Shown: positions 1-64,000 of the stretch, piece after piece
Numbering within the stretch: position 1 is the first letter of the stretch
Layout of the letters: the number at the start of each line of letters is the position of its first letter
Source: an uncultured Alphaproteobacteria bacterium
GTDB lineage: Bacteria > Pseudomonadota > Alphaproteobacteria > ATCC43930 > CGMCC-115725
Length of the DNA: 64,000 bases
NCBI GenBank assembly: GCA_963735445.1
Contig: CAVTLC010000048.1
Coordinates: 5,721 to 69,720 of the forward strand
Direction of reading: 5' to 3'
Made by a program: the position numbers and the translations under genes
The notes under the pieces: model-generated
What the model was told of the DNA's origin: nothing
What the model saw: the letters and a program-made list of their open reading frames with translations, nothing else
Database searches by the model: none

Positions 1-101
1 GATGAAGTTGTGGTCACCGATTACCCGGACAGCAGCCGCTGACTTCGCCGCTTGTGACGCCAATAGCTACTGGCGGGACCACAGTGGCTGCTCGGTTGGG
101 T

Positions 102-1259
102 TTACCGGCGCTGCCAGGTAAAGACGGAGGAAACTGCGTAGTTCCACACGACGCCGACCGCAGCACCCGCGAGGCCCGACGCCCACCAGGTGTAGTGCTG
201 TGCAAAAGCCGCCGAGGCGATACCGACATTGGCGACCGCGCCGAGGCTGCATACCGCATAAAATGACAGCAGCCCGGTGATAAAGCGCCGGCCGGTAAGA
301 CGCCGGTCGCGATAGGTCAGCGTGTTGTTCAGGACAAAGTTGCTCGTCATCGCAACAAAGGTTGCGAGCGCTTGCGCCGCTGGGAACGAGACGAGCTTTA
401 AGCCGAGATAGAGCGTCGTAAAGTGGACGACCACGCCCGAACCGCCGATCGCGGCAAACGAAACAAAGCGGGCTGGGACATAGCGACCGACCAGCTTGTC
501 GGTCAGCAGCATCAAGTATTCCCAGACGACAAGGCTGTCGAGCTTGCTCTCGCCATGCTGGCGCTGGCCAAACACGTAGGGGATCTCCTTGAAGCGATAG
601 GTGGTGGGGGTCGAGGCAAAGAGATCGAGCAATATCTTGAACCCCTGCCCCGAAAGACGTCTGACCGCCTGCTCGAAAGCCGGCCGGGTCAGCATAAAGA
701 ACCCGCTCATCGGATCGGCCAGATGGGCGGCGACAACCAGCCGTGCGAGGCGCGTCGCGACATCGCTAATCGTCGCCCGGCGGCGATCCCACTCGACGAT
801 CCCGCCACCGAGGGTATGTCGGCTGCCGATCACCACATCGAGGTTCTCTGTCTTGAGCGCCGCGAGCATCCGCGGCAGCAGGGTCTCGTCGTGCTGCAGA
901 TCGGCGTCGATCACCGCGAGATAAGGGGCGCTACTCGCAAGCATTCCCTCGATGACCGCGGTCGACAGGCCGCGGCGGCCAATCCGCTGTAAACAGCGGA
1001 TTCGCGCGTTCTCCGCGGCGAGGGCGCGCACGATCTCGGCGGTGCCGTCGGGCGAATCATCGTCGACAAAGACCACCTCCCAATCGATCCCGCACAAAGC
1101 CGCGTCGAGGCGTGCAAGCAGCGGCTCGATATTGTCGCGCTCGTTAAAGGTCGGCACCACGACCGTGAGTTCGGCGCCCCGTCGCGACAGCTGCGGCTCG
1201 GGAGCCGCGGCCTCGGCCAGCGCCGCGGTCTCGTCATTGAATAGCGATTGCGAGTGCAT
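102..1259 (-). CDS. GT2 polyprenol-phosphate glycosyltransferase (DPM1/GtrB/ArnC-like) fused to a C-terminal GtrA-like membrane domain
   Basis: 385-aa ORF. GT-A motifs VVVPTFNERDNIEPLL, VVFVDDDSPDGT and AVIDADLQHD. The last ~120 aa form about 4 hydrophobic helices typical of GtrA-family domains. Confidence 0.85.
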   Translation of the reverse strand: MHSQSLFNDETAALAEAAAPEPQLSRRGAELTVVVPTFNERDNIEPLLARLDAALCGIDWEVVFVDDDSPDGTAEIVRALAAENARIRCLQRIGRRGLSTAVIEGMLASSAPYLAVIDADLQHDETLLPRMLAALKTENLDVVIGSRHTLGGGIVEWDRRRATISDVATRLARLVVAAHLADPMSGFFMLTRPAFEQAVRRLSGQGFKILLDLFASTPTTYRFKEIPYVFGQRQHGESKLDSLVVWEYLMLLTDKLVGRYVPARFVSFAAIGGSGVVVHFTTLYLGLKLVSFPAAQALATFVAMTSNFVLNNTLTYRDRRLTGRRFITGLLSFYAVCSLGAVANVGIASAAFAQHYTWWASGLAGAAVGVVWNYAVSSVFTWQRR

Positions 1260-2023
1260 CGGCCCCTGCGAAGGTAATCAACTGGGATTGGCTAGCGTCA
1301 GCCGACCAATTTGGTCCCCGATAAGGTATCGTGCCGGAAGGTGGCGCCGACTAGAAGCACTTATAGCCGGCACACTTTAAGCCTTTCTGCAAAGATAGCT
1401 GAGGCGAGCATGGATCGCAGCGAGCCCGCTCGTGGTTGTCGCGCTCCGTCTTATCCCGGGAATTGCCGCCAACGGCGAATCGGGTCCACGTGGTAGAATG
1501 GCCCACGCTCTAAAAAACTGCGAACTGGTTCCTGATCTGGGTGAAGCCGCTGGTTTCGGGCCTCGGATCACGTTGAGCCGCCTCTTTCGACGCCTCCCGC
1601 CCACTCCAGAGCGCGACCAGCATTGCAGAACGTCGATTATCGCCGCGCTTCAAGCCTACGGCCTGGAGGTCAGGGCATGTCAGCTTCAGCAAAACTCAGC
1701 TTAACAGTGGAGCCACGGATCAAAGGACTTCAACTGGGAAATTATATAGTTTAATGAGGAGGTGCGTCCGGCTAGCGGCCGGCCTTGTCTTGCGTTGACT
1801 GCACTTCGACCACTCCAACCTCTTCGCCCGGTACCGAACCCTTTCTGCAAGGATTGACTTCTCAGCTTTGTCCGCTGCGGCACCTACGGTAGCCCGACCG
1901 CGACGACTGAGGGCGTATTCGAATATCCCGATGAGCAGCTTCTGCACGGGAACGGAGCAGCGCAACGGGTCTGGAACTGAGACGCCAAAATTGCTCGGGC
2001 ACCTCTCGTAAAGTGAGCAAATC

Positions 2024-3313
2024 ATGACAGTCATTGATGCGGCCAGGCCGAAATTAACGAGCGCCAAGCTCTATACGTTTATGCTCGTGGCCTACGCCAT
2101 GGCGGTGCTCGTCCGCATGCCGGATATCTTGATTAAACGCCGCTTCTGGGCTGAAGAAGGTACGGTCCATTTCTATACCTCCTGGAATAAACCCTGGTAT
2201 GATGCGCTGTTTTCCGTTCATTTCGATAATCTAAATCTTACGGCTAACCTCGCCACAGTGCTGGCGGTCCATCTCGTTCCATTGGAGTTCGCGCCGTTAG
2301 TCACCACCGGCGTGGCTTTATTAGTCCAACTTTGTCCCGCCTTTCTGCTCATGACGGCGAACGTTGAATGGTTGCGGCATCGAATAACTCTTGCGCTCGC
2401 GCTGCTCCTCTTGCTCGCCTGCAACAACACTGGTGAGGTCTGGCTAACCTCGATCCACACCCAGTTTCTTTTCGGTCTCTGTACGGCTCTCATCCTGGCC
2501 CTCCCTACCGTCGACGGATGGTTGGGCGCGTTCCGGGGAGGGCTTGTGGTGCTGGGAGGACTAACCGGGTTGGCGAGTATTCCGCTCACACCATTGTTCT
2601 TTGTCCGCGCATGGTTCGACCGTTCACGTGCTCGCCTCATCCAAGGCGGCCTCCTCGCTGCTTTTGGCGGAGTGCAAGTGGCGATGCTCGAGCTACATTC
2701 TGACCCCGCCCGCTATGTCGGGATTGGACCGAAATTGCTCATTCTTGTGGTGTACATTAAGCACTTGATTGAACCGCTATTCGGGCGCGGCCAAACAGCC
2801 AGAATAGCCGGCACGCTGGCCGAAAGGGTCGCCAGCGGCGGACCCCTATGGCCGGAAATCACGATTACTTTGATCGCCGTGCTCGTGATCGTGGTCGCGG
2901 CCTGGAAAACAGCCGACCCCGTTGTACGTTGGTTGCTGGTGGGTGGGGCAATGCTGGTGGTCTTCTCCTATTTTGGATCAACGGGAGGTCCCCGTATTTA
3001 CCTGCTGGGAGTTGGCTTTGGTGGCCGCTACGAATACGCGCCTGGCGTGCTGTTCGGGCTAACCGTGCTGGGGATCTCGAAACGAAGCGAGGGATGGCTC
3101 AAGACTATCTCAACGGCATTAGTAATCTGGGTCATCGCCATTGGGGTGCGCGACTATTTTTGGGTGGATCGGGGCCTCCGCACGGGTTCGACGTGGACGA
3201 CAGAAATCAGTCGATGGCGAGCTGATCCAACTTATCGCGTGCAATTTTGGCCAGAAGGCCCTGGTTCTCGCTCGCAACTCGGCAACCCGCATTTGCATGA
3301 CGCCGGAAATTGA
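2024..3313 (+). CDS. polytopic inner-membrane protein, possibly a GT-C-like or Gtr-type periplasmic glycosyltransferase
   Basis: 429-aa ORF made almost entirely of hydrophobic segments, with one N-terminal loop (RRFWAEEGTVHFY). Divergent from the GT2-GtrA gene. I recognise no soluble domain. Confidence 0.6.
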   Translation: MTVIDAARPKLTSAKLYTFMLVAYAMAVLVRMPDILIKRRFWAEEGTVHFYTSWNKPWYDALFSVHFDNLNLTANLATVLAVHLVPLEFAPLVTTGVALLVQLCPAFLLMTANVEWLRHRITLALALLLLLACNNTGEVWLTSIHTQFLFGLCTALILALPTVDGWLGAFRGGLVVLGGLTGLASIPLTPLFFVRAWFDRSRARLIQGGLLAAFGGVQVAMLELHSDPARYVGIGPKLLILVVYIKHLIEPLFGRGQTARIAGTLAERVASGGPLWPEITITLIAVLVIVVAAWKTADPVVRWLLVGGAMLVVFSYFGSTGGPRIYLLGVGFGGRYEYAPGVLFGLTVLGISKRSEGWLKTISTALVIWVIAIGVRDYFWVDRGLRTGSTWTTEISRWRADPTYRVQFWPEGPGSRSQLGNPHLHDAGN

Positions 3314-3442
3314 AGTTCGAACCGCTCGGGGCCTCTTGTCGTTCCCCCCACAGTTAGCAGGTTTGAGCCTTATACCAAGCTGATTAATTGCTGATCCCTT
3401 CAAGCCAGGGATAGCAGCACAGCGAGTCAAGCGGCTATCCCT

Positions 3443-3760
3443 ATGACTGGGAACATTGACCCAGTTGAGGTGATCACGTCGGTTCAGCGGCGGAGGCGCT
3501 GGTCGGCGGAAGAGAAGGCGCGGCGTCAAAGAGACCTATCAGCAGTGGGCGCTGGCGAAGAGATTATGGCGGCCGCAGGCTGGTATAATGCTCCCCACTA
3601 AACCGACGCAGGTCCCGGCGTTGCGATTGTTTGCAAAACGGGCCGAGAATCGAGCCGCAGTAGCGCAACTTTGTTCCCTGATGGGCAAACGTCGTGCACA
3701 GCCAGCCCTGTCATACTCCTTCGAGAAGGTCTCGTGCGGGCGGCCGTCGCGCGGCTCGAC
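3443..3760 (+). mobile_element. degenerate remnant of an IS3/IS66-type OrfA (HTH_Tnp_1) transposase gene
   Basis: The ATG at 3443 gives MTGNIDPVEVITSVQRRRRWSAEEKAR, and a shifted frame continues VKETYQ. This is characteristic of IS66 TnpA / IS3 OrfA N-termini. A later shifted frame reads ILLREGLVRAA (compare ILKEALE). Multiple frame breaks, and no catalytic transposase ORF or inverted repeats were seen. Confidence 0.55.
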
Positions 3761-3788
3761 CGCGCCGTCATTTGCGTCCGCCCGGATG

Positions 3789-4934
3789 TCAATAGTCGCC
3801 TCCGAGGCCATCATGATCCCGCCACTTGTTGTGCCCGCATTCTCGCCTTCGTATGCTGGCCGCATCGCGTTCTTGTAGAATCACCGTCTGACGAGCCCGC
3901 GGATGAGCTGCGCGAGTTCGGGGTGCGAGAACAGCGACGCTGTATTTCAGTTCCACGAGGCCGCGGCCACCGGCGCCGAGCTTTTCGGCCCCACAGCGAT
4001 CGTCCAGGATACTCGACAGAGCCTCAACCCATTCGGTGTGCGTCGTTGCTGCGAGGCCGAATTCGGCTTGCGCCAGAATGTCTTTGTTCATTCCCACCGG
4101 CGACGCCACGCAGGGACGTCCGGCAGCCATGTATTGCAGCATCTTAAAGCTGCACTTGCCGCGCTCCCACGGGCCGTCCGCGAGCGGCATGACGCCAATC
4201 GTGAGCGAGCCCAGAAACTCGTCCTCGACGGCAGCCGACCACGGAACGTAACGGACCGGCAAACCGGGAAGCCGCGGCGGTCGCTCGCTGCACACGGCGA
4301 TTGACACCGCGGGGAAGCGGCGGGTCACCTCGGCCAGCGCTGGTGCTATATGCTCGAGATACCGCAAGTTGCCAAAGGAGCCGATCCAGCCGATGCATGG
4401 CAGTTCAGGAAGCGGTTGAACATGATACGATTCGGTGTCAACCGGCGTCGGCAAAACCTCGACCCTTGTGTTCCATTTCTGCCACGCCTCGGCAAGCCAA
4501 TTGTTCCCGACGACGACAAGATCGGCTCGCTCCGCGAGGTGTTTGGCGGCCCACCCATCGCGGAACAAATGGATGGCATCGTCGACGTCGATCAGCCGCG
4601 GGCGGCGTGTCAAACCTTCGAGGGTGTACAGGGTCGAGACCATCTCGCGGTGCAAGAGGGTGATATCGGCGGCCCATCCGGCGTAGATCTGAGGCAGGCG
4701 CTGCGTCAGCGACCCGAGCAGCCAAGCCGGGCGTGCCCATTGCTTTTCGGGAGGATAGGAGCCGAGGCTCGGGCTGAGCTCGACGACATCAATGCCCCTT
4801 TGCGCCAACAGCGGGATGTATTGCCGCACGCGGAAGCGCGCCGAAGGGGCTTTGGCGCCGCCGGTAAAGGCCGCCAACCGCAACCCCGGCAATGCGGCGG
4901 GAGGTTTGCCGATCCCCGCGGATGGTCGCGGCAT
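3789..4934 (-). CDS. glycosyltransferase family 4 (GT-B, group 1)
   Basis: 381-aa ORF with GT4-like architecture and a C-terminal sugar-donor motif region (GVMPLADGPWERGKCSFKMLQYMAAGRPCVASPVG). The last ~40 codons run antisense into the IS remnant, so the native C-terminus may be altered. Confidence 0.8.
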   Translation of the reverse strand: MPRPSAGIGKPPAALPGLRLAAFTGGAKAPSARFRVRQYIPLLAQRGIDVVELSPSLGSYPPEKQWARPAWLLGSLTQRLPQIYAGWAADITLLHREMVSTLYTLEGLTRRPRLIDVDDAIHLFRDGWAAKHLAERADLVVVGNNWLAEAWQKWNTRVEVLPTPVDTESYHVQPLPELPCIGWIGSFGNLRYLEHIAPALAEVTRRFPAVSIAVCSERPPRLPGLPVRYVPWSAAVEDEFLGSLTIGVMPLADGPWERGKCSFKMLQYMAAGRPCVASPVGMNKDILAQAEFGLAATTHTEWVEALSSILDDRCGAEKLGAGGRGLVELKYSVAVLAPRTRAAHPRARQTVILQERDAASIRRRECGHNKWRDHDGLGGDY

Positions 4935-5173
4935 TTGCCCTTACCGTTGCTGCTTGTGTTCAGCGAGACCGATAGCAGCCGGAAAGGATTCTGTTAAGCC
5001 GGTTGCGGCGGCAACCGGGATCTTTAGCCGCGCGTGACAACAGCGACATCACCGCGAATACGCGGGACGGCGTTAAGGGCAAATCAACCGGCGCTGCAAC
5101 GGGCGCCGACCGATGCTTACGAGAGCGTCGGCCGGTTCTGGTCTCAACAATCGGCCGGCGCGTCGTGCTGCTG

Positions 5174-6562
5174 TCAATCGTTGGAGACGTCCGGGTCCCA
5201 GCGGCCGAACACCCCGATGCATCCGAACGGGCAGCCAACGATCGCGTTGTTCGCCGGCATCGGCACAAACACCCAATTATTGGCCGCATTGGCGGCGACC
5301 GAGTGCGATGTTCCGCTCGGGTGCCCCGGCGGCGGGCCGAGCAGCGGCGAGACCCCCGGCACATTGAAGGTGGGCACGATCTGGTCGAGGTACTGGCTCG
5401 AGGCATCGATCACGCCGAGCAGTCCGGCGCCTTGATCGGTCGTCGAGAGCGCGCCGGTCGTCCCCTTTATCGGGTGGGGCGAGTAGGGCGCGTTCGAGGA
5501 GCCGGTATAGAAGTGATTGTCGCCGGAATTGTACCAAACTTCGTCCGACGATCCGACGCCCGGCACGAATGTATACGCGCCGTTGGTGGCCATGATGACC
5601 TGCGCGGGGCTGGCGGTATAATAATCGGTAGGCGTCCAGACATTCCCGATTTGGTCGTAAACGGTGTTGCAGCCGATCAGGAACGTCTCGTTCGGACCCA
5701 AGGAGAGCCCGGCTGGCCCGCAAACCGGCACTAGGAACTCGGCATCGGCGAGACCGGTTTTCGGATTGAGACGATAGATCGCTCCGGTCGGGCCCGGCGC
5801 CGCGGTCGTGCCTGAAACCGAGGGGACGGCGACGTAAAAGCGTTGGGTTCCCGGATCCCAAATCGGCTGCTCGATGCCATTGGTGACATAGCTAAAGACG
5901 ATCTGGCTGCCTTTTGTCAGCGTGCAATTGGTTCCGACATTAATAAAGGTGACGAACGGGGGATCGTCGGCGTTGTTTGCGACGGCCAGAATCCGGTCTT
6001 GCGGGTCGAAAGCCATTTCGTCAGCCCGGTTTACACCACCGGTCTTGAGATCGCTGACCTGCGCACCCGATGGCAGCGCGAAAGAGACAACGCGGCTCGG
6101 CCCGTCGCCGGCAAAGAGACAGGTTCCCGATCCGTCGGTCGTAACCCCGTTTGGACCAGAAATATTGTTGTTGACGGCGGTCCCGGCTGCGTTGAGCTTC
6201 ACCCCGGCAAAACGCGGCGATGCGGTGATCTGCCTGACAAAGACCCCGGTACTGGCATCGACATCGTCGACCGCGGCGTTCGACCGATCGCCGAGGTAGT
6301 AATGGTGGTTCGTTTGGTCGACCCAGCTGATATCAAACCCGTACATGCCATTGGTCGCGTTTGTGGGGGCTACCGGGACCGGGACCGTAAACAGCAGTCG
6401 CACCGGACCCGTGGTTTCCTGAGTAGCGCCCTGCGCCCAGGCGCTGGCCGCACCGAGCAGCAAGACCGGGGCGGCCGCCGCGATCGCCGCCCGCGCGCGG
6501 CCCTGCTTTTTGACGAAACTGCATAAATGCTTTAAGCGCCGAAACATCGATCGTCCTCCCAC
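5174..6562 (-). CDS. exported beta-propeller-like protein of unknown function
   Basis: 462-aa ORF. N-terminal signal peptide (AAAPVLLLGAASAWAQG). Gly/Asn/Thr/Val-rich repeats consistent with a beta-propeller. Family not recognised. Confidence 0.65.
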   Translation of the reverse strand: MGGRSMFRRLKHLCSFVKKQGRARAAIAAAAPVLLLGAASAWAQGATQETTGPVRLLFTVPVPVAPTNATNGMYGFDISWVDQTNHHYYLGDRSNAAVDDVDASTGVFVRQITASPRFAGVKLNAAGTAVNNNISGPNGVTTDGSGTCLFAGDGPSRVVSFALPSGAQVSDLKTGGVNRADEMAFDPQDRILAVANNADDPPFVTFINVGTNCTLTKGSQIVFSYVTNGIEQPIWDPGTQRFYVAVPSVSGTTAAPGPTGAIYRLNPKTGLADAEFLVPVCGPAGLSLGPNETFLIGCNTVYDQIGNVWTPTDYYTASPAQVIMATNGAYTFVPGVGSSDEVWYNSGDNHFYTGSSNAPYSPHPIKGTTGALSTTDQGAGLLGVIDASSQYLDQIVPTFNVPGVSPLLGPPPGHPSGTSHSVAANAANNWVFVPMPANNAIVGCPFGCIGVFGRWDPDVSND

Positions 6563-7047
6563 CCTTCCTTCATTTGCCGCGCTGGTTGACCAGCCGACCT
6601 TGAACCATTCCCAGGCCGCGAGATGTTGTCAAACTAAATTTCTACCGCCGATAGGGCTCAAGCCGGTCCAAGGTCGGCCGATCCACCCAATGACCGGGCG
6701 CTCGGGGGGGGGTGGGGGACCCGTCGGTAAACGCGGCACGCTGCACCGCCGCGGGCGTCCCCTCAGATCTCGTCGGCCGAAGCTGGGCGTGATCCACGGT
6801 TGCGGCCGTTTTAAAAAAGACCCAAGCGGGCCAATAGCGCGCGTGGCGAATACAGCCACCACAGCGTCCCCCCGAGGGGAAATACGCCAATATCTCTTTG
6901 AGTTGCTGCGCGTCTTCGCCCACCCATTGACCGAGAACCGGTTCGATCTGTGTCTTGGAGATGACGCAGCCGCGGCCGAGGCGACGCGGGCAGTGCCGGC
7001 GATACGGCAAGATCGCCCCCCGCGATTGCGATCGGGCGTTGCCGGAG

Positions 7048-9153
7048 TTATTTGGCTAAATGCTCGCTGCTCTCTGTCTGCTGGTTCAGACGATGCGTTG
7101 CGAACGTGGGAAGACGTCGCAACTCGGTGGTGACTTTTCTTATCGGGGCCGTGAGGCGCCAACTTCTCGAACATTTGAGCTCGTCTATCGCCCGCGTCAA
7201 CGACGCTACCTCTTTCTCGCGCTCGGCGAGCCGCAACGCAAATTCGGCCCGTTCTTTCACGATCGTCTCGATCTCGCGCTCGCGCTCGGACAGCCGCTCG
7301 GCGCGGAAACGCGCGTTGCCTGCGGCGCGAATGCTGTCGGCTGCCTCACACAGCAAATTGAGCGCCATTCGAGCCTCAGCCGAGGGCAGCAGCGGCTTCG
7401 CGTCCAACGCGCGGGCAAAATCCGCCACCGCCCCCACCGGGTTGTCCTGGCGGGACCGCGCCACGCCGCGCTGGGCAAACGCACGTGCCACGGTCGCGGG
7501 TTCTAGCTCGGTAAATTCAAGTTCGGGCGGCAGTTTGTTGGTCGCGGCGAGAATTCGATCAAATACCGCCTCGGCGCCGGCGCTGTCACCCGCGATTAGC
7601 GCGGCGATGCCGTCGTTCAGCACGGCCTGCCAGTAAATCGCGGTTTGCGCCACGACCCCTAACCGCATCGCCCCGGCGATCGCGACGTATGCCGCGCGAT
7701 AAAGACGGCGCGCGCCAGCTGGGTCGCCGCGCCCGTTCAGCTGCAGCATGCCGACAAAGTGCAAGCTGAAGGGCAGCCAGTAAGGAAGCTTGACAGGCCA
7801 ATCGGCGAGATCAGTGACCTCTGCGAGGAGGGCCGGGACCCGTTCCGGCTCGGCAAAACTCAACCTGTAGTCTTGCTGCAACAGCTCCTCGGCGGTCGCA
7901 AACACCGCTTCTGCGCGCGGCCAATCTCCCCGTGATACGTAGTGATCGAGCAGGCGGTAGACGGCGCCGTGCCGGACATCGGAGCGCAAAGGCTCGCGAT
8001 CCGCCGCCAGCGCTTCGAGATACGTGGCGTAGGCCGCATAATCCGGTTCGAGGGTCGCCTCCGTTACAATCGGATCATCGCTCGCAAACGCGATCAGCCG
8101 ATGCCCGAAGGGGATAATTTTTGTATGCGCAAAACCCGCCCCGTGAAGTGCGGCGCGCAACGCATCAGCGCTGAAGATCTGCCGATGAAACCCGGGACAA
8201 AGCGCCGACATGATCACAATCGCCGGAGCGCTGTGGCCGGGCGCAACGCACCCGGCATCCGGAGTGGTCAGGGCCAACACACCGCACGGCTGCAGATGAC
8301 CGCGCAACATGCGCAGAAAGCGCGCCGGATCTTCGACGTGCTCGATCACCTCGGAACAATAGAGCAGATCTGCGCGCATATTTTCAGGTAGCGGCGCATC
8401 GCTCAGATAGGCCGGCAGGATCTCGACACCGAGGGCGCGCGCTCCGTCCTGCGCATACGCCGACGGATCGAGCCCGAGCGATCGCGCTCCAAATATGCGG
8501 CGTGCGAAGTCGACCGTGTAACCAAAGCCGCATCCAGCATCGACAAAACTCTGAACGGGTCGCAATCGATGCACCGCCACCAGCGGCCGTATCATGAATT
8601 CGATCCCGGCCCAGAACTGGGCGTGCAGGCGGGCGTAATTGGCGTTTCCGAAATCTTCTTCGTATCTCGGTTGAATGAAGGGATGCGGGAACACGCAGCC
8701 GCAATCCGGGCAACCGTAAAAATTGAGAGCCTGACTGACGCTCGCACCGCCATCGGATGCGTCGAGATCCCAAGAACATCTGACCTTGAAGGGTTTCGGC
8801 CCGAAGGCATCGCAGACCGGGCAGACGGTCTCGACCGGCTCCTTGAGCCCCCAGCGCAACAGTCCCGGAGCGGCGGGAGCTGCTTCGGCGACCGAGGGTG
8901 TTGCCGCCGCCGGACGCTCGCCGGCGTACATGACGGTTGCGGCCTCCATCAGCAGCCGGTGAGCATGATTGCGGGCACCCTCGGTTGCGCTCGGCTTTGC
9001 CATGAAATCGGCAAAGGCGCCGATCGCCTCCGGATAATGACCGAGCTGCAGCATCGCCACTGCCCGTTCAAACGCGACGCGCGCCGCGATCAAAGGAGGC
9101 GCGAACTCCCAAATCGCCGCCAATCTCGCGCGGGCGCGCGGAAATCGTGTCAA
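7048..9153 (-). CDS. class I SAM-dependent methyltransferase with Cys4 zinc ribbon, helical (TPR-like) region and C-terminal coiled coil
   Basis: Zinc ribbon CPVCDAFG...CPDCGCVF. SAM motif I VDAGCGFGYT, then LLYCSEVIEHVEDP. C-terminal heptad-rich stretch REREIETIVKERAEFALRLAEREKEVASLTRAIDELK followed by SRSWRLTAPIRK. The ORF start overlaps the upstream paralog by 86 nt; an internal ATG at 9054 would remove the overlap. Confidence 0.8.
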   Translation of the reverse strand: MTRFPRARARLAAIWEFAPPLIAARVAFERAVAMLQLGHYPEAIGAFADFMAKPSATEGARNHAHRLLMEAATVMYAGERPAAATPSVAEAAPAAPGLLRWGLKEPVETVCPVCDAFGPKPFKVRCSWDLDASDGGASVSQALNFYGCPDCGCVFPHPFIQPRYEEDFGNANYARLHAQFWAGIEFMIRPLVAVHRLRPVQSFVDAGCGFGYTVDFARRIFGARSLGLDPSAYAQDGARALGVEILPAYLSDAPLPENMRADLLYCSEVIEHVEDPARFLRMLRGHLQPCGVLALTTPDAGCVAPGHSAPAIVIMSALCPGFHRQIFSADALRAALHGAGFAHTKIIPFGHRLIAFASDDPIVTEATLEPDYAAYATYLEALAADREPLRSDVRHGAVYRLLDHYVSRGDWPRAEAVFATAEELLQQDYRLSFAEPERVPALLAEVTDLADWPVKLPYWLPFSLHFVGMLQLNGRGDPAGARRLYRAAYVAIAGAMRLGVVAQTAIYWQAVLNDGIAALIAGDSAGAEAVFDRILAATNKLPPELEFTELEPATVARAFAQRGVARSRQDNPVGAVADFARALDAKPLLPSAEARMALNLLCEAADSIRAAGNARFRAERLSEREREIETIVKERAEFALRLAEREKEVASLTRAIDELKCSRSWRLTAPIRKVTTELRRLPTFATHRLNQQTESSEHLAK

Positions 9154-10459
9154 AGACCGCGATGGCCTCTTCCCGTCGCGCGGCCGCCAAGAGCGCGCAG
9201 CCGTGTTCCATAGCGGCGCGCCATACCAGCGAGGCAGCCTCTTGGCTGTGCTCCGGGGCGATGGCTACCGCGTGCTTCAGCACCTCTAAGGACGAAGCGA
9301 AAAGATCAACGGGATCGCGTGACCCGTCACCGTTGGCGCGCTCAGCCATGGCCCAGTAAAACAAAAATGGCCCGAGGCAAAAGGGTGCTGTGTCGCAATA
9401 CTCCGAGAGGTCGCGTGCAGCCAATACGCGCTCGGCGACGGCAGCGGTGTCGAGCGGGTCGTAGCCGTAGGCCTGTTGGACGAGCGTCGCGAACGCCTCC
9501 GCGTGCGGCAATGCCTGCTGCGTTTGGCCGGCATTGACCAGCTCCTTGGCCGCCCGGAACCGGAAACCCAGCGCAAGGTCGATCGGCTGATCCCGCAGTT
9601 CGGCACGCTGCAAGACATAATCACGATATCGCCTGCTCGGCACCTCCCTGGCGGGCCAGACGCGCAGCACCGCTTCGGTGGCAAACGCAACCAGACGCTC
9701 ATTTTCCGCCTCCACCGATACATCGGTAAACCCGGCCGCGCGGAGCAAAGTGTCCAGGGCAGCTGCGGAAAAGATGAGCTTGTGACCCCCCGGCGAAAGG
9801 GCCGCGAGCAACAATGTCGGATCGCTCTCGGGGCGCACGAATTCCGCCCGCGGGGTTGTCAGGACGAGCGTCCCTCCGGGCGTTAGATGAGCGCGCAGTT
9901 CAGCGATGAAAGCGGCCGGATCAGGCACATGCTCAACGACTTCGGAGGACAGTACGATGTCAAAGCGCTTGTCGCCCAGTTCGGCGACATCGGTCAGCAA
10001 CGCCGTGTAAATCGGCGCTGCGAGTAGATCACGTCCCAAGCGGCCATACAGGGAGGGCTCGACCCCGGCGACGGCGGCCCCGGTCATTCTCCGCCAATAA
10101 TCGAGCGTAAACCCGAAACCACAGCGGACATCGAGGAGACTGGGGGTGACGCCATCGGTTCGAACCCGTTCGATCGGCAGCACCATCGAGTCGATGCTGG
10201 CGCCGACGTGCAGGTAGTGGCGCCAGTGGTAAGGGTCGAGTTCGTCCTGGTCGGCATATTCGTTAAAGTGTTCGGTCATCACGTTCAGACTACCGCAGGC
10301 ATTGCAGCGGGAATAGCTGACAAGCTCACCGAGGTCGTAAGGGTTCGGAGCGGTGAGCACGCGTTCTTGGTGGCCGACGACACCGCATGCCCGACAATAC
10401 GCCTCGCTCACAATTTCCTTATTGCGGTACCAGGTCACCAGCGATCGGAATGTGTCCAC
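9068..10459 (-). CDS. class I SAM-dependent methyltransferase with N-terminal zinc ribbon and C-terminal helical domain (paralog of 7048..9153)
   Basis: Zinc ribbon CRACG...CNACGS. SAM motif I LDVRCGFGFT, then IVLSSEVVEHVPDP and GGTLVLTTP. Domain order matches the downstream paralog, but the coiled-coil tail is missing. Confidence 0.8.
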   Translation of the reverse strand: MDTFRSLVTWYRNKEIVSEAYCRACGVVGHQERVLTAPNPYDLGELVSYSRCNACGSLNVMTEHFNEYADQDELDPYHWRHYLHVGASIDSMVLPIERVRTDGVTPSLLDVRCGFGFTLDYWRRMTGAAVAGVEPSLYGRLGRDLLAAPIYTALLTDVAELGDKRFDIVLSSEVVEHVPDPAAFIAELRAHLTPGGTLVLTTPRAEFVRPESDPTLLLAALSPGGHKLIFSAAALDTLLRAAGFTDVSVEAENERLVAFATEAVLRVWPAREVPSRRYRDYVLQRAELRDQPIDLALGFRFRAAKELVNAGQTQQALPHAEAFATLVQQAYGYDPLDTAAVAERVLAARDLSEYCDTAPFCLGPFLFYWAMAERANGDGSRDPVDLFASSLEVLKHAVAIAPEHSQEAASLVWRAAMEHGCALLAAARREEAIAVFDTISARPREIGGDLGVRASFDRGARRV

Positions 10460-10606
10460 TTTGCCTGCCTTCTCGACCGGGGCTACGCTTTGGCTAATGA
10501 ATTAACAGGGATAGTCCGGCTTGGTAGAAGCAGAGAGCCAAGGCCGAAGCGCTGCGCCGGGAAGCAGCATGCTTGCGCGTGTGCAACTCTGGACTAGCCG
10601 TTGCAT

Positions 10607-10760
10607 TCATTCCGGAAAGTGTACGCGCCCCGGCAGATAAGAGCCGAGGCGCGGCGCCAACTCGACGAGATCACACCGCACGTGAAGGCGCGCCGGGGGC
10701 GCCTTGGTCCCGCCGGTCAAGGCCGCCACACGCAGCGCCGGCGCGTCGGCCGCACCCTCT
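10607..10760 (-). pseudogene. relic 5' end of a second GT4 gene, paralogous to 3789..4934
   Basis: Translation ALRVAALTGGTKAPPARLHVRCDLVELAPRLGSYLPGRV aligns with the GT4 N-terminus GLRLAAFTGGAKAPSARFRVRQ[YIPLLAQRGI]DVVELSPSLGSYPPEK. The DNA is clearly similar to 4750-4900 apart from an internal deletion of about 30 nt. The relic stops after about 45 codons. Confidence 0.6.
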
Positions 10761-10866
10761 CCGCCTGCCCGTCGCCGGGTATCGCCCAGGACGAATCCGC
10801 GCACCAAATTCAAGCCTTCGTTCGCCGCCTCGTTTCGGTCAGCCAACCGCGCTTGGCAAAGCTTAA

Positions 10867-12024
10867 TTATATCACGCCGATTCTGGCAAGCATCGCCGTG
10901 GGCGAACGCAGGTCGCGCAGCGACCCGCGCGCCCGAAAATATCCGAGGATCTCGCGTTCGTACGCCGCGTCCTCGCCGACCCATTCGCCGACAACCTCGT
11001 CGATCTGCGTGACAAGATATTGGCCGCGATAAACCAAGTCCTTCTTCAAGAACGGAAAACCGGTCTCTCGCAGCAGAATCAGGTTGGCGGCGTTCATCGT
11101 GTTCGATCTGCCGAGGCTTTCAGTAACGTAATGCCGCAGAAAACTGCGCATCGGCGCATTCTCGCCGGCTTCTGCAAACGTAATCTGCTGAATCTTGTCG
11201 CGCAAGGTTTCGTATTCGAGCGGACCCAACGCGCCCAGCAACCGGTCGACGGTCTCGCTCAGCGACCCGTGGAGCATGATGTCGATGACGCCGCCCTGGG
11301 TGTACAAAAGGCGCGGCGTGATGCCCATTCCGATACAATAGCGAGAGAGCCCGATTTCTCCGTGCTTGATGCAATGCAGGCGATAGGAGAGCGGCCGATA
11401 ATTTTGCCAGTATTCCTGGAAGGCGGGGTCGGCAAAGAGCCGGCCGGAGACCGCGAAAAACCAGCTCTGCAGATGGTAAACCGGGGAAAAGGTCTCGGTG
11501 ACGCCGATAAAGTCGTCATCGAGCTGCCTGAGGCGTTCGAGCGATTGCCGCAGCGCCGATGGCCGGACAAAAATGCTGTCGTTACAATATATGACTTGTC
11601 CGATGTCGTGGTCTTCACCATCCATTTTAGAGAGCGTTTGGGTCCCCCATTTGTAGCCGCCGAAATCACGCCCGCCGCGCGGCCGCTCGATCACGCTGTG
11701 ACAGTAAGGCAAAAAATTGCTGGAGATTTCGGGTGATAAATCACCGTTGTTGACCAGGATCACATTATAGCCGGCTTCTTTCAGACACGACAGGAATGCG
11801 AGCAAGTTCTGAGAGACGCGCCTTCCCTGGGCAATCGCAAAGATGCACCACAGCCCGGTCGGCTGGGTCGCAGCGAGATGAACCCGAGAGCTAGCCGCCG
11901 ATTTCCACCGCGGCCTTTCAATCAGAAGGAAGACAAGCAGATAATATATCAGAAGGATGCCCCTCAACGGCAATTCGACACCAAGCCTCAGACAGAAGTA
12001 GACAACGCGTAGGAACGCCGTCAT
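10867..12024 (-). CDS. rhamnan-synthesis-F (RgpF) family glycosyltransferase-like protein
   Basis: 385-aa ORF with an N-terminal TM region. Motifs RGGRDFGGYKWG, IYCNDSIFVRPS, FIGVTETFSPVYHLQSWFFAVS and HGEIGLSRY match my recollection of RgpF-family conserved blocks. Confidence 0.7.
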   Translation of the reverse strand: MTAFLRVVYFCLRLGVELPLRGILLIYYLLVFLLIERPRWKSAASSRVHLAATQPTGLWCIFAIAQGRRVSQNLLAFLSCLKEAGYNVILVNNGDLSPEISSNFLPYCHSVIERPRGGRDFGGYKWGTQTLSKMDGEDHDIGQVIYCNDSIFVRPSALRQSLERLRQLDDDFIGVTETFSPVYHLQSWFFAVSGRLFADPAFQEYWQNYRPLSYRLHCIKHGEIGLSRYCIGMGITPRLLYTQGGVIDIMLHGSLSETVDRLLGALGPLEYETLRDKIQQITFAEAGENAPMRSFLRHYVTESLGRSNTMNAANLILLRETGFPFLKKDLVYRGQYLVTQIDEVVGEWVGEDAAYEREILGYFRARGSLRDLRSPTAMLARIGVI

Positions 12025-12065
12025 GCACGAAGCCGTCGCAAGGCTGCTAGTTCTGACCCTGGACG

Positions 12066-12467
12066 TTATGGCCGTACGATGGTCGTGTGAATGTTCCCAC
12101 TTGATAACTCCGGATCACGCCCAGCGTGGTTGCCAACAAGCCGCGGTAATCGAGCTGCAAGCTGGCTGACCTCAAGCCACCCCGCGAACCCCGTCTCCCA
12201 GCCCTCGTCGTTGGTGCGCGCCGTCAACTCCGAGACATTGTCGACCGGCGAGTAGGCCTCGATCCCGCAGAGCTTGCGGAAGTCATTGACGGCATGGCTG
12301 CAATTCCGGGCGCTCCTGCCGACCCCCAATAGAAACAACCGCCCGCGGCGTGCCCGTAATCCGGCTAGTTCCGTCGCGAGCTTTTCGATCGCAACAACAT
12401 CGATCTCGGTCGCTATCCGCTCGACAGAGGCAAAGAGTTGCTTCGCATGTCCGTTCATCGTGATCAC
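12066..12467 (-). pseudogene. truncated SIS-domain sugar isomerase (GmhA-like) gene fragment
   Basis: LFLLGVGRSARNCSHAVNDFRKLCGIEAYSPVDNVSELTARTNDEGWETGFAGWLEVSQL matches the N-terminal half of SIS proteins. The conserved GGSA is changed to GRSA, the second half (VFSVGGG...) is absent in all frames, and the tail is unrelated sequence. Confidence 0.6.
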
Positions 12468-12993
12468 TATCGTTGCGGAACCGCTAGGCAGCGATACCGC
12501 ATGTTTGATGGTGATGCAATCGCGGCCCCCGCTTTCCCCGCCGGCATCTTGGGCGAATCGCGCCGCGACGGCGGCGTACTTGACGCGACCCTAGCTCTTC
12601 GGGGATGGAGGGCCGGTTTGATTTGCACCCGGTAAACCGACCGCATCGGGTCGCGGCAATACGGAACATCGATGCCGGTTATCGGATTTCCGGGTTGACA
12701 CATCTCGGCCTCATATCGCCGCTCGCGGTTTCAAGGTCATCGGCTATGATTCGGATCGTGGGCTGAGCAACGTCGAGAAGCGCAGGTTCTGCCTGTGCGC
12801 TGCACAAGCATGACGATCGCGATAGATCTGCCGTGAGGTATCGTAGCCTGCGCGGTTGCTTCCCAAAATCGCAGGAGTGAGCCGACAAGGCGCGGTGGAC
12901 GCACCATAGCGGCTATGTTATAGCGCCGAGGCGCCGCGGTTCGACGGCCGTAACAAGACCGAGACGCACCATGATGATCAGGGCAGTAGCCGA
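12468..12993. promoter_or_regulatory. divergent intergenic region separating the leftward glycan genes from wzm-wzt
   Basis: About 525 bp with no convincing ORF between divergently oriented gene blocks. Promoters are inferred from position only; I identified no motif. Confidence 0.3.
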
Positions 12994-13848
12994 GTGACAC
13001 AACTGGAAGCTGTTTCTGAGCCTGCACCCGAGACAATTATTGATTTCCCGGCACCGCCAACCCGCGTCGGTTCCGCTGTGGCAGACCTCCGCGATGGTTT
13101 TGAGCAGAATTGGCTGTGGATTCGGCTGGCGCACCAGGATATGCGGCTGCGCTATCGTGGTTCGATGCTCGGACCGTTTTGGCAGACGATCACGACCGTT
13201 GTTTTGATCGGCTCGATGGGTTTCATCTACGCCAAGCTGTTCCATGTCGAACTCAAAGACTACATGCCGCTGCTGACTGTCGGGCTGATACTGTGGAATT
13301 TCGTTGCCGGAATGATCACCGAAGGCTGCGGCACTTTCGACGCAGTGCGCGGGCTAATCCAGCAGGTCAAGCTGCCGTATTCGCTGCACGCCTTTCGCCT
13401 CGTCTATCGCAATTTCCTAATCCTGGCTCACAGCTTTGTCATCATCCCGATCGTACTGATCATCTTCCCGCACCCGATCCAATGGCTTCGGCTGGTTGAG
13501 ATCGTCCCCGGTATGGTGTTGGCAATGATCAATGGGGTTGCCATCAGCCTACTGTTGGGCTCGATTTGCGCGCGCTTCCGCGACGTCCCGCCGATCGTCG
13601 CCAGTATCGTTCAGGTCGTGTTCTTTGTGACGCCGATCGTCTGGCCGCCTAGCGCGCTGGGCTCCAACCAGTGGTGGGCGGTGCTGAACCCGCTTTATAC
13701 AGTGATCGACGTGATGCGCTCGCCGATGCTCGGGATGCCGACAGCGCCGCATTCCTGGGCAATCCTGATAATCGTCACACTGGTCAATTGTGCGGTCAGT
13801 TTCATGTTCTTCAGTCGCTTCCGCTCGCGCATCGCCTTTTGGGTTTGA
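12994..13848 (+). CDS. wzm: ABC-2 type polysaccharide export permease (Wzm/TagG/KpsM family)
   Basis: 284-aa ORF with a GTG start. Family N-terminal signature LAHQDMRLRYRGSMLGPFWQTI and about 6 TM segments. Lies directly upstream of the ATPase gene. Confidence 0.85.
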   Translation: MTQLEAVSEPAPETIIDFPAPPTRVGSAVADLRDGFEQNWLWIRLAHQDMRLRYRGSMLGPFWQTITTVVLIGSMGFIYAKLFHVELKDYMPLLTVGLILWNFVAGMITEGCGTFDAVRGLIQQVKLPYSLHAFRLVYRNFLILAHSFVIIPIVLIIFPHPIQWLRLVEIVPGMVLAMINGVAISLLLGSICARFRDVPPIVASIVQVVFFVTPIVWPPSALGSNQWWAVLNPLYTVIDVMRSPMLGMPTAPHSWAILIIVTLVNCAVSFMFFSRFRSRIAFWV

Positions 13849-13869
13849 TCACAGTTTGGGTTTAACGTC

Positions 13870-14655
13870 GTGTCGTTTGTGCGTCTAGAAGACGTATCGG
13901 TGGAGTTTCCGATATATCAGGGCAGCAGCCGCTCGCTGAAAAAAGTGCTGCTTGCCTCATCCACTCGCGGGAATTTGGCGCGCGATGCCCGAGACCGCGT
14001 AAACGTCCGCGCCCTGAGCGGGATCAACTTTGAACTGCGCAGTGGTGATCGGTTTGGCCTCGTCGGTGCAAACGGCGCCGGGAAGACGACATTACTCAAA
14101 GTGCTCGCCGGCGTATTCGAGCCCACCGGCGGTAGGATAATTTCGTTCGGCCAAGTCACATCTCTGCTCGATACCAGCGTCGGGTTGAACATCGATGCGA
14201 CCGGGCACGAGAATATCATTCTGCGTGGCATGTACATGGGGATACACCCGCGCGAAATGGCGGAGCGCGCGGCATCGATCGCCGAGTTTACCGAGCTTGG
14301 CGACTACCTTGACATGCCGGTGCGAACATATTCCGCGGGTATGATGATTCGCTTGGCCTTTGCTATTTCAACGTGCGTTGCCCCCGATATCCTGATCATG
14401 GACGAGTGGCTCACCGCCGGCGATGCTCGGTTCCTCGCTAAGGCGCAGCGCCGCATCGAAGAGTTCGTTCGCTATTCGAGCATCCTGGTGCTCGCCTCCC
14501 ATTCGATGCAGCTGGTGGAACAATGGTGCAGTCGCGGGGTGTTGCTGCATCACGGCCGAATATTGACGATTGGCCCGATCAAGGAGATTGTCGCTGCCTA
14601 TCAAGAGTTGACCCAGGAGCTCACCGCTATGGAGGCTGTGGCGGCGGCCGAGTGA
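13870..14655 (+). CDS. wzt: polysaccharide export ABC transporter ATP-binding protein (Wzt/TagH/KpsT family), NBD only
   Basis: 261 aa. Walker A GANGAGKTTLLKVLAG, signature YSAGMMIRLAF, Walker B ILIMDEW. No C-terminal carbohydrate-binding extension. Confidence 0.9.
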   Translation: MSFVRLEDVSVEFPIYQGSSRSLKKVLLASSTRGNLARDARDRVNVRALSGINFELRSGDRFGLVGANGAGKTTLLKVLAGVFEPTGGRIISFGQVTSLLDTSVGLNIDATGHENIILRGMYMGIHPREMAERAASIAEFTELGDYLDMPVRTYSAGMMIRLAFAISTCVAPDILIMDEWLTAGDARFLAKAQRRIEEFVRYSSILVLASHSMQLVEQWCSRGVLLHHGRILTIGPIKEIVAAYQELTQELTAMEAVAAAE

Positions 14656-15173
14656 CCGGTTGGGCGCAACGAAACCATCGCGTGCCGACGCGCTTCAAGA
14701 ATTGGTGACCTCTGATACTCAGCAGCGGCAGAACCGGCATCGGCTGAAACCAGCTCTCGCGTAACCAGACACCAATGATCAGTCAGCCAGTTAACTGCAG
14801 TTGCGCAAAGCGACGAATCACCGGCAATTTTGTCGGCTGGATCTGCAACATGACTGTGGCGCGGCCGATCCCCCGCGTGGGATTCTGAAAATTTTTGACA
14901 CGCGGCGGACGGCGACCCCGGACCCGGGATATTCGCGATCGATCAAGGCCGACCACAGCCAGGCACCTGTACCTTTTAGGCTGCCGATCGCTGCCGAGCG
15001 GCGATGCGGCTCAAGCCGGATTGCACATATTGACATGGCCACAACCGCACCGGATGTTATCCGAGCTCCGCGGCCGCTGATGTGCCTGTGGAGTAAGGGG
15101 GTCGATTATCGCCGCCGCGTTCCCGAGGCGGTCGCTATCAACCCAATCAGGTGAGACTTGCGAAGGCACCGGC

Positions 15174-15832
15174 TTGGCTGAAATCAACCTGCTGCGCCGA
15201 TATCCGCGCGCAAAGCGCAACATCGGAATGCGAACAGTCGCACAAAGCGCTGAGAACATCCGTATCGCTCGTGAGTATGGACGCGAATATTTCGACGGGT
15301 CGCGCGACACCGGATACGGCGGTTACCGTTATGATGGGCGATGGATCCCGATTGCCGAGGATATAATCGAGCACTTCCGGCTCAAACCGGGCGATCGGGT
15401 GCTCGAGTCGGCTGCGGCAAAGGTTTTCTCGTCAAAGACCTGCTTAAGGTGAGCCAAGGAATTGAGGCTTTCGGGCTCGATATTTCCGAATACGCGTTGA
15501 TGCATTGCGAACCTGAGGTCATCGGCCGGCTGCACCTTGGCGACTGTGTCAAGCTGCCGTTTCCAGACAACAGCTTTGCCGCGACCATCGCGATCAACGT
15601 CGTCCACAATCTTGAACGCGCCGATTGCATTGCGGCTGTCAAGGAGATCGAACGGCTGTCGCCTGGAAGGGCCTACATTCAAGTCGATTCCTATCGCACG
15701 CCGGAGGAAAGGCAGCTTTTTCTCAGTTGGGTTCTAACCGCAAAGACGCATCACGATCCCGTAGGCTGGCGCCAACTGTACGAGGAAGCGGGTTACACGG
15801 GCGATTACTATTGGACAATTATCGAGGCATGA
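15174..15832 (+). pseudogene. class I SAM-dependent methyltransferase with one frameshift (possibly a sequencing artefact)
   Basis: ORFs 15174..15452 and 15341..15832 join as ...KPGDRVLE|VGCGKGFLVKDL... The DNA reads ctcgag-tcggctgc where gag gtc ggc tgc is expected, so one G is missing near 15406. Confidence 0.8.
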
Positions 15833-15845
15833 GAGGCTCGGAGCG

Positions 15846-16667
15846 ATGACGCCAACCGGCAACCGGTTCGATACGATACAGGCGCGCGAGCGATGCCGGC
15901 GCTATCGTCGCCGCATCCTCGACATCTCGCAGCAGGTGCAGGCGCTCCATATCGGATCGGCTTATTCCTGCACCGAGATCGTAGACTCCTTTTATCATGG
16001 GCTGATGCGACGTAATCCGGACGGCTCCTCGCCCGACACTTTTTGATGTCGAAAGGGCATGGCTGCATGATCCAGTACGTCATCCTCGAGGAGGACGGGA
16101 TCCTGAGCCGCGCAGATCTCGATGGCTACTGCAAACCGGAAGGACATCTCGGCGTCCACCCCACTATGGCATTCCCGGCATCGCGGCAGCCACCGGATCG
16201 CTCGGCCATGGGCTCTCGATGGCGTGCGGCATGGCACTCGCAGAGCGCGGCCGCAGGACCGGCGGCACAATCTATGCCGTGCTCAGCGATGGCGAAGTAC
16301 AAGAAGGCTCAACCTGGGAAGCCGTACTGATGGCGTCGTCGCTGCGTCTCGACAATCTCGTCGCCGCAATCGACAACAACGATCTGCAGAGCCTCGGTCG
16401 GACGTCGGTAACTCATCCGAGCCTCTATCCGTTGCTCGATAAATTTGCGGCGTTTGGCTGGGAAACAGCAGAGGTCGCGGCCACGACTCGGACGCAATCT
16501 TTTCCGCTGTCGCGAACCGGCGCGGCGGCCGCCCCTTCATGTTGGTTGCAAAGACCACCAAGGGCAAGGGCGTCAGCTATATGGAAAACGTGTCGATCTG
16601 GCATTACCGCTCGCCAACTCCGGACGAATACCGCCGTGCGATTGACGAGTTGGAGACGGCGCGATGA
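15846..16667 (+). pseudogene. transketolase N-terminal (TPP-binding) subunit with three frameshifts
   Basis: The pieces read HIGSAYSCTEIV..., LMSKGHGCMIQYV..., HYGIPGIAAATGSLGHGLSMACGMA...LSDGEVQEGSTWEA... and GHDSDAIFSAV...LVAKTTKGKGVSYMEN. Frame switches lie at a T5 run (about 16040), a C4 run (about 16160) and about 16475. The stop overlaps the next start (ATGA at 16664). Confidence 0.8.
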
Positions 16668-17581
16668 GAAACATGTTCGCCGAAGCGCTGTATCGCGAAG
16701 CGACCCGAAACCCGGACATCTATGTGGTCGTCGCCGACATCTCGCCGGTCGGCAATATGGCGAAGTTTAGTTCGGAGTACCCCGAGCGCTTTATCAATGT
16801 GGGAGTTGCCGAACAGAGCATGATTGGTATCTGCGCCGGGCTCGCCCTCAAAGGCTGCCAGCCCTTCGCCTACACGATTGCCACCTTCTCGCTCTATCGA
16901 CCGTTCGAGATGGTGCGCGACGATCTGTGTTACCAGAACCTGCCGGTGACGGTTGTCGGCATGGGCGCCGGGGTGATTTATTCGGACCATGGCGGGACCC
17001 ATCATGCGATGGAGGACGTCGCAATCGCCGGCGCTATCCCGAATATGCAGATTATTGCGCCATGCGATCCAGCGGAGGTCGCCGAGGCTACGCGATGGTG
17101 CGCCCGTCAAAAAAACGGGCCGGTCTATCTCCGCCTTGGCAAGTCGAACGAACCCGACCTGACCAAGAATGCCGAACCGTGGGTGTTTGGCAAATTGCGC
17201 CGCTTGCGGAGCCGGTAGAGATGTCGCAATCATGTCCTATGGCGTCTTGACCAGCATCGCAACCGATCTTGCCGATCGCTTTGCAGCGGCGGGAAAATCG
17301 GCATCGGTATTCTCCTGCCACACCGTGAAGCCGCTCGACCGTGACGGGATTATCGCCGCAATGAAAGATCATGACCACGTCGTCGTGATCGAGGAGCATG
17401 TGCCGCAGGGCGGTCTCGCGGCGCAGACGAAGCAGTTGGCCTGGGACATCGGGGCACATTGCCGGCTCGACACCTTCACGCTGCAGGACCGCTTTACCAT
17501 AATTTCGGCCGTCATCCCGACATGCTGGCGGCGCACGGGCTCAGCCTCTCGGAGATTGTGAAGCGGGTCGGGCTGGACTAG
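16664..17581 (+). pseudogene. transketolase C-terminal (pyrimidine-binding) subunit with two frameshifts
   Basis: FINVGVAEQSMIGICAGLALKG...YSDHGGTHHAMEDVAI..., then AGRDVAIMSYGVLT..., then HNFGRHPDMLAAHGLSLSEIVKRVGLD*. Frame switches near 17205 and 17500. Confidence 0.8.
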
Positions 17582-17586
17582 CGGCG

Positions 17587-18956
17587 ATGGGAGAGGGGCA
17601 CAACGATAGGCTTGCGATCCACGGCGGCGAGCCCGTTCGCCGAAAGCGGATGCCGCCGCGTTTGGCGCTCGGCGACGACGAAGTGGGCATGATCCAGCGG
17701 GTTATCGCATACTACCGCGATAACGAGATCGACCCGGGTTACCAGGGGCCGTTCGAAAGCTCTACACTGACGGTTTTGTCGGAATGATGGGAGGCGGCTA
17801 TGCCGATGCCGTCGCCACCGGAACCGCTTCGCTGTTTGTAGCCTTGGCCGCGCTCGATCTTCCCAAAGGCAGCCAAGTGCTGATCTCGCCGATTACCGAT
17901 CCGGGTTCGCTGAGCGCCATCATCCCAAACGGGTTAACGCCAAAGCTGTGCGACAGCAAGCCCGGTAGCTACAACATCGGAGTCGAGCAGGTAGTGGCGC
18001 GGCTGACACCCGAGGTGTCGGCGATTTGTCTGGTGCATGCCGCCGGGCAGGCGGCCGAGGCTGACAAGATTGTGGAGGCGGCCCATGCCCGCGGGGTGCG
18101 GGTGCTCGACGACCCGAGTCAGGCGCACGGCGCCAAGATAATGGGCCGCCCGGTCGGCACCTTCGGCGACATTGCCGCGTTCTCGACGATGTATCGCAAG
18201 GCGCACATGATCGGCCCATCAGGGGGTGTGGTCTATTGCCGCGATCTCGACCTTTTTCGCCGGGTGCTTGCCCATGCCGACCGGGGCAAGCCGCGCTGGC
18301 GTGATGATTTCAGTGATCGCGACCCATCGACCTATCTGTTCCCGGCACTTAATCACCATACCGACGAGATTTCGTGCGCGATCGGGGTCGCCTCGTTGGG
18401 GCGTCTCGAAAATACGATTACCCGGCGGCTCTCTTACGTGTCGGATGTTGTAGCCGGTCTCGCCGAAAGTGCTCGGATCTGCCGACCCTATCCGATGAGC
18501 CCAAACAATTCTCCATTCTTCTTTCCAATCATCGTCGACCTTGACCGCATCAGCTGCAGCAAGATCGAGTTCACCGAAGCGGTTCTGAAGGAGGGAATCG
18601 ATCTTAACCCGCACTACCGCTTTGTCGTGGACGAGTGGCCCTGGGTGCAGCCCTATCTTGCCGATGAATTTAAGACCGACAATGCCCGCAATATTCGCGA
18701 TCGTTCCTTTTGCCTTTATCTGAATGAGAACTACGGCGAGGCTGAAGCCAACGACACCGTCGAAGCGATTCTTAAGGTCGAGCGCCATTTCGGTCTTGAT
18801 TGGCGGGTTAATTCGGTCCTCTCGCTCTCGAGGATTCAGTCAACGTTAAGCTCCCGAGCCTGGGCGGGGAGCCTGGACGTCGAGGGTATGCCCTCGCGTC
18901 TGGCGCTCGGAATGTCGAAGCGCGCATGGCGCAGCCACGGTGGTTTACCGCGATAG
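17587..18956 (+). pseudogene. DegT/DnrJ/EryC1/StrS-family sugar aminotransferase with one frameshift; the 3' end runs into a relic
   Basis: IHGGEPVRRKRMPPRLALGDDEV...DPGYQGPFE then (K)LYTDGFVGMMGGGYADAVATGTASL... The shift lies at the run ttcgaaagctc (AAA where AAAA is expected, about 17757). The last ~30 codons belong to the duplicated 5' relic. Confidence 0.8.
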
Positions 18957-18990
18957 CGAGATCGACCCGGGTTTACCTACAGAGGTAAAC
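18856..18990 (+). pseudogene. relic 5' end of a second degT-like gene
   Basis: DNA at 18860-18985 resembles 17625-17745, for example taccgcgata(a/g)cgagatcgacccgggtt. Translation with shifts gives LGGEP..MPSRLALG...VVYRDSEIDPGLP, against HGGEPVRRKRMPPRLALG...AYYRDNEIDPGYQ. Confidence 0.55.
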
Positions 18991-19056
18991 TGCGACAGAT
19001 GAAAAAACGCACCTTAAGCACCAGCGCCACCAGGCAGGACGGAAAAAGGTAAGGGC

Positions 19057-20934
19057 ATGAACCGGCAGCCGGCAAGAGTTATTGTGTATGCGTGGGGCAA
19101 GTCCTACGTCGATCGAATGCTCAATAATGCGGTGGCCTCACTCCTTGCGCCTGGTAATCTGCCTGCTCTAGCCGGGTTCTTTGATTGCACATTGATTGTG
19201 GTGACAGAAGAAAAGCTGTTTGGCTATGTCAATTCACATCATTTGATTCGATGGACTAAATCTCTGTGCCCGGTTCGGCTGATTTCGCTTGACGATCTTA
19301 TCGGCGAGCCTTGGCAATATGGAATTTCGCTGGCCCATGCTCTGTTTCGCGGCTTCTCCGAGCTCGGGGCCGCAATGACCGAGACGTATCTGTTGTTTCT
19401 GAATGCCGATTTTGTTTTAGCCGATGGCTGCTACGAGCGTCTAATCCCGCATATGGAACGCGGCGAATCGGTCCTGCTGTCGCCAAGCTATTGCGTGGTC
19501 GAGGAGGAGGTTGAGCCAATCCTCAGGGAGATAAGCGACAGCAGAAGGCGCGCTTTGGTGCTCCCGCCACGCCAACTCGCTCGCGTCATCATCGATCATC
19601 AGCACAACACTATTCGCGCCAAAACAATCAATCAACAACAAGTCCATTTCGAATATATGGACCAAGCATATTGGAGGATCGATGACGATACGATCATCGC
19701 TCATCAGATGCCAATATCTGTGGTAGCGATGCGGCCGGAAACGGCGCTTACCGATATTAATACCTTTTGGGATTGGGGCATTGTCTATGAGTTCTGCCCG
19801 TCGCGGCGGCTCACAGTGCTCAACGATTCCGATGAATTCCTGATGCTGGAACTGCGGAACGAGGCCGCACATCGCGACCTCGTGCGGCCCGGGCCGACCA
19901 ATCCGCAGGCCGCCGCTGCGGGAATGCGCGGCTATATCACGCAATACCAGCTCGACAACGCTCGCTTTGGCCTGACCTTGCATGCCCAGACGCTGCCGTC
20001 TGCGATCGACGAGGCGCGAGCGAGTTTGCGTTTGTTTTCTGATGAGCTCCTGCGGCAACTGCAGGGCCATGTGCCCGACCACCTTAATCACCCGCAATGG
20101 ATTTACCATCGCTGGCATCTGTCGCGACACATCGCGGCGAGCAAGTTGCGCAACGAGATCGCCTCGCTCGTGGAGAGCAGCTACAAAGCGCAGGCCCGGA
20201 CCGCAAAGATGCAGACCGGCGCGCTGATGATGCTAGCCGCGACGAAGGCCTCGCGGTTTGCCGCGATCCGCGGCCAACGCGGCGATGGTATCGCCGATAT
20301 GCCCGCTGCTGCTGCCGTCGAGCAAGGCCGGGGAGCCGCTGACGCAGTGCTCGCGATTGCCAAGGAATTCGTCCGTGATGCGGAGCTTCTAGAGCCGACT
20401 TTCGAGGAATGGGCCCGATCGACGGGCCATTATCAGGTGCACGAGGCGTCACTGCGCCGGCAACTCCGCCGGATCGAACAGCGCCGAGTTCTGACCTGGG
20501 CTGATTTGGGGTTTTGCGGGGTGCCTGGGACTCGACCCACGAGCGGCGAATCCGAGGGACCGGAACCGGCAATTTGGACGCGCAGGCGATGGATCAAGAT
20601 TCTAAAGGCAGCCCGTGCGTGGACGCTCGGCTCCGTCCCACATACCCGTCGGTGGCATCCCTTGCACTTTATCTGTAAGGACATCTCCAGGGTGCTCGAC
20701 GGCGCCGTTCACGCCAGCGGACCGCTTCTTTTCGTAAGCGGAGACAACAGCATCGCCACCCGCTGGGTAGATCCCGCGCGGCGCCGGCATTTACGCGTCT
20801 CCGCGGCCGGTGTACTGGAGGGGGCGTTGGATGGGCTCGCCAGCTCGGTTCAGTTGATTTCTGCTTTGTCGAGCTTGATAGCGAGAGCTTCCCGCGCATC
20901 CGCGATGTTCATGGCATTTTGGCTGACCGTGTAA
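19057..20934 (+). CDS. large protein with an uncharacterised GT-A-like N-terminal module (paralog of the N-terminus of 23311..26274) and a helical C-terminal half
   Basis: 625-aa ORF. Blocks shared with the paralog: WG.SY...SLLAPGNLP, LFLNADFVLADG, RGESVLLSPSYCVVEEE, HNTIRAKTIN, YWRI, EFCPSRRLTVLNDSDEFLMLEL. I recognise no characterised family. Confidence 0.7.
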   Translation: MNRQPARVIVYAWGKSYVDRMLNNAVASLLAPGNLPALAGFFDCTLIVVTEEKLFGYVNSHHLIRWTKSLCPVRLISLDDLIGEPWQYGISLAHALFRGFSELGAAMTETYLLFLNADFVLADGCYERLIPHMERGESVLLSPSYCVVEEEVEPILREISDSRRRALVLPPRQLARVIIDHQHNTIRAKTINQQQVHFEYMDQAYWRIDDDTIIAHQMPISVVAMRPETALTDINTFWDWGIVYEFCPSRRLTVLNDSDEFLMLELRNEAAHRDLVRPGPTNPQAAAAGMRGYITQYQLDNARFGLTLHAQTLPSAIDEARASLRLFSDELLRQLQGHVPDHLNHPQWIYHRWHLSRHIAASKLRNEIASLVESSYKAQARTAKMQTGALMMLAATKASRFAAIRGQRGDGIADMPAAAAVEQGRGAADAVLAIAKEFVRDAELLEPTFEEWARSTGHYQVHEASLRRQLRRIEQRRVLTWADLGFCGVPGTRPTSGESEGPEPAIWTRRRWIKILKAARAWTLGSVPHTRRWHPLHFICKDISRVLDGAVHASGPLLFVSGDNSIATRWVDPARRRHLRVSAAGVLEGALDGLASSVQLISALSSLIARASRASAMFMAFWLTV

Positions 20935-21486
20935 TACCGGGCGGCGGCATCGTGATCTGTTGGATCAATTCTGCGTGCCAATCGGCCGAGACCCTACAGC
21001 AAGCCTTCGGCGATTGCGCCGCGATGCAGAGCCAGGGCGCGGCGGTACGGTTTTATTCCTCTGTCTCAGGCTGGGGCGGCCTCGCAGCGGCGCGAGCTGC
21101 ATCCGAACAAACTCGGCTACGTCGACTTACCCGGCTGGGCGCCGGCCTAATGACCAATATTGTCGATTTTGGTCGGCACCGCCCGATTGAAGGTCCTACC
21201 CCGCTGCCCTATTGCTGGGGCGCTATTATCGAGATCGGGGTCTACGGTCGCGCTGGCATAGCCTCGCAGCATCTGTCGCCTGCCGTGATGGTAAATCCCT
21301 CGACCCAGTCGGCCCAGATGGGCGCGTCGCTCTGATGAAGAGGTCGGCGCGCTGTTTCGATCGCCGGAGCCGACGAAGGCGCCTTAGTGTCACCGCACCA
21401 AACGGCGGCGCTGCTGCAGCCGCATGCGGATTGGGATGTTTGCGTCTAGCGGCGGGTCTCGGCGATAGTGTCATCGATGGCCCGCG

Positions 21487-21888
21487 TTAAGCTGGCCCGT
21501 TCCTGAACGACCGATCCAGTTGTGGTTCGGCCGCGGTGACTTGCTCGCTATTTATGCGATCGCTGTCGGCCTCTTGCCGCGGCAGCACCGCGGCGAGCTG
21601 TCGCTGCAACTCGGCGGCGCGCATCCTCTGCTCCCACGTCTCCACACGCGCGGCTTCGAGTTCGCTGGCGTCGCGGGCTCGGCCCAGGCGAAATGCGTGA
21701 TCGGCTTCGGAAAGCTTGCGCGCAGCTTCGCGCGCTCGGCCACGCTCCAGGTCAAGTTCTTTAGCTAACTTCGCCCGCTCGGCGACTAACTGCTCACGGT
21801 GGCGATGATCGGCAACCTTAATGACGACATATCCGGCGGATTCGATTATCCGCAAAATGCGCCCCTTTATAGCCGTAGTCAGATGCAT
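21487..21888 (-). CDS. hypothetical coiled-coil protein
   Basis: 133-aa ORF rich in heptad-like E/R/A/L (AERAKLAKELDLERGRAREAARKL...). A shifted frame would extend it to 21446 with QERASLTRAIDDTIAETRR. Confidence 0.45.
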   Translation of the reverse strand: MHLTTAIKGRILRIIESAGYVVIKVADHRHREQLVAERAKLAKELDLERGRAREAARKLSEADHAFRLGRARDASELEAARVETWEQRMRAAELQRQLAAVLPRQEADSDRINSEQVTAAEPQLDRSFRNGPA

Positions 21889-22313
21889 TTCCGACGTGCG
21901 CTCCCGCTAGATGGCTCGCGGCGAGTAATCGGGCAGAGGACCAACAAGATTCTCCTTATCCTAAACGTACTCGCATCAACCTCGTGACCTAAACAGTGCT
22001 CGCCATTTGCGACCGAGTAAGGAGTGGTTGACGAGCCGATTAGCTCACGCTAGCCCCTGGGACAAGAGTTCCGAAATCCCATTCGCTCTGAACTATCACT
22101 TCGGCTGGCACTTGTAAAATACTGTGAGCTTCACGTGCCGGCACCAAAGGCATAGATTAATTCAACGCGCAAAATCGTTTTCAATAATGCAAGTTAGCGA
22201 TACACTGGATGATCGCATTGCCGAAAATCGGCGATGACGCACTGGAGTAAGGCCAGCACGGGCGCGGATGGCGGCAGGAGCCGAAGCGGCCAAGGTGGTA
22301 GGCGGGCATCGCG
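21889..22313. promoter_or_regulatory. visibly AT-richer intergenic region upstream of the rmlD-like / large-GT operon
   Basis: No credible ORF. Composition is clearly less GC-rich than the flanks (for example ttcaataatgcaagttagcgatacactgg). Sits between divergent genes. Promoter inferred only. Confidence 0.3.
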
Positions 22314-23273
22314 ATGGCCGATAGGAAATTGCTGATCTTGGGAGCCTCTGGACTTATCGGCTCGACGCTCATCCAAGCTTGGCACCCGCGGCCGCTGGTC
22401 GCCACTTATCTAACGCGACCGATACCCGATGGGGTATTCTTCGACCTCTCGCGAGAACGTCTGAAAGATCGCATTCTCCGGCGCGGTCACGGCTTCACCC
22501 ATGCAGTTTTGGCTCAGGGCATCTCCAAGCTCGAAACCTGTGCCCGCTTGCGCGCGACCACGACCGCGATCAACGTCACCGCTTCTTTGCAGGCGATTGA
22601 TGATCTGCTCGAAGCGGGTGTGCATCCGATCTTCCTGTCGAGCGATGCCGTCTTTGATGGTAGCTCGGGGCTGCGGACCGAGGCGGAGAAACCACGCCCA
22701 ATTCTGTCCTACGGCCGTGACAAATACGTAGTTGAGACTTACCTGACCGGGCAGGCCGCGCCGTCGACGATTCTGCGCCTGACCAAGGTCATCGCCGGGT
22801 TCCCCGATTATCGCAACCCGCTGAGCCAGTGGTTGAGCGATATCGAATCTGGTCGGACGATCCGATGCGCGATCGATCAGATGCTTACACCGGTCGATGC
22901 CGACTATGTCACGCAGGCGATCCTATTTTTTATCGCGACTGGAATAGAGGGCGTATTTCACATATCGGGACCCGAGATGATCACGCGTTATGCACTGTTG
23001 CAGCGGCTTTTAGAACAGATGCCGCCGCCTCTGCGACGCGGTGCCATCGTGCGGCCCTGTCCGCTCGATGAGTTTGCTACATTTGGCAAACTGCCGCTCA
23101 ATTGTGCTCTGTCCAATGCCAAATTTGTTGCATTATCGGGCCTGATACCGCGCTCGATCGACCAGGTCTGCGACGAACTCTGCGCCCGCGTATTTTCGCG
23201 GCCCGATTGCCTGGCCGGTGAGATGCCCGGCGTCGGAGATGTTTCCAGTGAGGCAGGCCCGTTCACCGACTAG
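22314..23273 (+). CDS. NAD(P)-dependent sugar-nucleotide reductase/epimerase (RmlD-like substrate-binding family)
   Basis: 319 aa. N-terminal Rossmann motif KLLILGASGLIGSTL. The SYGRDKY segment fits the SDR catalytic Y-x3-K. Length and context fit dTDP-4-dehydrorhamnose reductase-like enzymes. Confidence 0.75.
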   Translation: MADRKLLILGASGLIGSTLIQAWHPRPLVATYLTRPIPDGVFFDLSRERLKDRILRRGHGFTHAVLAQGISKLETCARLRATTTAINVTASLQAIDDLLEAGVHPIFLSSDAVFDGSSGLRTEAEKPRPILSYGRDKYVVETYLTGQAAPSTILRLTKVIAGFPDYRNPLSQWLSDIESGRTIRCAIDQMLTPVDADYVTQAILFFIATGIEGVFHISGPEMITRYALLQRLLEQMPPPLRRGAIVRPCPLDEFATFGKLPLNCALSNAKFVALSGLIPRSIDQVCDELCARVFSRPDCLAGEMPGVGDVSSEAGPFTD

Positions 23274-23310
23274 CGGGACATATTTCAATCAGGGCCTAGA
23301 ACGAAGCGCG

Positions 23311-26274
23311 ATGGGATTTTCGAAAGCGACCGCAAGGCATCGTATTCGCATGCTGATTCCCCTTTGGGGAGCGCGTTATTACGAACAATGGTTTAGCCTT
23401 GCCGGCCCGTCGCTACTCGCCCCCGGCAACATCCCCTACCTCAATGAGCATGCCGAATTTGAACTCGTGTTCCTGTGCAAGAGCCAGGATCATCAGTTGT
23501 TTCAAACAAATCCAATGCTGCGTGAGCTAAGTGCTCAATTTCACGTAAAAACGATAACAATCGACGAGTTTTTTCCGCAGCGACAATCGGTTTCCTACAG
23601 CGTGCCGCTGACGCTCGCCTTCGCGAAAGGCATTCATGATCTTGGGCCAAATGGGCTTGGCACCTTCATAATCGAGATGAATGCCGATTTTGTGCTGTCT
23701 GCAGGCTCTCTGGCAGCGGTATTGGAGCGCATCGATCGGGGCTACCACATCATTTCGGCGCCGAGCCTGCGGGTGGTGGAGCACGAGGCGCGGCCGCTTT
23801 TCGAACGGCATTTGCGGGAGCATGGCAACGACAGCTTTTCCGCTCGCGCAATGATGGCGATCGCCGAGGGTCATCTTCATCAGACAGTGCGCGGCCGCAC
23901 AATCAATCGCGACCAGCTTGTCGAAGCTTGGTATTACCATATTGTGTATTGGCGGCTGACCCCAACCTGCCTTGCCGCACGATCTTTTTTGCTGCAGCCG
24001 CTGTGCTTCCAGGTGCGCCGGCAAGCCGAAGCCGTGGTCTGCTCGCACGATTACGGTTTCCTGCAGGAATATTGCCCCGGCGGACGCTATACCGCGATCG
24101 GCGACTCTGATGAGTTGCTGATGATCGAACTTCAGGCGCGCGATTCGGAGGCGGAATTGCTCGAGCCGGCGCTGCATTTTGCCTCATCCTCGGACGCGCT
24201 CGAAAATCGCATTTCGAAGATTATTGCGAATGCTGCAGAATGGAGTACTGCCGAGCATCGCCGTGCGTTTAGCTACCCATTGCTCTTCCACTCTGTAGAC
24301 CTGCCGGCGGATGTTGGGGAGCGACTGGGCGAATTCGATTGGCAGATGGCCCGCGTTGCGGAGAGTCTTCCACCGCCGGCTTCGGCAATATGTCATTTCC
24401 AGTGGCTCGCCGGTCTGCACGTTTACCGCGCCGCGATGTCTGAGGACGGGATAACCGATTATCCCGATATGATCGACGCCGACGCCAATAGAATAATTTC
24501 TAGTCTCTTTGAAATTGATGCTGCGACAGCGGCCAATCTGCGGCCACAATGGATTGCTACCGCCACCGCGGATCGGCCGGACATTCTTGTTGAAACTCTG
24601 TCACGGAGCTCTGCTGTCGTCACATTGGACGGGCTAATCAATGAAGTGTGGGAGATGGCTCCGTCGGCGCGAATTTTCTCGATCGCGATCGAGGAGCTTC
24701 ATAGTCCGGATCGCGCAACGACATTCGAGTTGCCGAAACACGAGTATGAGCCGGGGCGCAGGCTGTGCATATATCTACTGATCGCTTCGCTCCCGCATTG
24801 GGGTAAGCTGCGGAACATCTGTGATACGTGCTTGGCAGCCGGCGGACTGGTGCAGGTTGTATTCCGTGAGCAAGACTGGGCGCTTGTTCAACTGCGTCAG
24901 GGTGCAAATGCGTGGATGTTGTCTGAGCTCGAACGCAATTTCCCGACGGAGCAATATACGGCATCGATCGCGCTAGTCCCTGCGACGCCGAATTGCGGAC
25001 ACCCTTTAGAGCCGGCTTCGCACTCAGGGCCATTCACGTGTCGAGGGTTTATTGTCAGTCTCGGGAGTCGCGAAAACGGCTCTGCGGCCGTCCGCCCGCA
25101 GCCGAAACCCGCGGTAAGCAATCGGACCAAGGATTTGACGGCGGTGGTCCCGACGCTCAATCGCGTCGGTTCGTGCGTTGCGCTGGTCCGATTTCTGCAC
25201 TATTGTGGGTTTGAGCATCGCATTGTTGTTGCCGATTCGAGCTCTCCGGAGCAGGCTGATATATTGCGCAGCCGGCTCGCAGGCTTGGCTGATTATCAAT
25301 CATACGATTACGGTTTGCCGCAATATCAAAAAATGGCGCAGATCGCGCGCTCGGTGGATACTCCCTATATCGTCCTACTGCCCGATGACGACATCCTGTT
25401 TCCGCACGCGATCGCTGCCGCGCTCTCTCATCTGCAACAGCACCCAACCCACGCGGCCGCTCATGGATACAGTTTGCGCTTTGGATTAGAGCGAGGCGAT
25501 TTCGACATTTATCAAGTCGAACATTTCATCCCAACGATCGACGATGACGACCCGATGTGGCGATACGCTTACCTGATGCAGCGTTACCAGCCGCATATTT
25601 GGGCGGTATTTCGCACCGAAGTGTATGCCGAGGCGATGACGGCAGCAGCGAGGATGCCGGGTACGTTATTTCAGGAATTGATGTTTCAGATAGTTTCAAT
25701 CCTTAGGGGACCGGTGGCGCGGCTCCCCTTGATCTATGCGATGCGCGGGATGGAGACGTCCCATGCCGAGTACAGCGAGGTCGATCCGTTTCAGTGGCTG
25801 CTCAAAGACGCCCAATCCTTTGGTCGAAGCTATGGCATATTTCGTGAAGCAGTTGCTGCTTATCTCGATAAGCAAAAGATCGGACTGAACGCGGGGCCCG
25901 GCGCTAGACTTGAGCTGCCCCTGCCTGATCAGCCGGCATCGATGAAAAGCGCGCCAAAGGTTTCGCTGGAACAGGTACTTGATCTGATAAACGCGAGTTA
26001 CCTGGCGCGCATGGTCGATCTTGGTAAAATCAATCACGCGGTAGGTTATCATCTCGGACGCGTCGCCGAGCCGGTAAGGTTTCCCGGACCGTGGGCCGGC
26101 TGGAGCGAGCCGCGACCAGGCGATCTGGTGCGTCCTTCCGGACGCCTTGATCGACGTTACATCTGGCGGGAGGCGGTGCAACAAGCAGAGCCGAAAAGCG
26201 AGATCATGATCAGATTGGAGGAGATTGAGCGGGTCGAAACCGAACTCGACGGCTATGTCTTGGAAAGACCATGA
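23311..26274 (+). CDS. multidomain putative glycosyltransferase: uncharacterised GT-A-like N-terminal module, central region of unknown function, C-terminal GT2-like domain
   Basis: The ORF opens at 23218, but the ATG at 23311 (MGFSKATARHRIRMLIPLWG) avoids overlap with the upstream gene. The N-terminal module is paralogous to 19057..20934 (SLLAPGNIP, EMNADFVLSAG, HIISAPSLRVVEHE, HQTVRGRTIN, EYCPGGRYTAIGDSDELLMIEL). The C-terminal domain reads LTAVVPTLNR...IVVADSS...YIVLLPDDDILF (DxD-type GT-A). Confidence 0.75.
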   Translation: MGFSKATARHRIRMLIPLWGARYYEQWFSLAGPSLLAPGNIPYLNEHAEFELVFLCKSQDHQLFQTNPMLRELSAQFHVKTITIDEFFPQRQSVSYSVPLTLAFAKGIHDLGPNGLGTFIIEMNADFVLSAGSLAAVLERIDRGYHIISAPSLRVVEHEARPLFERHLREHGNDSFSARAMMAIAEGHLHQTVRGRTINRDQLVEAWYYHIVYWRLTPTCLAARSFLLQPLCFQVRRQAEAVVCSHDYGFLQEYCPGGRYTAIGDSDELLMIELQARDSEAELLEPALHFASSSDALENRISKIIANAAEWSTAEHRRAFSYPLLFHSVDLPADVGERLGEFDWQMARVAESLPPPASAICHFQWLAGLHVYRAAMSEDGITDYPDMIDADANRIISSLFEIDAATAANLRPQWIATATADRPDILVETLSRSSAVVTLDGLINEVWEMAPSARIFSIAIEELHSPDRATTFELPKHEYEPGRRLCIYLLIASLPHWGKLRNICDTCLAAGGLVQVVFREQDWALVQLRQGANAWMLSELERNFPTEQYTASIALVPATPNCGHPLEPASHSGPFTCRGFIVSLGSRENGSAAVRPQPKPAVSNRTKDLTAVVPTLNRVGSCVALVRFLHYCGFEHRIVVADSSSPEQADILRSRLAGLADYQSYDYGLPQYQKMAQIARSVDTPYIVLLPDDDILFPHAIAAALSHLQQHPTHAAAHGYSLRFGLERGDFDIYQVEHFIPTIDDDDPMWRYAYLMQRYQPHIWAVFRTEVYAEAMTAAARMPGTLFQELMFQIVSILRGPVARLPLIYAMRGMETSHAEYSEVDPFQWLLKDAQSFGRSYGIFREAVAAYLDKQKIGLNAGPGARLELPLPDQPASMKSAPKVSLEQVLDLINASYLARMVDLGKINHAVGYHLGRVAEPVRFPGPWAGWSEPRPGDLVRPSGRLDRRYIWREAVQQAEPKSEIMIRLEEIERVETELDGYVLERP

Positions 26275-26469
26275 GCGTTCCGAACAGCAACCTGGATCGC
26301 GACGATCAATCGGCCAGAGCCCAAGCCAAAAACGCTAGCTCACTCGACCCGAAAACACGGTTATTGGAGTCTGACCGGGCCACCCATCTCCGGCTGGTCA
26401 AGACCTGTATGTGCCGATCAAGAACGGGCGGAGGACTTTTTGGTTCGCCGTCGAACCAGAGGAGATGGT

Positions 26470-27725
26470 CTAAAGTGGGCGGACTAATGCATGGCGCTTG
26501 CGGCCGGCGCTGAGCTTCACGGCGCCATCCGGGCCGAGATCGGCGAGGCCAACGAGTCCGCTTCTCATCCTTGATGACCGTATCGTTGATGCGGGCACCG
26601 CCGCCGCGGATCAGCCGCCGCGCCTCGCTGTTCGATGCGGCAAGCCCAGCGCGGCTAAGCAATTCAAAGATCGCAATTCCGCGTTCGAACAAGTCGCGCG
26701 GCAACGCGGTTTGCGGCAGGTCTTCGCCGCTGCCCGCCTTGCTCGAAAACGGCGCGAGCGGTCTCTGCTGCAGCCTCGGCCGCCTCGCGGCCGTGAGCCA
26801 GCGCGGTCGCCTCGGTGGCGAGTACCTTTTTCGCCTCGTTGATGTCGCCGCCTGTCAACGCCTCAAGGCGCGATATCACCTCCAGCGGCAGCTCAGTGAA
26901 CAGGCGCAAAAAACGGCCGACATCGGCGTCTTCGGTGTTGCGCCAGAATTGCCAGTATTCGTAGGGGGACAATCGCTCGGCGTTGAGCCATACCGCACCC
27001 TGCGCGGTCTTTCCCATCTTGTCGCCGGATGCGGTCGTCAAAAGCGGTGTCGTCAGCCCGTAGAGAGTGCGCCCGTCCAACCGCCGCCCGAGTTCGACGC
27101 CGCCGACAATGTTGCCCCACTGGTCAGAACCGCCGATCTGCACTTCGCAACCAAAGCGCCTCCCGAGCTCGACAAAGTCGTAGGCCTGCAGAATCGGATA
27201 ATTGAATTCGAGAAACGAGAGCGGCTGTTCACGCTCAAGCCGCAAGCGAATGCTGTCCTGCGTCAGCATGCGGTTGACCGAAAAATAGCGGCCGACCTCC
27301 CGAAGCAGCGGAATATAGCGCAGCTCATCAAGCCAGTCGGCATTGTTGACCATGACGGCGTCGGTCGGACCGTCGCCGAAGACTATGAATTTGGCGAAGA
27401 CTTTCCGGATGCCTGCCATGTTACGAGCAATCTCGGCATCGTCGAGCAAAGGCCGCGCGGTGTCGCGGAAAGACGGATCGCCGATCCTGGTTGTGCCGCC
27501 GCCCATTAGCACAATGGGCTTATGCCCGCAGCGCTGCCATAGGCGCAACAGCATGATCGACACGAGGCTGCCGACGTGCAGACTGTCGGCGGTGCAGTCA
27601 TAACCGACATATGCGGTGACGCGATCTTCGTTAAGCCGCTCGTCAAGCGCCTCCAAATCGGTGCATTGATGGACAAAGCCGCGCTCGATCGCAGCCTTAA
27701 GAAATGGGGAGCGAGGGGTGGACAT
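26470..27725 (-). pseudogene. tyrS: tyrosine--tRNA ligase with two apparent +1 frameshifts (probably sequence errors)
   Basis: [15 protein letters not shown] (HIGH-type motif), DKMGKTAQG (KMSKS-type motif) and YPILQAYDF...[11 protein letters not shown]. The C-terminal S4 domain (SNSEARRLIRGGGARINDTVI) and the final GLADLGPDGAVKLSAGRKRHALVRPL* lie in other frames. One shift is at ggcgggcagc (an extra G). Confidence 0.9.
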
Positions 27726-28885
27726 AGTGGCGTCATCTAGCACGGCAGCACCCAGCGGGTCACCACCATCCGAACGGCACGCGGCTCGGCCTGTCACGTC
27801 GGCGGAGGTAGGGGCATTGAGGCGCGCGATCGGGTTGATGAGCGGCACCTCGCTCGATGGCATCGACGTCGCGATGATCGAAACCGATGGTTGCGCCGAC
27901 ATCATACCAGGACCGGCGATGACCATCGCCTACCCCGATGCCTTTCGTGAAAAGCTTCGGGGCGTGTTGGGTGGGATCGGCGCGATTGAAGCGGTAGAAG
28001 GCGAACTGACGCAGTTGCACGCCGAAGCCATCGAACTGTTCCGAAAGTCCTATAAGGGGATCACGGCTGATATTGTCGGCATGCACGGGCACACAATCCT
28101 GCATCGCCCCGCCGAACGGCGCACGTGGCAATTGGGCGATGGCGCCGCACTCGCGGAGCGGCTTGGCGTTGACGTGGTCGCGGATTTTCGCTCCGCCGAT
28201 GTCGCGGCGGGCGGCGAGGGCGCGCCATTGGCGCCGCTGTTTCACGCCGCTCTCGCCGCCGCGCTGCCAAAGCCGGTCGCCGTCCTCAATCTTGGCGGCG
28301 TTGCAAACGTGACCTGGATCGGTGAAGCAGGTGCGGTGCTAGCCTTCGACACCGGTCCCGGCAATGCGTTGATCGACGACTGGGTCCGGCGGCACACTGG
28401 CGCTTCTGCCGACTTCGATGGCGCGCTGGCCAGCGTCGGCCGGGCTTCCGAGCCGCATGTCGGACGGTTTCTCGAGCATCCGTATTTTGCAGCGGCTGCC
28501 GCCCAAATCGCTCGATCGCGACGATTTCCAGGAGTGCACGCCCGTAGGACTATCGGTCGAAGACGGTGCAGCGACCCTGACCGAGATGACAGCTGCCGCC
28601 GTCGCCGCCGCGAGGTGCTATTTCCCGGCTCCGGTCCACGAATGGTTAGTTACCGGCGGGGGCCGGCACAACCCGGCTCTAATGGCCGCGCTCGCCCGCC
28701 GCGTTAACGCACCGGTTCGCGCGGTCGAGAGAGTTGGCTGGAATGGCGACGCACTCGAAGCGCAGGCTTTCGCGTACCTCGCGGTGCGCTCGGCTGCGGG
28801 TTTGCCGCTCACCTTGCCGACCACAACCGGCGTCCCGCGGCCAATGCCCGGCGGCCGACTATTTCGCTCCCGGGCCCGTAGCTGA
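27718..28885 (+). pseudogene. anmK: anhydro-N-acetylmuramic acid kinase with one apparent frameshift; the true start is probably downstream of 27718
   Basis: [20 protein letters not shown] ... FDTGPGNALIDDW ... HPYF| then PPKSLDRDDF ... LVTGGGRHNPALMAAL in a second frame (shift near 28495). Confidence 0.85.
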
Positions 28886-30075
28886 TTATTGAGCCGGAAC
28901 CAGTTCGGGTGTCTGAGCCTTGGTGAACGCCGGCATCACCTCCTTGCCAAAGCGTTCGAGCTGCTCGAGGCAAGCGGATTTAGGGACACCCACGCTAAGG
29001 CTGACGGAGACGCGATCGAGTCCGGGGTAACGTTTTTCGAGGGCCTTGAGATGCTCGACTATCTGCTCGGGCGAACCACACAACACGCCACCATTTGCGA
29101 TTGCATCCTCGATGCGCGGCAACTTCGCGCTCGGTGCACGTTTTGGGTCCCGCATGATCTCTATCTGCTCATCGGTTAAAGCGCGGACCAGCCGCAACTC
29201 GCCAAACATCTTCATGTTCTCTTCGTAGTACTTTCCTGCCTCACGGATTCCTTCTTCGCGACTATTCGCGATAAAGAAATGGAAACCGAAGCATAGGCGT
29301 TCGCCCAATTCGAGGTGCTTGCCGACTCGTGCATGCGCTTCCTGCCATGCCAGCACGGTCTTGTGCATTGCTCCGCCTTCGGCTGAACCGCCCCCGATCA
29401 ATCCCTTGATCCCATGCTTTGCCATGAAATCGAGCGCGCGCTCGCTACCACCCTGGATCGGCTGCCAGCATTCGACCGGCAACCGCAGCGGCCGCGGTAC
29501 CAGGGTTAATTCTTCAAGTTCGTAGCCGCGATAAGGGACTTGTGGCGGCAACGTGTAATGCTTGCCCTTGTGCGAAAGGACTCGTTGTTGAACGCCTTAA
29601 AAATAATGTCGACTTGTTCCTCAAACAGCTCGCGATTGGCCGCCTGATCAAGCAAGGGCGAACCAAAGGTCTCGACCTCGCGGGTATGGTAACCGCGTCC
29701 AACACCAAAGGTGATACGACCGCCGCTCAGAATGTCGGCTGTCGCGTAATCCTCCGCGAGCCGCAGCGGGTGCCACATCGGGGTGATGTTAAAGCCGCAG
29801 CCAAGCCTGAGGCGTTTGGTAAGGTGCGCGAGATGCAGAGCCGTCATCAGGACGTTCGGAATGCACTCATAGCCTTCGCGCTGGAAATGGTGCTCGGCCA
29901 TCCAGAACGTATCGTAGCCGAGCTGATCCATCAGTTTCGCCATTGCCTCTGCCTTGTCGAAGACGGTGGCGAGATGTTCGTTGGGAAAACGGCGGTCATT
30001 CACCGGGATACCAGCGTAGCCGACGTTGTCCATATCGACATGGCCAGCAAACAGGCTGTCGAATTTGGTAATCAT
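28886..30075 (-). pseudogene. LLM-class (luciferase-like) flavin-dependent oxidoreductase with one frameshift
   Basis: FWMAEHHFQREGYECIPN...GVGRGYHTREVETFG...FNNESF| then SHKGKHYTLPPQVPYRGYE... The shift is at a T-run (tcctttcgcac, about 29577). Confidence 0.85.
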
Positions 30076-30270
30076 TTCAGATCTCCCCGGAGCGACCGCC
30101 GATTATGGGGCATGGATTGTACGCCATAGAGCGGTGCTGGCAATCAGCTATGCTCAAGTCGATCCATGCTCGTAACTTGCGGATGGCTCCGGCTCACCCG
30201 ATAGTAAGTTGGGCCGAGGGGAGTTCGCAGTTCTTGCCGAAGACGGCAAACCATCCGCGGAGCCAGCTAA

Positions 30271-30591
30271 ATGAGATATTACCGGAGTTCGATCAATACG
30301 ATTGCAATTGCGAGCGTTTTTTTGGCCGGCATTACCGCGTCAGCCCAGCAATCGGGCGGAGGGCTTAGCGCCGAGCAGCGTGACATCGGCCGGGTGGAAA
30401 CCCGGATTCAGAAATATAATCAAGCGCTCGGGGTGGTGACGCGGCTCAATCGCCCTCTGGGTGCCGAGACCGAATGTAGCGGAATTTGTTATTTTCCGAG
30501 CAGCAGCCGGCCGGTGGCGTGGCATTGCGCGCCAAACGAAACCTGCGATCTGCATTGCGATGTCAATCCGCCGGTAGGCGGCTGTCACTGA
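30271..30591 (+). CDS. small secreted Cys-rich hypothetical protein
   Basis: 106 aa. Signal peptide IAIASVFLAGITASAQQ. Six Cys in the C-terminal half (ECSGICYF...WHCAPNETCDLHCDVNPPVGGC). Confidence 0.5.
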   Translation: MRYYRSSINTIAIASVFLAGITASAQQSGGGLSAEQRDIGRVETRIQKYNQALGVVTRLNRPLGAETECSGICYFPSSSRPVAWHCAPNETCDLHCDVNPPVGGCH

Positions 30592-30613
30592 CGCGTATTC
30601 GCGCTTTAGTCGA

Positions 30614-30637
30614 GCCGAGGGCAAAAGCACCCTCGGC
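30614..30637. terminator. hairpin between convergent genes (candidate bidirectional terminator)
   Basis: gccgaggg-caaaagca-ccctcggc: a perfect 8-bp GC-rich stem with an 8-nt loop, 23 nt after the stop at 30591 and 21 nt from the stop at 30658. There is no strong U-tract. Confidence 0.4.
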
Positions 30638-30657
30638 CACCTAATTTAAGATACTTG

Positions 30658-31146
30658 TTATGGTCCGGGGGCGCATTGCAGGGTCATCGACGCAATCCCC
30701 GCAGCAACGTTGAGACCTGTCGTGCCCTCGATGCTGACCGGCTGCAGCGAAATCGAGTTAGCATTGCCGCCAATTAGGACATTCGCCGCGGCCCCGACGC
30801 CAACGGTAGCTTGCGCGGTGGCCCCGCCATAATTGCCCGCGAGTGCACAAGGGGCAGGCGTTATTGTCGGAGCAAGAACCGACCATATCAGCACACCACC
30901 CTTAATGTACCCAATATCAACCCCGAAACGGTTGATCGTTCCGACATAATGCTCGAAATGACCGCCCGCTCCCGAGAAGGTGCAGTTCAGCGACCGCGAC
31001 GAACCGAACACAAAACCGAAGCCGCTGGAGACGTTGCAGGTGAGCACGCCGACCCTGGCACCTTGCGCGTAGGCCGGCGCCGCTAGAATGAAAGCGCCCA
31101 AGACAAGGGTGAGCGCGCTAATCGCAACCGATAGCCTTCTACACAT
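30658..31146 (-). CDS. DUF992-family exported protein
   Basis: 162 aa. Signal peptide ...LAAPAYAQG. GVLTCNVSSGFGFVFGSSRSLNCTF...YVGTINRFGVDIGY...LIWSVLAP matches the DUF992 pattern common in Rhizobiales. Confidence 0.7.
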   Translation of the reverse strand: MCRRLSVAISALTLVLGAFILAAPAYAQGARVGVLTCNVSSGFGFVFGSSRSLNCTFSGAGGHFEHYVGTINRFGVDIGYIKGGVLIWSVLAPTITPAPCALAGNYGGATAQATVGVGAAANVLIGGNANSISLQPVSIEGTTGLNVAAGIASMTLQCAPGP

Positions 31147-31575
31147 CCGATATACCTCCTCGCAAACGAACCTGACCTAAGGCACCAGCGGCAAACACGC
31201 CGAGGTATAGGTTCGTTCCTGCTCGCTTGCGTTTTGGTTTTGTTCGGCTCGATAGGATTGTTAGGTGGATACGATCCGCGACGTACCTTCCACCGGACTA
31301 TTTGGCCGTGGAAACATCGAGCCAACCGCCGATGTTTGGCTGGCATCGGAGAATAGGTACACCCAAACGCTGGCGAAAAGGCACGGCGATATAGGAAGCG
31401 AGGCCCCGCGAGCGCGGCGCAAGGCCCATTCAGGAGCCCAAAATTCTAGCGAGTGCGGGCACATTTTGATCGGATGCATGGCCCAAATTAAGCACTCGCG
31501 TCCGCGGCGATTTTTTGGAACAATCAAGTTCCGCGGTCGCGACCGGGCCGCGAACCAACTCGACAGGAAACCGAC

Positions 31576-32199
31576 TTGATCAGAGACAGGAATTTTCGTC
31601 AGCCGCGCCGCCGCGACTTTGACGATGATAGTTACGATCCGCATATGCGGGAATTCGGCGGGGCACCGCGTTTCACTCCGCCGCGGTTCGAAGTACCCTC
31701 AGGACCGGCGGTTCGCGCCGTCGTGAAATGGTTCAAGCCCGAAAGGGGATTCGGGTTTGTCGAACTATCCGACGGCTCAGGCGACGCTTTTCTCCATGCC
31801 AGCGTTTTGGAGCGGAACGGCATTCCCGCCGTGCAGCCTGGGGAGACCCTTGAAATCCGGGTAGCGCCCGGCCAAAAGGGCCCACAGGTAACCGAAATCA
31901 TCAGCGTCGACAGCAGCACGGCAGCACCGCCAACGGCGCGGCGGTCACCTTATCCGGGTGGCACGGCGCGGCCGACCTACGAAGGGGCCTCCGTCGAAGA
32001 GACTGGCACGGTAAAGTGGTTCAACGCCCAGAAGGGTTTTGGCTTCATCGTCCGTGAGGGTGGCGGCAAAGACGCCTTTGTCCATGCTTCAGTGCTCGAA
32101 CGCTCGGGTATCGACACCTTGAACGAAGGACAACGTGTCCTGATCGACATCGCCGAAGGCCGCAAGGGTCCGGAAGCCGTCCGGGTACGCCTCGCCTAA
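31576..32199 (+). CDS. cold-shock-domain protein with two CSDs and an Arg-rich N-terminal extension
   Basis: Two copies of the CSD with RNP-1-like motifs: VKWFKPERGFGFVEL...DAFLHASVL and VKWFNAQKGFGFIVR...DAFVHASVL. The start is uncertain (non-ATG at 31576, internal ATG further in). Confidence 0.85.
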   Translation: MIRDRNFRQPRRRDFDDDSYDPHMREFGGAPRFTPPRFEVPSGPAVRAVVKWFKPERGFGFVELSDGSGDAFLHASVLERNGIPAVQPGETLEIRVAPGQKGPQVTEIISVDSSTAAPPTARRSPYPGGTARPTYEGASVEETGTVKWFNAQKGFGFIVREGGGKDAFVHASVLERSGIDTLNEGQRVLIDIAEGRKGPEAVRVRLA

Positions 32200-32236
32200 C
32201 ACACGACTAAGCGCCGCCGGCGCCGACGGGGGGAAG

Positions 32237-33088
32237 ATGGATTTCGGCGCTGCGATGTTCTTTACCGATTATTCGATGAGTCCGGCCGATCTCGGTCGGG
32301 CGCTGGAGGATCGTGGGTTCGAATCCATCTGGGCGCCCGAGCATTCGCACATCCCGAGTTCCCGCGCGACGCCATTTCCGCAAGGGGGCGAACTGCCTCA
32401 GAAATATTACGACGCGATGGATCCCTTCGTAACCCTGACCGCGGCGGCCATGGTCACGAAAAAATTGCGGATCGGCACCGGTGTCTGTCTTGTGACGCAA
32501 CGCGATCCGATCCAGACAGCCAAGCTGGTCGCGTCAATCGATCAAGTCTCGAGCGGACGGTTTCTATTCGGGGTCGGGGGAGGGTGGAACGCTGAGGAGA
32601 TGGCCGATCACGGCACTGCGTTTCAAACCCGTTTCAAGCTGATGCGCGAGCGGGTCGAAGCAATGAAGGCCATCTGGACCGAAGACGAGCCCGAGTACCA
32701 CGGCGAACTGGTCGCTTTTCCAAAGATGAAAAGTTGGCCGAAGCCGGTGCAAAAACCGCACCCGCCGGTGATTGTCGGCGGCGCTTTCCCGCATGCGGCG
32801 CGGCGCGCAATTCGCTATGGCGACGGCTGGGTTCCACATGCCGGCCGACCGCAATATTCGGATGTGACCGATTTTCTACCAAAGTTCCGCGAGATGATGA
32901 CCGAAGCAGGCCGCAGTCTTGCCGAGGTCCCGATTACAGTATTCGGCGTCCCCGAAAGTCTCGACCGGCTGAAGCATTACCGTGACCGTGGCGTGGCGCG
33001 CGTTGTGGTTAGCTTGCCTTCGGCGTTAGCCGAGGAGATTCTGCCCGCACTCGACCGATGGGCTGAACTGATCCGGCAAGCCACCTGA
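32237..33088 (+). CDS. LLM-class oxidoreductase (resembles the probable F420-dependent Rv2161c-type subfamily)
   Basis: 283 aa. MDFGAAMFFTDYSM...FESIWAPEHSHIP...GVGGGWNAEEM...HPPVIVGG. The subfamily and cofactor assignment comes from recollection of family signatures only. Confidence 0.75.
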   Translation: MDFGAAMFFTDYSMSPADLGRALEDRGFESIWAPEHSHIPSSRATPFPQGGELPQKYYDAMDPFVTLTAAAMVTKKLRIGTGVCLVTQRDPIQTAKLVASIDQVSSGRFLFGVGGGWNAEEMADHGTAFQTRFKLMRERVEAMKAIWTEDEPEYHGELVAFPKMKSWPKPVQKPHPPVIVGGAFPHAARRAIRYGDGWVPHAGRPQYSDVTDFLPKFREMMTEAGRSLAEVPITVFGVPESLDRLKHYRDRGVARVVVSLPSALAEEILPALDRWAELIRQAT

Positions 33089-33196
33089 GCGCGATCGTCT
33101 CAAGGACCAACCGTGTCGCTTGGCCGAGCCGGCGAAAATGGCAATTCGACCCAGCGCCGAGGACAAGCTTACCCCTTCTCGGAACCCGCCGTATCC

Positions 33197-33589
33197 TTAA
33201 GCGACGTTGCGATCGAGCAGTTCGATATGGATGTTTTGCGGCCCGCGCAAAAAGGCAATTCGTACGCCGGGCCGGATGGTTTTCGGCTCGACCGTGAACT
33301 CGACGCCCTTTTGTTTCAGTTCGGCGACGACCGCGTCAATGCCCTCGACTCGAAGCCCGATGTGCTCGAGGCCGAGATAGGGGGGCTCCGGCGGGTCGCC
33401 GACCACCTGCTCTTGCGAGACTTGCGCGATAAATACCGCGATGCCGCCGAGATTGAGGTCGATCCGCGGCCTTCCATCGGACTGGATCGAGCGGATCACC
33501 TCGGCGCCGAACATTCGCTCGTACCATTGGGCGGTTTCTTCGGCGTTGGGACTGCGCAGGTGAATATGATCATAAGCGAACTTGGCCAC
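33197..33589 (-). CDS. VOC-family (glyoxalase/bleomycin-resistance/dioxygenase fold) protein
   Basis: 130 aa. HIHLRSPN...HIGLRVEGIDA...IHIELL, typical of paired beta-alpha-beta-beta-beta modules. Confidence 0.8.
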   Translation of the reverse strand: MAKFAYDHIHLRSPNAEETAQWYERMFGAEVIRSIQSDGRPRIDLNLGGIAVFIAQVSQEQVVGDPPEPPYLGLEHIGLRVEGIDAVVAELKQKGVEFTVEPKTIRPGVRIAFLRGPQNIHIELLDRNVA

Positions 33590-33765
33590 TGCATGTTCTC
33601 CCGGCTGGGCGGTCTCCGAACCAACTCTAAGCGCCCGACGCTACCCTCGCCAGCGTGATCATTCTTTGGCCCATAATTGCCGGCGCACTCTGCACGTCGC
33701 TGCCGATCGGCCTGCGAGCCCGAATTGCACGGCCAGTCGAGTTCGTAATAGTACTGCACGAACGC

Positions 33766-35067
33766 ATGCGCAAACGCCCACAGAAACGTGGCGATATGAC
33801 GGACTCACGAGCGCTCGGAACACCGGCCCAGGCCTCCGGCCGCCGCTTTCCGGACAGCGTGGAGACACGTGGTTCATGGATCGCTGCGACCTTGGCAATC
33901 GCTATCTTGTCGATTTCTTACGGGGCGCCGCTGATCGTCGTGATCGGGTTGAAACCGATTGCGGCGGCACTCGATGCCGATCGCTCGGTCGTGGCGCTCG
34001 CCGCTGCCTTGGTCTGGGTCGGGACCGGGACCGGCGGCATCCTGATGGGGTGGGTTGCGGACCGCGTCGGGGTGCGGCGAACGGTGATTTTCGGCGCGGT
34101 TATGACAGCAATCGGCCTCGCCGTTTCGGCCACTGGCCGGGTCTCCACGCTTTATCTCGGACACGCGCTGCTGATCGGATTTCTCGGCGGCGGTGCGCTG
34201 TACCCGCCGCTGCTGATCTATATCAGCCGCTGGTTCGACCGACGCCGCGGCACAGCGCTCGCCCTGATTTCGTCGGGACAATACATCGCCGGCGTCATCT
34301 GGCCTTCGGTATTCGAGCGCGCGTTGATCTGGTTTGGCTGGCGTGGGTTGATGCTCGGGTTCAGCCTTATCGTCCTGTTGATTGTGCCGTTGGCCGCCTG
34401 GTTGCGACCGGCCCCACAGCCCGGTCGCGCTTCAGGCCTCGCCGGCATCGGTTTTCTTGGGACAAAAGCGCTGGGCCTCAGCGCTAACACCGTGCAGCTG
34501 CTGCTGTGTGCGGCGTCATTTCTGTGCTGTGTGCCGATGGCGATGCCGTCGAGCCACCTCGTCGCCTTTTGCAGCGATCTCGGCATCGCCCCTGCCCAAG
34601 GCGCGGCGATGCTCTCGGTATTGCTCGGCTGCGCTTTTGTCAGCCGCCAGTTTTGGGGATGGGCCGCCGACCGGATTGGTGGGCTGGGCACGGTCTTCGC
34701 CGGCTCAGCCTGTCAGGCGTTGGCGATCGCCGCCTTCGCGGTAACGCGCAACGAGGCCGGGCTGTTCGCGATTTCTGCCGCTTACGGGCTCGGCTTTAGT
34801 GGAATAATCCCGGCCTATGTCGTCGCCATCCGGGAACTTTTCCCGTCAATGGACGCGTCATGGCGGGTGCCGACACTGTTGTTTTCGGGCATGTCGGGAA
34901 TGGCGTTCGGCAGCTGGTTTGCCGGCGCGCTGTACGATTATTTCGGTTTTTACGCGCCGGCCTTTGCCGCCGGCGCGCTATTCAACCTTGGTAATCTGAT
35001 CGTGGTGGGCTTTCTCGTCCTTCGCCAAATGCAGGGCAGCCGCCTTGCCGGCGCGCCGGCTGCGTGA
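33766..35067 (+). CDS. MFS transporter
   Basis: About 12 TM segments. MFS loop motif GWVADRVGVRRTV. The start is ambiguous (ATG at 33766 or 33796; the ORF opens at 33655). Confidence 0.8.
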   Translation: MRKRPQKRGDMTDSRALGTPAQASGRRFPDSVETRGSWIAATLAIAILSISYGAPLIVVIGLKPIAAALDADRSVVALAAALVWVGTGTGGILMGWVADRVGVRRTVIFGAVMTAIGLAVSATGRVSTLYLGHALLIGFLGGGALYPPLLIYISRWFDRRRGTALALISSGQYIAGVIWPSVFERALIWFGWRGLMLGFSLIVLLIVPLAAWLRPAPQPGRASGLAGIGFLGTKALGLSANTVQLLLCAASFLCCVPMAMPSSHLVAFCSDLGIAPAQGAAMLSVLLGCAFVSRQFWGWAADRIGGLGTVFAGSACQALAIAAFAVTRNEAGLFAISAAYGLGFSGIIPAYVVAIRELFPSMDASWRVPTLLFSGMSGMAFGSWFAGALYDYFGFYAPAFAAGALFNLGNLIVVGFLVLRQMQGSRLAGAPAA

Positions 35068-35101
35068 ATCGCGGATTCAGCTTGCGATAGGCATGGTTTG
35101 T

Positions 35102-36062
35102 CTAGGCCGGCACCTTTTCGAGCTTGTGCAGGACGCGGATGCGCTTTGGCGGTGGACCTTTTGAAAACCGTCCCCAGCTGCGGCCGGACAGCTCGCCAAC
35201 AAAGATGTTGCCGTGCTGGTCGACCGCGATGCCATGCGGTGAGGTGAAGTGACCGGGCTCCAGTCCGGCATGCATCTTGCCGAGCCGCGCCAGAACCTCA
35301 CCCTTATGCGTGTGGATGCTGACCCGCGGGCCGATATTCGGCCAGTCTCGGTTGATTTCGCCGGAAGGGCCACCCTCACCGATATAGAAGAGAGGGTTCG
35401 GCCCTAATGCCATGCACATCCCGTTCGGGCCGGTGGAGATTGTTCCACTGGGTCTCGAACTTGCCGTTACTGTCAAAGATCTGAACCCGGTGATTTTCGC
35501 GATCGGCGACATAGACCCAGCCGTCGGGATCGCAACAAATATTGTGTGGCACATTGAACTGGCCGGGATCGGTGCCGGGCTCACCCCATGACATTAGCAA
35601 CTTCCCGTCTGCGGTAAATTTATGGATACGGGCATTGCCGTAGCCGTCCGAGACGTAGAGGTCGCCGCGTGGCGACAATGCGGTATGGGTGCAGCGGTGA
35701 AACGGTTCGCCGCTCATATAGGGTTTGGGTTCACCTGGAACGCCGAGCGTCATCAGCACCTTGCCGTCGAGCGTGCAATGCCGCACCGTGTGGTCGCCGT
35801 CGTCGGTCAGCCAGATCGTATCGTCTGGACCCATATGAACACCGTGCGGTCGGGTGAATACGCCCTCGCCCCACGTGCGCAACAGGTTGCCCTCTGCATC
35901 GAACACCGCGATCGGGTGTTCACCACGGTTGAACGCGTATACCCGGTCCTGGCGGTCGACCCCGACCGCCGCGACATCGCCCAACACGATCTCATCCGGC
36001 AATTTTGCCCAAGTATCGCGCACGGCAAACGTGTACTTGCCGCCTCCGAGCTCTACCGTCAT
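35102..36062 (-). pseudogene. NHL-repeat six-bladed beta-propeller protein (peptidyl-alpha-hydroxyglycine lyase-like) with one frameshift
   Basis: Repeats of the type VAVDRQDRVYAFNRGEHP, IWLTDDGDHTV, LYVSDGYGNARI, VYVADRENHRVQIF and IFVGELS. The frame changes near 35420 (WNNLHRP|NGMCMALGPNPLFYIGE). Confidence 0.75.
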
Positions 36063-36267
36063 GCGTCCTCTCCCGGTATGTCTCTGCTGAGGGGATCATA
36101 GGACGGCTCCGCTGCTGCGAGCGAGCGAAGATTGGTCATGCACTTTGCACAACCCAGATAAGAGGTAAATTCGTGCTTATCTATAGCGGAGATCGCGTGC
36201 CGAACGTACGATGCGAGCCCTCAGACGTCTCGTCCGAACTCCAGCGGAGGAGCAAGAGGAGCCCGAC

Positions 36268-37419
36268 ATGCCAGAAAAGCTGATATCCGGCGATAACCAC
36301 ATCGACCTGACCTACCTGCCGCCCGATCTGTGGTCGTCGGAGGCGCCGCAGAAATGGAAGCAGCTGGCGCCGCGCGTCGTGGAAAAGGACGATGGGCTGC
36401 ACTGGTTTGTCGACGACCAGGACAGGGGCATGTGGAACGGCGTCGGCCCGGGATTCCTGCCTTACCAAAAGGGTATGTTCAACCATATCGACGAGATGAA
36501 GGATCTTGGCTTCGAATGGAGCTCAAGGCCGGGCGCAAAGCCGCGACCGACCACGCCGGAATTGCGCCTCTCCGATCTCGACCGCGACGGCCAGGACGCC
36601 GAAATCATCTATGGCTGCCTGATGGTCAACGATCTGATCGACGATGCATCGCTGCGCGCCTGGACCGACAAGACCTATAATGACTGGGTGGCCGATTTCG
36701 CCAAGCGCTCCGACCCGAACCGGGTTTATCCGCTGGCGATCATCCCCAACACCGACCCGGCCGAAGCCGCAGCCGAGGTGCGGCGCTGCGCCAAGATGGG
36801 ATTGCGGGGCGGCGATCTCGCCTTTAAGCGGATGACCCCGCCCCTCTATACCGATTTATGGTTTCCGCTGTGGGAAGCCGCGGCCGAATGTCGTTTCCCG
36901 ATCTCGTTCCATTCGACCGGGTTCAAGGCATTGCGGGCCCCCGACAGTCCCGAGCAGGAGCAAAAATATTTCACCCAGTGGCGGTTGGTGCGCTCGGCGT
37001 TATTCCAGCTCGACACGATGGAAGTGCTGGTGTCGTTGCTGGCATCGGGCGCGTGCGAAAAATATCCCGACTTCAACTTTGTGCTCGGTGAATCCGGAGT
37101 GACCTGGCTGCCCTATGTGTTCGACCGGCTCGACACCGAATACGCCGACCGCGCCAAAAGCCTTAATTTCAAGTTAAAGCCGAGCGATTACTTCCGTCGT
37201 CAGGGCTACGTCACTTATCAGCAGGATCAATTTCTCGAACCGATCATCCCACTAATCGGCGAGGACAATATCATTTGGGGTGCTGATTATCCGCACCCCG
37301 ACTGCATCTGGCCCGGGTCGCGTGCGACCCTCGACAAGAATATGGTGAATATCTCGCCCGACGTGCGGCGCAAGATCACCTCAGAGAATGTGACCCGCCT
37401 CTACCAACTGCACCAGTAA
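36268..37419 (+). CDS. amidohydrolase-2 family (ACMSD-like metal-dependent hydrolase/decarboxylase)
   Basis: The ATG at 36268 is preceded by aagagga. ISGDNHIDL (metal-binding H-x-H/D region) ... FHS ... WGADYPHPD at the C-terminus. Confidence 0.8.
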   Translation: MPEKLISGDNHIDLTYLPPDLWSSEAPQKWKQLAPRVVEKDDGLHWFVDDQDRGMWNGVGPGFLPYQKGMFNHIDEMKDLGFEWSSRPGAKPRPTTPELRLSDLDRDGQDAEIIYGCLMVNDLIDDASLRAWTDKTYNDWVADFAKRSDPNRVYPLAIIPNTDPAEAAAEVRRCAKMGLRGGDLAFKRMTPPLYTDLWFPLWEAAAECRFPISFHSTGFKALRAPDSPEQEQKYFTQWRLVRSALFQLDTMEVLVSLLASGACEKYPDFNFVLGESGVTWLPYVFDRLDTEYADRAKSLNFKLKPSDYFRRQGYVTYQQDQFLEPIIPLIGEDNIIWGADYPHPDCIWPGSRATLDKNMVNISPDVRRKITSENVTRLYQLHQ

Positions 37420-37435
37420 TCGGTAAGGCCCTAGA

Positions 37436-37461
37436 GAAGGCCGCGCGTAGCGTCGGCCTTC
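37436..37461. terminator. hairpin after the amidohydrolase gene, between convergent genes
   Basis: gaaggccg-cgcgtagcgt-cggccttc followed by ttcc: an 8-bp stem located 17 nt after the stop. Confidence 0.4.
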
Positions 37462-37530
37462 TTCCACATCCAGCTGGCTCACGAGAGCCTCCAATTTGCG
37501 CGCTATACGCGACTGATCTGGAGGACGCGG

Positions 37531-37809
37531 CTACGCTTCGGTTGCGGTGGTTGGGTCGATCATGCGGCGGACTTCGGTGATCTTGTTGGCTGGGAAACCG
37601 CTGCGGCGGGAATGTTCGCGGATGATTTCCTCGTTCTGTGCAAGATATACGCAGAAAGTCTTGTCGCCGGCGACGTAGCTTTCGACCCATTGGATATCCG
37701 GGCCAAGCTCCTTCAATACCGAATTCGATTTTTGCGCCGCTTCCTTAAGCGCTTGCCGTTCGGCGCTGCCGATCGCCGGCAATTCACGCTCGATGATGTA
37801 TTTGCGCAT
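37531..37809 (-). CDS. DUF4242-family small protein
   Basis: MRKYIIERELPAIGSAERQALKEAAQKSNSVLKELGPDIQWVESYVAGDKTFCVYLAQNEEIIREHSRRSGFPANKITEVRRMIDPTTA matches the DUF4242 pattern. GGAGG lies upstream of the ATG at 37809. Confidence 0.7.
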   Translation of the reverse strand: MRKYIIERELPAIGSAERQALKEAAQKSNSVLKELGPDIQWVESYVAGDKTFCVYLAQNEEIIREHSRRSGFPANKITEVRRMIDPTTATEA

Positions 37810-38329
37810 TGTTGACCTCCCATTGTGAACTGGGGCGATCGTCGCAGATCGGGCAGCGCGCGTAAAGTGAACCAGATCACACCCTCTGCACCACTGCAGC
37901 GGCCCCAAGGGCCGTCGATCATCAAAGATCCAACGGTTTTCATATTCAGCGCGCTAACCCGATAGTGGCTGGGTCATCAGGGGCAGCTAAAAACCGAAAA
38001 CGAGAAGGCAGGGAAATACGGCTTACCGGCCGGGTTGCAGTCATCACGGCGGCGGCAAGTGCGTCGGAGAGGCCACTGCCGACCTCATGACCCGCGAAGC
38101 GGCGGTCGTGAATGCAATCAACAGCGATCAGGGCCGCCTCGACGAGGCGGTCCTCAAATTACGCGCAACCGGCGCCCCACGCCAATGCAAAGCGCGAATG
38201 TGCTGGGCCCGGCCCAGGTCGACGCGGCCGTTGCTCGCATTCGTATGGAGGCCGGTCGGTCTTTGGCTGGTCAGTTCCCAATCCGCCAGGCCGACCTTGC
38301 GGGCGATATCAATCGGCGAGTGGCGACGG

Positions 38330-38683
38330 CTAAGGGGTGGGATAGAGGCGCGTCTTGATCGCCTCCAGTTGGGCGATCACGTCGGGGTCGATAATTCGGG
38401 TGAACCGCGGCACCTCTTTGCCCTTCCACTTGGCCGGTTGGTAAAACATGTGGAGCGGCCGGAGGTCGAACAGCCCGCCGTTGCGGTAAGCATACGCCTC
38501 CTCGTAAAGCGGGCGATATACTTGCATAAAAACGTCTTCGGGTCGGCAGTCATCTTCAGTGTGATGGCCGACCCCGTAAATATAATACGCGTAATTATTC
38601 AACGGCCCATTCGGGTCATGTTTGAAATGGTAATAATAACCGGGCTCGGGCAGCTCCTTCGGCGGTTGAATATCGTAAGCCAT
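38330..38683 (-). CDS. DUF1653-family protein
   Basis: The ATG at 38683 has an upstream GGGAGG. YYHFKHDPNG...YYIYGVGHHTED...VYRPLY...RPLHMF...VPRFTRI resembles DUF1653. Confidence 0.65.
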   Translation of the reverse strand: MAYDIQPPKELPEPGYYYHFKHDPNGPLNNYAYYIYGVGHHTEDDCRPEDVFMQVYRPLYEEAYAYRNGGLFDLRPLHMFYQPAKWKGKEVPRFTRIIDPDVIAQLEAIKTRLYPTP

Positions 38684-38932
38684 ATCGTCGTCCTCCCGGC
38701 TGCGTTGCAAAGAGTAGCGTATGAGGTGGCTAGAGGCGCTGCCTAGATGAAGGGGCGGGCAGCTCGGCAAGCGAGAGCTGTCGTTCGACAGTGAGCTCGC
38801 GCCCCGGCCGGTGGCACTCCTCCGCAGCGATCTTGTTCCGAGCGCTCGGAGCCCAGCGGCGCGATAACCGCGCGCGGCTGATGCCCAAAATTGCGCCATC
38901 AACAGGCGATCATCTTCGGGTATCTGCCTCTC

Positions 38933-40390
38933 ATGCAGGGCGCGCGCACAACGACGGTCGGAGGCGGCACCGCCAAGGGCTCGTGGAGCGAGATTTTTCG
39001 CGACGGGCTCGGGCTTTATTCGGCGCTGATCATTGGCGGCATCGCGATGAACGCGACCCAGATGCTGGTCATCGCGATCATCATGCCGACCATTGTTCGC
39101 GATATCGGCGGGGCGAGCTTCTACACCTGGGCGGCGATGCTTTACACGATCGGCGCGATCGTCGGCGGCGCTTCGACCGCGATGGTGTGGTCGCGTCTCG
39201 GCGCCCGGCGCGCTTATACGCTCGGCGCCGGGGTGTTCGCGCTTGGCACGGTGTGCTGTGCCCTGGCGCCGGATATCGGCTCACTGATCGCCGCGCGCAG
39301 CGTCCAGGGATGGGCCGGGGGCCTCGTCTCGGGGAGCGGTATGGCGCTGATCGCGAGCCTGTACGACGCGCGCCTGCGGACCCGCATCATCGCGATCTCC
39401 CAGGGCACCTTCACCGCCTGTCATCTCAGCGGACCGATTGTCGGCGGGATGTTTGCGGCGATGCATTGGTGGCGTGGCTCGTTCTGGATGATGGCGCCGC
39501 TGATGCTGGTATTTGCCGGTCTCGCCTATTGGAAGATCCCCGACCGGCTCGACCGCGAGAGCGAAGGCAAGCGCTTCGCCCGAGTGCCGTTTCTCCGGTT
39601 CGGGACCTTGGCCGCCGGGGTGCTGTGCGTCGCGGCCAGCGGATCGGTGTCGGGTACTGCAGCGCGCATCCTGTTGATTACCGCTGCGATAGCACTCGTC
39701 GGCGTGACCTTCTGGCTCGACCGGCGGGCGGCCAATAATCTGTTTCCGCGTGGCGCTCTGTCGCTCACCGCGCCGATCGGGTTGGCCTTATGGATCCTGG
39801 CGTTGCACGGGATGACCCAGACCTCGGTGACGTTGTTTTTACCGTTGTTGCTGCAGGTCGTGCATCACGTGTCGCCGCTTGTGATCAACTTTCTCAGCAT
39901 CGTCATTTCGCTGGGTTGGACTACCGGCACCTTCACCGTTTCGGGGTGGTCGGGAAAACGTGAGCGTCTGGCGCTCGTCTCGGGGCCGGTCCTTGCTACG
40001 ACCGGGCTCGCCTGTCTGACCGCGGTAGCCTTACTGCCGGGACTGGCGCTGATGACGATAAGCGCTTTCGCGATGGGGATCGGCATCGGCATTTACAACG
40101 TGCATCTCGTTGCGCGCGCGATGGACAGCGTGACCGCCGACGAACATCGCAGCACCGCATCGGCCCTGGCTTCTATACGCGCGATCGGTACCGCCTTTGG
40201 CGCGGCGATTGCGGGGGTGGTGGCGAATGTTGCGGGGCTCGGCAACGCCACCCAACCGGCGGCGGTCGGCCATGCCGTGACCGCGGTCTATATGTTCTGC
40301 TGCATCCCGTTCGGGCTCGCCGCACTCTTAATGTTCCGCTTTGTCCGCATCACCCTCGGCAAGCCGGAGATGCGGCTCCCGCGGGATTAG
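38933..40390 (+). CDS. MFS transporter (14-TMS DHA2/EmrB-like)
   Basis: About 14 hydrophobic segments. Motifs GASTAMVWSRLGARRAY and ARSVQGWAGG. The ORF opens at 38891 (TTG); ATG at 38933. Confidence 0.8.
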   Translation: MQGARTTTVGGGTAKGSWSEIFRDGLGLYSALIIGGIAMNATQMLVIAIIMPTIVRDIGGASFYTWAAMLYTIGAIVGGASTAMVWSRLGARRAYTLGAGVFALGTVCCALAPDIGSLIAARSVQGWAGGLVSGSGMALIASLYDARLRTRIIAISQGTFTACHLSGPIVGGMFAAMHWWRGSFWMMAPLMLVFAGLAYWKIPDRLDRESEGKRFARVPFLRFGTLAAGVLCVAASGSVSGTAARILLITAAIALVGVTFWLDRRAANNLFPRGALSLTAPIGLALWILALHGMTQTSVTLFLPLLLQVVHHVSPLVINFLSIVISLGWTTGTFTVSGWSGKRERLALVSGPVLATTGLACLTAVALLPGLALMTISAFAMGIGIGIYNVHLVARAMDSVTADEHRSTASALASIRAIGTAFGAAIAGVVANVAGLGNATQPAAVGHAVTAVYMFCCIPFGLAALLMFRFVRITLGKPEMRLPRD

Positions 40391-40773
40391 AGCGGCGTGC
40401 GCATTAGGCGGGTGAGCCCGTAATTCGATTACCTTGCTCGCCTGTACCGACCCCACTGAGCGCGGCTGTAGGAGTCTCAGCATGTTCTTGGCGCCAAAGC
40501 CGCGCGGGTCAGATGCGGAGCGGCACCGAAGTCCCGGTGCTCGGTTATTGCCCGCGGCCTGATCTCTGGGCGCAAATAGACCGGCCACACGCCAAACCAC
40601 CCCATCACGCAGTCGCTCGCGCGATGCCTGAGGTTGATTTGGATCAATTCGTCGGGATTTAAGATCGCTAGCTTAGGGACCAGACGGTCCGAACTCTACT
40701 CACTCAGATCGTCCCTACTATCGAACCCGGTTCCCACTGGGGTCGCTTTTTCACCAAATGGCGCAAATTCCGC

Positions 40774-41136
40774 ATGCCGAGTGCCAGTCTTAAAACGGTG
40801 ATCCTGCCGGTCGCTCTCTTGGCCACTATCGCGTTCGCGGCCAATGCCGAGGAGGGTGCCGGGGATGCGCAGACCGGGCGTGTCTTTGCTAAGCGTGTGT
40901 GTTCCCCATGCCACGCCGTCGAACCCGACCCGCACGCGCCGCGGATGTTCGACATCGGTCCGGATTTCGAGACTGTCGCCAACACGCCCGGCATGACCGC
41001 GACAGCGCTCAACGCCTTCTTGCTGACCTCACACCCGAAGATGCCGAATTTGATCTTGTCGCCCGAGCAATCGGCAGATGTAATCGCCTATATCCTCACC
41101 TTGCGCGGCCGCCCGGACAGTCAGAAACCGAAATAA
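40774..41136 (+). CDS. monohaem c-type cytochrome (class I)
   Basis: 120 aa. Signal peptide (LLATIAFAANA), haem-binding CSPCHAV, and a distal Met candidate in SHPKMPN. Confidence 0.8.
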   Translation: MPSASLKTVILPVALLATIAFAANAEEGAGDAQTGRVFAKRVCSPCHAVEPDPHAPRMFDIGPDFETVANTPGMTATALNAFLLTSHPKMPNLILSPEQSADVIAYILTLRGRPDSQKPK

Positions 41137-41173
41137 AACGCACTCTCTCGCATGTTCCGCCGTGAACCGCGGG

Positions 41174-42337
41174 TCAGAAGGCGCCGAATCCGAGGATGCC
41201 GTCGATGGGGTCAAAACCGGCAATGACGCGCTTGCCGATCAGATCGCGCAGGGTCTCGCTGGTGCCGCCGCCCAAGGTCCCGTAGCGAGCGCCGCGATAA
41301 AAGCGCGACACCGGGAATTCGTCGGTAAAGCCATAACCGCCGTGAACCTGGATTGCCTCGCTCGTCACCTTCAGCGCCATTTCATTGCAGGTGACCTTGG
41401 CGACCGCGGCCAATAGCGGGTCAGGGAATGGGTCGGCGGTGGCGCATGCGCGATAAAGCACGCTGCGCGCCGCCTCGATCTCGCGGTACATTTCGGCAAT
41501 CTTCCAGCGCATCCCTTGGAAGTCGCCGATTGCACGGCCAAACGCCGTGCGCTCCTTGACGTATTTGACCGCCTCTTCAAACGCCCCCTCGGCGAGACCC
41601 AACGATATGCTGGGGTTCAGGCAGCGCTGGGTGTTGAACGCGGACAACAATTTTCGAAAGCCGTCCTCAAGCACGAGATTTTCGGGCGGCAGTTCACAAT
41701 CCTCAAACCGGATTTCATGCAGGTTTTCGCCGCCCATCGTGTGATAGGTGCCGGTGACCGAAAACCCGGGCGTGCCCTTTTCGACGAGAACGCAGCCGAT
41801 GCCTTCCCGCCCCGGCTTCTTGTCGATGCGGGTGAAGACGACGAACATACCGGCTTCCTCCGCGCGGCTGATCAAGGTCTTGACCCCGTTAAGCCGCAGC
41901 CGATTGCCCACCCGGTCGACATTGGTCTTGTAATTGGCGACGTCGGTGCCGGCGTCGGGCTCGGTCATACAGATCGCGAGCAGGCAATCGCCGCTAGCGA
42001 CTGCCGGTAGGATGCGCTGTTTGATCGGTTCCGGCGCGTAAACCGAGATGATCCGGGTCTGGACCCCGACCTCGCCGAGCACCGCCATCGCCGTCACGTA
42101 ACAGACCTTGGCGATCTCTTCGAGCACCAGTGCGGTGTCGAACACCGGCAGCCCGAGGCCGCCATATTCCTCGGGCACCGCCATGCCAAGCACGCCCAAC
42201 TCGGCGAGCCGTCGCATGTTCTCCCACGGAAAAGCGCCGTTCATGTAATCCTGCGCGCGGGCGCGGAATTCGCCCTGCGCCAGCTCGCGCACGGTGCCGA
42301 TAAATTGGCGCTGCTCGTCGGACAAGCTCGTGAACAC
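41174..42337 (-). CDS. acyl-CoA dehydrogenase
   Basis: 387 aa with canonical ACAD layout. CMTEPDAGTD, QVHGGYGFTDEFPVSRFYRGARYGTLGGGTSE. Confidence 0.9.
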   Translation of the reverse strand: MFTSLSDEQRQFIGTVRELAQGEFRARAQDYMNGAFPWENMRRLAELGVLGMAVPEEYGGLGLPVFDTALVLEEIAKVCYVTAMAVLGEVGVQTRIISVYAPEPIKQRILPAVASGDCLLAICMTEPDAGTDVANYKTNVDRVGNRLRLNGVKTLISRAEEAGMFVVFTRIDKKPGREGIGCVLVEKGTPGFSVTGTYHTMGGENLHEIRFEDCELPPENLVLEDGFRKLLSAFNTQRCLNPSISLGLAEGAFEEAVKYVKERTAFGRAIGDFQGMRWKIAEMYREIEAARSVLYRACATADPFPDPLLAAVAKVTCNEMALKVTSEAIQVHGGYGFTDEFPVSRFYRGARYGTLGGGTSETLRDLIGKRVIAGFDPIDGILGFGAF

Positions 42338-42353
42338 GGGTTCCCCCTGGCTT

Positions 42354-43076
42354 TTAGATCAGGCCGAGATCGCGCAGGCTGGTGTGGCGGTTGCGGCCGA
42401 TAATTAGATGATCGTGGAGGACAACACCAAGCGGGGCGGCGGCCTTTTTGATGTCCTGGGTCACGGCGATATCGGCCTTAGATGGAGTGGGATCACCCGA
42501 CGGGTGGTTGTGCACCAGGATCAATGCCGAGGCACCGAGATCGAGCGCCCGCTTGACGACCTCGCGCGGGTAGACCGGAGTGTGATCGACTGTGCCGCGC
42601 TGCTGGCGCTCATGTTTAATCAGCACGTTCTTGCGGTCGAGAAATAGGATATGGAATTCCTCGATCTTGCCGTGCGCGACGTGGGCGCTGCAATAATCGA
42701 TCAGTTGATCCCAGGAGCTGACGACCGGCCGATCCTGCAATTCGCCACGCATCAGCCGTAATGCTGCCTCGCGCACCGACTTGATTGCTGCGACGCCGGC
42801 CGATCCGAGCCCGGCCGCGAACAGCGCGTCCGGTTCAGCGCTGACCACCGCGGCAAAACCGCCGAAATGGTCGAGAAGTTCTTTCGCGAGAGGCTTGACG
42901 TCGCCGCGCGGGTTGCTCGCGAACAAAATGACTTCCAACAATTCGTAATCGGGCAGCGCTTCTGCCCCGGCCTCGATCAAGCGCTGACGCAGCCTTTCGC
43001 GGTGGCCGACGTAATGGGGCGCATCGGTTGCCGCTTCTCCGAGCTGCTTTGGCTTGCGCCGGCGGGCGGTCGCCAT
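42354..43076 (-). CDS. radC: RadC-family JAB/MPN-domain protein
   Basis: 240 aa. HRERLRQRL...ELLEVIL N-terminal HhH region and the JAMM motif LILVHNHPSGDPTPSKADI. Confidence 0.9.
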   Translation of the reverse strand: MATARRRKPKQLGEAATDAPHYVGHRERLRQRLIEAGAEALPDYELLEVILFASNPRGDVKPLAKELLDHFGGFAAVVSAEPDALFAAGLGSAGVAAIKSVREAALRLMRGELQDRPVVSSWDQLIDYCSAHVAHGKIEEFHILFLDRKNVLIKHERQQRGTVDHTPVYPREVVKRALDLGASALILVHNHPSGDPTPSKADIAVTQDIKKAAAPLGVVLHDHLIIGRNRHTSLRDLGLI

Positions 43077-43879
43077 TATCCGGGACTACCGCTGCGCCGG
43101 CGGTCGCGCAGCCGGGCGAGCGCCATCCCCGCCATGCGCGCCGGCTCGTCGCTATCGAAGGCGCTGACAAAGGCGTCGATCCCGCGCGTGATCGCCGCTT
43201 CGGCCGGCAATTCTTCCCATTCGAGGATCAACGACTTTTGCAACCGGATCGCGAGCGGTCCGGCGGCGAGGATCGGCTGCGCCAAGCGCGCTACCGCCTC
43301 GTCGAGGCCGTCAGCCGGGGCAACACTATCGATCAGCCCCCAGGCCAATGCCTCGGCGGCACCGATCGTCTCGCCTGATAGTAATAGTCGGCGGGCGCGG
43401 CCTTGGCCGATCAATTTCGGCAACAGCGCTGCTTCGACGACTGAGGGAATGCCGATCGCCACCTCCGGCATGCCAAAGGCCGAAGTCTCGCTTGCGACGC
43501 GCAAATCGCAGGCAGCGGCGAGTTCGAGACCGGCGCCCAGCGCGTAGCCATCGATGCGCGCGATCACCGGCGCCGGCAGATGACGGAACGCGGCGCAGCA
43601 GTGATGGACGAGGGTGATGAAACGGCGGGCGCTGGCGTGATCGAGCGCGGCGATCTCGGCAATGTCGGCGCCGCCGACAAAGGCGCGACCGCCGGCGCCG
43701 GTCAGGATCGCGAGCCGCAAATCAGGGTCGGCCGCCACCCCGGTCATCTTGTCGATGATCTCTTGCATCAGCCCCGAATTGAGGCTGTTGAGCTTGGCGG
43801 CGTTATCGATCGTCAGCCGGGCGACCTGGCCGCCCTCGGGTCGTTCCTCGTATTCGACGCGAAAATGACCGGCCGCCAT
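43076..43879 (-). CDS. enoyl-CoA hydratase/isomerase (crotonase) family protein
   Basis: FVGGADIAEI...IDGYALGAGLELAAACDLRVAS. The ATG at 43879 (MAAGHF...) avoids overlap with the upstream gene; the ORF opens at 43942. Confidence 0.85.
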   Translation of the reverse strand: MAAGHFRVEYEERPEGGQVARLTIDNAAKLNSLNSGLMQEIIDKMTGVAADPDLRLAILTGAGGRAFVGGADIAEIAALDHASARRFITLVHHCCAAFRHLPAPVIARIDGYALGAGLELAAACDLRVASETSAFGMPEVAIGIPSVVEAALLPKLIGQGRARRLLLSGETIGAAEALAWGLIDSVAPADGLDEAVARLAQPILAAGPLAIRLQKSLILEWEELPAEAAITRGIDAFVSAFDSDEPARMAGMALARLRDRRRSGSPG

Positions 43880-43881
43880 CT

Positions 43882-44829
43882 TTAGCCTGCCAATTGGTTT
43901 GAACGCCCGCGCTCCAGCCCGGCGCAGGCGAGTTGCAGGCATTTGTGCATGACGGTGCCGGCGAGATACGCGGTCATCCCGGCGCTGTCATGCGGCGGGC
44001 TCACGGTGTTGACATCGAAGGCGACAAGGTCGAGTTCGGCGAGCCCGTCGAGGATCGCCAAACCCTCTTTGGCGCTGAGCCCGCCCCAACTCGGGGTGCA
44101 AACTCCCGGCGCCACCGACGGGTCGAACACATCCATGTCAAAGCAAAGGTAAACCGGGCGCCGCGCGAGCCGCTGGCGGATATGCGCGAGAACCGCCGGT
44201 ATCCCAAGGCTTTCGAGCTCGACCCCGGGGATCAGTTCATAGCCCCAATTGCGGGTGTATTCGAACAGGCCGGGCAGCGCCACCGCACCGCGCGCGCCGA
44301 GATGGATCGAGTTCTTGGCGTCAACGACGCCCTCCTCGGCGGCGCGGGTAAAGGTGGTCGCGTTGGTGAACTTGCTCTCGCCGTCATCGGGATAGGTGTC
44401 GGTATGCGCGTCGATGTGCAACACGACAAGATCGGATTGATACCGATGCAAGGCGCGCAATTGCGGCAGGGTCACCGCACCGTCGCCACCCATCGTCACC
44501 GGAACGGCGCCGGCTTCGACGATTTCCGCGACCGCCTCCTCGATGTTTTCGAACGCCTCGGTAACATAGCCAGAGCGCAATTTTACATTGCCGTAATCGA
44601 CGAGGCCGAGCCGTGCGACGGGATCGTAATCACGAACTGGCGGCTCGTAGCGCCGGATCAGGCCTGAGTGCTCGCGGATCGAATTCGGCCCGAGCCGCGC
44701 CCCAATGCGCGTCGGGTGAAACCCGCAATCGAACGGAATGCCGAGCACGGCCGCTTTGCTCGCCGACAGATCGCGCGAGGCGGGCACGCCCATGAAGGTC
44801 CCAACCGCTTCGACCGCGCGAGCCTCCAT
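43882..44829 (-). CDS. ureohydrolase-family enzyme (agmatinase/guanidino-acid hydrolase-like)
   Basis: Mn-binding signatures GGDGAVTLP, HIDAHTDTY and CFDMDVFDPSVAPGV. Confidence 0.85.
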   Translation of the reverse strand: MEARAVEAVGTFMGVPASRDLSASKAAVLGIPFDCGFHPTRIGARLGPNSIREHSGLIRRYEPPVRDYDPVARLGLVDYGNVKLRSGYVTEAFENIEEAVAEIVEAGAVPVTMGGDGAVTLPQLRALHRYQSDLVVLHIDAHTDTYPDDGESKFTNATTFTRAAEEGVVDAKNSIHLGARGAVALPGLFEYTRNWGYELIPGVELESLGIPAVLAHIRQRLARRPVYLCFDMDVFDPSVAPGVCTPSWGGLSAKEGLAILDGLAELDLVAFDVNTVSPPHDSAGMTAYLAGTVMHKCLQLACAGLERGRSNQLAG

Positions 44830-44925
44830 GCCCCAGCCTCATCCCACTAATTTCCGACTGATACTCGTGCTGGAGGCCAATGCCAATGGCGCTTTCACCT
44901 TTGCTCCCGCATACTAGCGCGTGCG

Positions 44926-45555
44926 TTGCAAAGGAGACGGCTGGTGGACACGATCGAGAGCCCGCAGCAACTACGCGAAATCTATGGTGAGCCGATGGAG
45001 CGGGCCGTCAAAAAGCAATTGACCCGGCTCGACCGGCATTGCCGCAATTTCATCGCCATGTCGCCCTTTCTGGTGATCGCGTCATCGGACCCATCGGGGC
45101 GCTGCGACGCGTCACCCAAAGGCGACGCCCCGGGCTTTGTCCGGGTTATCGACGACACGACCTTGTTAATCCCCGATCGCCTCGGGAACAACCGCGTCGA
45201 CACCTTAGGCAATCTGCTAACGCGGCCCGGCGTCGGGCTGATCTTTTTTGTACCGGGGATCAACGAGACCCTGCGCGTCAACGGTCGCGCTACCGTGACG
45301 ACCGATTTCGCGATCCTCGAACCGCTCGCGGTCAATGGCAAGGCGCCGCGCAGTGGCATCCTGGTCGCCGCCGAGGAGATTTATTTTCACTGCGGCAAGG
45401 CGCTGATCCGCTCCGATTTATGGAACCCGGAGAAGCATGTCGCGCGCGGTGAATGGCCATCGCTCGGCCGCATTATCGCCGAGCAAGTCGGCGGCATGGA
45501 CCCCGACGAAGCCGAGCGCCAAACCGCCGAAAGCTACCGAACGCGCCTCTACTGA
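44926..45555 (+). CDS. pyridoxamine 5'-phosphate oxidase-related FMN-binding protein
   Basis: 209 aa with a TTG start. SPKGDAPGFVRVID...NRVDTLGNLL...GVGLIFFVPG..ETLRVNGRA is typical of PPOX-class split-barrel proteins. Confidence 0.7.
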   Translation: MQRRRLVDTIESPQQLREIYGEPMERAVKKQLTRLDRHCRNFIAMSPFLVIASSDPSGRCDASPKGDAPGFVRVIDDTTLLIPDRLGNNRVDTLGNLLTRPGVGLIFFVPGINETLRVNGRATVTTDFAILEPLAVNGKAPRSGILVAAEEIYFHCGKALIRSDLWNPEKHVARGEWPSLGRIIAEQVGGMDPDEAERQTAESYRTRLY

Positions 45556-45721
45556 CCCTCCCTGCCCGCGTCGGAATTCACAATGCTATTTACCGCGGAC
45601 TGAGGTCGCAGCGCGCTTTCGACGGCTCCGCGCCGGTCGGAGTGGGAATGCGGCCCTCGGCGTGCGCCGCTGGCGACCGGATGCTGCTCAACTACCGGTT
45701 CGGCAAACGGTCGATTTGCTG

Positions 45722-46579
45722 CTAGGGGCGGACGACCGGGCCGCGTGAATCGGGGACGGTGGCCGCCTTCTCCTTCCAGTCCTTCGACCAAGGTGTCACC
45801 GGCTTTGGCACGGTCTTGCCATCGACCCGAATTTCGTCGACATGCTCGTTGTAGAAACAGAGATAGCCCTTGATTTTGGGACATTCCGGGATCGGGTCGG
45901 GATAGCTCCAGACGATGTCCTCATAGAGCCGGTCGCCGATCTTGGCCGAGTAATACCGCGCCTTGCCTTTGTAAGGGCAGGCCGTCGTCTTGTCGCTCGG
46001 GATCAGTAGATCCATGCGCACGTCTTCAGGCGGGATGTAGTAGCGGGTCGGCAACCGCGTTTCGAACAGAAACCGGGCGCGCCGTGTCTCGGCAAGAACT
46101 TCACCGCCGAGAATAACCTGCACCGGCCGTGAGGACTGGATCACGTCGACGCGCTTGTAAGGGTCGCGAGGGTGAACAAAGATCTCTTCATCCTCCTCGT
46201 ACCAATGATCAACTCGATCCCAGTAGAACGCGACGAAATCACCGATCTCGGCGACCTCCTCGAACGGGTCGGGATAACCCCAGACAGCGTTTTCTGAGGC
46301 CTTGTCGCCGACTTTTATCGTCCAGTATGACGCAGTCCCCTTATACGGACAGAAAGTGTGGTGGTCGGTTGGCGTCATCAGATCGAGCCGCACATCCGAC
46401 CGAGGAAAATAATACACCGGCAGGTGCCGGGTTTCGAACAGCAGACGAGCATTGGTGCTGTCGGCGATGGTTTCGCCGTTGAATGTGACCCGCACGCGAC
46501 GGGGCGAAGGCTCGAAGGTTATCTTGTAGTCGGGATTGGTCTTGAACCCGGATTCGCGCGTCTGCGGTGCGGCTGACAT
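45722..46579 (-). CDS. tandem DUF427-domain protein
   Basis: Two repeats of the pattern VRVTFNGETIADS...YYFPRSDV...FCPYKGTASYW / VILGGEVLAET...YYIPPEDV...ACPYKGKARYY, each followed by (N/D)(A/I)VWxYPDP. AGGAGG lies upstream of the ATG at 46579. Confidence 0.75.
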   Translation of the reverse strand: MSAAPQTRESGFKTNPDYKITFEPSPRRVRVTFNGETIADSTNARLLFETRHLPVYYFPRSDVRLDLMTPTDHHTFCPYKGTASYWTIKVGDKASENAVWGYPDPFEEVAEIGDFVAFYWDRVDHWYEEDEEIFVHPRDPYKRVDVIQSSRPVQVILGGEVLAETRRARFLFETRLPTRYYIPPEDVRMDLLIPSDKTTACPYKGKARYYSAKIGDRLYEDIVWSYPDPIPECPKIKGYLCFYNEHVDEIRVDGKTVPKPVTPWSKDWKEKAATVPDSRGPVVRP

Positions 46580-46697
46580 GATCGGGGCCTCCTTGTTCGC
46601 CTCGCCGGCCGAAATAGTGCGGTCGCGCAAACTTCCGCGCCGCTCTCGCCGGCCGCTCCCATTATATAAGCCGCGCTCTCGCGATGAAACCGAAGCG

Positions 46698-47189
46698 TCA
46701 GTCGGCGCCCTCGGCCGGGTCTGTCGAGTTTACACCCTCGGCTTCCGCTGCTTGTTCGATCAAATTGGCCTTCATCGCGATCATCATATCGAGAAGCAGG
46801 TCGCGGTCAGGCTCCGGGATGCCGGCAAGCGCATCTTCGCGGACCTCGGCAGCAAGCGCGAAAATCCGGTCGAGCAGTGGGTAAGCGGCTTCGGTCAGAT
46901 AAAGCAGGTGGGCGCGTCGATCCTTCGGATCGGGGCGGCGCTCGATAAGGCTGGCCGCCTGTAACCGATCGAGCAGCCGGGCTAGTGTGATCGGCTCCAA
47001 TTCCAGGATTTGCGCCAGGCTGACTTGATTGATGCCCTCCTGGCGCGCGAGGTTGGCGAGCACCGCGGCTTGCGCCCGGGTCAAGCCCAGCGAGGCGGCG
47101 CGCGCGCGCTGCTCGAACCGTTTGCGCATCAGACGCGCGACGTCGTTAAGGACAAAACCCAGGGTGCGGCTCGGGATTTCCTGGATCAT
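46698..47189 (-). CDS. MarR-family transcriptional regulator
   Basis: 163 aa. Winged-HTH region LTRAQAAVLANLARQEGINQVSLAQILELEPITLARLLDRLQAASLIERRPDPKDRR. Confidence 0.9.
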   Translation of the reverse strand: MIQEIPSRTLGFVLNDVARLMRKRFEQRARAASLGLTRAQAAVLANLARQEGINQVSLAQILELEPITLARLLDRLQAASLIERRPDPKDRRAHLLYLTEAAYPLLDRIFALAAEVREDALAGIPEPDRDLLLDMMIAMKANLIEQAAEAEGVNSTDPAEGAD

Positions 47190-47203
47190 CGCGATCCCCG
47201 CAG

Positions 47204-47537
47204 TTGATCTCGGATATTAATCACATCCTGGCCATGGGCGGTTGTTATACTGGTCTCTTAGAGTTTTCCCTTGCAGGACGTGCTGATCCCGCTGTTTTCC
47301 TGGACGTGGCGATCACGCTCTCTGAATCCGCTGATGAGCGTTATGCGTGGCCAAAACCCACCGTGGGACGTGCACTGCCTCTACAATCAGGAGACTGAGG
47401 AGCAGCCGCAGCTCTACTTCTCGCACCAGCTCAAGATCGGCACCGACCCCTATGAGCTGGCGCGCGAGGTTCGGGCCGGTCTCGATCAGACCAATTCGCA
47501 AGGGAGCCCATATCCCCCGCGCAACAGCCAACGCTAA
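47204..47537 (+). pseudogene. possible small hypothetical gene divergent from marR, split by one frameshift
   Basis: ORFs 47204..47398 and 47271..47537 both read protein-like (..ILAMGGCYTGLLEF..ERYAWPKP / PPWDVHCLYNQETEEQPQLYFSHQLKIGTDPYELAREVRAG). No family recognised. Confidence 0.3.
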
Positions 47538-47996
47538 CATAAAGCAGCCAGATGGCTGATGCCTGGACCGCAGACCGAAGGCAGCGGCAGCATAGGCTCG
47601 GGCTCTGGTCGATGCCGGTGGTGCAGGGGCAGACTGCACCCCGGCGCACAATCAGGCTGAACATACCTCGTATGTAAGCCGCGCGGCCGACAAGTTGCGG
47701 CGCGCCTAGCAAGCTCGGCCAGATACCGGGACTCATCAGGTCACCGTCAGCCCGCACATCATAGATGATGCCCCGGCGCGCGAAGCGGCGGCTCGAAGCG
47801 CGATCTGAGGTGACCACCAGATAGAAGTAAAAGCTTCTTCGAAGGCCGCCAACGTTGTCGAGTTGACCCGTCACTTTGTCGTGACCGGACCTTCCCTAAC
47901 GACCTGACTCGATACAAAATCTGACGCGATCGACACTCGGTCTGCATTGCACGCATACTCGTGCAATCGCTGGACTGTACGACTACGGAAGTCGAC

Positions 47997-48833
47997 ATGG
48001 GTATGCTACTGTCACAGGTAAGGCGGTATGTCGTATCTCTCGAGGTTCTCGTCTGTCCGGTCTTGGCTCTGTTGGCGTTAGGGTCATTGCTTGGCCTCGC
48101 CTCTCCGGCGCACGCCGATTACCCGGTGGCGCCCGATGTGGTCGTGTTTTGCGAGCCGACACTGCAGCACGTGGTCGCCGATATCGGGGCATTGTGGCGC
48201 GCGCGGACCGGCATCAAAGTCCGCGTCTTCACCTCGCCGACCCCGGCTTTGCTGCAGCAGATCGCGCATCATGCCCGCGATGACGTCGTTATCGGCGAGG
48301 GTGATGCGGAAGCTGATGCTGCCGCCGACCAACATCTGATCAAGAAGGAGACCGTCGAGCGCGTCTGGAGCAATCATCTCGTCGTCGCGTCGCTTTCCGG
48401 CGGCTCAGATGGTGCCGATGGTGGGTCACCCTCAGCCGACAAACTGGCAGCAGTCGCCGGCAAGGAACCGATTGCCGTTGTCGATCCGTGGGCGGCAACA
48501 GCCGGCGCCGATAGTCAAAAGGCGTTGCAATCGCTCGGCCTGTGGCAGGCGGTCAGCGCCAAGTCGATGGGCGTCGTCGGTACTGCGGACGCGGCCTACC
48601 TCTTGGCGCAGGGTAAGGTGAAGCTCGCGATTATCTATGCCACCGATGTCGCCGCCAACCCGGCATTCACGGTTGCCGAGCCCTTGCCGGCGGCGGGCTA
48701 TCCGCCAGTCGTCTATTGGGTCGCGCAGACCGAACACGCGTTGAGCCCGAATGCTTCGAAGTTTGTCACATTTTTGCGGTCCGCCGACGCGCAGCAAAGG
48801 GCCCGCGCCGACGGATTGGAGATTTTGCCGTGA
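47997..48833 (+). CDS. periplasmic substrate-binding protein, ModA (molybdate/tungstate-binding) family-like
   Basis: Signal peptide ...LLGLASPAHA. VVVFCEPTLQHVVADIGALWRARTGIKVRVFTSPTPALLQQI ... KLAIIYATDV follows the ModA fold pattern. The start is uncertain (ORF opens at 47961). Confidence 0.7.
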   Translation: MGMLLSQVRRYVVSLEVLVCPVLALLALGSLLGLASPAHADYPVAPDVVVFCEPTLQHVVADIGALWRARTGIKVRVFTSPTPALLQQIAHHARDDVVIGEGDAEADAAADQHLIKKETVERVWSNHLVVASLSGGSDGADGGSPSADKLAAVAGKEPIAVVDPWAATAGADSQKALQSLGLWQAVSAKSMGVVGTADAAYLLAQGKVKLAIIYATDVAANPAFTVAEPLPAAGYPPVVYWVAQTEHALSPNASKFVTFLRSADAQQRARADGLEILP

Positions 48834-49525
48834 CCGCTCCTGCCCAAACTCAGATCGTCTCACAGCGGAATGTGCAGCTGCATCCGCTGAGCCGCCGCAT
48901 CATGCACTGGATCAACGCTGGAGCGATCCTCGTGATGATCGGCAGCGGCTGGCGCATCTACAATTATTATCCGGCATTGCCGATCCATTTTGGCTTTCCG
49001 TTGAGCTGGACTTTAGGCGGCGATTTCCGGATCGACGAGGCAGTCAGCAACGAGGATGGTCTGGCAAACGCTCTGTTATGGCACTTCGCCGCGATGTGGG
49101 TTCTGGTATTGAATTTCCTCGCCTATGTCGTCATCGGTTTGGTTTCGGGGCATTTCCGCCGGGATTTTCTGCCGATTTCGGTGGGAGCTTTTTCTCGCGA
49201 CTTTTTTGCGGCACTGCGCGGACACCTCGGCCATCAGCTCGGCGAATACAATGCCGTGCAGAAGGTCTTTTACTGGGGTGTTCTGGCGGCCATTTTGGTT
49301 ACGATCCTCTCCGGGCTCAGTATCTGGAAGCCGGTGCAACTGCAGTGGCTGACCTGGTTGTTCGGAGGCTACGAATTTGCCCGGGTCGTGCACTTCTTTG
49401 GCATGGCGGCGATCGTCGGGTTTCTTGTCGTGCATCTGGCGCTGACGGCATTGGTGCCAAAGACTCTGGTCGCGATGGTCGTGGGTCGCGCCTCTGACAC
49501 GCCGCATCCGCGCGAGGGAGAATAG
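48830..49525 (+). CDS. membrane dihaem cytochrome b (cytochrome b561 / PhsC / Ni-Fe hydrogenase b-type family)
   Basis: The GTG at 48830 overlaps the upstream stop (GTGA). HPLSRRIMHWINAGAILVMIGSGWRIY, four TM helices with conserved His residues (HW, WHF, HFF..VVH). Confidence 0.8.
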   Translation: MTAPAQTQIVSQRNVQLHPLSRRIMHWINAGAILVMIGSGWRIYNYYPALPIHFGFPLSWTLGGDFRIDEAVSNEDGLANALLWHFAAMWVLVLNFLAYVVIGLVSGHFRRDFLPISVGAFSRDFFAALRGHLGHQLGEYNAVQKVFYWGVLAAILVTILSGLSIWKPVQLQWLTWLFGGYEFARVVHFFGMAAIVGFLVVHLALTALVPKTLVAMVVGRASDTPHPREGE

Positions 49526-49527
49526 CG

Positions 49528-50270
49528 ATGAGCCGTCTGGTCCTCGAGCGCAAACCGGTCGTGAACGCGATCGAGAGGCGAGTGTTTTTGCGCCAGACAT
49601 TAAGCCTCGGAGCGCTGACGTTGTTGACCGGTTGCGACGTATCCAATCACCGCAGCGTCCAAAATGTCCTGAAGGCGATGTCGCGGTGGAATGACCGCGC
49701 GCAGGCATTTCTGTTTAGCGATAAGAGGCTGGCGCCGACCTACTCGGAGAGCGATGTCGTTCGCGATTTCCGTTACAACGCCTTCTTCCCTGCTAGCGAT
49801 GCGCCGAAGCTTTTCTGCCGCCGATTATCGCCTCGAATTGTCCGGCCTGATTGCCGACAAGCGACCCTGGTCGGTCGAGCAGCTCTACACTCTGCCGCAA
49901 GAAAGCCAGATCACGCGCCACGTGTGCATCGAAGGGTGGAGCATGATCGGCAAGTGGAGCGGCCCGAAGCTGAGCGACTTTCTTGCAGCGGGTCGGGGCC
50001 GACCTTACCGCGAAATATGTCGGCTTTCAGTGCGCCGACGGCTATTATGGCAGTATCGACATGCCAACCGCCCTGCATCCCCAAACCATCATGGCCGTCA
50101 AATTCGCCGACGAGATACTGCCGGCTAAATACGGCTATCCGTTCAAGGTGCGCATCCCGACAAAACTCGGCTTTAAGAACCCGAAATGGGTGACGACAAT
50201 CTATGTCACCAATCGCTATCCGGGCGGGTTTTGGGAAGATCGCGGCTACAACTGGTTCAGCGGATCGTGA
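49528..50270 (+). pseudogene. molybdopterin-dependent oxidoreductase (sulfite-oxidase fold, YedY/MsrP-like), Tat-lipoprotein signal, two frameshifts
   Basis: ERRVFLRQTLSLGALTLLTGC (twin-Arg plus lipobox). HVCIEGWSMIGKWSGPKLSDFL. YVGFQCADGYYGSIDM...GYPFKVRIPTKLGFKNPKWVT. Frame changes at a T-run near 49812 and near 49985. Confidence 0.8.
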
Positions 50271-51082
50271 AGCCGAACGGTATTTCGCGTAAGGGCGGCT
50301 GCGCGATCGCGGTAATGGCCAAGGCTCCGGTGCCTGGCCAGGTCAAGACCCGGCTCGTCCCACCATTGACGCCAAGCATCGCCGCCGCGCTGAGTGCGGC
50401 GTTTCTGCGCGACGTCACCCGAAACATCACGCTCGCCGCTCGCGGCGCGAAAATATCCGGCTATGTCGCCTATGCACCGGCTGGCTCCGAAGCGTTGTTT
50501 GACGGAATGCTTGCCCAGGACACCCGTTTTGTCCTCGCGGACGGGGCAGCGGTAAGCGCGCCGCGTGTTCAGGGCTTTGGTCGGTGTTTGTTGCACGCAG
50601 CACAATCCTTGTTCGCCGATGGTCATCATTCGGTTTGCCTGTTGAACTCGGATAGTCCGAATTTGCCGACATCTCTGTTGTCGGAAGCGGCTCAGGTGCT
50701 TGCATTCGCGGGAGATCGCGTCGTCCTCGGTCCGGCCGAGGATGGCGGCTATTACCTGCTCGGGATGAAAGCGCCGCACCTGCACCTGTTTGAAGACATC
50801 GCCTGGAGCACGAGCAAGGTCGCCGCGCAGACCCGCGAACGGGCGGGAGCGCTCGGCCTGCCGGTCGTCGAGCTCGCCCCCTGGTATGATGTCGACGACG
50901 CGGTGGCGTTGCGTCGACTATGCCACGAACTGAACGCGCCATCGCGAGCCGGCCTCGATCCGTTTCGCGCGCCGGCGACGGCGGAATGCGTCGAGCGGCT
51001 GCGAATTCGCGAGCTGCTGACGGCGGAGCCAGGCGACAAATCGAGCGCATCCTGTCGGATCGAGGGAGCCAGTATTGCCTGA
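50267..51082 (+). CDS. DUF2064 (TIGR04282-type, CofC/MobA-like nucleotidyltransferase fold) protein
   Basis: The GTG at 50267 overlaps the upstream stop (GTGA). AVMAKAPVPGQVKTRL, LLNSDSPNLP, VLGPAEDGGYYLLG, IAWSTSKV, WYDVDD. Confidence 0.8.
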   Translation: MKPNGISRKGGCAIAVMAKAPVPGQVKTRLVPPLTPSIAAALSAAFLRDVTRNITLAARGAKISGYVAYAPAGSEALFDGMLAQDTRFVLADGAAVSAPRVQGFGRCLLHAAQSLFADGHHSVCLLNSDSPNLPTSLLSEAAQVLAFAGDRVVLGPAEDGGYYLLGMKAPHLHLFEDIAWSTSKVAAQTRERAGALGLPVVELAPWYDVDDAVALRRLCHELNAPSRAGLDPFRAPATAECVERLRIRELLTAEPGDKSSASCRIEGASIA

Positions 51083-52127
51083 GATCACACCAATCGTGGC
51101 CCGCCGCTATTTCGAGTTAGTAGACGAAAAGCGTTCGCCGATCGCCGAGGCGCCGCCGGTCTGCGTCTACCTCGAGGTCACCAACCGCTGCAATTTATTG
51201 TGCGAGACCTGCCCGCGCACATTCGAGGAATTGGAGCCGCCGGCGGATATGAGCTGGGAGCTCTTCACGTCGATCGTCGACCAGCTACCCGGCCTCACCC
51301 GCGCAGTCCTGCACGGCGTCGGCGAGCCGATGATGGTCAAAAATTTGCCGCGCATGATCCGCTATCTGAAACAGCGCGGTGTTTACGTTCTGTTTAACAC
51401 CAATGGCACATTGCTGGCGCCGCGCAAGCGTGGCGAGATCATCGATACCGGTCTCGACGAGTTGCGGGTGTCGCTCGATGCTGCCGAGGCGCAAAGCTTC
51501 TTCAAGGTCCGGGGCAAGAATTTCTTCGACCGCATTGTCCGCAACGTCGGCGAGTTCATAGCACTGCAGAAAGAGATCGGAGCCTCGACCCCGCGGGTTT
51601 CATTGTGGCTGACCGGCCTCAAGGAAACGGTAGAGCAACTGCCGGATTTTGTCAGGCTCGCGGCTCGGATCGGGGTTGGTGAAGTCTATTTACAGCGCCT
51701 GGTCTTTGACGATCTCGGCCGCGGGCTGGCGCGCGAAGAGTCGTCGTTGTTCGCCAAAACCCAGCGCGAGGAAGAGGAGGCAATCGCCGCGGCACAGGCG
51801 CTCGGACGCGAGCTTGGCGTCACGATCGATGCCTCGGGCGCGACCGAGCCCGGCGCCAGTCTGAAGCGCGCAGAGGAAAACGCGCCATGGTCGGGCTGTC
51901 GCCGCCCGTGGTCGCTGATGTACTTCACCGCACATGGCCGCGCGTTGCCATGCTGCATTGCGCCGTTTTCCGCGCGCGGCTACGAGACCTACACCCTCGG
52001 CAATGCAACCCAAGAGACCTTGCGCGAGATCTGGAACGGCAGCGCGTACCAGGATTTTCGCGCCGCTTTGGTGGGCGATACGCCGCCGAAACCGTGCCAG
52101 AATTGCGGTTTGCGATGGAGCCTGTAG
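51075..52127 (+). CDS. radical SAM enzyme with a C-terminal SPASM-type Cys-rich domain
   Basis: CX3CX2C in VTNRCNLLCETCPR. GEPMM (GGE-like) and NTNGTLL. C-terminal CRRPW...LPCCIAPF...CQNCG. TTG start with upstream GGGAG, overlapping the upstream gene by 8 nt. Confidence 0.85.
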   Translation: MPEITPIVARRYFELVDEKRSPIAEAPPVCVYLEVTNRCNLLCETCPRTFEELEPPADMSWELFTSIVDQLPGLTRAVLHGVGEPMMVKNLPRMIRYLKQRGVYVLFNTNGTLLAPRKRGEIIDTGLDELRVSLDAAEAQSFFKVRGKNFFDRIVRNVGEFIALQKEIGASTPRVSLWLTGLKETVEQLPDFVRLAARIGVGEVYLQRLVFDDLGRGLAREESSLFAKTQREEEEAIAAAQALGRELGVTIDASGATEPGASLKRAEENAPWSGCRRPWSLMYFTAHGRALPCCIAPFSARGYETYTLGNATQETLREIWNGSAYQDFRAALVGDTPPKPCQNCGLRWSL

Positions 52128-52855
52128 CCGCTGCTGTCGTCATCCCGACCTTCAACGAAGCTCAATCAATCAAAGGAGTCGTTGCGGAGATCCCGCGCGA
52201 GTTGGCGAGCGAGATCATCGTCGTCGATGGCGGCAGCGATGACGGCACCCAATCAATAGCGGCGAGCGCCGGCGCACGTGTCATCTCGGTGGGCGCTCGG
52301 GGATATGGCCGCGCCTGCATGGCCGGCGTCGCGGCAGCATCCTCCGAATGCGGCATCATCGTGTTTATGGATGGCGATGGCGCCGATCGCGGTGATCTGA
52401 TGATGCGGCTCGTCGAGCCGATCCGGCGCGGCGAATATGATTTCGTTATCGCTTCGCGCGCCCGCGGCGAACGCGAGCCAGGCGCCATGAGCTGGCACCA
52501 GCTATTGGCCGGTTATCTCGCCGGGCTCGGCACCAAGGCGCTATACGGCGTGCGCTACACCGATATGTGCGCTTATCGCGCGATCCGCCGCGACTGTCTC
52601 GAACGCCTGGGTATGCGCGAAATGACCTACGGCTGGAACATCGAGATGCAGATGCGAGCGGCGCGCGCCGGATTGCGTATTCTCGAACTGCCGATGCCAT
52701 ATCGCCGGCGCAGCGGCGGCGCCTCTAAGGTTGCGGGCTCATTGCGCGGTTCGCTGCGAGCTGCGGTGCGGATCGTCGCTACTTTTGCTCGAGTCGCCAC
52801 GGCCCCAAGCGATAATGATCAATTGCGGTCGCGCACACCGTCCGCTGCTCGATAA
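52115..52855 (+). CDS. GT2 glycosyltransferase (soluble DPM1/Ppm1-like polyprenyl-phosphate sugar synthase type)
   Basis: VVIPTFNEAQSI, IIVVDGGSDDGT, VFMDGDGADRGD, YGWNIEMQ. The ATG at 52115 overlaps the rSAM gene by 13 nt. Confidence 0.85.
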   Translation: MEPVAAAVVIPTFNEAQSIKGVVAEIPRELASEIIVVDGGSDDGTQSIAASAGARVISVGARGYGRACMAGVAAASSECGIIVFMDGDGADRGDLMMRLVEPIRRGEYDFVIASRARGEREPGAMSWHQLLAGYLAGLGTKALYGVRYTDMCAYRAIRRDCLERLGMREMTYGWNIEMQMRAARAGLRILELPMPYRRRSGGASKVAGSLRGSLRAAVRIVATFARVATAPSDNDQLRSRTPSAAR

Positions 52856-54812
52856 ATCCGCCAGCGCCCTGCCCTCTCTTCGACCAGGCGGAAATAGCCG
52901 CTCATTGCGAAGACGTCACGGCGCCATGCGCCGTCGCTCGGGGTCACCACAACAACACGGCAATCGAAGCGAGCAACAAGATCCCTGACTTCCTCCGGCG
53001 AGGCGTCGCCGGCGAATATGCGTTTGAACAAGGCGCTGATCCGGTCGATCTCGGGACCCGGCAATGGCACAAAGGCGCGCGCCAAATTCCAGCCGGCGTA
53101 GCAGGAGCGGCGATCCGCCAGTAATGCCCAGGAAAGATTGACGGGCCAGCGCACGCTGTCGGCGAGGAATGAGGGATTGTTGGCGACGCGCTCTGCTGGT
53201 GCAGTGTGGCGGCGGACGGCGGCCCAGAGTTCCGGAGCGCCGGCAAAGATTGGCGCTGACGGCGAGTGCAGGCCGGTCGCATTCTCTTGGATTATCCGCA
53301 GACCGCCGGGAATACCAAGTACCCAGAATGCGACGCCTGCGATGGCGAGGCTGCGCCTGGTCGGAATCCAGCACGCGAGGCCCGCGGCGGCGAAGATCGT
53401 CAGGACGAGGATACCGGGCAGCACGCCCCGCCAGCCGAGATCATTGTTCGCAATTGTGCTGGCGAAGAGCCAGGGAACCGCGAAGCTCGCAAGAGCGAGC
53501 AGGGCAAGCCCGACAGCAAATCTCTGTTCGGCGAGCGCCCTTCCCTTCTCGGCAATTCTTTCGGAAATGGCCCAGAGCCCCGGTGAAATAAATTGCCGGA
53601 AACTCGATCACCGTAAGGATCAGCCAAAAGGCAAGCAGGTTCAGATATGGCCGGACCGCTGCCGGAATGATCGGACCCAGCACCGCGAATGGGTGAAAGG
53701 CAATCGGAGCCCCCGCCCCCCGGGCCGCGGTTGCGAAAAACTGGTCGCGCAAGAAAGGAAACGCGATTGCCACCGCAAGAACGACCGCCAGCGTCCCCTT
53801 AAAGAGGAGGTCGACCCGAGCTCGACCGTCTTCGGCCATGACCAGGAGAGCGATGGTAATCGGCAGCGCCGCCGCGGCAAAGATGACGCCGCCCACCCAG
53901 GCAGAGCTTTCGAACGCAGCGGCTGCGACGACCGCCAGCAGCGGCGCGATCAGCCAATCGCGTGAGACGGCTAGTCGGGACAAGAGTAGCACCGCCACCA
54001 CGACGCAGCCTGCCGAAGCCAAGTGCTGTGGCGCCCAGCTCGCCTGAAATATCCAGCTTTCCGGCCATTGAGTTTGGGCCAGCACGCGGTCGAGGACGGT
54101 GGCGGGAAGTGCCCAGCCGAGCGCGGGTTTCAGCGATGCGGAGAGGCTGAGCAACACCACCAAGAATGCCGCGATTGTCCGTCCTGCGAACCAGACCGCG
54201 AGCCCGATCATCAGGCACAGCGAGGCGAAAGCGGTGAACCAGGTCAGCGCGATATCGGCTTCCCACCCGCTGGCGCCAAACAATAGTGGCCGGGATCGCA
54301 GCGCTGAAGTGCCACAGGTAGTAGTAAACGAGGCGCGGCCCACTGCCGGCAAAAAACGGATTGCCCGGTGGTAGTCCCAAGCGGATGATGTCGTCGATAA
54401 TGGCCGCTTTCGAGTGGTCGAACATCGCTTCGCTGAGAACTATTCCCCCGGCGCCGAATTTCGGCCAAACCGCAAGCGCCGGTACGACGGCGAGTAATGC
54501 CGCAGCGGCGAGGACCAACACCGAAACACCAACCGGACGGGGTTCCACCACTGGCGGCCGCTGCCGCCGAGATACCGCGAGGCCTCCAAGGACCGCAGCG
54601 CCGGAAAGCATCGCCACGGTGGCGCGCGTAAAGCTGGTCGCTGTCAGGATCGGCAACGCCAGTGCATTAAAGACGGCCCATCCCGCGGCTGGCGCCAGCA
54701 CCAGAGCCACGACGCGAGGCGCAGCGATGCGGCGCATTACCGCCCATCCCACGCAAAAGCTGATCACCAGCTCCGCAACAGCGCAGAGCAACACAACAGG
54801 AAAGGATGGCAT
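52819..54812 (-). pseudogene. large polytopic membrane protein, GT-C-like putative glycosyltransferase, two frameshifts
   Basis: Three ORF pieces (53799..54812, 53441..54352, 52819..53424 plus upstream) join into about 660 aa with more than 12 TM segments, a PPGNPFFAG...LVYYYLWHF loop motif and a soluble C-terminal domain of about 130 aa. Shifts lie near 54285 and at a C4/G4 run at 53578-53581. The 3' end overlaps the GT2 gene by 37 nt. Confidence 0.65.
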
Positions 54813-55097
54813 GAGAAATAGAAAGAACCTGGAATGGGGATGAGCTCGAAATCACCTCTTTCGTCGCAGGGCGCAGGCCGGCATATCGCTGTGGTCGTCC
54901 GGTGCGGTCGCCGACCTCGTGAAACGCCCGCTACTCGCGCCGGTTGTTTAGTGAAGGGTGTTCGCTCGCGGTGACAGGCGAACGCGCGATTAAGCCTCGA
55001 TTCGCACGCGCGGACATGTCTATTATTAGTTTGCCGCGAGCGTTCACCGATGCGCCGCGACGACTCGTGAAACTAGTTCAGGTGAAGAGCATCCGAA

Positions 55098-59768
<4,671 letters not shown>

Positions 59769-60007
59769 GGCGGCGAGGACCTCATCGCTGTAGGCCGCTC
59801 CGGCGCGCCAAGTCGGAAAGATCTTTGTCGAGGAGCGTGGCCCTCCCCGACAACGCTCCGCGCCGATGAAATTATTGAATAAGTCTGGAGTGGGTGTCGG
59901 TGACACCTGTCATGCTCGCGGTTGATCCGGTGGCGAAATCGGACAATATTGCGATATGTCAGCAATGTTGACCGGCCCGCCTGGGACGGAATGCCAAGGA
60001 CTAACCG

Positions 60008-61459
60008 ATGGGTAGACCGACGGGCTTTCTCGAAATCGAGCGCCGCGACCGGCCTTACGACAAGCCGGAGCTTCGCCGCAGCAACTGGAACGAGTTCGTC
60101 AAGCCGCTACCCGAGCCCGAAACGCGCAAACAGGCTGCCCGCTGCATGGATTGCGGCATCCCGTTCTGCCACGACGGCTGCCCGGTCAACAATCTAATCC
60201 CAAACTGGAACGATCTGGTCTATCGCGACCAATGGCAGACCGCACTGAAGGCGCTGCATTCGACCAATAATTTCCCGGAATTCACCGGCCGCATCTGCCC
60301 GGCGCCGTGCGAGGCGGCGTGCACGCTCAATATCGATGACAACCCGGTGACGATCAAGACTATCGAATGCGCGATTGTCGATCGCGGCTGGCAGGAGGGC
60401 TGGATCGAGCCATTGCTCCCAGCGCGGCGAACCGGCAAGAGCGTTGCGGTTGTCGGTTCGGGTCCGGCTGGCCTCGCCTGCGCCCAGCAATTGGCTCGGG
60501 CCGGGCACGCCGTTACTCTATTTGAAAAGGCTGACCGCATTGGTGGGCTGCTGCGCTATGGCATTCCCGATTTCAAGATGGACAAATCGCTTATTGACCG
60601 CCGCATCGCGCAAATGACCGCGGAAGGGGTTGCGTTTCGCACCGAAACTGAAATCGGCGCCGATGTCGCAATGGCAGCGCTGTTGGAGCAATTTGATGCA
60701 GTGGCGATGACCGGCGGCGCTGAGGCCGCCCGCGATCTCGGCGTGCCGGGCAGTGATCTCGACGGCGTCCATTTCGCAATGGATTATCTGCCGCAGCAAA
60801 ACAAGCGGAATGCCGGTGACGACGAGAGCCGCGCTGCCCCCAACGGCACGATCTCCGCCACCGGAAAGCACGTCATCGTTATTGGAGGCGGCGATACCGG
60901 TTCGGACTGCATCGGCACTGCAGTGCGCCAGCGCGCTGCCTCGATTACCCAGCTCGAAATCCTGCCAAAGCCGCCGGAACGTGAGAATAAGGCGCTCACT
61001 TGGCCCGACTGGCCGATGAAATTGCGCACCTCATCGTCGCAGGAAGAGGGCTGCGATCGGGACTGGGCAGTACTGACAAAGCGGGCATTGGGCGAAAATG
61101 GCCGCGTCACGGCTCTCGAATGCGTACGGGTCGATTGGGTTAAGAACCCCGACGGCCGCTTTGTGATGCATGAGATACCCGGCAGCGGCTTCACGTTGAA
61201 AGCCGATTTGGTGTTATTGGCGATGGGCTTTGTCGGTCCGGTCAAAACCGGCATGATCGAGCAATCAGGTGTCGCATTGGATCCACGCGGCAATGTTCTC
61301 GCCAATACGGTCGACTACCGCACTTCAACGCCCAAATTATTTGCCGCCGGCGATATGCGGCGTGGCCAGTCGCTCGTCGTCTGGGCCATCCGCGAAGGCC
61401 GCCAGTGCGCCCGCGCTATCGACGAATTTCTGATGGGTTCGAGTCTGCTGCCACGCTGA
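60008..61459 (+). CDS. gltD: glutamate synthase small subunit (NADPH)
   Basis: 483 aa. Fe-S Cys clusters (CMDCGIPFC...CPVNN; CPAPCEAAC) and the dinucleotide fold [29 protein letters not shown]. Confidence 0.95.
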
Positions 61460-61617
61460 GGTTATTGTGGCATTCGGCTTGAAAAATCTGGTTGAAAACA
61501 TACCGGATCAAGCGGATCTCCGTACGGCGCGCTCCTAGCGGTGGGACAACCGGCATTTATCAGTGATGCACGTGACCCCGACAAGCCTCCGGTCGCGGGC
61601 TTAAGCCACCCTGAGAG

Positions 61618-61870
61618 TCAGATGTTGTCTTCGTCGCCGGTCCATCCCGCGTCTTCGATCGGGCTGACGAGGTCACCGCAAATCGTGGCCGTTCCGGCCA
61701 TGCGCCCAAAGATGTCTATGCCCTCCTCCATCGGCGATCGGCTTGTCCTGTTTGGTTATGATGATCACACGGCGCTGCCGTACTATTTGATCAGGTAATC
61801 GCAGGCAATCGGCCTCGCAGTCGGCTATTGAAATCCGCTCGATTTTCTCCTCGATGTGCTTGATCCATGC
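61618..61870 (-). pseudogene. decayed orphan Phd/YefM-type antitoxin gene
   Basis: Minus-strand reading gives ..ERISIADCEADCLRLPDQIVRQRRVIIITKQDKPIA. After a frame change it reads MEEGIDIFGRMAGTATICGDLVSPIEDAGWTGDEDNI*, which resembles antitoxin cores (ITK.GKPVA ... G.i.i.GDIvsP...W). There is no clear start codon and no toxin ORF downstream. Confidence 0.4.
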
Positions 61871-61960
61871 CCAGTTTCCCGTCCATGTAGTCACGACGTG
61901 ATGTGCCGGCGAGCACAGCAGCGGTGGGACCATCAGCGGCGAGCTCGGCAGGAGAAACGG

Positions 61961-64000
61961 ATGCGGGCGACGGTAAGCAGAACGGGTATCGGGCAGCCGG
62001 TGCGGCGCAAGGAAGATTTTCGGCTGCTGACCGGCAGAGGCTGCTTTGCCGACGACATCGCACTGCGCGGGATGGCGCACGCGGTGCTCGTACGCTCGCC
62101 ACACGCGCATGCGCGCCTCGTCTCGGTCGACAGGAGAGCAGCACTCGCCGCACCCGGTGCGCTCGCAGTGCTGACCGGGGCCGACTATATCGCCGACGGG
62201 CTCGGGCCGATCCCGCACAATCCCGCGCTCTCGGCGCCGCCCGATGTGCAGGCGCGAACCTGCGGCTTCCCTCCGATCGCGACCACCCACTTCCCTCTGC
62301 CAACCGACAAAACCCGCTATGTCGGCGAACCTGTTGCTCTCGTGGTCGCCGAGAGCATCGCCGCCGCCAAGGACGCCGCGGAACTGGTCGACATCGCCTA
62401 TGAGCCGCTGCCGGCGGTGGCGCGCGCCGCCGAGGCGGTGGCGTCCACAGCGCCGCTGCTGTGGAACACCGCACCCGGCAATTTGTGCATCGATATCGAA
62501 GTCGGCGACGAAGCCGCCACTGCCGCGGCATTTGCCGGCGCGGCACATGTCGTGCGGCTCGAAACCTGGGCGCAGCGCGTCACTGGCGTACCGATGGAGC
62601 CGCGTACCAACCTCGCCGATTACGATCCGGCGACGGGCCAATACACCCTTTACACCGGCAGCGGCCGCGGCGTCGCCAAGGTTCGGCTCGACCTCGCCCA
62701 GATGCTCGCCGTCTCGCCGGAGCAGGTGCGGGTTGTCTGCCACGACATGGGCGGCAATTTCGGGACGCGGAACCTCTTCTACCCCGAATATGCGCTGCTC
62801 GCCTGGGCGGCGCGCCGGCTCGAACGACCGGTCAAATGGACTTGCGAGCGCCACGAATCGTTTCTGAGCGACTATCAGGGCCGCGACTTGACCGTGTGGG
62901 CCGAACTGGCGCTCGACGCCGAAGGCAATTTCCTCGCAATCCGCGGCGTCAATCTGAGCAATCTCGGGGGTCACGCCATCGCCTTTGGGCCATTGCAGAA
63001 AGGCCTCGGGCTGATGTCGAGCGTCTATCGCATCCCGGTCGGCTACTTCCGCGGCCAAGGTGCGGTCAGCAACACGGTGTCGACCACACCCTACCGCAGC
63101 TCCGGCCGGCCCGAGGCGATGTTTGTCGTCGAGCGACTTGTCGATCTGGCGGCAGATCGGCTCGGGCTCGACCGGGTTGAGCTGCGCCGCCGCAATCTGA
63201 TCCCGCCCTCGGCGCAACCCTATGCCAACCCGCTCGGCGTCACCTATGACAGCGGCCACTACCAAGAGGCGATGGACGCCGCATTGGCGCTCGCTGATTG
63301 GGACGGCTTTCCGGTGCGCCGCGCCGAAGCCAGGCGGCGCGGCAAAATGCGCGGGATCGGTATTGCCAATTATGTCGAGATCACCTCGGGCGCCCCGCGC
63401 GAGCGCGGCGAAATCACCGTGCTGCCCGAAGGCAAGGTCGAGCTGGTCATGGGCACGATGGCCTCGGGGCAAGGCCACGAGACGAGTTTTGCGCAGCTTG
63501 CCAGCGAATGGCTCGGCGTCCCGTTCGACAGCATTGTCTACGTCGCCCACGATACGGCGCGCGTCGCCGCGGGCGGCGGCTCGCATTCCGGCCGCTCGAT
63601 GAAATTGGCGACCTCGATCATCGGCGCCGCGACCGACGAGATCATCGACAAGGGCCGGAAGATCGCGAGCTTTCTGCTCGAAACCGGCGAGGTCGACATC
63701 GAGTTCGCGCATGGGCGCTTTCGAATAACAGGCACCGACCGCGAGATCGGCTTGTTCGAGGTTGCTGCTGCCGCGGCTACCCGGCCGGATCTGCCGGAAG
63801 AATTGCAGGGGCCGCTTGCCGCGGTCTCCGACCAGACCCTGCCGGTCGCGAGTTTTCCCTATGGCACGCAGGTCTGCGAGGTCGAGGTCGATCCCGATAC
63901 CGGCGAGGTCGAGATTGTCGGCTATGCCGCGGTGGACGATGTCGGCCGTGCGATCAATCCGCTGATCCTGCACGGCCAGACGCATGGCGGCCTCGCCCAG
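61961..64000 (+). CDS. xanthine dehydrogenase/aldehyde oxidase family molybdopterin-binding subunit (CoxL-like), 3' partial at window edge
   Basis: Missing from the ORF track because no stop falls within the window. The ATG at 61961 follows ggag. My translation reads MRATVSRTGIGQPVRRKEDFRLLTGRGCFADDI...YVGEPVALVVAES...PMEPR...GGNFG...YRSSGRPEA...GQGHETSFAQL...AVDDVGRAINPLILHGQTHGGLAQ, and the frame stays open for 680 codons. Confidence 0.9.
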   Translation, partial: MRATVSRTGIGQPVRRKEDFRLLTGRGCFADDIALRGMAHAVLVRSPHAHARLVSVDRRAALAAPGALAVLTGADYIADGLGPIPHNPALSAPPDVQARTCGFPPIATTHFPLPTDKTRYVGEPVALVVAESIAAAKDAAELVDIAYEPLPAVARAAEAVASTAPLLWNTAPGNLCIDIEVGDEAATAAAFAGAAHVVRLETWAQRVTGVPMEPRTNLADYDPATGQYTLYTGSGRGVAKVRLDLAQMLAVSPEQVRVVCHDMGGNFGTRNLFYPEYALLAWAARRLERPVKWTCERHESFLSDYQGRDLTVWAELALDAEGNFLAIRGVNLSNLGGHAIAFGPLQKGLGLMSSVYRIPVGYFRGQGAVSNTVSTTPYRSSGRPEAMFVVERLVDLAADRLGLDRVELRRRNLIPPSAQPYANPLGVTYDSGHYQEAMDAALALADWDGFPVRRAEARRRGKMRGIGIANYVEITSGAPRERGEITVLPEGKVELVMGTMASGQGHETSFAQLASEWLGVPFDSIVYVAHDTARVAAGGGSHSGRSMKLATSIIGAATDEIIDKGRKIASFLLETGEVDIEFAHGRFRITGTDREIGLFEVAAAAATRPDLPEELQGPLAAVSDQTLPVASFPYGTQVCEVEVDPDTGEVEIVGYAAVDDVGRAINPLILHGQTHGGLAQ

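What the first reader, a model, noticed from the sequence alone, without database searches (positions are those of the whole stretch)
7048..10459. Tandem zinc-ribbon methyltransferase paralogs; one carries a coiled coil and an SRSWRLTAPIRK tail (WbdD-like terminator or ruler hypothesis)
Seen: two adjacent minus-strand genes share the order Cys4 ribbon, class I SAM methyltransferase domain, helical repeat region. Only the downstream 701-aa copy adds about 60 aa of heptad-rich sequence (REREIETIVKERAEFALRLAEREKEVASLTRAIDELK) followed by SRSWRLTAPIRK. Established: in the E. coli O9a ABC-transporter pathway, chain length is set by WbdD. WbdD is a kinase/methyltransferase whose coiled coil acts as a molecular ruler, and it caps the non-reducing end. 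From memory (not checked here), a coiled coil followed by an S-x-S-W-R-x-T-x-P motif recurs at the C-termini of glycan-locus enzymes in several proteobacteria. Inference: these genes may methyl-cap the glycan and regulate its length, with sub-functionalised paralogs.
Basis: partly seen in the sequence, partly recalled or inferred. Interest (0 to 1): 0.7.

Follow-up and report, generated by a model that had tools for sequence, protein, structure and literature searches.

The report
Stalk-mounted double methyltransferase for glycan capping
The two "paralogous genes" are one 1136-residue gene split by a single extra base; it encodes two sugar-type methyltransferase modules on a coiled-coil stalk whose base carries a widespread motif also present in E. 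coli WbdD, so it is probably a new variant of the enzymes that cap and measure O-antigen chains.

Summary
The ORFs, their shared domain order, the heptad segment and SRSWRLTAPIRK are all real. However, the two ORFs are one gene. Deleting one T at 9104/9105 gives a 1136-aa ORF that is 99.8% identical, without gaps, to an intact protein from another assembly. At least two other genes in the window are also frame-broken, so an assembly error is likely.

Each half is a Cys4 zinc ribbon, a class I methyltransferase and a TPR domain. The ribbon-methyltransferase core resembles the NDP-sugar C-methyltransferases TcaB9 and KijD1, not WbdD.

The C-terminus is a 70-residue helix with heptads near its end, then S-x-S-W-R-x-T-A-P-x-R, then a cationic amphipathic helix. 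This tail defines a large family (604 clusters) attached to methyltransferases, glycosyltransferases and sulfotransferases. When the motif is internal, glycosyltransferase domains follow it. E. coli WbdD has SRSWRMT at residues 592-598, at the base of its ruler (31.5 bits; shuffles reach 6.9).

The locus and its orthologues keep RgpF-like, Wzm and Wzt genes. Wzt lacks the carbohydrate-binding module found in all characterised terminator systems.

Verdict: a WbdD-format, membrane-tethered glycan methyltransferase and a likely chain terminator, but termination is unproven. It is a new variant of a known kind.

The parts
7048..10459 (-). One gene. It encodes a 1136-aa protein once the extra T at 9104/9105 is removed, with the layout [Zn ribbon - class I MT - TPR] x2 - coiled coil - SRSWRxTAPxR - amphipathic helix.
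9104..9105 (-). TT where relatives have a single T. This one-base insertion splits the gene into 463-aa and 701-aa ORFs. The source annotation calls the second as 668 aa, starting at ATG 9052-9054.
10295..10396 (-). Cys4 zinc ribbon of the N-terminal module (CRAC...CNAC).
9716..10153 (-). Class I SAM methyltransferase domain of the N-terminal module. SAM motif I reads DVRCGFG (R codon at 10124-10126) where most relatives have DVGCGFG.
9106..9652 (-). Helical (TPR-like) domain of the N-terminal module, assigned by homology to the C-terminal module. Boundaries are approximate.
8701..8823 (-). Cys4 zinc ribbon of the C-terminal module (CPVC...CPDC).
8128..8565 (-). Class I SAM methyltransferase domain of the C-terminal module, with an intact DAGCGFG motif I.
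7402..8040 (-). TPR-like helical repeat domain of the C-terminal module.
7174..7383 (-). Continuous 70-residue helix (about 105 A). The last ~40 residues have hydrophobic a/d heptad positions, giving a predicted coiled-coil stalk. Its length varies between orthologues.
7135..7170 (-). SRSWRLTAPIRK, the junction motif at the base of the stalk (family consensus S-[RT]-S-W-R-[ILV]-T-A-P-[LIM]-R).
7111..7161 (-). Cationic amphipathic helix WRLTAPIRKVTTELRRL (muH 0.57 over an 18-residue window, net charge +4), the predicted membrane-interface anchor.
10867..12024 (-). RgpF-like glycosyltransferase. It is the syntenic neighbour in all orthologous loci and a candidate polymerase partner.
12994..13848 (+). 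Wzm, the ABC-2 permease.
13870..14655 (+). Wzt, the nucleotide-binding subunit. At 261 aa it has no C-terminal carbohydrate-binding module.

Best explanation
One 1136-aa peripheral membrane enzyme of an ABC-transporter-dependent polysaccharide (O-antigen-type) pathway.

Two diverged catalytic modules sit in tandem at the N-terminal, membrane-distal end. Each is a Zn ribbon, a class I SAM methyltransferase and a TPR domain.

The C-terminus is a coiled-coil stalk. [quoted passage not shown] This is the same format as E. coli WbdD, which carries the same junction.

Inferred mechanism: the stalk oligomerises and holds the methyltransferases away from the membrane. When the undecaprenyl-PP-linked chain is long enough to reach them, one or two hydroxyls of the non-reducing terminal sugar are O-methylated. 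That blocks further extension and so limits chain length. The TPR domains bind partner proteins or the chain.

What is shown: the gene structure, the domain folds, the tail family and its presence in WbdD, the domain order around the motif, and the locus context. What is inferred: oligomerisation, membrane binding, a polymer rather than nucleotide-sugar substrate, terminal rather than internal methylation, and the ruler effect.
For: Single gene.

Domains: Pfam methyltransferase hits in both halves. AF2 models with pLDDT 82 and 86 show ribbon, Rossmann, TPR, a 70-residue helix, a break at CSRS, then a helix starting at the motif W. TPR fold matches.

Tail family: 604 clusters, with 144 of the 149 new hits among the best 150 carrying the core. 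Heptad hydrophobics at -30 to -6 are in fixed register. S-3, S-1 and R+7 are 97-99% conserved although not used for selection. The downstream helix is almost free of acidic residues; muH 0.57.

Partners of the tail: methyltransferases 13, GT2 10, GT1/GT4 7, RgpF 4 and sulfotransferase 3, out of 56 proteins. In 9 of 9 proteins with an internal motif, the glycosyltransferase domains follow the motif. P0134 is MT - coil - motif - WbsX GT.

WbdD: SRSWRMT at residues 592-598; 31.5 bits against 6.9 for the best shuffle; best pairwise HSP. WbdD's coiled coil is an experimentally established ruler, and its C-terminal region binds the membrane and WbdA (PMC5082667; PMC3447403; PMC6286764). A coiled coil is described as a characteristic marker of terminators, and the O4 terminator has a TPR-like bundle before its coil (PMC11231755).

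Context: RgpF-like, Wzm and Wzt are syntenic in all orthologous loci. Three independent motif carriers lie in glycan loci just after methyltransferase ORFs, one of them with a Wzt that has a CBM. Stalk length varies from 59 to 93 aa among orthologues.
Against: Wzt has no CBM, here or in any orthologous locus. Every characterised terminator system has one, and CBM-less transporters such as Klebsiella O2a set chain length by coupling synthesis to export, without a cap.

The well-heptad part of the stalk is only about 40 residues (about 60 A), against about 200 A in WbdD.

The catalytic core resembles nucleotide-sugar C-methyltransferases, not WbdD.

The N-module motif I is G->R in this lineage, which may impair SAM binding.

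No oligomer prediction, substrate or glycan structure is available.
Confidence: 0.5

Rival explanations
1. A membrane-tethered decorating enzyme rather than a terminator. The modules O-methylate internal repeat-unit residues of the growing lipid-linked glycan. The stalk and tail serve only to scaffold the enzyme in the assembly complex. Chain length is set by coupling of synthesis to export, as in CBM-less O2a-type systems.
For: Wzt lacks a CBM in all orthologous loci. The literature links CBM-less transporters to cap-independent length control. The tail also occurs on many glycosyltransferases and sulfotransferases that need not be terminators. The heptad segment is short.
Against: The order catalytic domain - coil - motif, with glycosyltransferases always on the membrane-proximal side, matches the ruler format. 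The junction is shared with WbdD. Coiled-coil proteins are reported as markers of the termination strategy. An internal decorating enzyme has no evident need to be held away from the membrane.
Confidence: 0.28
2. Nucleotide-sugar C-methyltransferase(s). The modules act like TcaB9, KijD1 or MtmC on NDP-4-keto-6-deoxy sugars to make branched-chain sugar precursors for the polymer.
For: The top Foldseek hits are TcaB9, KijD1 and MtmC (E 1e-10). They are the only PDB proteins that align from the Zn ribbon through the methyltransferase with the module profile (E 2e-8 to 1e-4). The locus also has DegT-like, RmlD-like and transketolase-like sugar-modification genes.
Against: The C-terminal NDP-sugar-binding domain of TcaB9-type enzymes is absent and replaced by TPR repeats. 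Foldseek rmsd is about 14 A and TM about 0.45. Generic methyltransferases score equally on the Rossmann part. A soluble precursor enzyme has no evident need for a coiled-coil membrane tether shared with polymer-acting enzymes.
Confidence: 0.08
3. The T insertion is genuine. The 463-aa N-module is made as a free protein, and the C-module is re-initiated at ATG 9052-9054, 14 nt after the TGA. That gives two separately acting paralogs, or a decaying pseudogene.
For: Both ORFs are otherwise intact. An ATG lies just downstream of the stop. The source annotation and 668 aa. The motif I G->R change in the N-module is shared with P0169 and so is a real lineage change that could signal relaxed constraint.
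Against: A 99.8%-identical gene is intact in an independent assembly. A third assembly is broken at a different place. AnmK and a transketolase subunit are also frame-broken in the same 64 kb. All more distant orthologues are fused. Programmed frameshifting does not fit: a +1 shift is needed, and a -1 slip on T TTG GGA runs into a stop within a few codons.
Confidence: 0.12

Closest known systems
E. coli O9a/O8 and Klebsiella O3/O5 WbdD (chain-terminating methyltransferase, with or without kinase, carrying a coiled-coil molecular ruler)
   Same: N-terminal SAM methyltransferase, then a coiled coil, then an S-R-S-W-R-x-T...R junction, then a cationic amphipathic C-terminal region. It sits in a wzm/wzt locus next to the polymerase genes, as a terminator-only polypeptide.
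   Different: No detectable similarity between the catalytic domains. No kinase. Two methyltransferase modules, each with a Zn ribbon and a TPR domain. The stalk is much shorter. After the motif the C-terminal region is only 37 aa, against about 110 aa in WbdD. The partner Wzt lacks the CBM that WbdD systems need.
Klebsiella pneumoniae O4 ORF7 and O7 ORF6 terminators (Kelly et al. 2024, PMC11231755)
   Same: Coiled-coil terminator proteins with variable module arrangements. O4 ORF7 has a TPR-like bundle directly before the coiled coil. O7 ORF6 is methyltransferase(-kinase) - coil - GT modules, like the motif carrier P0134.
   Different: Those add Kdo or methyl-phosphate and work with CBM-bearing Wzt.
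TcaB9 / KijD1 / MtmC NDP-sugar C-3-methyltransferases
   Same: An N-terminal Cys4 Zn domain fused to a class I SAM methyltransferase. They are the best structural matches and the only full-core sequence-profile matches.
   Different: They are soluble enzymes with a C-terminal NDP-sugar-binding domain. Here that domain is replaced by TPR repeats, and the protein is duplicated and mounted on a coiled-coil tether.
Klebsiella O2a-type CBM-less Wzm/Wzt export systems
   Same: The Wzt is a bare nucleotide-binding subunit. Its best NCBIfam match is the galactan-export Wzt/RfbE model, although below that model's cut-off.
   Different: According to the cited literature, those systems have no coiled-coil terminator. 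This locus pairs such a transporter with a WbdD-format protein.

Membership tests
WbdD-type coiled-coil chain terminator system (ABC-transporter-dependent glycan assembly) | The locus encodes a Wzm/Wzt ABC transporter and glycosyltransferases. | tested here: met
   ABC2_membrane at 12994-13848, ABC_tran at 13870-14655, plus RgpF-like, GT4 and GT2 genes. The synteny is kept in L002-L005.
WbdD-type coiled-coil chain terminator system (ABC-transporter-dependent glycan assembly) | A terminating catalytic domain sits at the membrane-distal end of an extended coiled coil. | tested here: inconclusive
   The methyltransferase modules are N-terminal to a 70-residue predicted helix whose last ~40 residues are heptad-like. 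The family profile shows a fixed a/d register. The oligomeric state was not predicted, and the stalk is far shorter than WbdD's ~200 A.
WbdD-type coiled-coil chain terminator system (ABC-transporter-dependent glycan assembly) | A C-terminal membrane-associating amphipathic region follows the coil. | tested here: met
   By prediction only. WRLTAPIRKVTTELRRL has muH 0.57 (18-residue window) and net charge +4, and the family profile is cationic and acid-free after the motif. The SRSWRxT..R junction is shared with WbdD residues 592-602.
WbdD-type coiled-coil chain terminator system (ABC-transporter-dependent glycan assembly) | Wzt carries a C-terminal carbohydrate-binding module that recognises the cap. 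| tested here: not met
   Wzt is 261 aa. It aligns with E. coli HS Wzt (431 aa) only over residues 1-244. There is no Wzt_C hit. Orthologous loci have 254-263 aa versions.
WbdD-type coiled-coil chain terminator system (ABC-transporter-dependent glycan assembly) | The catalytic domain is homologous to WbdD's methyltransferase or kinase. | tested here: not met
   WbdD is absent from the PDB sequence hits and from the top 50 fold hits. BLASTP finds only the tail.
WbdD-type coiled-coil chain terminator system (ABC-transporter-dependent glycan assembly) | A methyl cap on the non-reducing terminus, with chain length responding to gene loss or to stalk length. | not testable with these tools
   This needs genetics, LPS gels, and NMR or MS.
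TcaB9/KijD1/MtmC NDP-sugar C-methyltransferases | An N-terminal Cys4 zinc domain followed by a class I SAM methyltransferase domain. | tested here: met
   CxxC...CxxC is present in both modules. Foldseek E is 1e-10. The profile alignment spans ribbon plus methyltransferase at E 2e-8.
TcaB9/KijD1/MtmC NDP-sugar C-methyltransferases | A C-terminal NDP-sugar-binding domain (the Methyltransf_14 type, named from memory). | tested here: not met
   No such Pfam hit. The region after the methyltransferase folds as TPR repeats.
Class I SAM-dependent methyltransferases (Pfam Methyltransf_23/11) | A profile match above the gathering score, with an intact GxGxG SAM motif I. | tested here: met
   Both halves score 63-66 bits against a cut-off of 27. 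The C module has DAGCGFG. The N module has DVRCGFG (first G changed to R) in this lineage only, so its activity is uncertain.
Coiled-coil + S-x-S-W-R-x-T-A-P-[LIM]-R tail family (found no description in the papers I could search) | Heptad repeats in fixed register running into S-x-S-W-[RK]-h-T-A-P-h-R, followed by a cationic amphipathic helix. | tested here: met
   The window tail has every conserved position. Its orthologue profile retrieves 604 clusters.

The most novel reading that the evidence does not exclude
S-x-S-W-R-x-T-A-P-L-R, in fixed register with the preceding heptads, may be a so far unrecognised, widely conserved 'stalk-base' element of ruler-type glycan assembly machines, WbdD included. 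In that reading it marks where the coiled coil meets the membrane and the polymerase, and its invariant S, W, T, P and R residues make a specific contact (with lipid carrier, polymerase or transporter) rather than acting as a generic amphipathic anchor. This locus would then be a terminator/ruler that works with a CBM-less exporter, that is, termination without the export checkpoint. That combination is absent from the characterised systems.
Probability: 0.3. Interest if true: 0.7.

Novelty: new variant of a known kind. Interest (0 to 1): 0.5.

Why it matters
Coiled-coil terminators are the accepted way that ABC-transporter-dependent O-antigens and related glycans are made to a set length. [quoted passage not shown]

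The junction motif found here gives a simple sequence marker for the membrane-proximal end of such stalks. It occurs in hundreds of protein clusters and names specific residues to mutate in WbdD: S592, S594, W595, R596, T598 and R602.

The protein itself extends the known formats in two ways. It has two TcaB9-like Zn-ribbon methyltransferase modules with TPR domains on one stalk, and it is paired with a transporter that lacks the cap-reading module. If it does terminate chains, cap-dependent export is not obligatory for the ruler strategy.

It is also a caution for genome scans: apparent tandem paralogs with overlapping frames can be a single gene broken by an assembly indel.

Tried and rejected
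1. Word-indexed homologue searches with the tail gave nothing useful. A1 collected only 37 candidates. The 88-tail profile A5 returned only fragments of 29-69 aa.

2. The search for related loci with the broad alignment A2 failed because it had no conserved stretch. With A4 it found only 3 genome loci, so the organism could not be named. Relatives are annotated as Xanthobacteraceae, Stellaceae or alphaproteobacterial MAGs.

3. A GC3 frame-plot to count frameshifts was not discriminating at 61% GC. I replaced it with Pfam scans of consecutive ORFs.

4. Programmed frameshifting was considered and rejected. Going from the N frame to the C frame needs a +1 shift. The T TTG GGA heptamer would give a -1 slip that hits a stop within a few codons. 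Near-identical relatives simply lack the extra T.

5. A single alpha-helix (E/R/K-rich) spacer instead of a coiled coil was considered. The family-wide a/d hydrophobic register over at least four heptads argues for a coiled coil, but the upstream part of the 70-residue helix could be a single helix.

6. Searching the literature for the motif as a sequence string found nothing relevant. The key non-open-access papers were not held (Hagelueken 2015, King 2014, Mann 2019), so prior description of the motif cannot be excluded.

7. A profile search of PDB sequences with the tail found only generic coiled coils.

8. A search for characterised O-antigen methyltransferases of Rhizobium etli was unproductive.


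Full report
OBSERVATION

The two minus-strand ORFs exist: 9068-10459 (463 aa) and 7048-9153 (701 aa). They are homologous, with 31% identity over 421 aa and E 3e-39. Each has two CxxC pairs, a class I SAM methyltransferase scoring 63-66 bits against a cut-off of 27, and a helical region. Only the downstream ORF carries the heptad-rich helix and SRSWRLTAPIRK (7135-7170). W[RK]x[TS]xP occurs in only one real gene in the window.

IT IS ONE GENE

The ORFs overlap by 86 nt in different frames. The nearest homologues are single proteins of 1093-1130 aa. tblastn places P0001 residues 1-467 in one frame (10459-9080) and 454-1130 in the other (9099-7051).

Against a 92%-identical contig (L001), the only frame-breaking difference is one extra T: GGGAGTTCG in the window, GGGAG-TCG in L001. 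Deleting one T at 9104/9105 gives a 1136-aa ORF. It is 99.8% identical, with no gaps, to P0169, and 98.1% identical to P0171. Both are intact 1136-aa proteins from other assemblies. A third assembly is broken elsewhere, into 685 and 374 aa.

The source contig (71 kb) was annotated as 463 aa plus 668 aa, the latter starting at ATG 9052-9054.

Other genes in the same 64 kb are also frame-broken. AnmK has profile positions 2-236 in one frame and 259-362 in another. The Transket_pyr and Transketolase_C domains of a transketolase subunit are also in different frames. Transketolase_N and a small methyltransferase appear only as truncated fragments.

Programmed frameshifting does not fit. A +1 shift would be needed, and a -1 slip on T TTG GGA reaches a stop. 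I judge an assembly indel about 85% likely. If the insertion is real, it is recent and specific to this strain.

The two halves are not a recent tandem duplication. Stand-alone proteins elsewhere resemble the C module (P0008-P0010, about 50% identity) or the N module (Competibacteraceae loci, 34% against 27%). So the gene is a fusion of two old paralogous module types.

ANATOMY

AlphaFold2 on the C-terminal 668 aa gave pLDDT 82 and pTM 0.74. It shows a beta-hairpin zinc ribbon, a Rossmann methyltransferase, helical repeats, one continuous helix of 70 residues, a break exactly at C-S-R-S, and a second helix that begins at the motif W. A second model of the helical half gave pLDDT 86. Its Foldseek matches are TPR domains (LGN, sNASP, kinesin light chain), at E of about 1e-4 to 1e-3.

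For the full model, the best PDB matches are TcaB9, KijD1 and MtmC. These are NDP-sugar C-3-methyltransferases with an N-terminal Cys4 zinc domain (E 1e-10, but rmsd about 14 A). A profile of the ribbon-methyltransferase core aligns with those three from ribbon to methyltransferase, at E 2e-8 to 1e-4. Generic methyltransferases match only the Rossmann part, and WbdD is not found. The TcaB9-type C-terminal sugar-nucleotide domain is absent.

Motif I is intact in the C module (DAGCGFG). In the N module it reads DVRCGFG in the window, in P0169 and in P0168. P0171 and all more distant relatives have G at that position.

THE TAIL

A profile of seven orthologue tails, searched exhaustively, found 604 cluster representatives at E<=1e-3. 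Of the 149 new hits among the best 150, 144 have W[RK]x[TS]xP.

I derived a position profile from 172 copies of the motif:
- Hydrophobic residues sit at -30, -27, -23, -20, -16, -13, -9 and -6, a 3-4 heptad pattern in fixed register with the motif.
- S-3 is 99% conserved, S-1 97% and R+7 99%. None of these positions was used to select the copies.
- A+4 is 77% and L+6 is 69%.
- After the motif, hydrophobic residues fall at +2, +6, +9 and +13, basic residues at +1, +7, +14 and +15, and there are almost no acidic residues.
- The median distance from the last W to the C-terminus is 23 aa.
- 32 of 149 proteins have two or three copies.

The window helix has muH 0.57 over an 18-residue window and net charge +4.

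Among 56 carriers of at least 300 aa, the attached domains are class I methyltransferases (13), GT2 (10), GT1/GT4 (7), RgpF (4), sulfotransferases (3), WbsX (2) and Glyphos_transf (1). Where the motif is internal, the glycosyltransferase domains lie C-terminal to it in 9 of 9 cases. P0134 is MT - coil - motif - WbsX GT.

Three independent motif fragments sit in glycan loci directly after methyltransferase ORFs. One of those loci has Wzm and a Wzt with Wzt_C.

No solved structure contains the motif. A string search of the literature found nothing relevant.

LINK TO WbdD

I took WbdD from the O9 cluster of E. coli HS. It reads ...QQLRQEIEKIHRSRSWRMTKGYRYLG..., with SRSWRMT at residues 592-598. 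An HMM of the tail family built without WbdD scores it at 31.5 bits at residues 572-602. The best of 2000 shuffles scores 6.9 bits. This junction is also the best BLASTP HSP between WbdD and the window protein.

Published work describes WbdD in these terms:
- It has N-terminal catalytic domains and a trimeric coiled coil of about 200 A.
- Changing the length of that coil changes the modal chain length.
- Its C-terminal region is structurally uncharacterised and binds the membrane and the polymerase WbdA.
(PMC5082667; PMC3447403; PMC6286764; PMC3482155.)

The soluble construct ends at residue 600.

CONTEXT

The gene lies beside an RgpF-like glycosyltransferase, Wzm and Wzt, with GT4 and GT2 genes and sugar-modification genes nearby. 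The dual-methyltransferase / RgpF / Wzm / Wzt arrangement is kept in the loci where flanking DNA is available.

Wzt is 261 aa. It aligns with the 431-aa O9 Wzt only over the nucleotide-binding domain. Its best NCBIfam match is the CBM-less galactan exporter model. It is 254-263 aa in the orthologous loci.

Kelly et al. 2024 (PMC11231755) make three relevant points:
- Every terminated system has a CBM on Wzt.
- A coiled-coil protein is a characteristic marker of the termination strategy.
- The O4 terminator has a TPR-like bundle before its coil.

Stalk length, measured from a conserved anchor to the motif, ranges from 59 to 93 aa among orthologues. Even the 90%-identical P0001 differs by 6 aa there.

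INTERPRETATION

Best supported: a WbdD-format, membrane-tethered glycan methyltransferase, with two Zn-ribbon methyltransferase-TPR modules on a coiled-coil stalk.
- I put the general statement (it acts on the lipid-linked polymer at the membrane, within the assembly complex) at about 0.75.
- I put the specific statement (it methyl-caps the non-reducing end and limits chain length) at about 0.5.

The missing CBM and the short stalk are the main reasons for doubt about the specific statement.

Rivals:
- Internal decoration without termination: 0.28.
- TcaB9-like precursor C-methylation: 0.08.
- A genuinely split pair of genes in this strain: about 0.12 (an overlapping question).

NOVELTY

The kind of system (a coiled-coil terminator) is known. 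The module composition and the pairing with a CBM-less exporter are new variants. The conserved junction motif shared with WbdD appears undescribed in the literature I could search. Key subscription papers were not available, so an earlier description cannot be excluded.

Noticed in passing
window 27718-28885 (+): AnmK (anhydro-MurNAc kinase) is frame-broken. Pfam profile positions 2-236 lie in ORF 27718-28707 and positions 259-362 in the overlapping ORF 28373-28885, which is in another frame.
   Followed up: partly
window 16122-17561 (+): Transketolase-like genes are fragmented. Transketolase_N covers only profile positions 146-219 (16219-16770). Transket_pyr (16664-17218) and Transketolase_C (17169-17561) are in different overlapping frames. 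Together with AnmK this points to an indel-prone assembly.
   Followed up: partly
window 15341-15832 (+): A third, small class I methyltransferase ORF lies downstream of wzt (163 aa, Methyltransf_11 positions 3-86). It may be truncated.
   Followed up: no
window 10124-10126 (-): The first glycine of SAM motif I in the N-terminal module is arginine (DVRCGFG, codon CGC). The change is shared with the near-identical P0169 and P0168 but not with P0171, P0001 or more distant relatives. The N module may have lost SAM binding in this lineage.
   Followed up: partly
window 1732-1944 (+): A degenerate relic of the N-terminus of a Zn-ribbon methyltransferase module. It is 35% identical to P0002 residues 5-74, has lost CxxC and contains an internal stop. 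It lies about 5 kb beyond the 3' end of the intact gene, on the opposite strand, suggesting a past rearrangement in the locus.
   Followed up: partly
window 102-1259 (-) and 2024-3313 (+): A GT2 protein fused to a GtrA-like transmembrane domain lies next to a 429-aa polytopic membrane protein with no Pfam hit. This may be a periplasmic glycan-modification (polyprenyl-phosphate-sugar) system.
   Followed up: no
window 5174-6562 (-): A 462-aa protein with an apparent signal-peptide-like N-terminus and no Pfam or NCBIfam hit lies immediately downstream of the methyltransferase gene. It is conserved at 95.7% identity in the same position in L001.
   Followed up: no
window 23218-26274 (+) and 19057-20934 (+): A 1018-aa protein whose only annotation is a TIGR04440 glycosyltransferase domain at residues 640-843, and a 625-aa protein with no hits at all. 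Both lie in the glycan locus and are candidates for further assembly components.
   Followed up: no
proteins P0019-P0165: 32 of 149 tail-family proteins carry two or three copies of coil + SxSWRxTAPLR, 45-120 residues apart. This is not obviously compatible with a single membrane-proximal stalk base and remains unexplained.
   Followed up: no
L001 361-727: In the 92%-identical contig L001, the orthologue of the RgpF-like gene appears frame-shifted, with HSPs in two frames. In the window it is intact. Indel noise therefore affects both assemblies.
   Followed up: no
window ~7270-7300 (-), against L001 4267-4308: An in-frame 18-nt (6-aa) length difference lies inside the stalk helix between proteins that are 90% identical. 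Across orthologues the stalk spans 59-93 aa, so its length evolves quickly.
   Followed up: partly

Follow-up and report, generated by a model that had tools for sequence, protein, structure and literature searches.

The cassette that lies behind a wzm-wzt exporter in an uncultured alphaproteobacterium is probably a sugar-tailoring unit that is functional in nature, its broken reading frames being artefacts. The seven frame breaks found in its four genes, which encode a methyltransferase, the two subunits of a transketolase-like enzyme and a DegT-family aminotransferase, are very probably single-base consensus errors of a long-read metagenome assembly rather than mutations that have killed a pathway. 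The locus would therefore carry a normal, unbroken version of a sugar-modifying cassette that is widespread. The window analysed comprises 64,000 nucleotides of contig CAVTLC010000048.1 (assembly GCA_963735445.1).

Gene content of the locus

All the genes considered here are on the + strand. The exporter is encoded by two intact genes: wzm (12994..13848), for an ABC-2 permease of 284 amino acids (Pfam ABC2_membrane) that shows 82% identity over its full length to the homologue in locus L109, and wzt (13870..14655), for an ABC ATPase of 261 amino acids (Pfam ABC_tran; 85% identity to the L109 homologue). The cassette follows directly downstream of wzm-wzt, as the initial annotation had proposed, and Pfam bears out the identities it had given to the four genes. 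MT (15174..15832; 219 amino acids in intact relatives) codes for a class I SAM methyltransferase with 81-91% amino acid identity to the intact L109 protein. The Methyltransf_11/25 match covers 15341-15832, with 46.8 bits for Methyltransf_11 (cut-off 21.2), and the SAM motif of the GxGxG type reads VGCGKG from 15407, adjoining the first frame break.

The transketolase-like enzyme is divided into an N-terminal (ThDP/PP) subunit, TK-N (15846..16667; 274 amino acids in relatives; 87-95% amino acid identity to L109), and a C-terminal (Pyr + C) subunit, TK-C (16664..17581; 305 amino acids in relatives). Transketolase_N matches 16219-16770, Transket_pyr 16664-17218 and Transketolase_C 17169-17561. 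The TK-N stop and the TK-C start overlap in an ATGA at 16664-16667, so the coupling of the two subunits described earlier is indeed present.

The last gene (17587..18803; 405 amino acids in relatives; homologues 88-96% identical) encodes a DegT/DnrJ/EryC1/StrS-family PLP aminotransferase. DegT_DnrJ_EryC1 (PF01041) matches 17784-18956 with 153 bits (cut-off 19.8), and the Schiff-base lysine is the K of FSTMYRKAH, which aligns with that of SFCQDK in 7L7X. Scores fall below the equivalogs of named sugar aminotransferases (PseC, ArnB, RfbH, WecE, DesI), the best being 118.9 bits for PseC against a cut-off of 423.5. The open reading frame continues to 18956 because the TAG that ends the gene in relatives L115-L117 reads TGG here, at 18801-18803. 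The read-through tail (18804..18956) is probably a non-coding spacer, since the signal of the codon model is gone after ~18800 and the relatives end at the equivalent of 18801-18803. No record was found that matches the products of the broken ORFs exactly.

Frame breaks in the cassette and in the assembly

Comparison by tblastn with intact homologues of the same genus gives seven frame changes, one in MT, three in TK-N, two in TK-C and one in DegT. The frames run 3 and then 2 in MT, 3, 2, 1 and 3 in TK-N, and 2, 3 and 2 in TK-C, and a codon-usage model tracks the same frames across the cassette. When the DNA is aligned to intact short-read relatives, all seven prove to be one-nucleotide indels, and no indels of whole codons are present. 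With respect to L109, MT lacks one base after 15406, within the SAM-binding motif LDVGCGKG, and TK-N lacks single bases after 16038, 16162 and 16477. TK-C carries an extra G at 17211 and lacks one base after 17496 (alignment to L109 and to L115, ~97% identical), and DegT has lost one A of an A4 run, after 17755 (alignment with L115-L117). Both approaches match the initial annotation, which had counted seven frameshifts and found every gene broken. Programmed frameshifting and phase variation were rejected as explanations: the seven sites are mostly outside homopolymers, go in mixed directions and are absent from near-identical relatives.

The initial annotation had added that, if the frameshifts were real, the pathway would be dead and the glycan simplified. 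A true pseudogene cassette, in which real frameshifts have inactivated the four genes and left the exported glycan without the modified sugar, is considered improbable, although some features of the locus favour it. Breaks number 1.8 per kb here, while the mean over the genome in this assembly is 7-10 times lower; a uniform Poisson model predicts such a density 0.01-0.13 times per genome. The cassette also falls within the top ~0.4% of windows for frame switches according to a codon-usage HMM, which is noisy genome-wide (rRNA, short genes and shadow frames all interfere with it) and was used solely for ranking windows. This local excess therefore leaves room for some real decay on top of the noise. 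In addition, the DegT stop codon has been lost, and the genome is without the remaining members of the 12-gene operon in which the block usually lies (see below).

Against a pseudogene stands the occurrence of breaks throughout the genome, at 0.18-0.27 per kb and in 14-18% of conserved orthologues, the broken ones being 80-95% identical to the reference. This rate was estimated by tblastn of the ORFs from 400 kb of G013, a genome of the same genus, against the present one, which covered 256 orthologues and 240 kb and gave 65 raw frame changes. Because G013 has frame errors of its own that inflate the raw count, a filter was added by which a break is assigned to this genome when both frames are closed in it; 42 changes (0.175 per kb) and 37 broken genes remained. 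The figure obtained with G025, a genome from another family that is finished as a single contig, agrees with it (0.176 per kb). Genome-wide counting of internal stops was dropped, being confounded by shadow-frame queries. Within the window, anmK and the gene of a luciferase-like monooxygenase are likewise split by frame breaks, positions 27718-30075 give an example of breaks in housekeeping genes, and a comparably dense 3.8-kb stretch, with seven raw frame changes and five after filtering, is present elsewhere in the ~5% of the genome that was sampled.

The breaks also vary with the kind of assembly. Among 55 homologous cassettes compared, 14 loci from "MFD...bin" long-read MAGs contain 33 frame changes in 53 kb, and the remaining 41 contain none in 139 kb. 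Breaks specific to this locus would mark a pseudogene, but they are found in the long-read copies only, and a sibling long-read MAG has a cassette copy with seven breaks as well. We infer the long-read origin of the present genome from its error profile and its relatives, two of which in the same genus (G005 and G008) are MFD long-read MAGs.

Independent short-read assemblies have the same four-gene arrangement, likewise lacking the rest of the operon, in unbroken form. The order wzm-wzt-MT-TKN-TKC-DegT is unbroken on JGI and Logan contigs, with a DegT 93-96% identical to that of the window, and on an ENA contig with a DegT at 89%. At the break sites the short-read contigs differ from the window by single bases, and those at ~97% nucleotide identity, which come from another genome, are free of the three lesions that they cover. 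Once the indels are followed, no in-frame stop occurs in 1203 codons; persistent stops after correction were what the initial annotation had expected of a true pseudogene cassette. The lesions include neither nonsense codons nor larger deletions, and dN/dS is 0.05-0.10 versus L109 and ~0.2 versus L115. Judged from these comparisons, the codons of the cassette are under strong purifying selection, with no nonsense mutation. The proposal of a dead pathway and a simplified glycan is not supported, because the frameshifts follow the assembly rather than biology. Clustered frameshifts in long-read MAGs can mimic pathway decay, and the comparison of assemblies across sequencing technologies offers a way to judge such breaks without the reads.

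The transketolase-like pair and the larger operon

The two subunits belong to the transketolase superfamily, with scores on fragments of the window of 41.8 bits for Transketolase_N (PF00456; cut-off 22), 125.1 for Transket_pyr (PF02779; 27) and 62.1 for Transketolase_C (PF02780; 25.9). They fall outside the NCBIfam equivalog for EC 2.2.1.1 (NF004559), since the intact homologue L056 reaches 215.6 bits with TK-N and 156.7 with TK-C and the cut-off is 488. Aligned to 6YAK/6YAJ, the window reads VLSDGE and SDHGGTHH in place of the canonical motifs GDG, for ThDP, and GEDG(P/A)(T/S)HQ, for the acceptor site. The genome has fused tkt-like loci separate from the cassette, on contigs C16 and C44. These loci and the scores far under the NCBIfam cut-off set the split pair apart from ordinary pentose-phosphate transketolase, the alternative that the initial annotation had named.

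In most genomes the block forms the 3' end of an operon of ~12 genes for sugar activation of the heptose type, which occurs across phyla, and the window has a minimal form of four. The order of the operon is transaldolase-like, two SDRs, HldE-like kinase/nucleotidyltransferase, Gfo/Idh/MocA oxidoreductase, UDP-sugar dehydrogenase-like, SDR, MT, 4,6-dehydratase-like SDR, TK-N, TK-C, DegT or RmlD-like reductase, and Nudix. Loci of Alpha- and Betaproteobacteria, Nitrospirota, Verrucomicrobiota, Myxococcota and SAR11 share the order MT-(SDR)-TKN-TKC-(DegT / RmlD-like), with the genes all on the same strand; in the loci devoid of DegT, an RmlD-like NDP-sugar reductase occupies its position. A search of the present genome for the other members of the operon (TAL, HldE-like, Gfo/Idh/MocA, UGDH-like, SDR-A and SDR-B) returned distant paralogues only, the sole HldE-like match being a distant one on contig C20. 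At locus L118, a six-gene island lies among non-glycan genes with no glycosyltransferase nearby, which means that the sugar made is not necessarily part of a polymer. Literature searches on O-antigen and capsule loci brought up nothing specific to the cassette. The window contributes a minimal form, linked to an exporter, of a cassette that is very widespread, and the intact L109 and L118 sequences can be used as templates for expression.

Possible chemistry and known systems

The chemistry can be proposed only tentatively, from gene content and motifs. The transketolase-like enzyme, without the canonical acceptor-site motif, may take a C2 unit (glycolaldehyde or hydroxyacetyl) from a donor, either a ketose or a 2-oxoacid, and add it to a carbonyl of a nucleotide-activated sugar that has been oxidised. 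DegT would then turn a keto group into an amine, a step for which the reductase of the DegT-less loci would give a hydroxyl instead, and the methyltransferase would add a methyl group. The product would enter the polymer exported by Wzm-Wzt.

The larger operon suggests a different use of the pair. Its joining of the transketolase with a TAL_FSA protein and a PfkB/cytidylyltransferase-like (HldE-like) fusion, the SIS+CBS isomerase gene close by in L120 and the His residues of TK-N that align with those of 6YAK would fit a dedicated but catalytically ordinary transketolase that, together with transaldolase, raises the supply of sedoheptulose-7-phosphate to a heptose pathway in which MT and DegT act later, on the nucleotide heptose. 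However, the tight, translationally coupled MT-TKN-TKC-DegT block is kept without TAL, kinase and nucleotidyltransferase in the window, in L109-L112 and in L118, its canonical GEDG..HQ acceptor motif is replaced, and housekeeping-type tkt loci are already present in the genome, all of which makes this supply role rather unlikely. It is decidedly improbable that the product is an amino-polyol substituent and no branched sugar, the transketolase making a free ketose (phosphate) that DegT aminates and MT methylates before the amine is joined to the glycan, for instance as a uronic acid amide. Genes for a UDP-sugar dehydrogenase-like protein and an asparagine-synthase-like amidotransferase do flank the block in L120, some members of the DegT/StrS family act on ketones that carry no nucleotide (the PDB matches include scyllo-inosose aminotransferases), and the L118 island points the same way; but DegT matches best to aminotransferases of nucleotide sugars (ArnB, perosamine synthetase and PseC), and the replacement of DegT by an RmlD-like NDP-sugar reductase fits the ketone of a nucleotide sugar.

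As regards the transfer of a C2 unit to an activated sugar, it is possible, if doubtful, that wzm-wzt-MT-TKN-TKC-DegT is a self-contained system, in which a relative of transketolase whose acceptor site has been remodelled extends or branches, at carbon-carbon bonds, an activated sugar drawn from general metabolism, such as ADP-heptose of the core pathway, the four genes forming the core of catalysis in a cassette that hundreds of species possess. If so, transketolase chemistry of this kind would be new to cell-surface glycans.

Several known systems resemble parts of the cassette. The larger operon shares with the ADP-/GDP-heptose pathway (GmhA, HldE/HddA, GmhB, HddC) an HldE-like fusion of PfkB and cytidylyltransferase-like domains and SIS isomerases nearby, but the cassette of the window lacks heptose-activation genes. 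The split transketolase of Carboxydothermus hydrogenoformans, a bona fide one, has the same divided architecture and domains and is the best solved-structure match of both subunits (TK-N to 6YAK and TK-C to 6YAJ; E 2e-46 and 2e-51). The match is moderate, however, and the cassette differs by changes of GDG to SDG, GEDGxSHQ to SDHGGTHH and GRSG to GKSG; L056, which represents the 12-gene-operon form, reads STLGATHH at the GEDGxSHQ position. We take the changed positions to be those of acceptor and phosphate binding, presumably equivalent to H461, D469 and R520 of E. coli TktA.

In Streptomyces, two-gene transketolases within the sugar-tailoring clusters for miharamycin and amipurimycin have been proposed to hydroxyacetylate keto sugars, that is, to transfer a C2 unit to them (PMC12247030). 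In vitro characterisation has been achieved for none of the split-gene transketolases that belong to sugar pathways (PMC12247030), in agreement with the earlier remark that no function is firmly assigned to them, and the 13 putative sequences of a genome-mining study cited in the same review are all from Streptomycetes (PMC12247030). Those systems belong to antibiotic clusters of actinomycetes, whereas the present cassette is found in surface-glycan loci of Gram-negative and other environmental bacteria, with a fixed MT and DegT; the likeness is one of organisation and proposed reaction.

The initial annotation had compared the cassette with YerE of yersiniose biosynthesis. The analogy stands as a functional concept, because YerE and ErwE (yersiniose, erwiniose), from O-antigen loci, are ThDP enzymes that branch activated keto sugars (PMC12247030), but it does not extend to kinship. 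YerE is a member of the decarboxylase (AHAS-like) superfamily whose donors are 2-oxoacids, and Pfam detects no AHAS-type TPP_enzyme N, M or C domain on any fragment of the cassette, which lies outside that family. Should the transketolase-like enzyme act on activated keto sugars, ThDP-dependent branching would reach a new enzyme superfamily in surface glycans.

Gene content and frame breaks of the cassette

Four genes lie directly 3' of the glycan exporter genes wzm (12994-13848, ABC2_membrane) and wzt (13870-14655, ABC_tran), all of them on the + strand. According to Pfam, they encode a class I SAM methyltransferase (MT, 15174-15832), the N-terminal (TK-N, 15846-16667) and C-terminal (TK-C, 16664-17581) subunits of a split transketolase, which are coupled through an ATGA overlap, and a DegT/DnrJ/EryC1/StrS aminotransferase (DegT, 17587 onward). 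In the window, all four are split into short ORFs across differing frames. With intact same-genus homologues as tblastn queries, frame changes were found in MT (1), TK-N (3), TK-C (2) and DegT (1), and the same frames were traced by a codon-usage model trained on the genome of the window. Pfam, the tblastn frames and this model thus agree with the initial annotation, which had described these four genes and counted seven breaks.

The DNA alignment of the window with L109, a homologous locus (82.6% identity), shows exactly seven length differences within coding regions, each of 1 base. A single base is absent after 15406, 16038, 16162, 16477, 17496, and 17755, and there is a surplus G at 17211. 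The last three breaks (17211, 17496, 17755) are backed by the alignment with L115-L117, whose DNA is visibly near-identical (about 97%). No codon-sized indels were found in the cassette coding regions aligned to relatives. Location in a homopolymer is true of some break sites only, for instance the one at 17756, where an A4 run has become A3. Where close relatives end DegT with TAG, the window has TGG (18801-18803), which could reflect either a true substitution or an erroneous base, and the ORF of the window extends 51 codons past the relatives' stop into a stretch in which the codon-usage model detects no coding signal.

The longest DegT fragment, used as a protein query, retrieved many intact homologues of 405 aa with 88-96% identity. 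The contigs of L109-L112 and L115-L118 share this gene arrangement, and none of the genes in it is broken: wzm, wzt, in some cases a SASA-domain gene, MT (219 aa), TK-N (274 aa), TK-C (305 aa), and DegT (405 aa). L109-L112 and L115-L116 are JGI short-read metagenome contigs, L117 is a Logan short-read contig and L118 is part of a 399-kb ENA contig. In the latter, wzm-wzt-MT-TKN-TKC-DegT constitute a six-gene island (5626-11218) with no glycosyltransferase gene nearby; TetR, MFS, EcKL-like kinase, and luciferase-like genes flank this island. The SASA-domain gene (389 aa, carbohydrate esterase-like) is located between wzt and MT in the close relatives L109-L112 and has no homologue anywhere in the genome of the window; where these relatives carry it (6195-7364), the window has a 518-bp spacer without coding signal (14656-15173). 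The degT 5' end recurs as a short repeat 3' of the gene (18856-18990). L115 has this repeat as well (about 1800-1930, with ~97% identity in the aligned stretch), so it is older than the genome of the window and not a private scar.

Frame breaks across the genome and across sequencing projects

Frame breaks are not special to the cassette. In the same window, anmK (27718-28885) is split over two frames (27718-28707 and 28418-28885), as is a luciferase-like monooxygenase gene of the minus strand (28886-30075; pieces 29506-30075 and 28886-29551), the Pfam profile being matched in two consecutive pieces in both cases. The break rate of the whole genome (G000) was surveyed by tblastn with ORFs from 400 kb of G013, a same-genus genome, and 400 kb of G025, a finished single-contig genome of another family. 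The G013 survey rendered 65 frame changes in 47 genes (256 orthologues, 240 kb). Since G013 itself contains frame errors, a junction was kept only if both frames were closed in G000; 42 junctions passed, spread over 37 genes (0.175 per kb). In the G025 survey the rate was 0.176 per kb, and breaks affected 8 of 44 genes. Overall, G000 contains about 0.18-0.27 breaks per kb and 14-18% of its conserved orthologues are broken, many of those in the G013 survey being 80-95% identical in protein sequence to their orthologues.

When GTDB species genomes were searched with a TK-C homologue, 56 loci were obtained. Frame changes were counted with intact queries in MT, SDR-B (a short-chain dehydrogenase/reductase gene), TK-N, TK-C, and DegT across 55 homologous loci. 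The 14 loci from 'MFD...bin' MAGs, which are the long-read nanopore assemblies of Microflora Danica, contained 33 frame changes in 53 kb (10 loci affected, one of them with 7). None was found in the 128 kb of 38 short-read or other loci, nor in the 11 kb of three more 'contig_N' or chromosome-level assemblies. This confinement is the pattern expected from consensus indel errors, not from biology. Both same-genus relatives used, G005 and G008, are 'MFD...bin' MAGs with 'contig_N' names. Conserved genes of the same-genus references are also broken, at the TK-C 5' end (L011, in G005), the dehydratase 3' end (L012, in G008) and the dxr/cdsA region (G013).

The initial annotation had raised the possibility that the frameshifts are real, the pathway dead and the glycan simplified. 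The density of the breaks speaks for such decay, since seven in 3.8 kb would be expected only 0.01-0.13 times per genome under a uniform Poisson model. However, breaks in G000 are visibly clustered, against this model (e.g., C54:44000-48300 and C43:179000-181900, with three breaks in some single genes), and a second dense 3.8-kb stretch (C54:45712-48214; 7 raw junctions, 5 after filtering) appeared in the 5% of the genome that was sampled. Once the seven 1-base indels are followed, there is no in-frame stop in 1203 codons. The dN/dS values against L109 are 0.05 (MT), 0.06 (TK-N), 0.10 (TK-C), and 0.06 (DegT), and about 0.2 in the comparison with L115, the closest relative, a value based on very few differences. 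It would be very unusual for seven real frameshifts to come with neither a nonsense mutation nor a larger deletion nor relaxed constraint. Real decay is therefore improbable, and the dead pathway is not borne out: the genome-wide breaks, the long-read pattern, the intact relatives and the purifying dN/dS make it highly probable that the seven breaks are an assembly artefact. Pseudogene calls anywhere in this assembly require read support.

Distribution of the cassette and proposed chemistry

In most of the 56 loci, MT, SDR-B (dTDP-glucose-4,6-dehydratase-like), TK-N, and TK-C share a strand, and neither their order nor their spacing changes. DegT follows TK-C in about 21 loci, and an RmlD-like reductase occupies that place in several others. 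Neighbour clustering revealed an operon of ~12 genes, conserved in order across several phyla (L056, L088, L094, L120 and about 25 other loci, positions 1-12500). Its Pfam order is TAL_FSA, SDR, SDR, PfkB + CTP_transf_like fusion (HldE-like), GFO_IDH_MocA, UDPG_MGDP_dh, SDR-A, MT, SDR-B, TK-N, TK-C, DegT or reductase, and Nudix, and every member scores below the curated NCBIfam cut-offs. Often found close by are carbamoyltransferase, acetyltransferase, radical SAM, and Asn-synthase-like genes. Among the carriers are Alpha- and Betaproteobacteria, Nitrospirota, Verrucomicrobiota, Myxococcota, and a SAR11 single-cell genome. G000 possesses only MT, TK-N, TK-C, and DegT, the other members having no orthologue in its assembly (94% complete). 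This four-gene form is not a relic: it is intact and wzm-wzt-linked in L109-L112 and L118, in the latter among genes unrelated to glycans. The four genes of the window are a further example, minimal and linked to an exporter, of a sugar-tailoring cassette that is widespread and uncharacterised.

The Schiff-base lysine is retained in DegT, which matches nucleotide-sugar aminotransferases best without reaching any NCBIfam equivalog cut-off. The exchange of DegT for a reductase behind TK-C fits a ketone of a nucleotide sugar that undergoes amination in some loci and reduction in others. Our best guess is that the transketolase would move a C2 unit onto an oxidised activated sugar, with transamination following and methylation last. 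Hydroxyacetyl transfer onto a keto sugar has been proposed for split-gene transketolases in miharamycin and amipurimycin biosynthesis, and in vitro characterisation has been reported for none of them (PMC12247030, 2025 review). Formation of an amino-polyol substituent by the cassette is improbable; a transketolase dedicated to the supply of sedoheptulose-7-P is somewhat less so, if still unlikely.

The split transketolase is not the housekeeping enzyme: fused tkt-like loci exist elsewhere in the genome (contigs C16 and C44), and the subunits score far under the NCBIfam transketolase cut-offs. The best solved relative, the split transketolase of Carboxydothermus hydrogenoformans (6YAK/6YAJ), is a genuine transketolase. 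With respect to it, the ThDP motif GDG is changed to SDG in the cassette enzyme, GEDGxSHQ to SDHGGTHH, and GRSG to GKSG. The corresponding residues of E. coli TktA, H461, D469, and R520, bind the acceptor hydroxyl and phosphate, so that the acceptor of the cassette enzyme is probably not an ordinary sugar phosphate.

Follow-up and report, generated by a model that had tools for sequence, protein, structure and literature searches.

In loci for ABC-transporter-dependent O-antigen or capsule synthesis the Wzm/Wzt exporter defines the assembly pathway. The modules of the known multi-module enzymes of such pathways belong to GT4, GT2, GT99, GT111 and similar families, and the list of such modules is still growing one enzyme at a time, with GT137 joining it in 2024. 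GT-A enzymes carry a DxD motif at the end of β4 which binds the metal and the diphosphate. Sugar-1-phosphate nucleotidyltransferases of the RmlA/GalU type are marked by a G-x-G-T-R-(x)n-K signature loop after β1. In the O-polysaccharide GT2 enzyme WrtF the first Asp of the motif is missing (G89-A-D91) and the enzyme is metal-independent; its relatives have N(A/S)GD (PMC12595478). GT137 (ORF7 of K. pneumoniae O4) is a CMP-Kdo-dependent terminator built from β/α/β domains with methyltransferase-like appearance in at least one of them, followed by helical elements, and it shows no similarity to GT-A or GT-B enzymes (PMC11231755).

The window, that is, the whole stretch of 64,000 nucleotides analyzed here, contains a wzm/wzt pair in the same locus as two large glycan proteins, designated ORF A and ORF B. 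Pfam located the pair at 12994..14655, and both ORFs were present as described in the original prediction. The window also encodes GT4, GT2-GtrA, RgpF-like, DegT and RmlD-like proteins, methyltransferases and transketolase subunits. The features relevant to this work are as follows.

12994..13848, + strand: wzm, ABC-2 permease (Pfam PF01061)
13870..14655, + strand: wzt, ABC ATPase of 261 aa with no extra C-terminal domain (Pfam PF00005)
19057..20934, + strand: ORF A, 625 aa as annotated, truncated by a frameshift
19057..20091, + strand: GT-A-like module of ORF A, residues 1-345 (BLASTP against B, family alignment, AlphaFold, Foldseek)
20092..20613, + strand: variable linker of ORF A, residues ~346-519 (no conservation in the family alignment)
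20614..21335, + strand: conserved C-terminal domain of ORF A, residues ~520-759 of the repaired protein (iterated HMM, conservation profile)
20850..20856, + strand: frameshift site, TT in the window and TTT in the relative L001 (indel list)
23311..26274, + strand: ORF B, 987 aa from ATG; the longest ORF starts from GTG 23218
23311..24330, + strand: GT-A-like module of ORF B, residues 1-340, a divergent paralog of the A module (BLASTP against A)
24331..25134, + strand: helical hairpin (two long helices) and α/β domain of ORF B (AlphaFold pLDDT 83.6, Foldseek)
25135..25746, + strand: GT2-type domain of ORF B, residues 609-812, with LLPDDD (NCBIfam TIGR04440)
25747..26274, + strand: C-terminal tail of ORF B, residues 813-987, conserved only in full-length B-type proteins

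The true start of ORF B may be ATG 23350 (residue 14), at which many homologs begin.

BLASTP aligned residues 3-279 of ORF A with residues 9-287 of ORF B, with 79 of 284 positions identical (28%), 49% positives and E=1e-33. All six motif blocks from which a shared N-terminal module had been proposed are visible in this alignment, and the sequence homology of the two modules is far beyond chance. Outside the module BLASTP gave no further alignment of A with B (next best E=0.96), and tblastn found these two copies only within the window. The module is ~335-345 aa long and extends up to a conserved HPxW motif, so the end predicted at 24350 is about right for ORF B. The motifs of the A module are WG (13-14), LLAPGNLP (29-36), N116-A-D118-F, P143-S, H183-NTIRAKTIN, D202-Q-x-Y-W, W238-D-x-G, D257-S-D-E and, at its end, HPQW. 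Comparison of 36 family members identified twelve invariant residues (A numbering): N116, D118, F119, P143, H183, Y205, D239, P248, S258, D259, E265 and T295. They are mostly polar or charged. Since these residues are invariant in all 36 members, the NAD, H(N/Q)T, YW and DSDE blocks characterise the family as a whole; D202 is nearly invariant in the A-type members. As originally stated, the module is uncharacterised: it matched nothing above threshold in Pfam and NCBIfam, profile searches of the PDB with the full alignment and with the trimmed module gave chance matches only (E>=0.34), and the public names are "hypothetical protein".

The family is large, comprising at least 3,500 clusters at 50% identity, annotated "hypothetical", and is hosted almost exclusively by uncultured bacteria. 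Cultured carriers are Bradyrhizobium sp. STM 3843 (locus L072) and Bradyrhizobium sp. SZCCHNS3053; for the former, the literature on bradyrhizose gene clusters yielded nothing useful. Tandem paralogs included, 97 module copies were collected from 74 loci, and a glycan locus often has two to four paralogs. The majority of members are ~600-800 aa in length and have no other recognisable catalytic domain. In others the module is fused to GT4, GT41-TPR, GT2, TylF, FkbM, other SAM methyltransferases, SASA or a second module copy; in L003 it is followed by a long low-complexity stretch, read by eye as a coiled coil, and a terminal O-methyltransferase. No sequence relatives were detected in plasmids (DNA search), GenBank phages (tblastn) or IMG/VR (pattern scan). 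One family member adjoins phage-tail genes.

Other family members are also located in glycan loci, one of which contains heptose-pathway genes. As to co-occurrence with wzm/wzt, the pair lies within 10 kb, often at a distance of 0.2-2 kb, in 11 of the 32 long related loci, while two thirds of these loci have no Wzm within 10 kb. The Wzm/Wzt neighbours, the tandem paralogs and the fusions support a role of the module in glycan assembly.

ORF A had been described as a 625-aa protein with a helical tail. This description proved to be an artefact of a 1-nt homopolymer frameshift: in comparison with the 94%-identical, colinear relative L001, one T is missing from a TTT run at 20854. Translation with the T restored gave a protein of 759 aa ending at 21335, which carries a conserved C-terminal domain. 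Because of the frameshift the window encodes this domain in two frames; the L001 ortholog is open through it. The domain has 97.2% nucleotide identity to L001, and no other segment of the locus is as well conserved; behind the frameshift the synonymous versus non-synonymous count was 3 against 7, numbers too small to be decisive. Its motifs are FG..P.V..HP.W, FD.C...L, RP....GG and F.G, followed by a hydrophobic helix and then CTS.T, and an iterated HMM found it in 72 of the 78 full-length members. The linker that precedes it differs in length and sequence between family members and is helical as judged by eye only. Through such frameshifts these genes are split in the annotation of the window, as in similar metagenome bins from long reads, and their conserved two-domain architecture is hidden.

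What had been taken for a central unknown region of ORF B was resolved by AlphaFold and Foldseek into the predicted helical hairpin and a weakly methyltransferase-like Rossmann domain. Foldseek matches of this second domain in the PDB were SAM methyltransferases only and were weak (best E=2.6e-4, TM 0.23-0.31, high rmsd). The glycine-rich E/DxGxGxG SAM loop after β1 is absent; at this place the sequence reads VVTLDGLINE in B and LLFVSGDNS in A, and the family consensus at β1 is only L.V. Pfam detected no methyltransferase family in the second domains of B and of A-type members, and for the A-type domain the PDB sequences gave sub-threshold methyltransferase and CheY-like matches only (MraW and UbiG at E>=0.15). 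BLASTP of residues 338-759 of repaired A against residues 301-630 of B found nothing. With hhalign a weak match was obtained (E=6e-4 at probability 28%, and E=0.0087) over an FD.C..L / ..GG.V stretch, a weak indication that the two second domains are homologous. Rather than simply diverging after ~330 aa, as first proposed, A and B each seem to form a complete unit of ~600 aa with two domains, in which a helical linker joins the module to a Rossmann-like domain.

The GT2-like domain with LLPDDD predicted in ORF B is of genuine GT2 type: TIGR04440 scored 114 bits (cut-off 70; E=7.9e-33), PF00535 being sub-threshold, and PGAP names the B homologs "TIGR00180 family glycosyltransferase". Residues 1-595 of B are also found as stand-alone proteins of ~600 aa; B therefore consists of an entire family unit to which a TIGR04440 GT2 domain is fused. 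As this domain sits beside the GT-A-like module, B has two GT-like modules. Of the suggestion that B would be a polymerase with two active sites and A an initiating, adaptor or terminating paralog, it is this architecture, read from the sequence, that was borne out.

The AlphaFold model of the A module had a pLDDT of 93.6 and a pTM of 0.91. Foldseek against the PDB gave 180 matches at E<=1e-3, and the best 50 of these (probability 0.87-1.0) were all GT-A glycosyltransferases or nucleotidyltransferases of the same fold, the former including SpsA, K4CP, RmlT, AvpGT, BcsA, LARGE1, UGGT and WrtF. These PDB matches are remote, with TM 0.25-0.41 over ~150 aligned columns of the nucleotide-binding half only, and the C-terminal half had no solved relative in this search. 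Since the match is confined to ~150 residues at such TM values, the module is a remote member of the GT-A superfamily. Among the best 50 matches in BFVD those with names were nearly all GT-A glycosyltransferases. Overall, the prediction assigns to the module, with high confidence, the GT-A, or nucleotide-diphospho-sugar transferase, fold, which is the nucleotide-sugar-type fold that the original prediction had proposed.

The model also places the NADF block where a DxD-like motif, as proposed originally, would be expected. By DSSP, N116-A-D118 comes directly after strand 111-116, at the end of β4. In a stretch with sub-threshold matches to PF00535 it falls on the DxD of this family, the first Asp being Asn here; variants of DxD without the first Asp have a precedent in WrtF. 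In ORF A the PF00535 match covers 40 residues only (profile positions 76-116; E=0.0018) and scores 18.7 bits, the gathering threshold being 23.3 bits; the B module gave no PF00535 match. In 17 of 36 members PF00535 ranked first among the families below threshold, all at E>=1.3e-4, and the distant member P0222 exceeded the cut-off with 26.6 bits. Comparison of the module profile by hhalign with the classic GT2 of the window (102..1259) and with the TIGR04440 domain of B gave no match, a weak negative because both target alignments were of low diversity (Neff 1.6-2.1). As neither GT2 domain was matched, the link to GT2 rests on the sub-threshold Pfam matches.

It is likely that the module is the catalytic domain of divergent, unclassified GT-A-fold nucleotide-sugar glycosyltransferases, which act at the cytoplasmic face in Wzm/Wzt-dependent assembly of a surface glycan. 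The basis for this is the homology, the family, the predicted fold, the motif position, the genomic context and the domain fusions; from these we infer catalysis, the donor, the residue roles and the position in the pathway. Points against this reading are the remoteness of the structural matches, the Asn in place of the first Asp, a nucleotidyltransferase as the best PDB match, the two thirds of long related loci with no Wzm within 10 kb and the member beside phage-tail genes. The module is thus probably a new glycosyltransferase family of known fold.

Use of the GT-A scaffold for non-Leloir or non-sugar transfer is unlikely. A modifying or capping enzyme that transfers a sugar-phosphate, glycerol- or ribitol-phosphate or another nucleotide-activated group would agree with the non-canonical N-x-D, with a C-terminal half that is unique and lacks solved relatives, and with fusions that are mostly to glycan-decorating enzymes (TylF, FkbM, SASA); the layout of L003 resembles chain terminators of ABC-dependent pathways (PMC11231755). 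However, none of the Stealth, LicD or TagF-type families was matched in Pfam, and all named structural neighbours, nucleotidyltransferases aside, are sugar transferases.

The structural matches also raise the question of whether the module could be an RmlA/GalU-like sugar-phosphate nucleotidyltransferase, or some other NDP-sugar-making enzyme of this fold superfamily, which supplies an unusual activated sugar. The best PDB match in Foldseek is the UTP-glucose-1-phosphate uridylyltransferase YngB (E=2.8e-6), RmlA, GMPPA/B and ADP-glucose pyrophosphorylases are also among the matches, and no obvious nucleotidyltransferase gene was noticed among the ORFs annotated in 1-36000. However, the alignment with YngB has an rmsd of 15 Å, and Pfam points to GT2 only, where DxD would lie, Pfam NTP_transferase giving no match in A, B and the family members. 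The G-x-G-T-R loop after β1 is missing; the family has R7...W13-G14-x-x-Y there. Moreover, tandem sets of two to four paralogs in one locus, as well as fusions to GT4, GT2 and GT41, are typical of transferases and not of precursor enzymes. The nucleotidyltransferase reading was rejected on motifs, given the absence of GxGTR, and we consider it very improbable.

It is more improbable still that the module has lost catalysis and serves as a GT-A-like scaffold, or binds carbohydrate or lipid, to organise an assembly complex in which fused or neighbouring enzymes perform the chemistry: the canonical DxD is incomplete, D202 of the A-type members is His in B and the second domain resembles a methyltransferase with the SAM loop lost, so that pseudo-enzyme domains may be a family theme, but the twelve invariant residues persist to ~25-28% identity and in several phyla, and most members have no other recognisable catalytic domain, so that they would be inactive if the module were purely structural.

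If the module is a glycosyltransferase, its N-terminal Rossmann-like half (β1-WG loop, LLAPGNLP loop, D79) would bind the nucleotide, and N116-x-D118 at the end of β4 would replace DxD and hold the diphosphate, whether or not a metal takes part; H183 may be a third ligand. The C-terminal half, which is specific to the family (invariant Y205, D239, D257-S-D259, E265), would form the acceptor site and provide any catalytic base. The canonical family unit would consist of the module, the helical linker and the Rossmann-like second domain with its hydrophobic helix, and this second domain would probably serve membrane or partner association rather than methyl transfer. Repaired A (759 aa) would represent one canonical unit, and B a divergent unit fused to GT2 (TIGR04440). 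A and B are paralogs, and most likely they make different linkages of one polymer.

We propose more tentatively that the module and its degenerate methyltransferase-like partner constitute a new CAZy-level family whose GT-A core has N-x-D instead of DxD and may work without a metal, and whose acceptor half is unique. The family would be common among uncultured Proteobacteria, Nitrospirota, Acidobacteriota and others from soil and freshwater, and would also occur in phages. Such enzymes may polymerise or cap glycans of unusual sugars, and the pseudo-methyltransferase domain may be a membrane anchor or partner recruiter, comparable to the coiled-coil scaffolds of WbdD/WbbB. These sugars would be of the kind expected as products of the neighbouring transketolase, aminotransferase and methyltransferase genes, and of the heptose-pathway genes at the locus of another member.

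The two paralogs probably represent a large enzyme family, as yet unstudied, that occurs in bacteria of soil and freshwater. If the module is active, several thousand "hypothetical proteins" of environmental genomes would gain a function and a new family could join the glycosyltransferase classification, extending the set of catalytic modules in ABC-transporter-dependent O-antigen and capsule assembly. The invariant N-x-D and the unmatched acceptor half would provide a test case for GT-A enzymes without a canonical DxD.

Among known systems, the inverting GT-A enzymes of CAZy GT2/PF00535 (SpsA, K4CP, RmlT, WrtF) resemble the module in the predicted Rossmann-like core and in the motif at the DxD position after β4, and both occur in O-polysaccharide-type loci. 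They differ in that the 180-residue C-terminal half of the module (HxT, YW, WDxG, DSDE) has no GT2 counterpart, and the position of the GT2 catalytic base cannot be mapped onto it. WbdA, WbbM, WbbB and ORF6 of K. pneumoniae O7 are likewise large cytoplasmic multi-module proteins of wzm/wzt loci, with helical or coiled-coil spacers and sometimes methyltransferases; some members of the present family have coiled-coil-like spacers and terminal O-methyltransferases as well. ORF B, with two separate GT-like modules (1-340 and 609-812) in one polypeptide of a wzm/wzt locus, has a dual-module architecture, and its likeness to WbdA/WbbM is one of architecture only. In contrast to the WbdD/WbbB systems, the Wzt encoded here (261 aa) has no carbohydrate-binding module, and for this reason their terminator-recognition logic may not apply. 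GT137 is comparable as a recently recognised family from a similar type of locus that domain databases left unannotated. The only full-length structural relative found by Foldseek in the PDB and BFVD was A0A6J5PWU5, a 342-aa protein of an uncultured Caudovirales phage, whose BFVD model matches the whole module (TM 0.83/0.81, rmsd 3.4 Å over 346 columns, E=1e-28). It differs in having 19% identity and in standing alone, without the linker and the second domain. Since this protein matches all of the module, the module is a self-contained unit of ~340 aa.

Sequence comparison of the two glycan-locus proteins, A and B, revealed a common N-terminal module. The ORFs encoding them are:

19057..20934, plus strand: ORF A, 625 aa as read in the window
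23311..26274, plus strand: ORF B, 987 aa from the ATG (the longest ORF begins with GTG at 23218)

BLASTP aligned residues 3-279 of A with residues 9-287 of B (28% identity, 49% positives, E=1e-33). All six motif blocks quoted in the original prediction lie within this alignment, so the shared module it proposed is confirmed; the similarity is real and far beyond chance. A and B are paralogs. No further alignment between the two proteins was detected by BLASTP outside the module, and tblastn located exactly two module copies in the 64-kb window, those of A and B.

Database searches agreed with the description of the module as uncharacterised. In Pfam, A gave a sub-threshold match to PF00535 (GT2) at residues 106-145 (E=0.0018, 18.7 bits against 23.3), covering profile positions 76-116, which are the DxD region. 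The module of B had no Pfam match, nothing relevant was found for the module in NCBIfam, and profile searches against all PDB sequences found nothing. PF00535 was the sole recurrent family when 36 members were scanned singly (17 matched, best E=1.3e-4), and a distant two-module protein, P0222, exceeded its gathering threshold with 26.6 bits.

The module, about 335 aa long, was modelled with AlphaFold from a 36-sequence alignment (pLDDT 93.6, pTM 0.91). Foldseek returned 180 PDB matches at E<=1e-3, the best 50 of which are all GT-A glycosyltransferases or nucleotidyltransferases that share their fold superfamily; the GT-A enzymes among these 50 include SpsA, K4CP, RmlT, AvpGT, BcsA, LARGE1, ColGalT1, UGGT, WrtF and PcManGT. 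The 50 have E-values of about 1e-5 to 1e-6 and probabilities of about 1, yet TM-scores of only 0.25-0.41, with about 150 columns well aligned. Because they all belong to this superfamily, the nucleotide-binding half of the model is recognisably GT-A. For the 180-residue C-terminal half the PDB search found no solved relative. Among the best 50 predicted viral structures (BFVD), the named matches were nearly all GT-A glycosyltransferases. The exception, A0A6J5PWU5, is an uncharacterised protein of 342 aa from an uncultured tailed phage. It matched the entire module (TM 0.83 and E=1e-28, with an rmsd of 3.4 A at 19% identity), which indicates that the module is a self-contained fold unit.

In A numbering, residues N116, D118, F119, P143, H183, Y205, D239, P248, S258, D259, E265 and T295 are invariant in the 36 sequences, as are W13-G14, P32, N34 and D79 wherever the N-terminus is present. 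By DSSP, strand 111-116 leads straight into N116-A-D118, the place where GT-A enzymes carry DxD. The proposal that NADF may act as a DxD-like motif in a GT-A fold is favoured by the fold match, by this position and by the sub-threshold PF00535 match to the same stretch, and weakened by the Asn in first place. A substitution at the first position has a precedent in WrtF, a metal-independent GT2 fucosyltransferase of O-polysaccharide synthesis, with G89-A-D91; in relatives of WrtF the sequence is N(A/S)GD (PMC12595478).

A scan of a genome collection identified a colinear relative of the locus, L001, in the uncultured alphaproteobacterial MAG MFD02248.bin.1.118, with 94% nucleotide identity to window 12751-30000. 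Dozens of 1-nt indels separate the two within window 12846-29575 (for example at 15407, 16040, 16162, 16477, 17212, 17497, 17756 and 20854), several of which fall in homopolymer runs and within genes. Among the genes broken in the window but intact in L001 are a methyltransferase gene (15341..15832) and both transketolase subunits. The indels look like long-read assembly error, which makes ORF-based annotation of the window unreliable. ORF A is cut off by the indel at 20854 (TT in the window, TTT in L001). With the base restored, A is open to 21335 (759 aa), and its L001 ortholog is open across the same C-terminal stretch. Residues ~520-759 form a conserved domain that an iterated HMM recognises in 72 of 78 full-length family proteins, and no other segment is as strongly conserved between window and L001 (97.2%). 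The helical tail ascribed to A was thus a frameshift artefact. As other family members from long-read metagenome assemblies are similarly split, into ORFs of ~470 and ~210 aa, we read the frameshift as a probable assembly error; it could instead mark a very recent pseudogene. The ~1 kb between repaired A and the RmlD-like gene (21336..22313) contains no long plus-strand ORF and is 93.7% identical to L001, with nine indels.

A search with B found eight full-length proteins of 970-1008 aa (70-93% identity), one of them named by PGAP 'TIGR00180 family glycosyltransferase [Stellaceae bacterium]', and 24 stand-alone proteins of ~590-620 aa covering only residues 1-~595 of B (42-58% identity). B is therefore a complete ~600-aa unit fused to a GT2 domain (residues 609-812, NCBIfam TIGR04440, 114 bits against a cut-off of 70) and a tail. 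The AlphaFold model of B residues 330-605 (pLDDT 83.6) begins with a pair of long helices and continues as an alpha/beta domain, whose PDB neighbours are exclusively class I SAM methyltransferases, all weak (best E=2.6e-4, TM 0.23-0.31). The glycine-rich SAM loop is absent from the second domain of B and of A-type proteins. Homology between these second domains is only hinted at by hhalign (E=6e-4 at a probability of 28%; also E=0.0087). Rather than diverging after 330 shared residues into a helical tail and an unknown region, A and B both appear to be two-domain units of module, helical linker and Rossmann-like domain, with an extra GT2 domain in B; the central region of B comprises the helices and the weakly methyltransferase-like domain.

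Searched exhaustively with an HMM, 1.84 billion representative proteins yielded 3,534 family clusters with E<=1e-3, of which 2,539 reach E<=1e-10 and 845 reach E<=1e-30. One-genome-per-species contigs, nearly all MAGs, held 74 loci with 97 module copies, about 19 loci having two to four within 20 kb. They come from Alphaproteobacteria (Xanthobacteraceae, Stellaceae, Tagaea), Betaproteobacteria, Nitrospirota, Acidobacteriota, Gemmatimonas, Myxococcaceae, Prosthecobacter and Smithella; the one cultured strain is Bradyrhizobium sp. STM 3843, and RefSeq copies in other Bradyrhizobium strains are named 'hypothetical protein'. Length from the module start is usually 600-830 aa, longer members being fused to TylF, FkbM or other SAM O-methyltransferases, SASA-type esterase domains, GT4, GT41-TPR or a second module. 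One member from a cultured Bradyrhizobium strain (WP_316165412.1, locus L077, 10001..11941) directly follows phage-tail or GTA-like genes (Phage_tail_2, Phage_TAC_11, DUF6950, Phage-tail_3). Together with A0A6J5PWU5, these neighbours hint that the module may be connected with phages, for instance through modification of host glycans; searches of GenBank phages and IMG/VR yielded no sequence relatives.

The window surroundings run through GT2-GtrA, GT4, two methyltransferase-TPR proteins, an RgpF-like protein, wzm, wzt, a methyltransferase, split transketolase subunits, DegT, A, an RmlD-like reductase and B, with the housekeeping gene tyrS after the glycan genes:

102..1259, minus strand: GT2-GtrA fusion (polyprenyl-phosphate glycosyltransferase type), at the region edge
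3789..4934: GT4
7048..9153 and 9068..10459, minus strand: methyltransferase-TPR paralogs (CxxC...CxxC pair, Methyltransf_23, helical region)
13870..14655: wzt, 261 aa
15341..18956 and 22314..23273: sugar-tailoring genes between wzt and B (SAM methyltransferase, split transketolase N and C, DegT aminotransferase, RmlD-like reductase)

Close homologs of GT2-GtrA are named from Stellaceae, a hint at the organism. Two ORFs, 2024..3313 (plus strand, 429 aa) and 5174..6562 (minus strand, 462 aa), had no Pfam match. The sugar-tailoring set points to a building block that is an unusual sugar (branched, amino or methylated); of the 74 loci, 13 have transketolase-C relatives close to the module and 17 have DegT relatives there. 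With the window's proteins as queries, 11 of the 32 loci that span 18 kb or more showed a Wzm/Wzt pair no further than 10 kb from the module gene, and frequently only 0.2-2 kb away; Wzm was found in 21 of all 74. If a genome carries, as roughly estimated, one or two such pairs, a random 20-kb stretch would include one in well under 1% of cases. Co-occurrence with wzm/wzt was thus seen in part of the family, no pair being recognised in that range in the other 21 long loci. Two other members lie amid GT2, GT4, methyltransferase, DegT and heptose-pathway genes. Locus content varies between close relatives: colinearity with L001 begins only at window 12751, and upstream of wzm L001 has a third module paralog (1358..3436, 692-aa ORF, 46% identical to the module of A) and an epimerase in place of the window's RgpF-like and two methyltransferase-TPR genes.

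In the longer methyltransferase paralog, which has TPR matches, an apparent coiled coil at the C-terminus ends in SRSWRLTAPIRK. The pair of methyltransferase-TPR proteins, of which one or both have this apparent coiled coil, resembles WbdD-type terminators of ABC-dependent O-antigen pathways (PMC11231755); the window Wzt (261 aa), however, has no carbohydrate-binding module. The motif S-W-R-(I/L)-T-x-P-(L/I)-R comes after the apparent coiled coil of the 701-aa methyltransferase-TPR protein (window 7164, minus strand) and after the helical tail of family proteins P0003, P0030 and P0069; it may be a docking or membrane motif shared by glycan-assembly proteins.

In our reading the module is probably the domain that carries out catalysis in an as yet unclassified family of GT-A-fold glycosyltransferases, which would work in Wzm/Wzt-dependent glycan assembly. 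The donor diphosphate would be bound by N-x-D, possibly aided by H183, and the acceptor site would be built from the unique C-terminal half (Y205, D239, DSD259, E265). A and B would probably differ in linkage or donor specificity, B contributing a second, GT2-type active site. As the second domain lacks the SAM loop and ends in a hydrophobic helix, it may serve membrane or partner association, not methylation. That the GT-A scaffold instead serves a non-Leloir or capping transferase is unlikely. Still less probable is a nucleotidyltransferase, although such enzymes share the fold superfamily: the GxGTR signature after beta1 is absent from the module, and paralogy and fusions also speak against it. 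A non-catalytic scaffold is the least credible, as invariant polar residues are kept across phyla.

The original interpretation thus holds in part. A further divergent GT-A family would not surprise a specialist; yet this one is sizeable, wholly uncharacterised, of unusual conserved architecture and directly testable. Filing under GT2 was rejected, since in this window the module falls short of the GT2 sequence criterion. It has no demonstrable relation to the WbdA, WbbM and WbbB modules, and GT137 as published is described differently. The predicted structure most resembles GT-A glycosyltransferases, with GT2 nearest, and the module is probably a new family of this known kind.

Follow-up and report, generated by a model that had tools for sequence, protein, structure and literature searches.

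A conserved alphaproteobacterial gene block joining a YedY/MsrP-like molybdoenzyme to a predicted lipid-linked sugar pathway

In the 64,000-nucleotide stretch of alphaproteobacterial DNA analysed here (the window), a block of six + strand genes and a seventh gene converging on it form a conserved envelope system. The six encode a ModA-like solute-binding protein (SBP), a cytochrome b561, a molybdenum (Mo) enzyme, a DUF2064 protein, a radical SAM/SPASM protein (rSAM) and a family 2 glycosyltransferase (GT2), and probably constitute one translationally coupled operon. The seventh, absent from an earlier sequence-only reading, encodes a predicted GT-C-fold glycosyltransferase and is part of the same conserved block. 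That reading had proposed a functional link between the Mo-reductase and glycosylation/radical-SAM modules. The proposal is supported by the position of the DUF2064 start, by recurrent adjacency of the modules and by the separate clades of the Mo enzymes concerned; judged from these comparisons, a conserved operon functionally linking the redox pair (cytochrome b and Mo enzyme) to the sugar cassette is very likely. A role in tailoring the redox state of an envelope glycoconjugate, or in repairing it, appears to fit best. Because the pairing recurs in many soil Alphaproteobacteria, we infer that the Mo enzyme with its haem partner and the sugar pathway act on the same molecule. For the explanation as a whole, covering the seven genes, the pathway and the place of the Mo enzyme in it, our probability is about 0.45; the specific biochemical mechanism is put forward a little more tentatively.

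Gene layout and predicted products

The junctions within the block are tight, as had been reported. The TGA stop (48831-48833) of the SBP gene (47997..48833, +) overlaps the GTG start of the cytochrome b561 gene (48830..49525, +) in the tetranucleotide GTGA at 48830-48833. The cytochrome b gene ends with TAG at 49523-49525, leaving two nucleotides before the ATG (49528) of the Mo enzyme gene (49528..50270, +), and a second GTGA (50267-50270) holds both the stop of the last Mo-enzyme frame and the GTG that opens the DUF2064/TIGR04282 gene (50267..51082, +). Near-zero spacing extends downstream, where the DUF2064 stop overlaps by 8 nt the TTG start (51075) of the rSAM/SPASM gene (51075..52127, +), whose own stop overlaps by 13 nt the ATG (52115) of the GT2 gene (52115..52855, +). 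The convergent GT-C-like membrane gene (52819..54812, −) appears here as three ORFs (52819-53424, 53441-54352 and 53799-54812). Upstream of the first gene a consensus scan found a weak promoter-like hexamer pair, TCGACA-18-CATACT (47930..47959, +; 9/12 matches). An Rfam scan, at gathering score in the window and at E≤1 in 47100-48100, returned nothing, the Moco riboswitch included.

Homolog comparison places the DUF2064 start at the Mo stop, where close relatives have TGATG, TAATG or GTGA. Homologs do not show a late start behind its own promoter but begin either at the Mo stop or only a few codons from it; in most loci only 20-43 nt separate that stop from the conserved DUF2064 core, and a start so close leaves no room for a separate promoter. 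Profile searches uphold the family assignments made for the six genes (SBP_bac_11/ModA-like, Ni_hydr_CYTB, Oxidored_molyb, DUF2064/TIGR04282, Radical_SAM+SPASM and Glycos_transf_2).

The first product is an exported ModA-like SBP. It scores 108 bits against PF13531 and 69.2 bits against TIGR01256 (cut-off 62.5), which places it with ModA, and its best solved structures are all ModA proteins (E=7e-14). It falls far short of the equivalog NF007958 (56 bits, cut-off 253), and a canonical ModA (177 bits) and a ModB lie on other contigs of the genome, of whose ModA the SBP is a divergent paralogue. The ModA anion-binding positions are poorly conserved in the alignment, the oxyanion-binding A-A-S-L and V-Y-G-S-D segments of ModA not being kept. 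The SBP is restricted to cassette-linked Mo clades, and one whole clade of linked cytochrome b/Mo pairs lacks it; it has no role in the model proposed below and perhaps provides Mo or captures an anionic ligand.

The cytochrome b, whose sole Pfam match is PF01292 (72.6 bits), has six histidines (His18, 26, 85, 135, 188 and 202) kept in at least 95% of 69 homologs, a pattern suggesting that it is probably a di-haem membrane protein. In all intact loci examined its gene lies 5′ of the Mo gene, and it is the likely partner of the Mo enzyme at the quinone pool.

PF00174 matches the second and third pieces of the Mo enzyme, which is divided in this assembly (see below). Among solved structures the best match is E. 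coli YedY (1XDQ), to whose Mo ligand, Cys102 in the numbering of PMC11194511, a Cys of our protein aligns. An RR motif, a lipobox L-x-G-C-D and a C-x-E-G-W-S loop are kept in 71 homologs. With a C-V/I-E-A/G-W-S loop holding the Mo-ligand Cys and a Tat signal, the protein is of the MsrP/YedY type, and we predict a SUOX-fold molybdoenzyme exported by Tat as a lipoprotein. The intact ortholog reaches 76.2 bits against the MsrP equivalog NF003767 (cut-off 207; window pieces, 29-36 bits), and a canonical MsrP (421 bits) is present elsewhere in the same genome; the operon enzyme is therefore an extra, specialised paralogue. Two other identities were rejected. Sulfite oxidases have a Cys-Ala-Gly-Asn-Arg-Arg loop with anion-binding arginines. 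A sulfite dehydrogenase is ruled out by scores of 32 bits for SoxC (cut-off 420) and 28 for SorA (cut-off 600), and by a length of 246 aa with PF00174 only, a C-I-E-G-W-S loop and neither C-terminal dimerisation domain nor Arg-rich loop. PruR pterin-binding proteins are non-enzymatic, acting as a sensor partner for DcpA, and have Trp where the enzymes have the Mo-ligand Cys (PMC11194511); a pterin sensor of this type is ruled out by the invariance of that Cys in the homologs.

Three cassette genes follow. The DUF2064 protein exceeds the TIGR04282 cut-off (146.6 against 134 bits), scores 88 bits against PF09837 and matches the structure 3CGX (E=8e-18), all consistent with a GT-A or nucleotidyltransferase-like fold. 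We know of no experimentally shown function for DUF2064; among the records that a literature search returned, 'DUF2064' and 'Rv0540' occurred in no paper, and 'TIGR04282' only incidentally, in two papers with unrelated titles. The rSAM (PF04055 with the SPASM domain PF13186) is the most conserved cassette gene, with at least 452 relatives confirmed among pattern matches in genome contigs. All its NCBIfam matches are under cut-off, the best being TIGR04317 (137 bits against 380, N-terminal half only), and its PDB matches are PqqE, BtrN, GDGT-MAS and MoaA. The GT2 (PF00535, 87 bits) has sub-cut-off matches to AglJ (122 bits), dolichyl-phosphate hexose transferase (68) and PpgS (58), and is a predicted polyprenyl-phosphate sugar synthase of the Dpm1/AglJ/PpgS-like type.

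The convergent gene encodes a membrane protein of ∼665 aa with a C-terminal soluble domain, a single ORF of 659-673 aa in relatives, for which Pfam and NCBIfam searches gave no match. Its AF2 model (pLDDT 64, pTM 0.71) was matched by Foldseek to AftA, PglB/STT3, DPY19 and Pmt4 at probability 1.00, with TM-scores of only 0.32-0.43, and has the appearance of a multi-helix GT-C membrane fold. Most relatives have a GT87 enzyme in its place.

Frame breaks in the Mo enzyme gene

The Mo enzyme had been read as one ORF, which does not hold for this assembly: counted from the ATG (49528), the stop at 50268-50270 is out of frame, and the protein is spread over three (49528-∼49815, ∼49814-49978 and 49983-50270) by two +1 shifts. 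The first break is at TTTT (49813..49816, +), where one T fewer restores ...APKLSAADY...; the second is at TTT (49979..49981, +), where GACTTTCTTG stands against GAC-TTCTTG in relatives (...DFLQRVGADL...). Each is a single extra T when compared with the nearest relative (locus L091, 93% identical DNA). The gene is an intact ORF of 246 aa in seven relatives, and a programmed frameshift is ruled out, all seven and L091 using one frame.

We attribute both breaks to assembly error with considerable confidence, because rpoC, gltB and the neighbouring membrane gene also carry single extra bases. The essential rpoC is split in this genome, and in the same window as the Mo gene both gltB and the GT-C gene (at ∼53579 and ∼54284) are broken in this way; the relatives, which are Microflora Danica (MFD) MAGs, also include several with split genes. 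That the Mo gene is instead a real pseudogene, the redox link being vestigial in this genome, is improbable. Two frameshifts do fall within 170 nt, four of the five long essential genes checked (rpoB, dnaE, gyrA and secA, the fifth being rpoC) are intact, so that indel errors are not uniformly dense, and some Rhodopila MAGs keep only Mo remnants 5′ of DUF2064 (L130 and L147). Against decay, however, stand the split rpoC, the extra bases in gltB and the GT-C gene, the T runs at both break sites and the 96% identity of the three pieces to the intact L091 ortholog with no stop mutations seen. Apparent pseudogenes in this MAG should be read with caution, as mostly single-base assembly insertions.

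Linkage across genomes and proposed role

Many other genomes, spread over several families, have the redox and DUF2064 modules side by side, and at least six gene orders occur among them. A cytochrome b/Mo pair lies within 7 kb in 58 of the 86 rSAM-centred loci with enough flank, although many linked loci are kin by descent and the counts overstate independence. The linked loci come from Stellaceae-labelled, Acetobacteraceae and Enterovirga genomes, many of them soil Alphaproteobacteria. In a 200-genome family sample, Mo orthologs with 63% identity or more have DUF2064 directly 3′ almost without exception, across at least eight genera. Besides the arrangement of the window (SBP-cytb-Mo-DUF2064-rSAM-GT2 facing GT-C) there are SBP-cytb-Mo-DUF2064-GT87-rSAM-GT2, rSAM-GT2-cytb-Mo-DUF2064-GT87 (L037), DUF2064-GT87-rSAM-GT2-cytb-Mo (L133), divergent layouts (L118 and L078) and, in the cultured Acidisoma cellulosilyticum HW T5.17 (L144), cytb-Mo-small exported protein-DUF2064-GT87-rSAM-GT2. 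In L037 the pair is embedded among the cassette genes with overlapping stops and starts. Linkage state needs about 10 changes on the rSAM tree and only two on the Mo tree, where the linked Mo enzymes group apart from stand-alone pairs, in their own clades. The cassette occurs without the pair in about a third of loci, the pair being wholly absent in three families (f210, f29 and f153), and cytochrome b/Mo pairs stand alone in many alphaproteobacterial families; since each module is also found alone, the redox pair is accessory. A 400-genome phylum sample added only two genomes with the rSAM ortholog, neither of which has cytochrome b/Mo. A literature search found no paper describing a Mo/haem and sugar-cassette system.

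In the pathway we propose, the nucleotidyltransferase-like DUF2064 protein and the rSAM would activate and tailor an unusual sugar in the cytoplasm, the Dpm1-like GT2 would place it on polyprenyl phosphate and, after flipping, the GT-C enzyme (the 665-aa protein here, GT87 in most relatives) would move it to an envelope acceptor. The Mo enzyme, exported folded by Tat, would be tethered by a lipid anchor (Cys+1, Asp+2) to the inner membrane on its periplasmic side. The di-haem cytochrome b would connect it to the quinone pool, and its reaction would be an oxygen-atom transfer involving two electrons, at a redox-sensitive group either of the sugar or of the lipid-linked donor. The likeliest such reaction seems to be reduction of a sulfoxide-type oxide, in parallel with methylthioxylose (MTX), which is converted to methylsulfoxyxylose on mycobacterial lipoarabinomannan (LAM); it is by this analogy that sulfur is suggested for the cassette sugar. 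The genome also has an MTA phosphorylase (311 bits), compatible with a 5-deoxy-5-methylthio-pentofuranose product, as in the MTX pathway, but not discriminating. A more specific and doubtful extension is that acid-soil Alphaproteobacteria carry an rSAM-made envelope sugar with a thioether or other oxidisable heteroatom as a sacrificial antioxidant, regenerated in the periplasm by a dedicated lipid-anchored, quinol-fed Mo reductase. We know of no sulfite-oxidase-fold Mo enzyme that acts on a glycan or glycolipid.

Some of the same observations could be explained without a common substrate, the modules adjoining merely as co-regulated protection of the envelope against oxidative or acid stress and the Mo enzyme serving as a general periplasmic reductase. 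Its YedY/MsrP-like character and the many genomes in which each module stands alone are in keeping with this, but we think it unlikely, given a link kept through at least six rearranged gene orders, a pair enclosed by cassette genes in L037, where stops and starts overlap, linked Mo enzymes in clades of their own, and a canonical MsrP already in the genome. Less probable again is that an inorganic oxyanion of S, Se or As is taken up and reduced in the periplasm by the SBP, cytochrome b and Mo enzyme, and is then made into an organo-element sugar by the cytoplasmic rSAM, DUF2064 protein and GT2, as for arsenosugars. The ModA-like SBP does occur only with cassette-linked Mo clades, and the DUF2064 protein is over the cut-off of TIGR04282, a family that NCBI names for arsenosugar synthesis. 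The rSAM, however, is SPASM-type, with ArsS (TIGR04167) not in the best 25 of its 44 NCBIfam matches; the GT2 scores 50 bits where the TIGR04283 cut-off is 182; the Mo active-site loop is YedY-type (C-I-E-G-W-S), unlike the sulfite-oxidase loop; and both the clade of linked pairs lacking an SBP and the poorly conserved anion-binding positions tell against it.

Barely credible is the idea that the rSAM/SPASM and DUF2064 proteins mature the Mo enzyme, through its cofactor or a post-translational modification, with no sugar made. The best rSAM NCBIfam matches, TIGR04317 and TIGR04311, are annotated as putative metalloenzyme maturases, and the DUF2064 protein weakly matches the guanylyltransferase CofC (TIGR03552, E=4e-4) and has a fold resembling that of MobA. 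Those rSAM matches are far under cut-off, though; rSAM and DUF2064 are always accompanied by a GT2 and a GT-C enzyme, and the occurrence of the cassette without a Mo enzyme, in a third or so of loci and in whole families, led us to reject the rSAM as its maturase.

Tailoring or repair of an envelope glycoconjugate remains our preferred role. The antioxidant extension, if true, would amount to methionine/MsrPQ redox cycling transposed to a glycan, and its reductase would be the first Mo enzyme known to serve a glycoconjugate exclusively. Redox-active sugars like mycobacterial MTX are perhaps more widespread than thought. The recurring operon joins a reductase of MsrP-like type and its haem-b membrane partner to a radical SAM enzyme and a lipid-linked glycosylation pair, offering testable hypotheses for each, and the cultured, harmless Acidisoma carrier makes these accessible to experiment.

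Comparison with known systems

The redox pair resembles E. coli MsrPQ (YedYZ) in having a Tat-exported SUOX-fold Mo enzyme with a C-[VI]-E-[AG]-W-S loop and a membrane haem-b partner linking it to quinols. It differs in that the Mo enzyme, at 246 aa, is predicted to be lipid-anchored rather than soluble, shares its operon with sugar-pathway genes and has as partner a PF01292 cytochrome b561 instead of the ferric-reductase-like MsrQ (domain PF01794), which sets the pair apart from MsrPQ. The SBP belongs to the same fold family as the ModA of molybdate ABC transporters, with a TIGR01256 score just over the cut-off, but its gene block has no modBC, that is no permease or ATPase gene, and the anion-binding Ser region reads C-E-P-T, with the Cys conserved.

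With the lipid-linked periplasmic glycosylation systems GtrA/GtrB/GtrX, ArnC/ArnT and Ppm1/PimE the block shares a Dpm1-like GT2 and a GT-C transferase, the latter represented by GT87 in relatives and, according to the model, by an AftA/PglB-like fold here. No GtrA-type flippase gene was seen here, and DUF2064, the rSAM and the Mo/haem redox pair are additional. The arsenosugar triad (TIGR04282, TIGR04283 and ArsS, TIGR04167) likewise has a TIGR04282 protein adjoining an rSAM and a GT2, but the rSAM and GT2 here depart from ArsS and TIGR04283 as described above, and the block further contains a GT-C enzyme and a periplasmic redox pair.

In the MTX capping of Mycobacterium tuberculosis (MtxS, Rv0539; MtxT, Rv0541c), as in the pathway proposed here, an unusual sugar, there a pentose, is linked to polyprenyl phosphate by a GT2 and then passed on outside the membrane by a GT-C enzyme. 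To our knowledge neither a radical SAM enzyme nor a Mo reductase belongs to the mycobacterial MTX locus. The lipid donor for MTX is the product of MtxS (PMC12088412), and MtxT transfers the sugar (PMC8780516); MTX is a thioether sugar, LAM carries both it and its sulfoxide (PMC8531672), and the methylsulfinyl sugar is enzymatically reducible, by MsrA (PMC6400530). The likeness is at the level of families only, namely a GT2 of the polyprenyl-phosphate sugar synthase type and a transferase of GT-C fold or GT87.

Gene order and reading frames

Six plus-strand genes, encoding a ModA-like solute-binding protein (SBP), a cytochrome b (cytb), a molybdenum (Mo) enzyme, a DUF2064 protein, a radical SAM protein (rSAM) and a GT2 transferase, occupy window positions 47997–52855. 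The sequence-only reading had described an overlap of the SBP stop with the cytb GTG (GTGA, 48830–48833), a 2-nt gap between the cytb stop (TAG, 49523–49525) and the Mo ATG (49528), and a DUF2064 GTG sharing the TGA of the last Mo frame (GTGA, 50267–50270); these junctions are all present, and profile searches uphold its family calls for all six genes. The two junctions that follow also overlap, the rSAM TTG (51075) reaching 8 nt into the end of DUF2064 and the GT2 ATG (52115) 13 nt into the end of rSAM. Between the block genes there is no terminator-like site, strong or weak; one weak promoter-like site lies upstream, and the 770-bp leader matched no Rfam family, Moco riboswitch included. Upstream and divergent lie genes for a MarR regulator and a tandem DUF427 protein (45722–47189, minus strand), probably not part of the unit; they adjoin the block in only one other genome (G019, locus L050) and do not in the nearest relative, G197.

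What that reading overlooked is that the Mo protein, taken as one gene from the ATG, is spread in the window across three frames (49528–∼49815, ∼49814–49978 and 49983–50270), so that its account is confirmed in part. The gene is a single intact 246-aa ORF in seven same-genus relatives, which rules out a programmed frameshift. Alignment to locus L091, the nearest relative at the DNA level (93% identity), places exactly two single extra bases in it, in TTTT (49813–49816) and TTT (49979–49981), and identity between the three pieces and the intact ortholog is 96%. Uncompensated single extra bases appear in the same alignment at ∼53579 and ∼54284 of the convergent minus-strand membrane gene, which forms three ORFs here versus one of 659–673 aa in relatives. 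The gene gltB (glutamate synthase large subunit, 55098–59490, plus strand) is split into ORFs of 884 and 583 aa, with an uncompensated single extra base at ∼57726 relative to the nearest relative. Outside the window, the essential gene rpoC is broken in two at profile position 693/694 (contig C22, 40948–44950, minus strand), and rpoB, dnaE, gyrA and secA are unbroken; indel errors seem unevenly spread in this MAG. Split genes occur as well in several of the relatives, which are Microflora Danica (MFD) MAGs. Because of the intact relatives, the near-identical pieces, the other broken genes and the split genes in MFD MAGs, the frame breaks are very probably assembly indel errors, and a real pseudogene of the Mo gene in this genome is improbable.

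Proteins of the block

The Mo enzyme matches PF00174 (Oxidored_molyb) and carries a twin-arginine motif, ERRVFLRQ, then a lipobox, LLTGC, with Asp at +2, all conserved across clades; the protein probably leaves the cytoplasm folded, cofactor included, and stays on the inner membrane at its periplasmic face. Inner-membrane retention by Asp at +2 is a rule established for E. coli, and we infer that it applies here. The best solved relative is 1XDQ (E. coli YedY/MsrP), whose Cys102 aligns with the Mo-ligand Cys of a C-I-E-G-W-S loop; PruR-type pterin sensors have Trp in place of this Cys (PMC11194511). Unlike sulfite oxidases, the enzyme has neither dimerisation domain nor Arg-rich loop and scores very low, and that type was rejected. 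It was also rejected as an MsrP ortholog, scoring 76 bits where the cut-off is 207; a true MsrP (421 bits) is encoded elsewhere in the genome. The partner cytb matches PF01292 (cytochrome b561). At least 95% of 69 homologs keep its six conserved His residues, among them the four that two bis-His haems would be expected to need.

The SBP (SBP_bac_11; TIGR01256, 69 bits against a cut-off of 62.5) belongs with ModA as a divergent paralogue, and the genome has its canonical ModA and ModB on other contigs. The SBP positions aligned to the anion-binding segments of ModA are poorly kept, with a conserved Cys instead, and the Tyr of ModA V-Y-G-S-D is not conserved among SBP homologs; its ligand may be other than molybdate. 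In the window (47997–48833) this Cys stands in V-F-C-E-P-T-L, at the region of ModA's anion-binding Ser. The SBP was found only with cassette-linked Mo clades.

DUF2064 (TIGR04282, 146.6 bits; cut-off 134) is structurally like 3CGX, a putative nucleotide-diphospho-sugar transferase. The rSAM protein has Radical_SAM and SPASM domains, with NCBIfam matches all far under cut-off and PqqE, BtrN, GDGT-MAS and MoaA as solved relatives. The families closest to GT2 are polyprenyl-phosphate sugar synthases (AglJ, dolichyl-phosphate hexose transferase, PpgS). Most relatives have, between DUF2064 and rSAM, a gene for a GT87 (PimE-like) GT-C enzyme. The 665-aa window-type membrane protein had no Pfam match; its model (pLDDT 64, pTM 0.71, medium confidence) matches AftA, PglB/STT3, DPY19 and Pmt4, all GT-C enzymes, with TM-scores of only 0.32–0.43, so that the support for GT-C is fold-level and not a family assignment.

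Linkage of the redox pair to the cassette

Across 200 genomes sampled from the window's family, essentially all Mo orthologs of at least 63% identity, from at least eight genera, have DUF2064 directly downstream. Close relatives bear out the proposed DUF2064 start, with an ATG or GTG overlapping the Mo stop (TGATG, TAATG, GTGA); in more distant ones it lies 30–40 nt after the stop, preceded by a GGAG-like site. In most loci examined the conserved DUF2064 core lies only 20–43 nt past the Mo stop, leaving the junction no room for a separate promoter; a DUF2064 start far downstream behind a promoter of its own, which would have counted against the proposed link, was not found.

The cross-family set comprised 80 rSAM-centred loci with 10-kb flanks, whose genomes carry the labels Stellaceae, Acetobacteraceae (Rhodopila, Acidisphaera, Lichenicoccus, Acidisoma) and Enterovirga, together with earlier loci. 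The adjacency of the two modules recurs there in several families and in rearranged orders. Besides the window type, SBP-cytb-Mo-DUF2064-rSAM-GT2 facing the 665-aa membrane gene, these are SBP-cytb-Mo-DUF2064-GT87-rSAM-GT2 (at least 18 loci, Acetobacteraceae); the same without SBP; rSAM-GT2-cytb-Mo-DUF2064-GT87, with overlapping junctions on both flanks of the redox pair (L037); DUF2064-GT87-rSAM-GT2-cytb-Mo (L133); divergent layouts (L118, L078); and cytb-Mo followed by a small exported protein, in some cases an aminotransferase, and DUF2064 (L104, and L144 from the cultured Acidisoma cellulosilyticum HW T5.17).

Cytb and Mo lie within 7 kb in 58 of 86 rSAM-centred loci with enough flank, the window being taken in as linked and many linked loci being kin, so that counts are not independent. 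The linked or unlinked state needs ∼10 changes on the rSAM tree and only two on the Mo tree, between cassette-linked enzymes and stand-alone cytb/Mo pairs, which were sampled by different searches. Cassette-linked Mo enzymes form clades of their own, one of them ∼50% identical to the window's enzyme and variable in its position relative to the cassette. About a third of loci, and some families as a whole, have the four-gene cassette DUF2064-GT87-rSAM-GT2 without cytb/Mo, and cytb/Mo pairs are widespread without the cassette. On this evidence the redox pair is an accessory that has stayed with the cassette while gene order was rearranged repeatedly, a classic sign of functional linkage. Within the reach of comparative genomics, the redox module is tied to the DUF2064 module, and synteny supports the functional association first proposed.

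Several loci depart from these layouts. Three of the window-type clade (L099, L101, L104) have no adjacent SBP-cytb-Mo (about 80% type) and instead carry a paralogous cytb/Mo (about 51% type) 0.7–1.8 kb upstream of DUF2064, an in-place replacement. The small exported protein between Mo and DUF2064 in the ∼50%-identity clade (157–183 aa; L144, 7247–7720; L104, 7362–7913) looks, by eye, like a PRC-barrel domain; in L104 the next gene encodes a class I/II-type aminotransferase. Rhodopila and other Acetobacteraceae MAGs (L130, L147, L132, L154) have partial or very divergent Mo remnants upstream of DUF2064 (31–47% identity, very long branch, without cytb or SBP), which may reflect loss in progress or assembly frame errors. 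Additional DNA of 1.3–5.7 kb between rSAM and GT2, or GT2 and the membrane gene, in L095, L100, L105 and L152 may represent insertion elements inside the operon.

Proposed pathway and known systems

In the cytoplasm, an unusual sugar would be activated and modified by DUF2064 and rSAM; the Dpm1-like GT2 would load it onto polyprenyl phosphate, and the GT-C enzyme would pass it on, at the periplasmic side, to an acceptor in the envelope. There the lipid-anchored Mo enzyme, taking quinol electrons via cytb or giving electrons to quinone, would carry out oxygen-atom transfer on a redox-sensitive group of this sugar. The function so proposed is a hypothesis, directly testable in a harmless cultured carrier.

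Co-regulation of the two modules without a common substrate would also keep them together, and we consider it unlikely. A route from an oxyanion to an organo-element sugar, as for arsenosugars, is doubtful: ArsS is not among the 25 best of the 44 NCBIfam matches of the rSAM, the Mo loop is of YedY type and one linked clade has no SBP. That the cassette is a maturase of the Mo enzyme is very improbable, given cassettes without any Mo enzyme.

The closest precedent for the proposed sugar pathway would be the mycobacterial methylthioxylose (MTX) system. There mtxS (Rv0539) produces the MTX lipid donor (PMC12088412; PMC8780516), MtxT (Rv0541c) transfers MTX onto lipoarabinomannan (PMC8780516), which carries both MTX and its sulfoxide MSX (PMC8531672), and the methylsulfinyl sugar is described, in a passage of PMC6400530 citing Stalford 2009, as reducible by MsrA. 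An MTA phosphorylase in the window's genome is compatible with an MTX-like route and not discriminating. The MTX pathway reportedly, from work by Angala et al. in 2017, also requires a nucleotidyltransferase step and a C-3 epimerisation; as a tentative lead, DUF2064 and rSAM could fill these roles here. A literature search found no paper mentioning DUF2064 or the present gene combination. The block is best filed as combining two known kinds of system, its cassette counting as lipid-linked periplasmic glycosylation and its redox pair as an MsrPQ-like quinol-driven Mo reductase.
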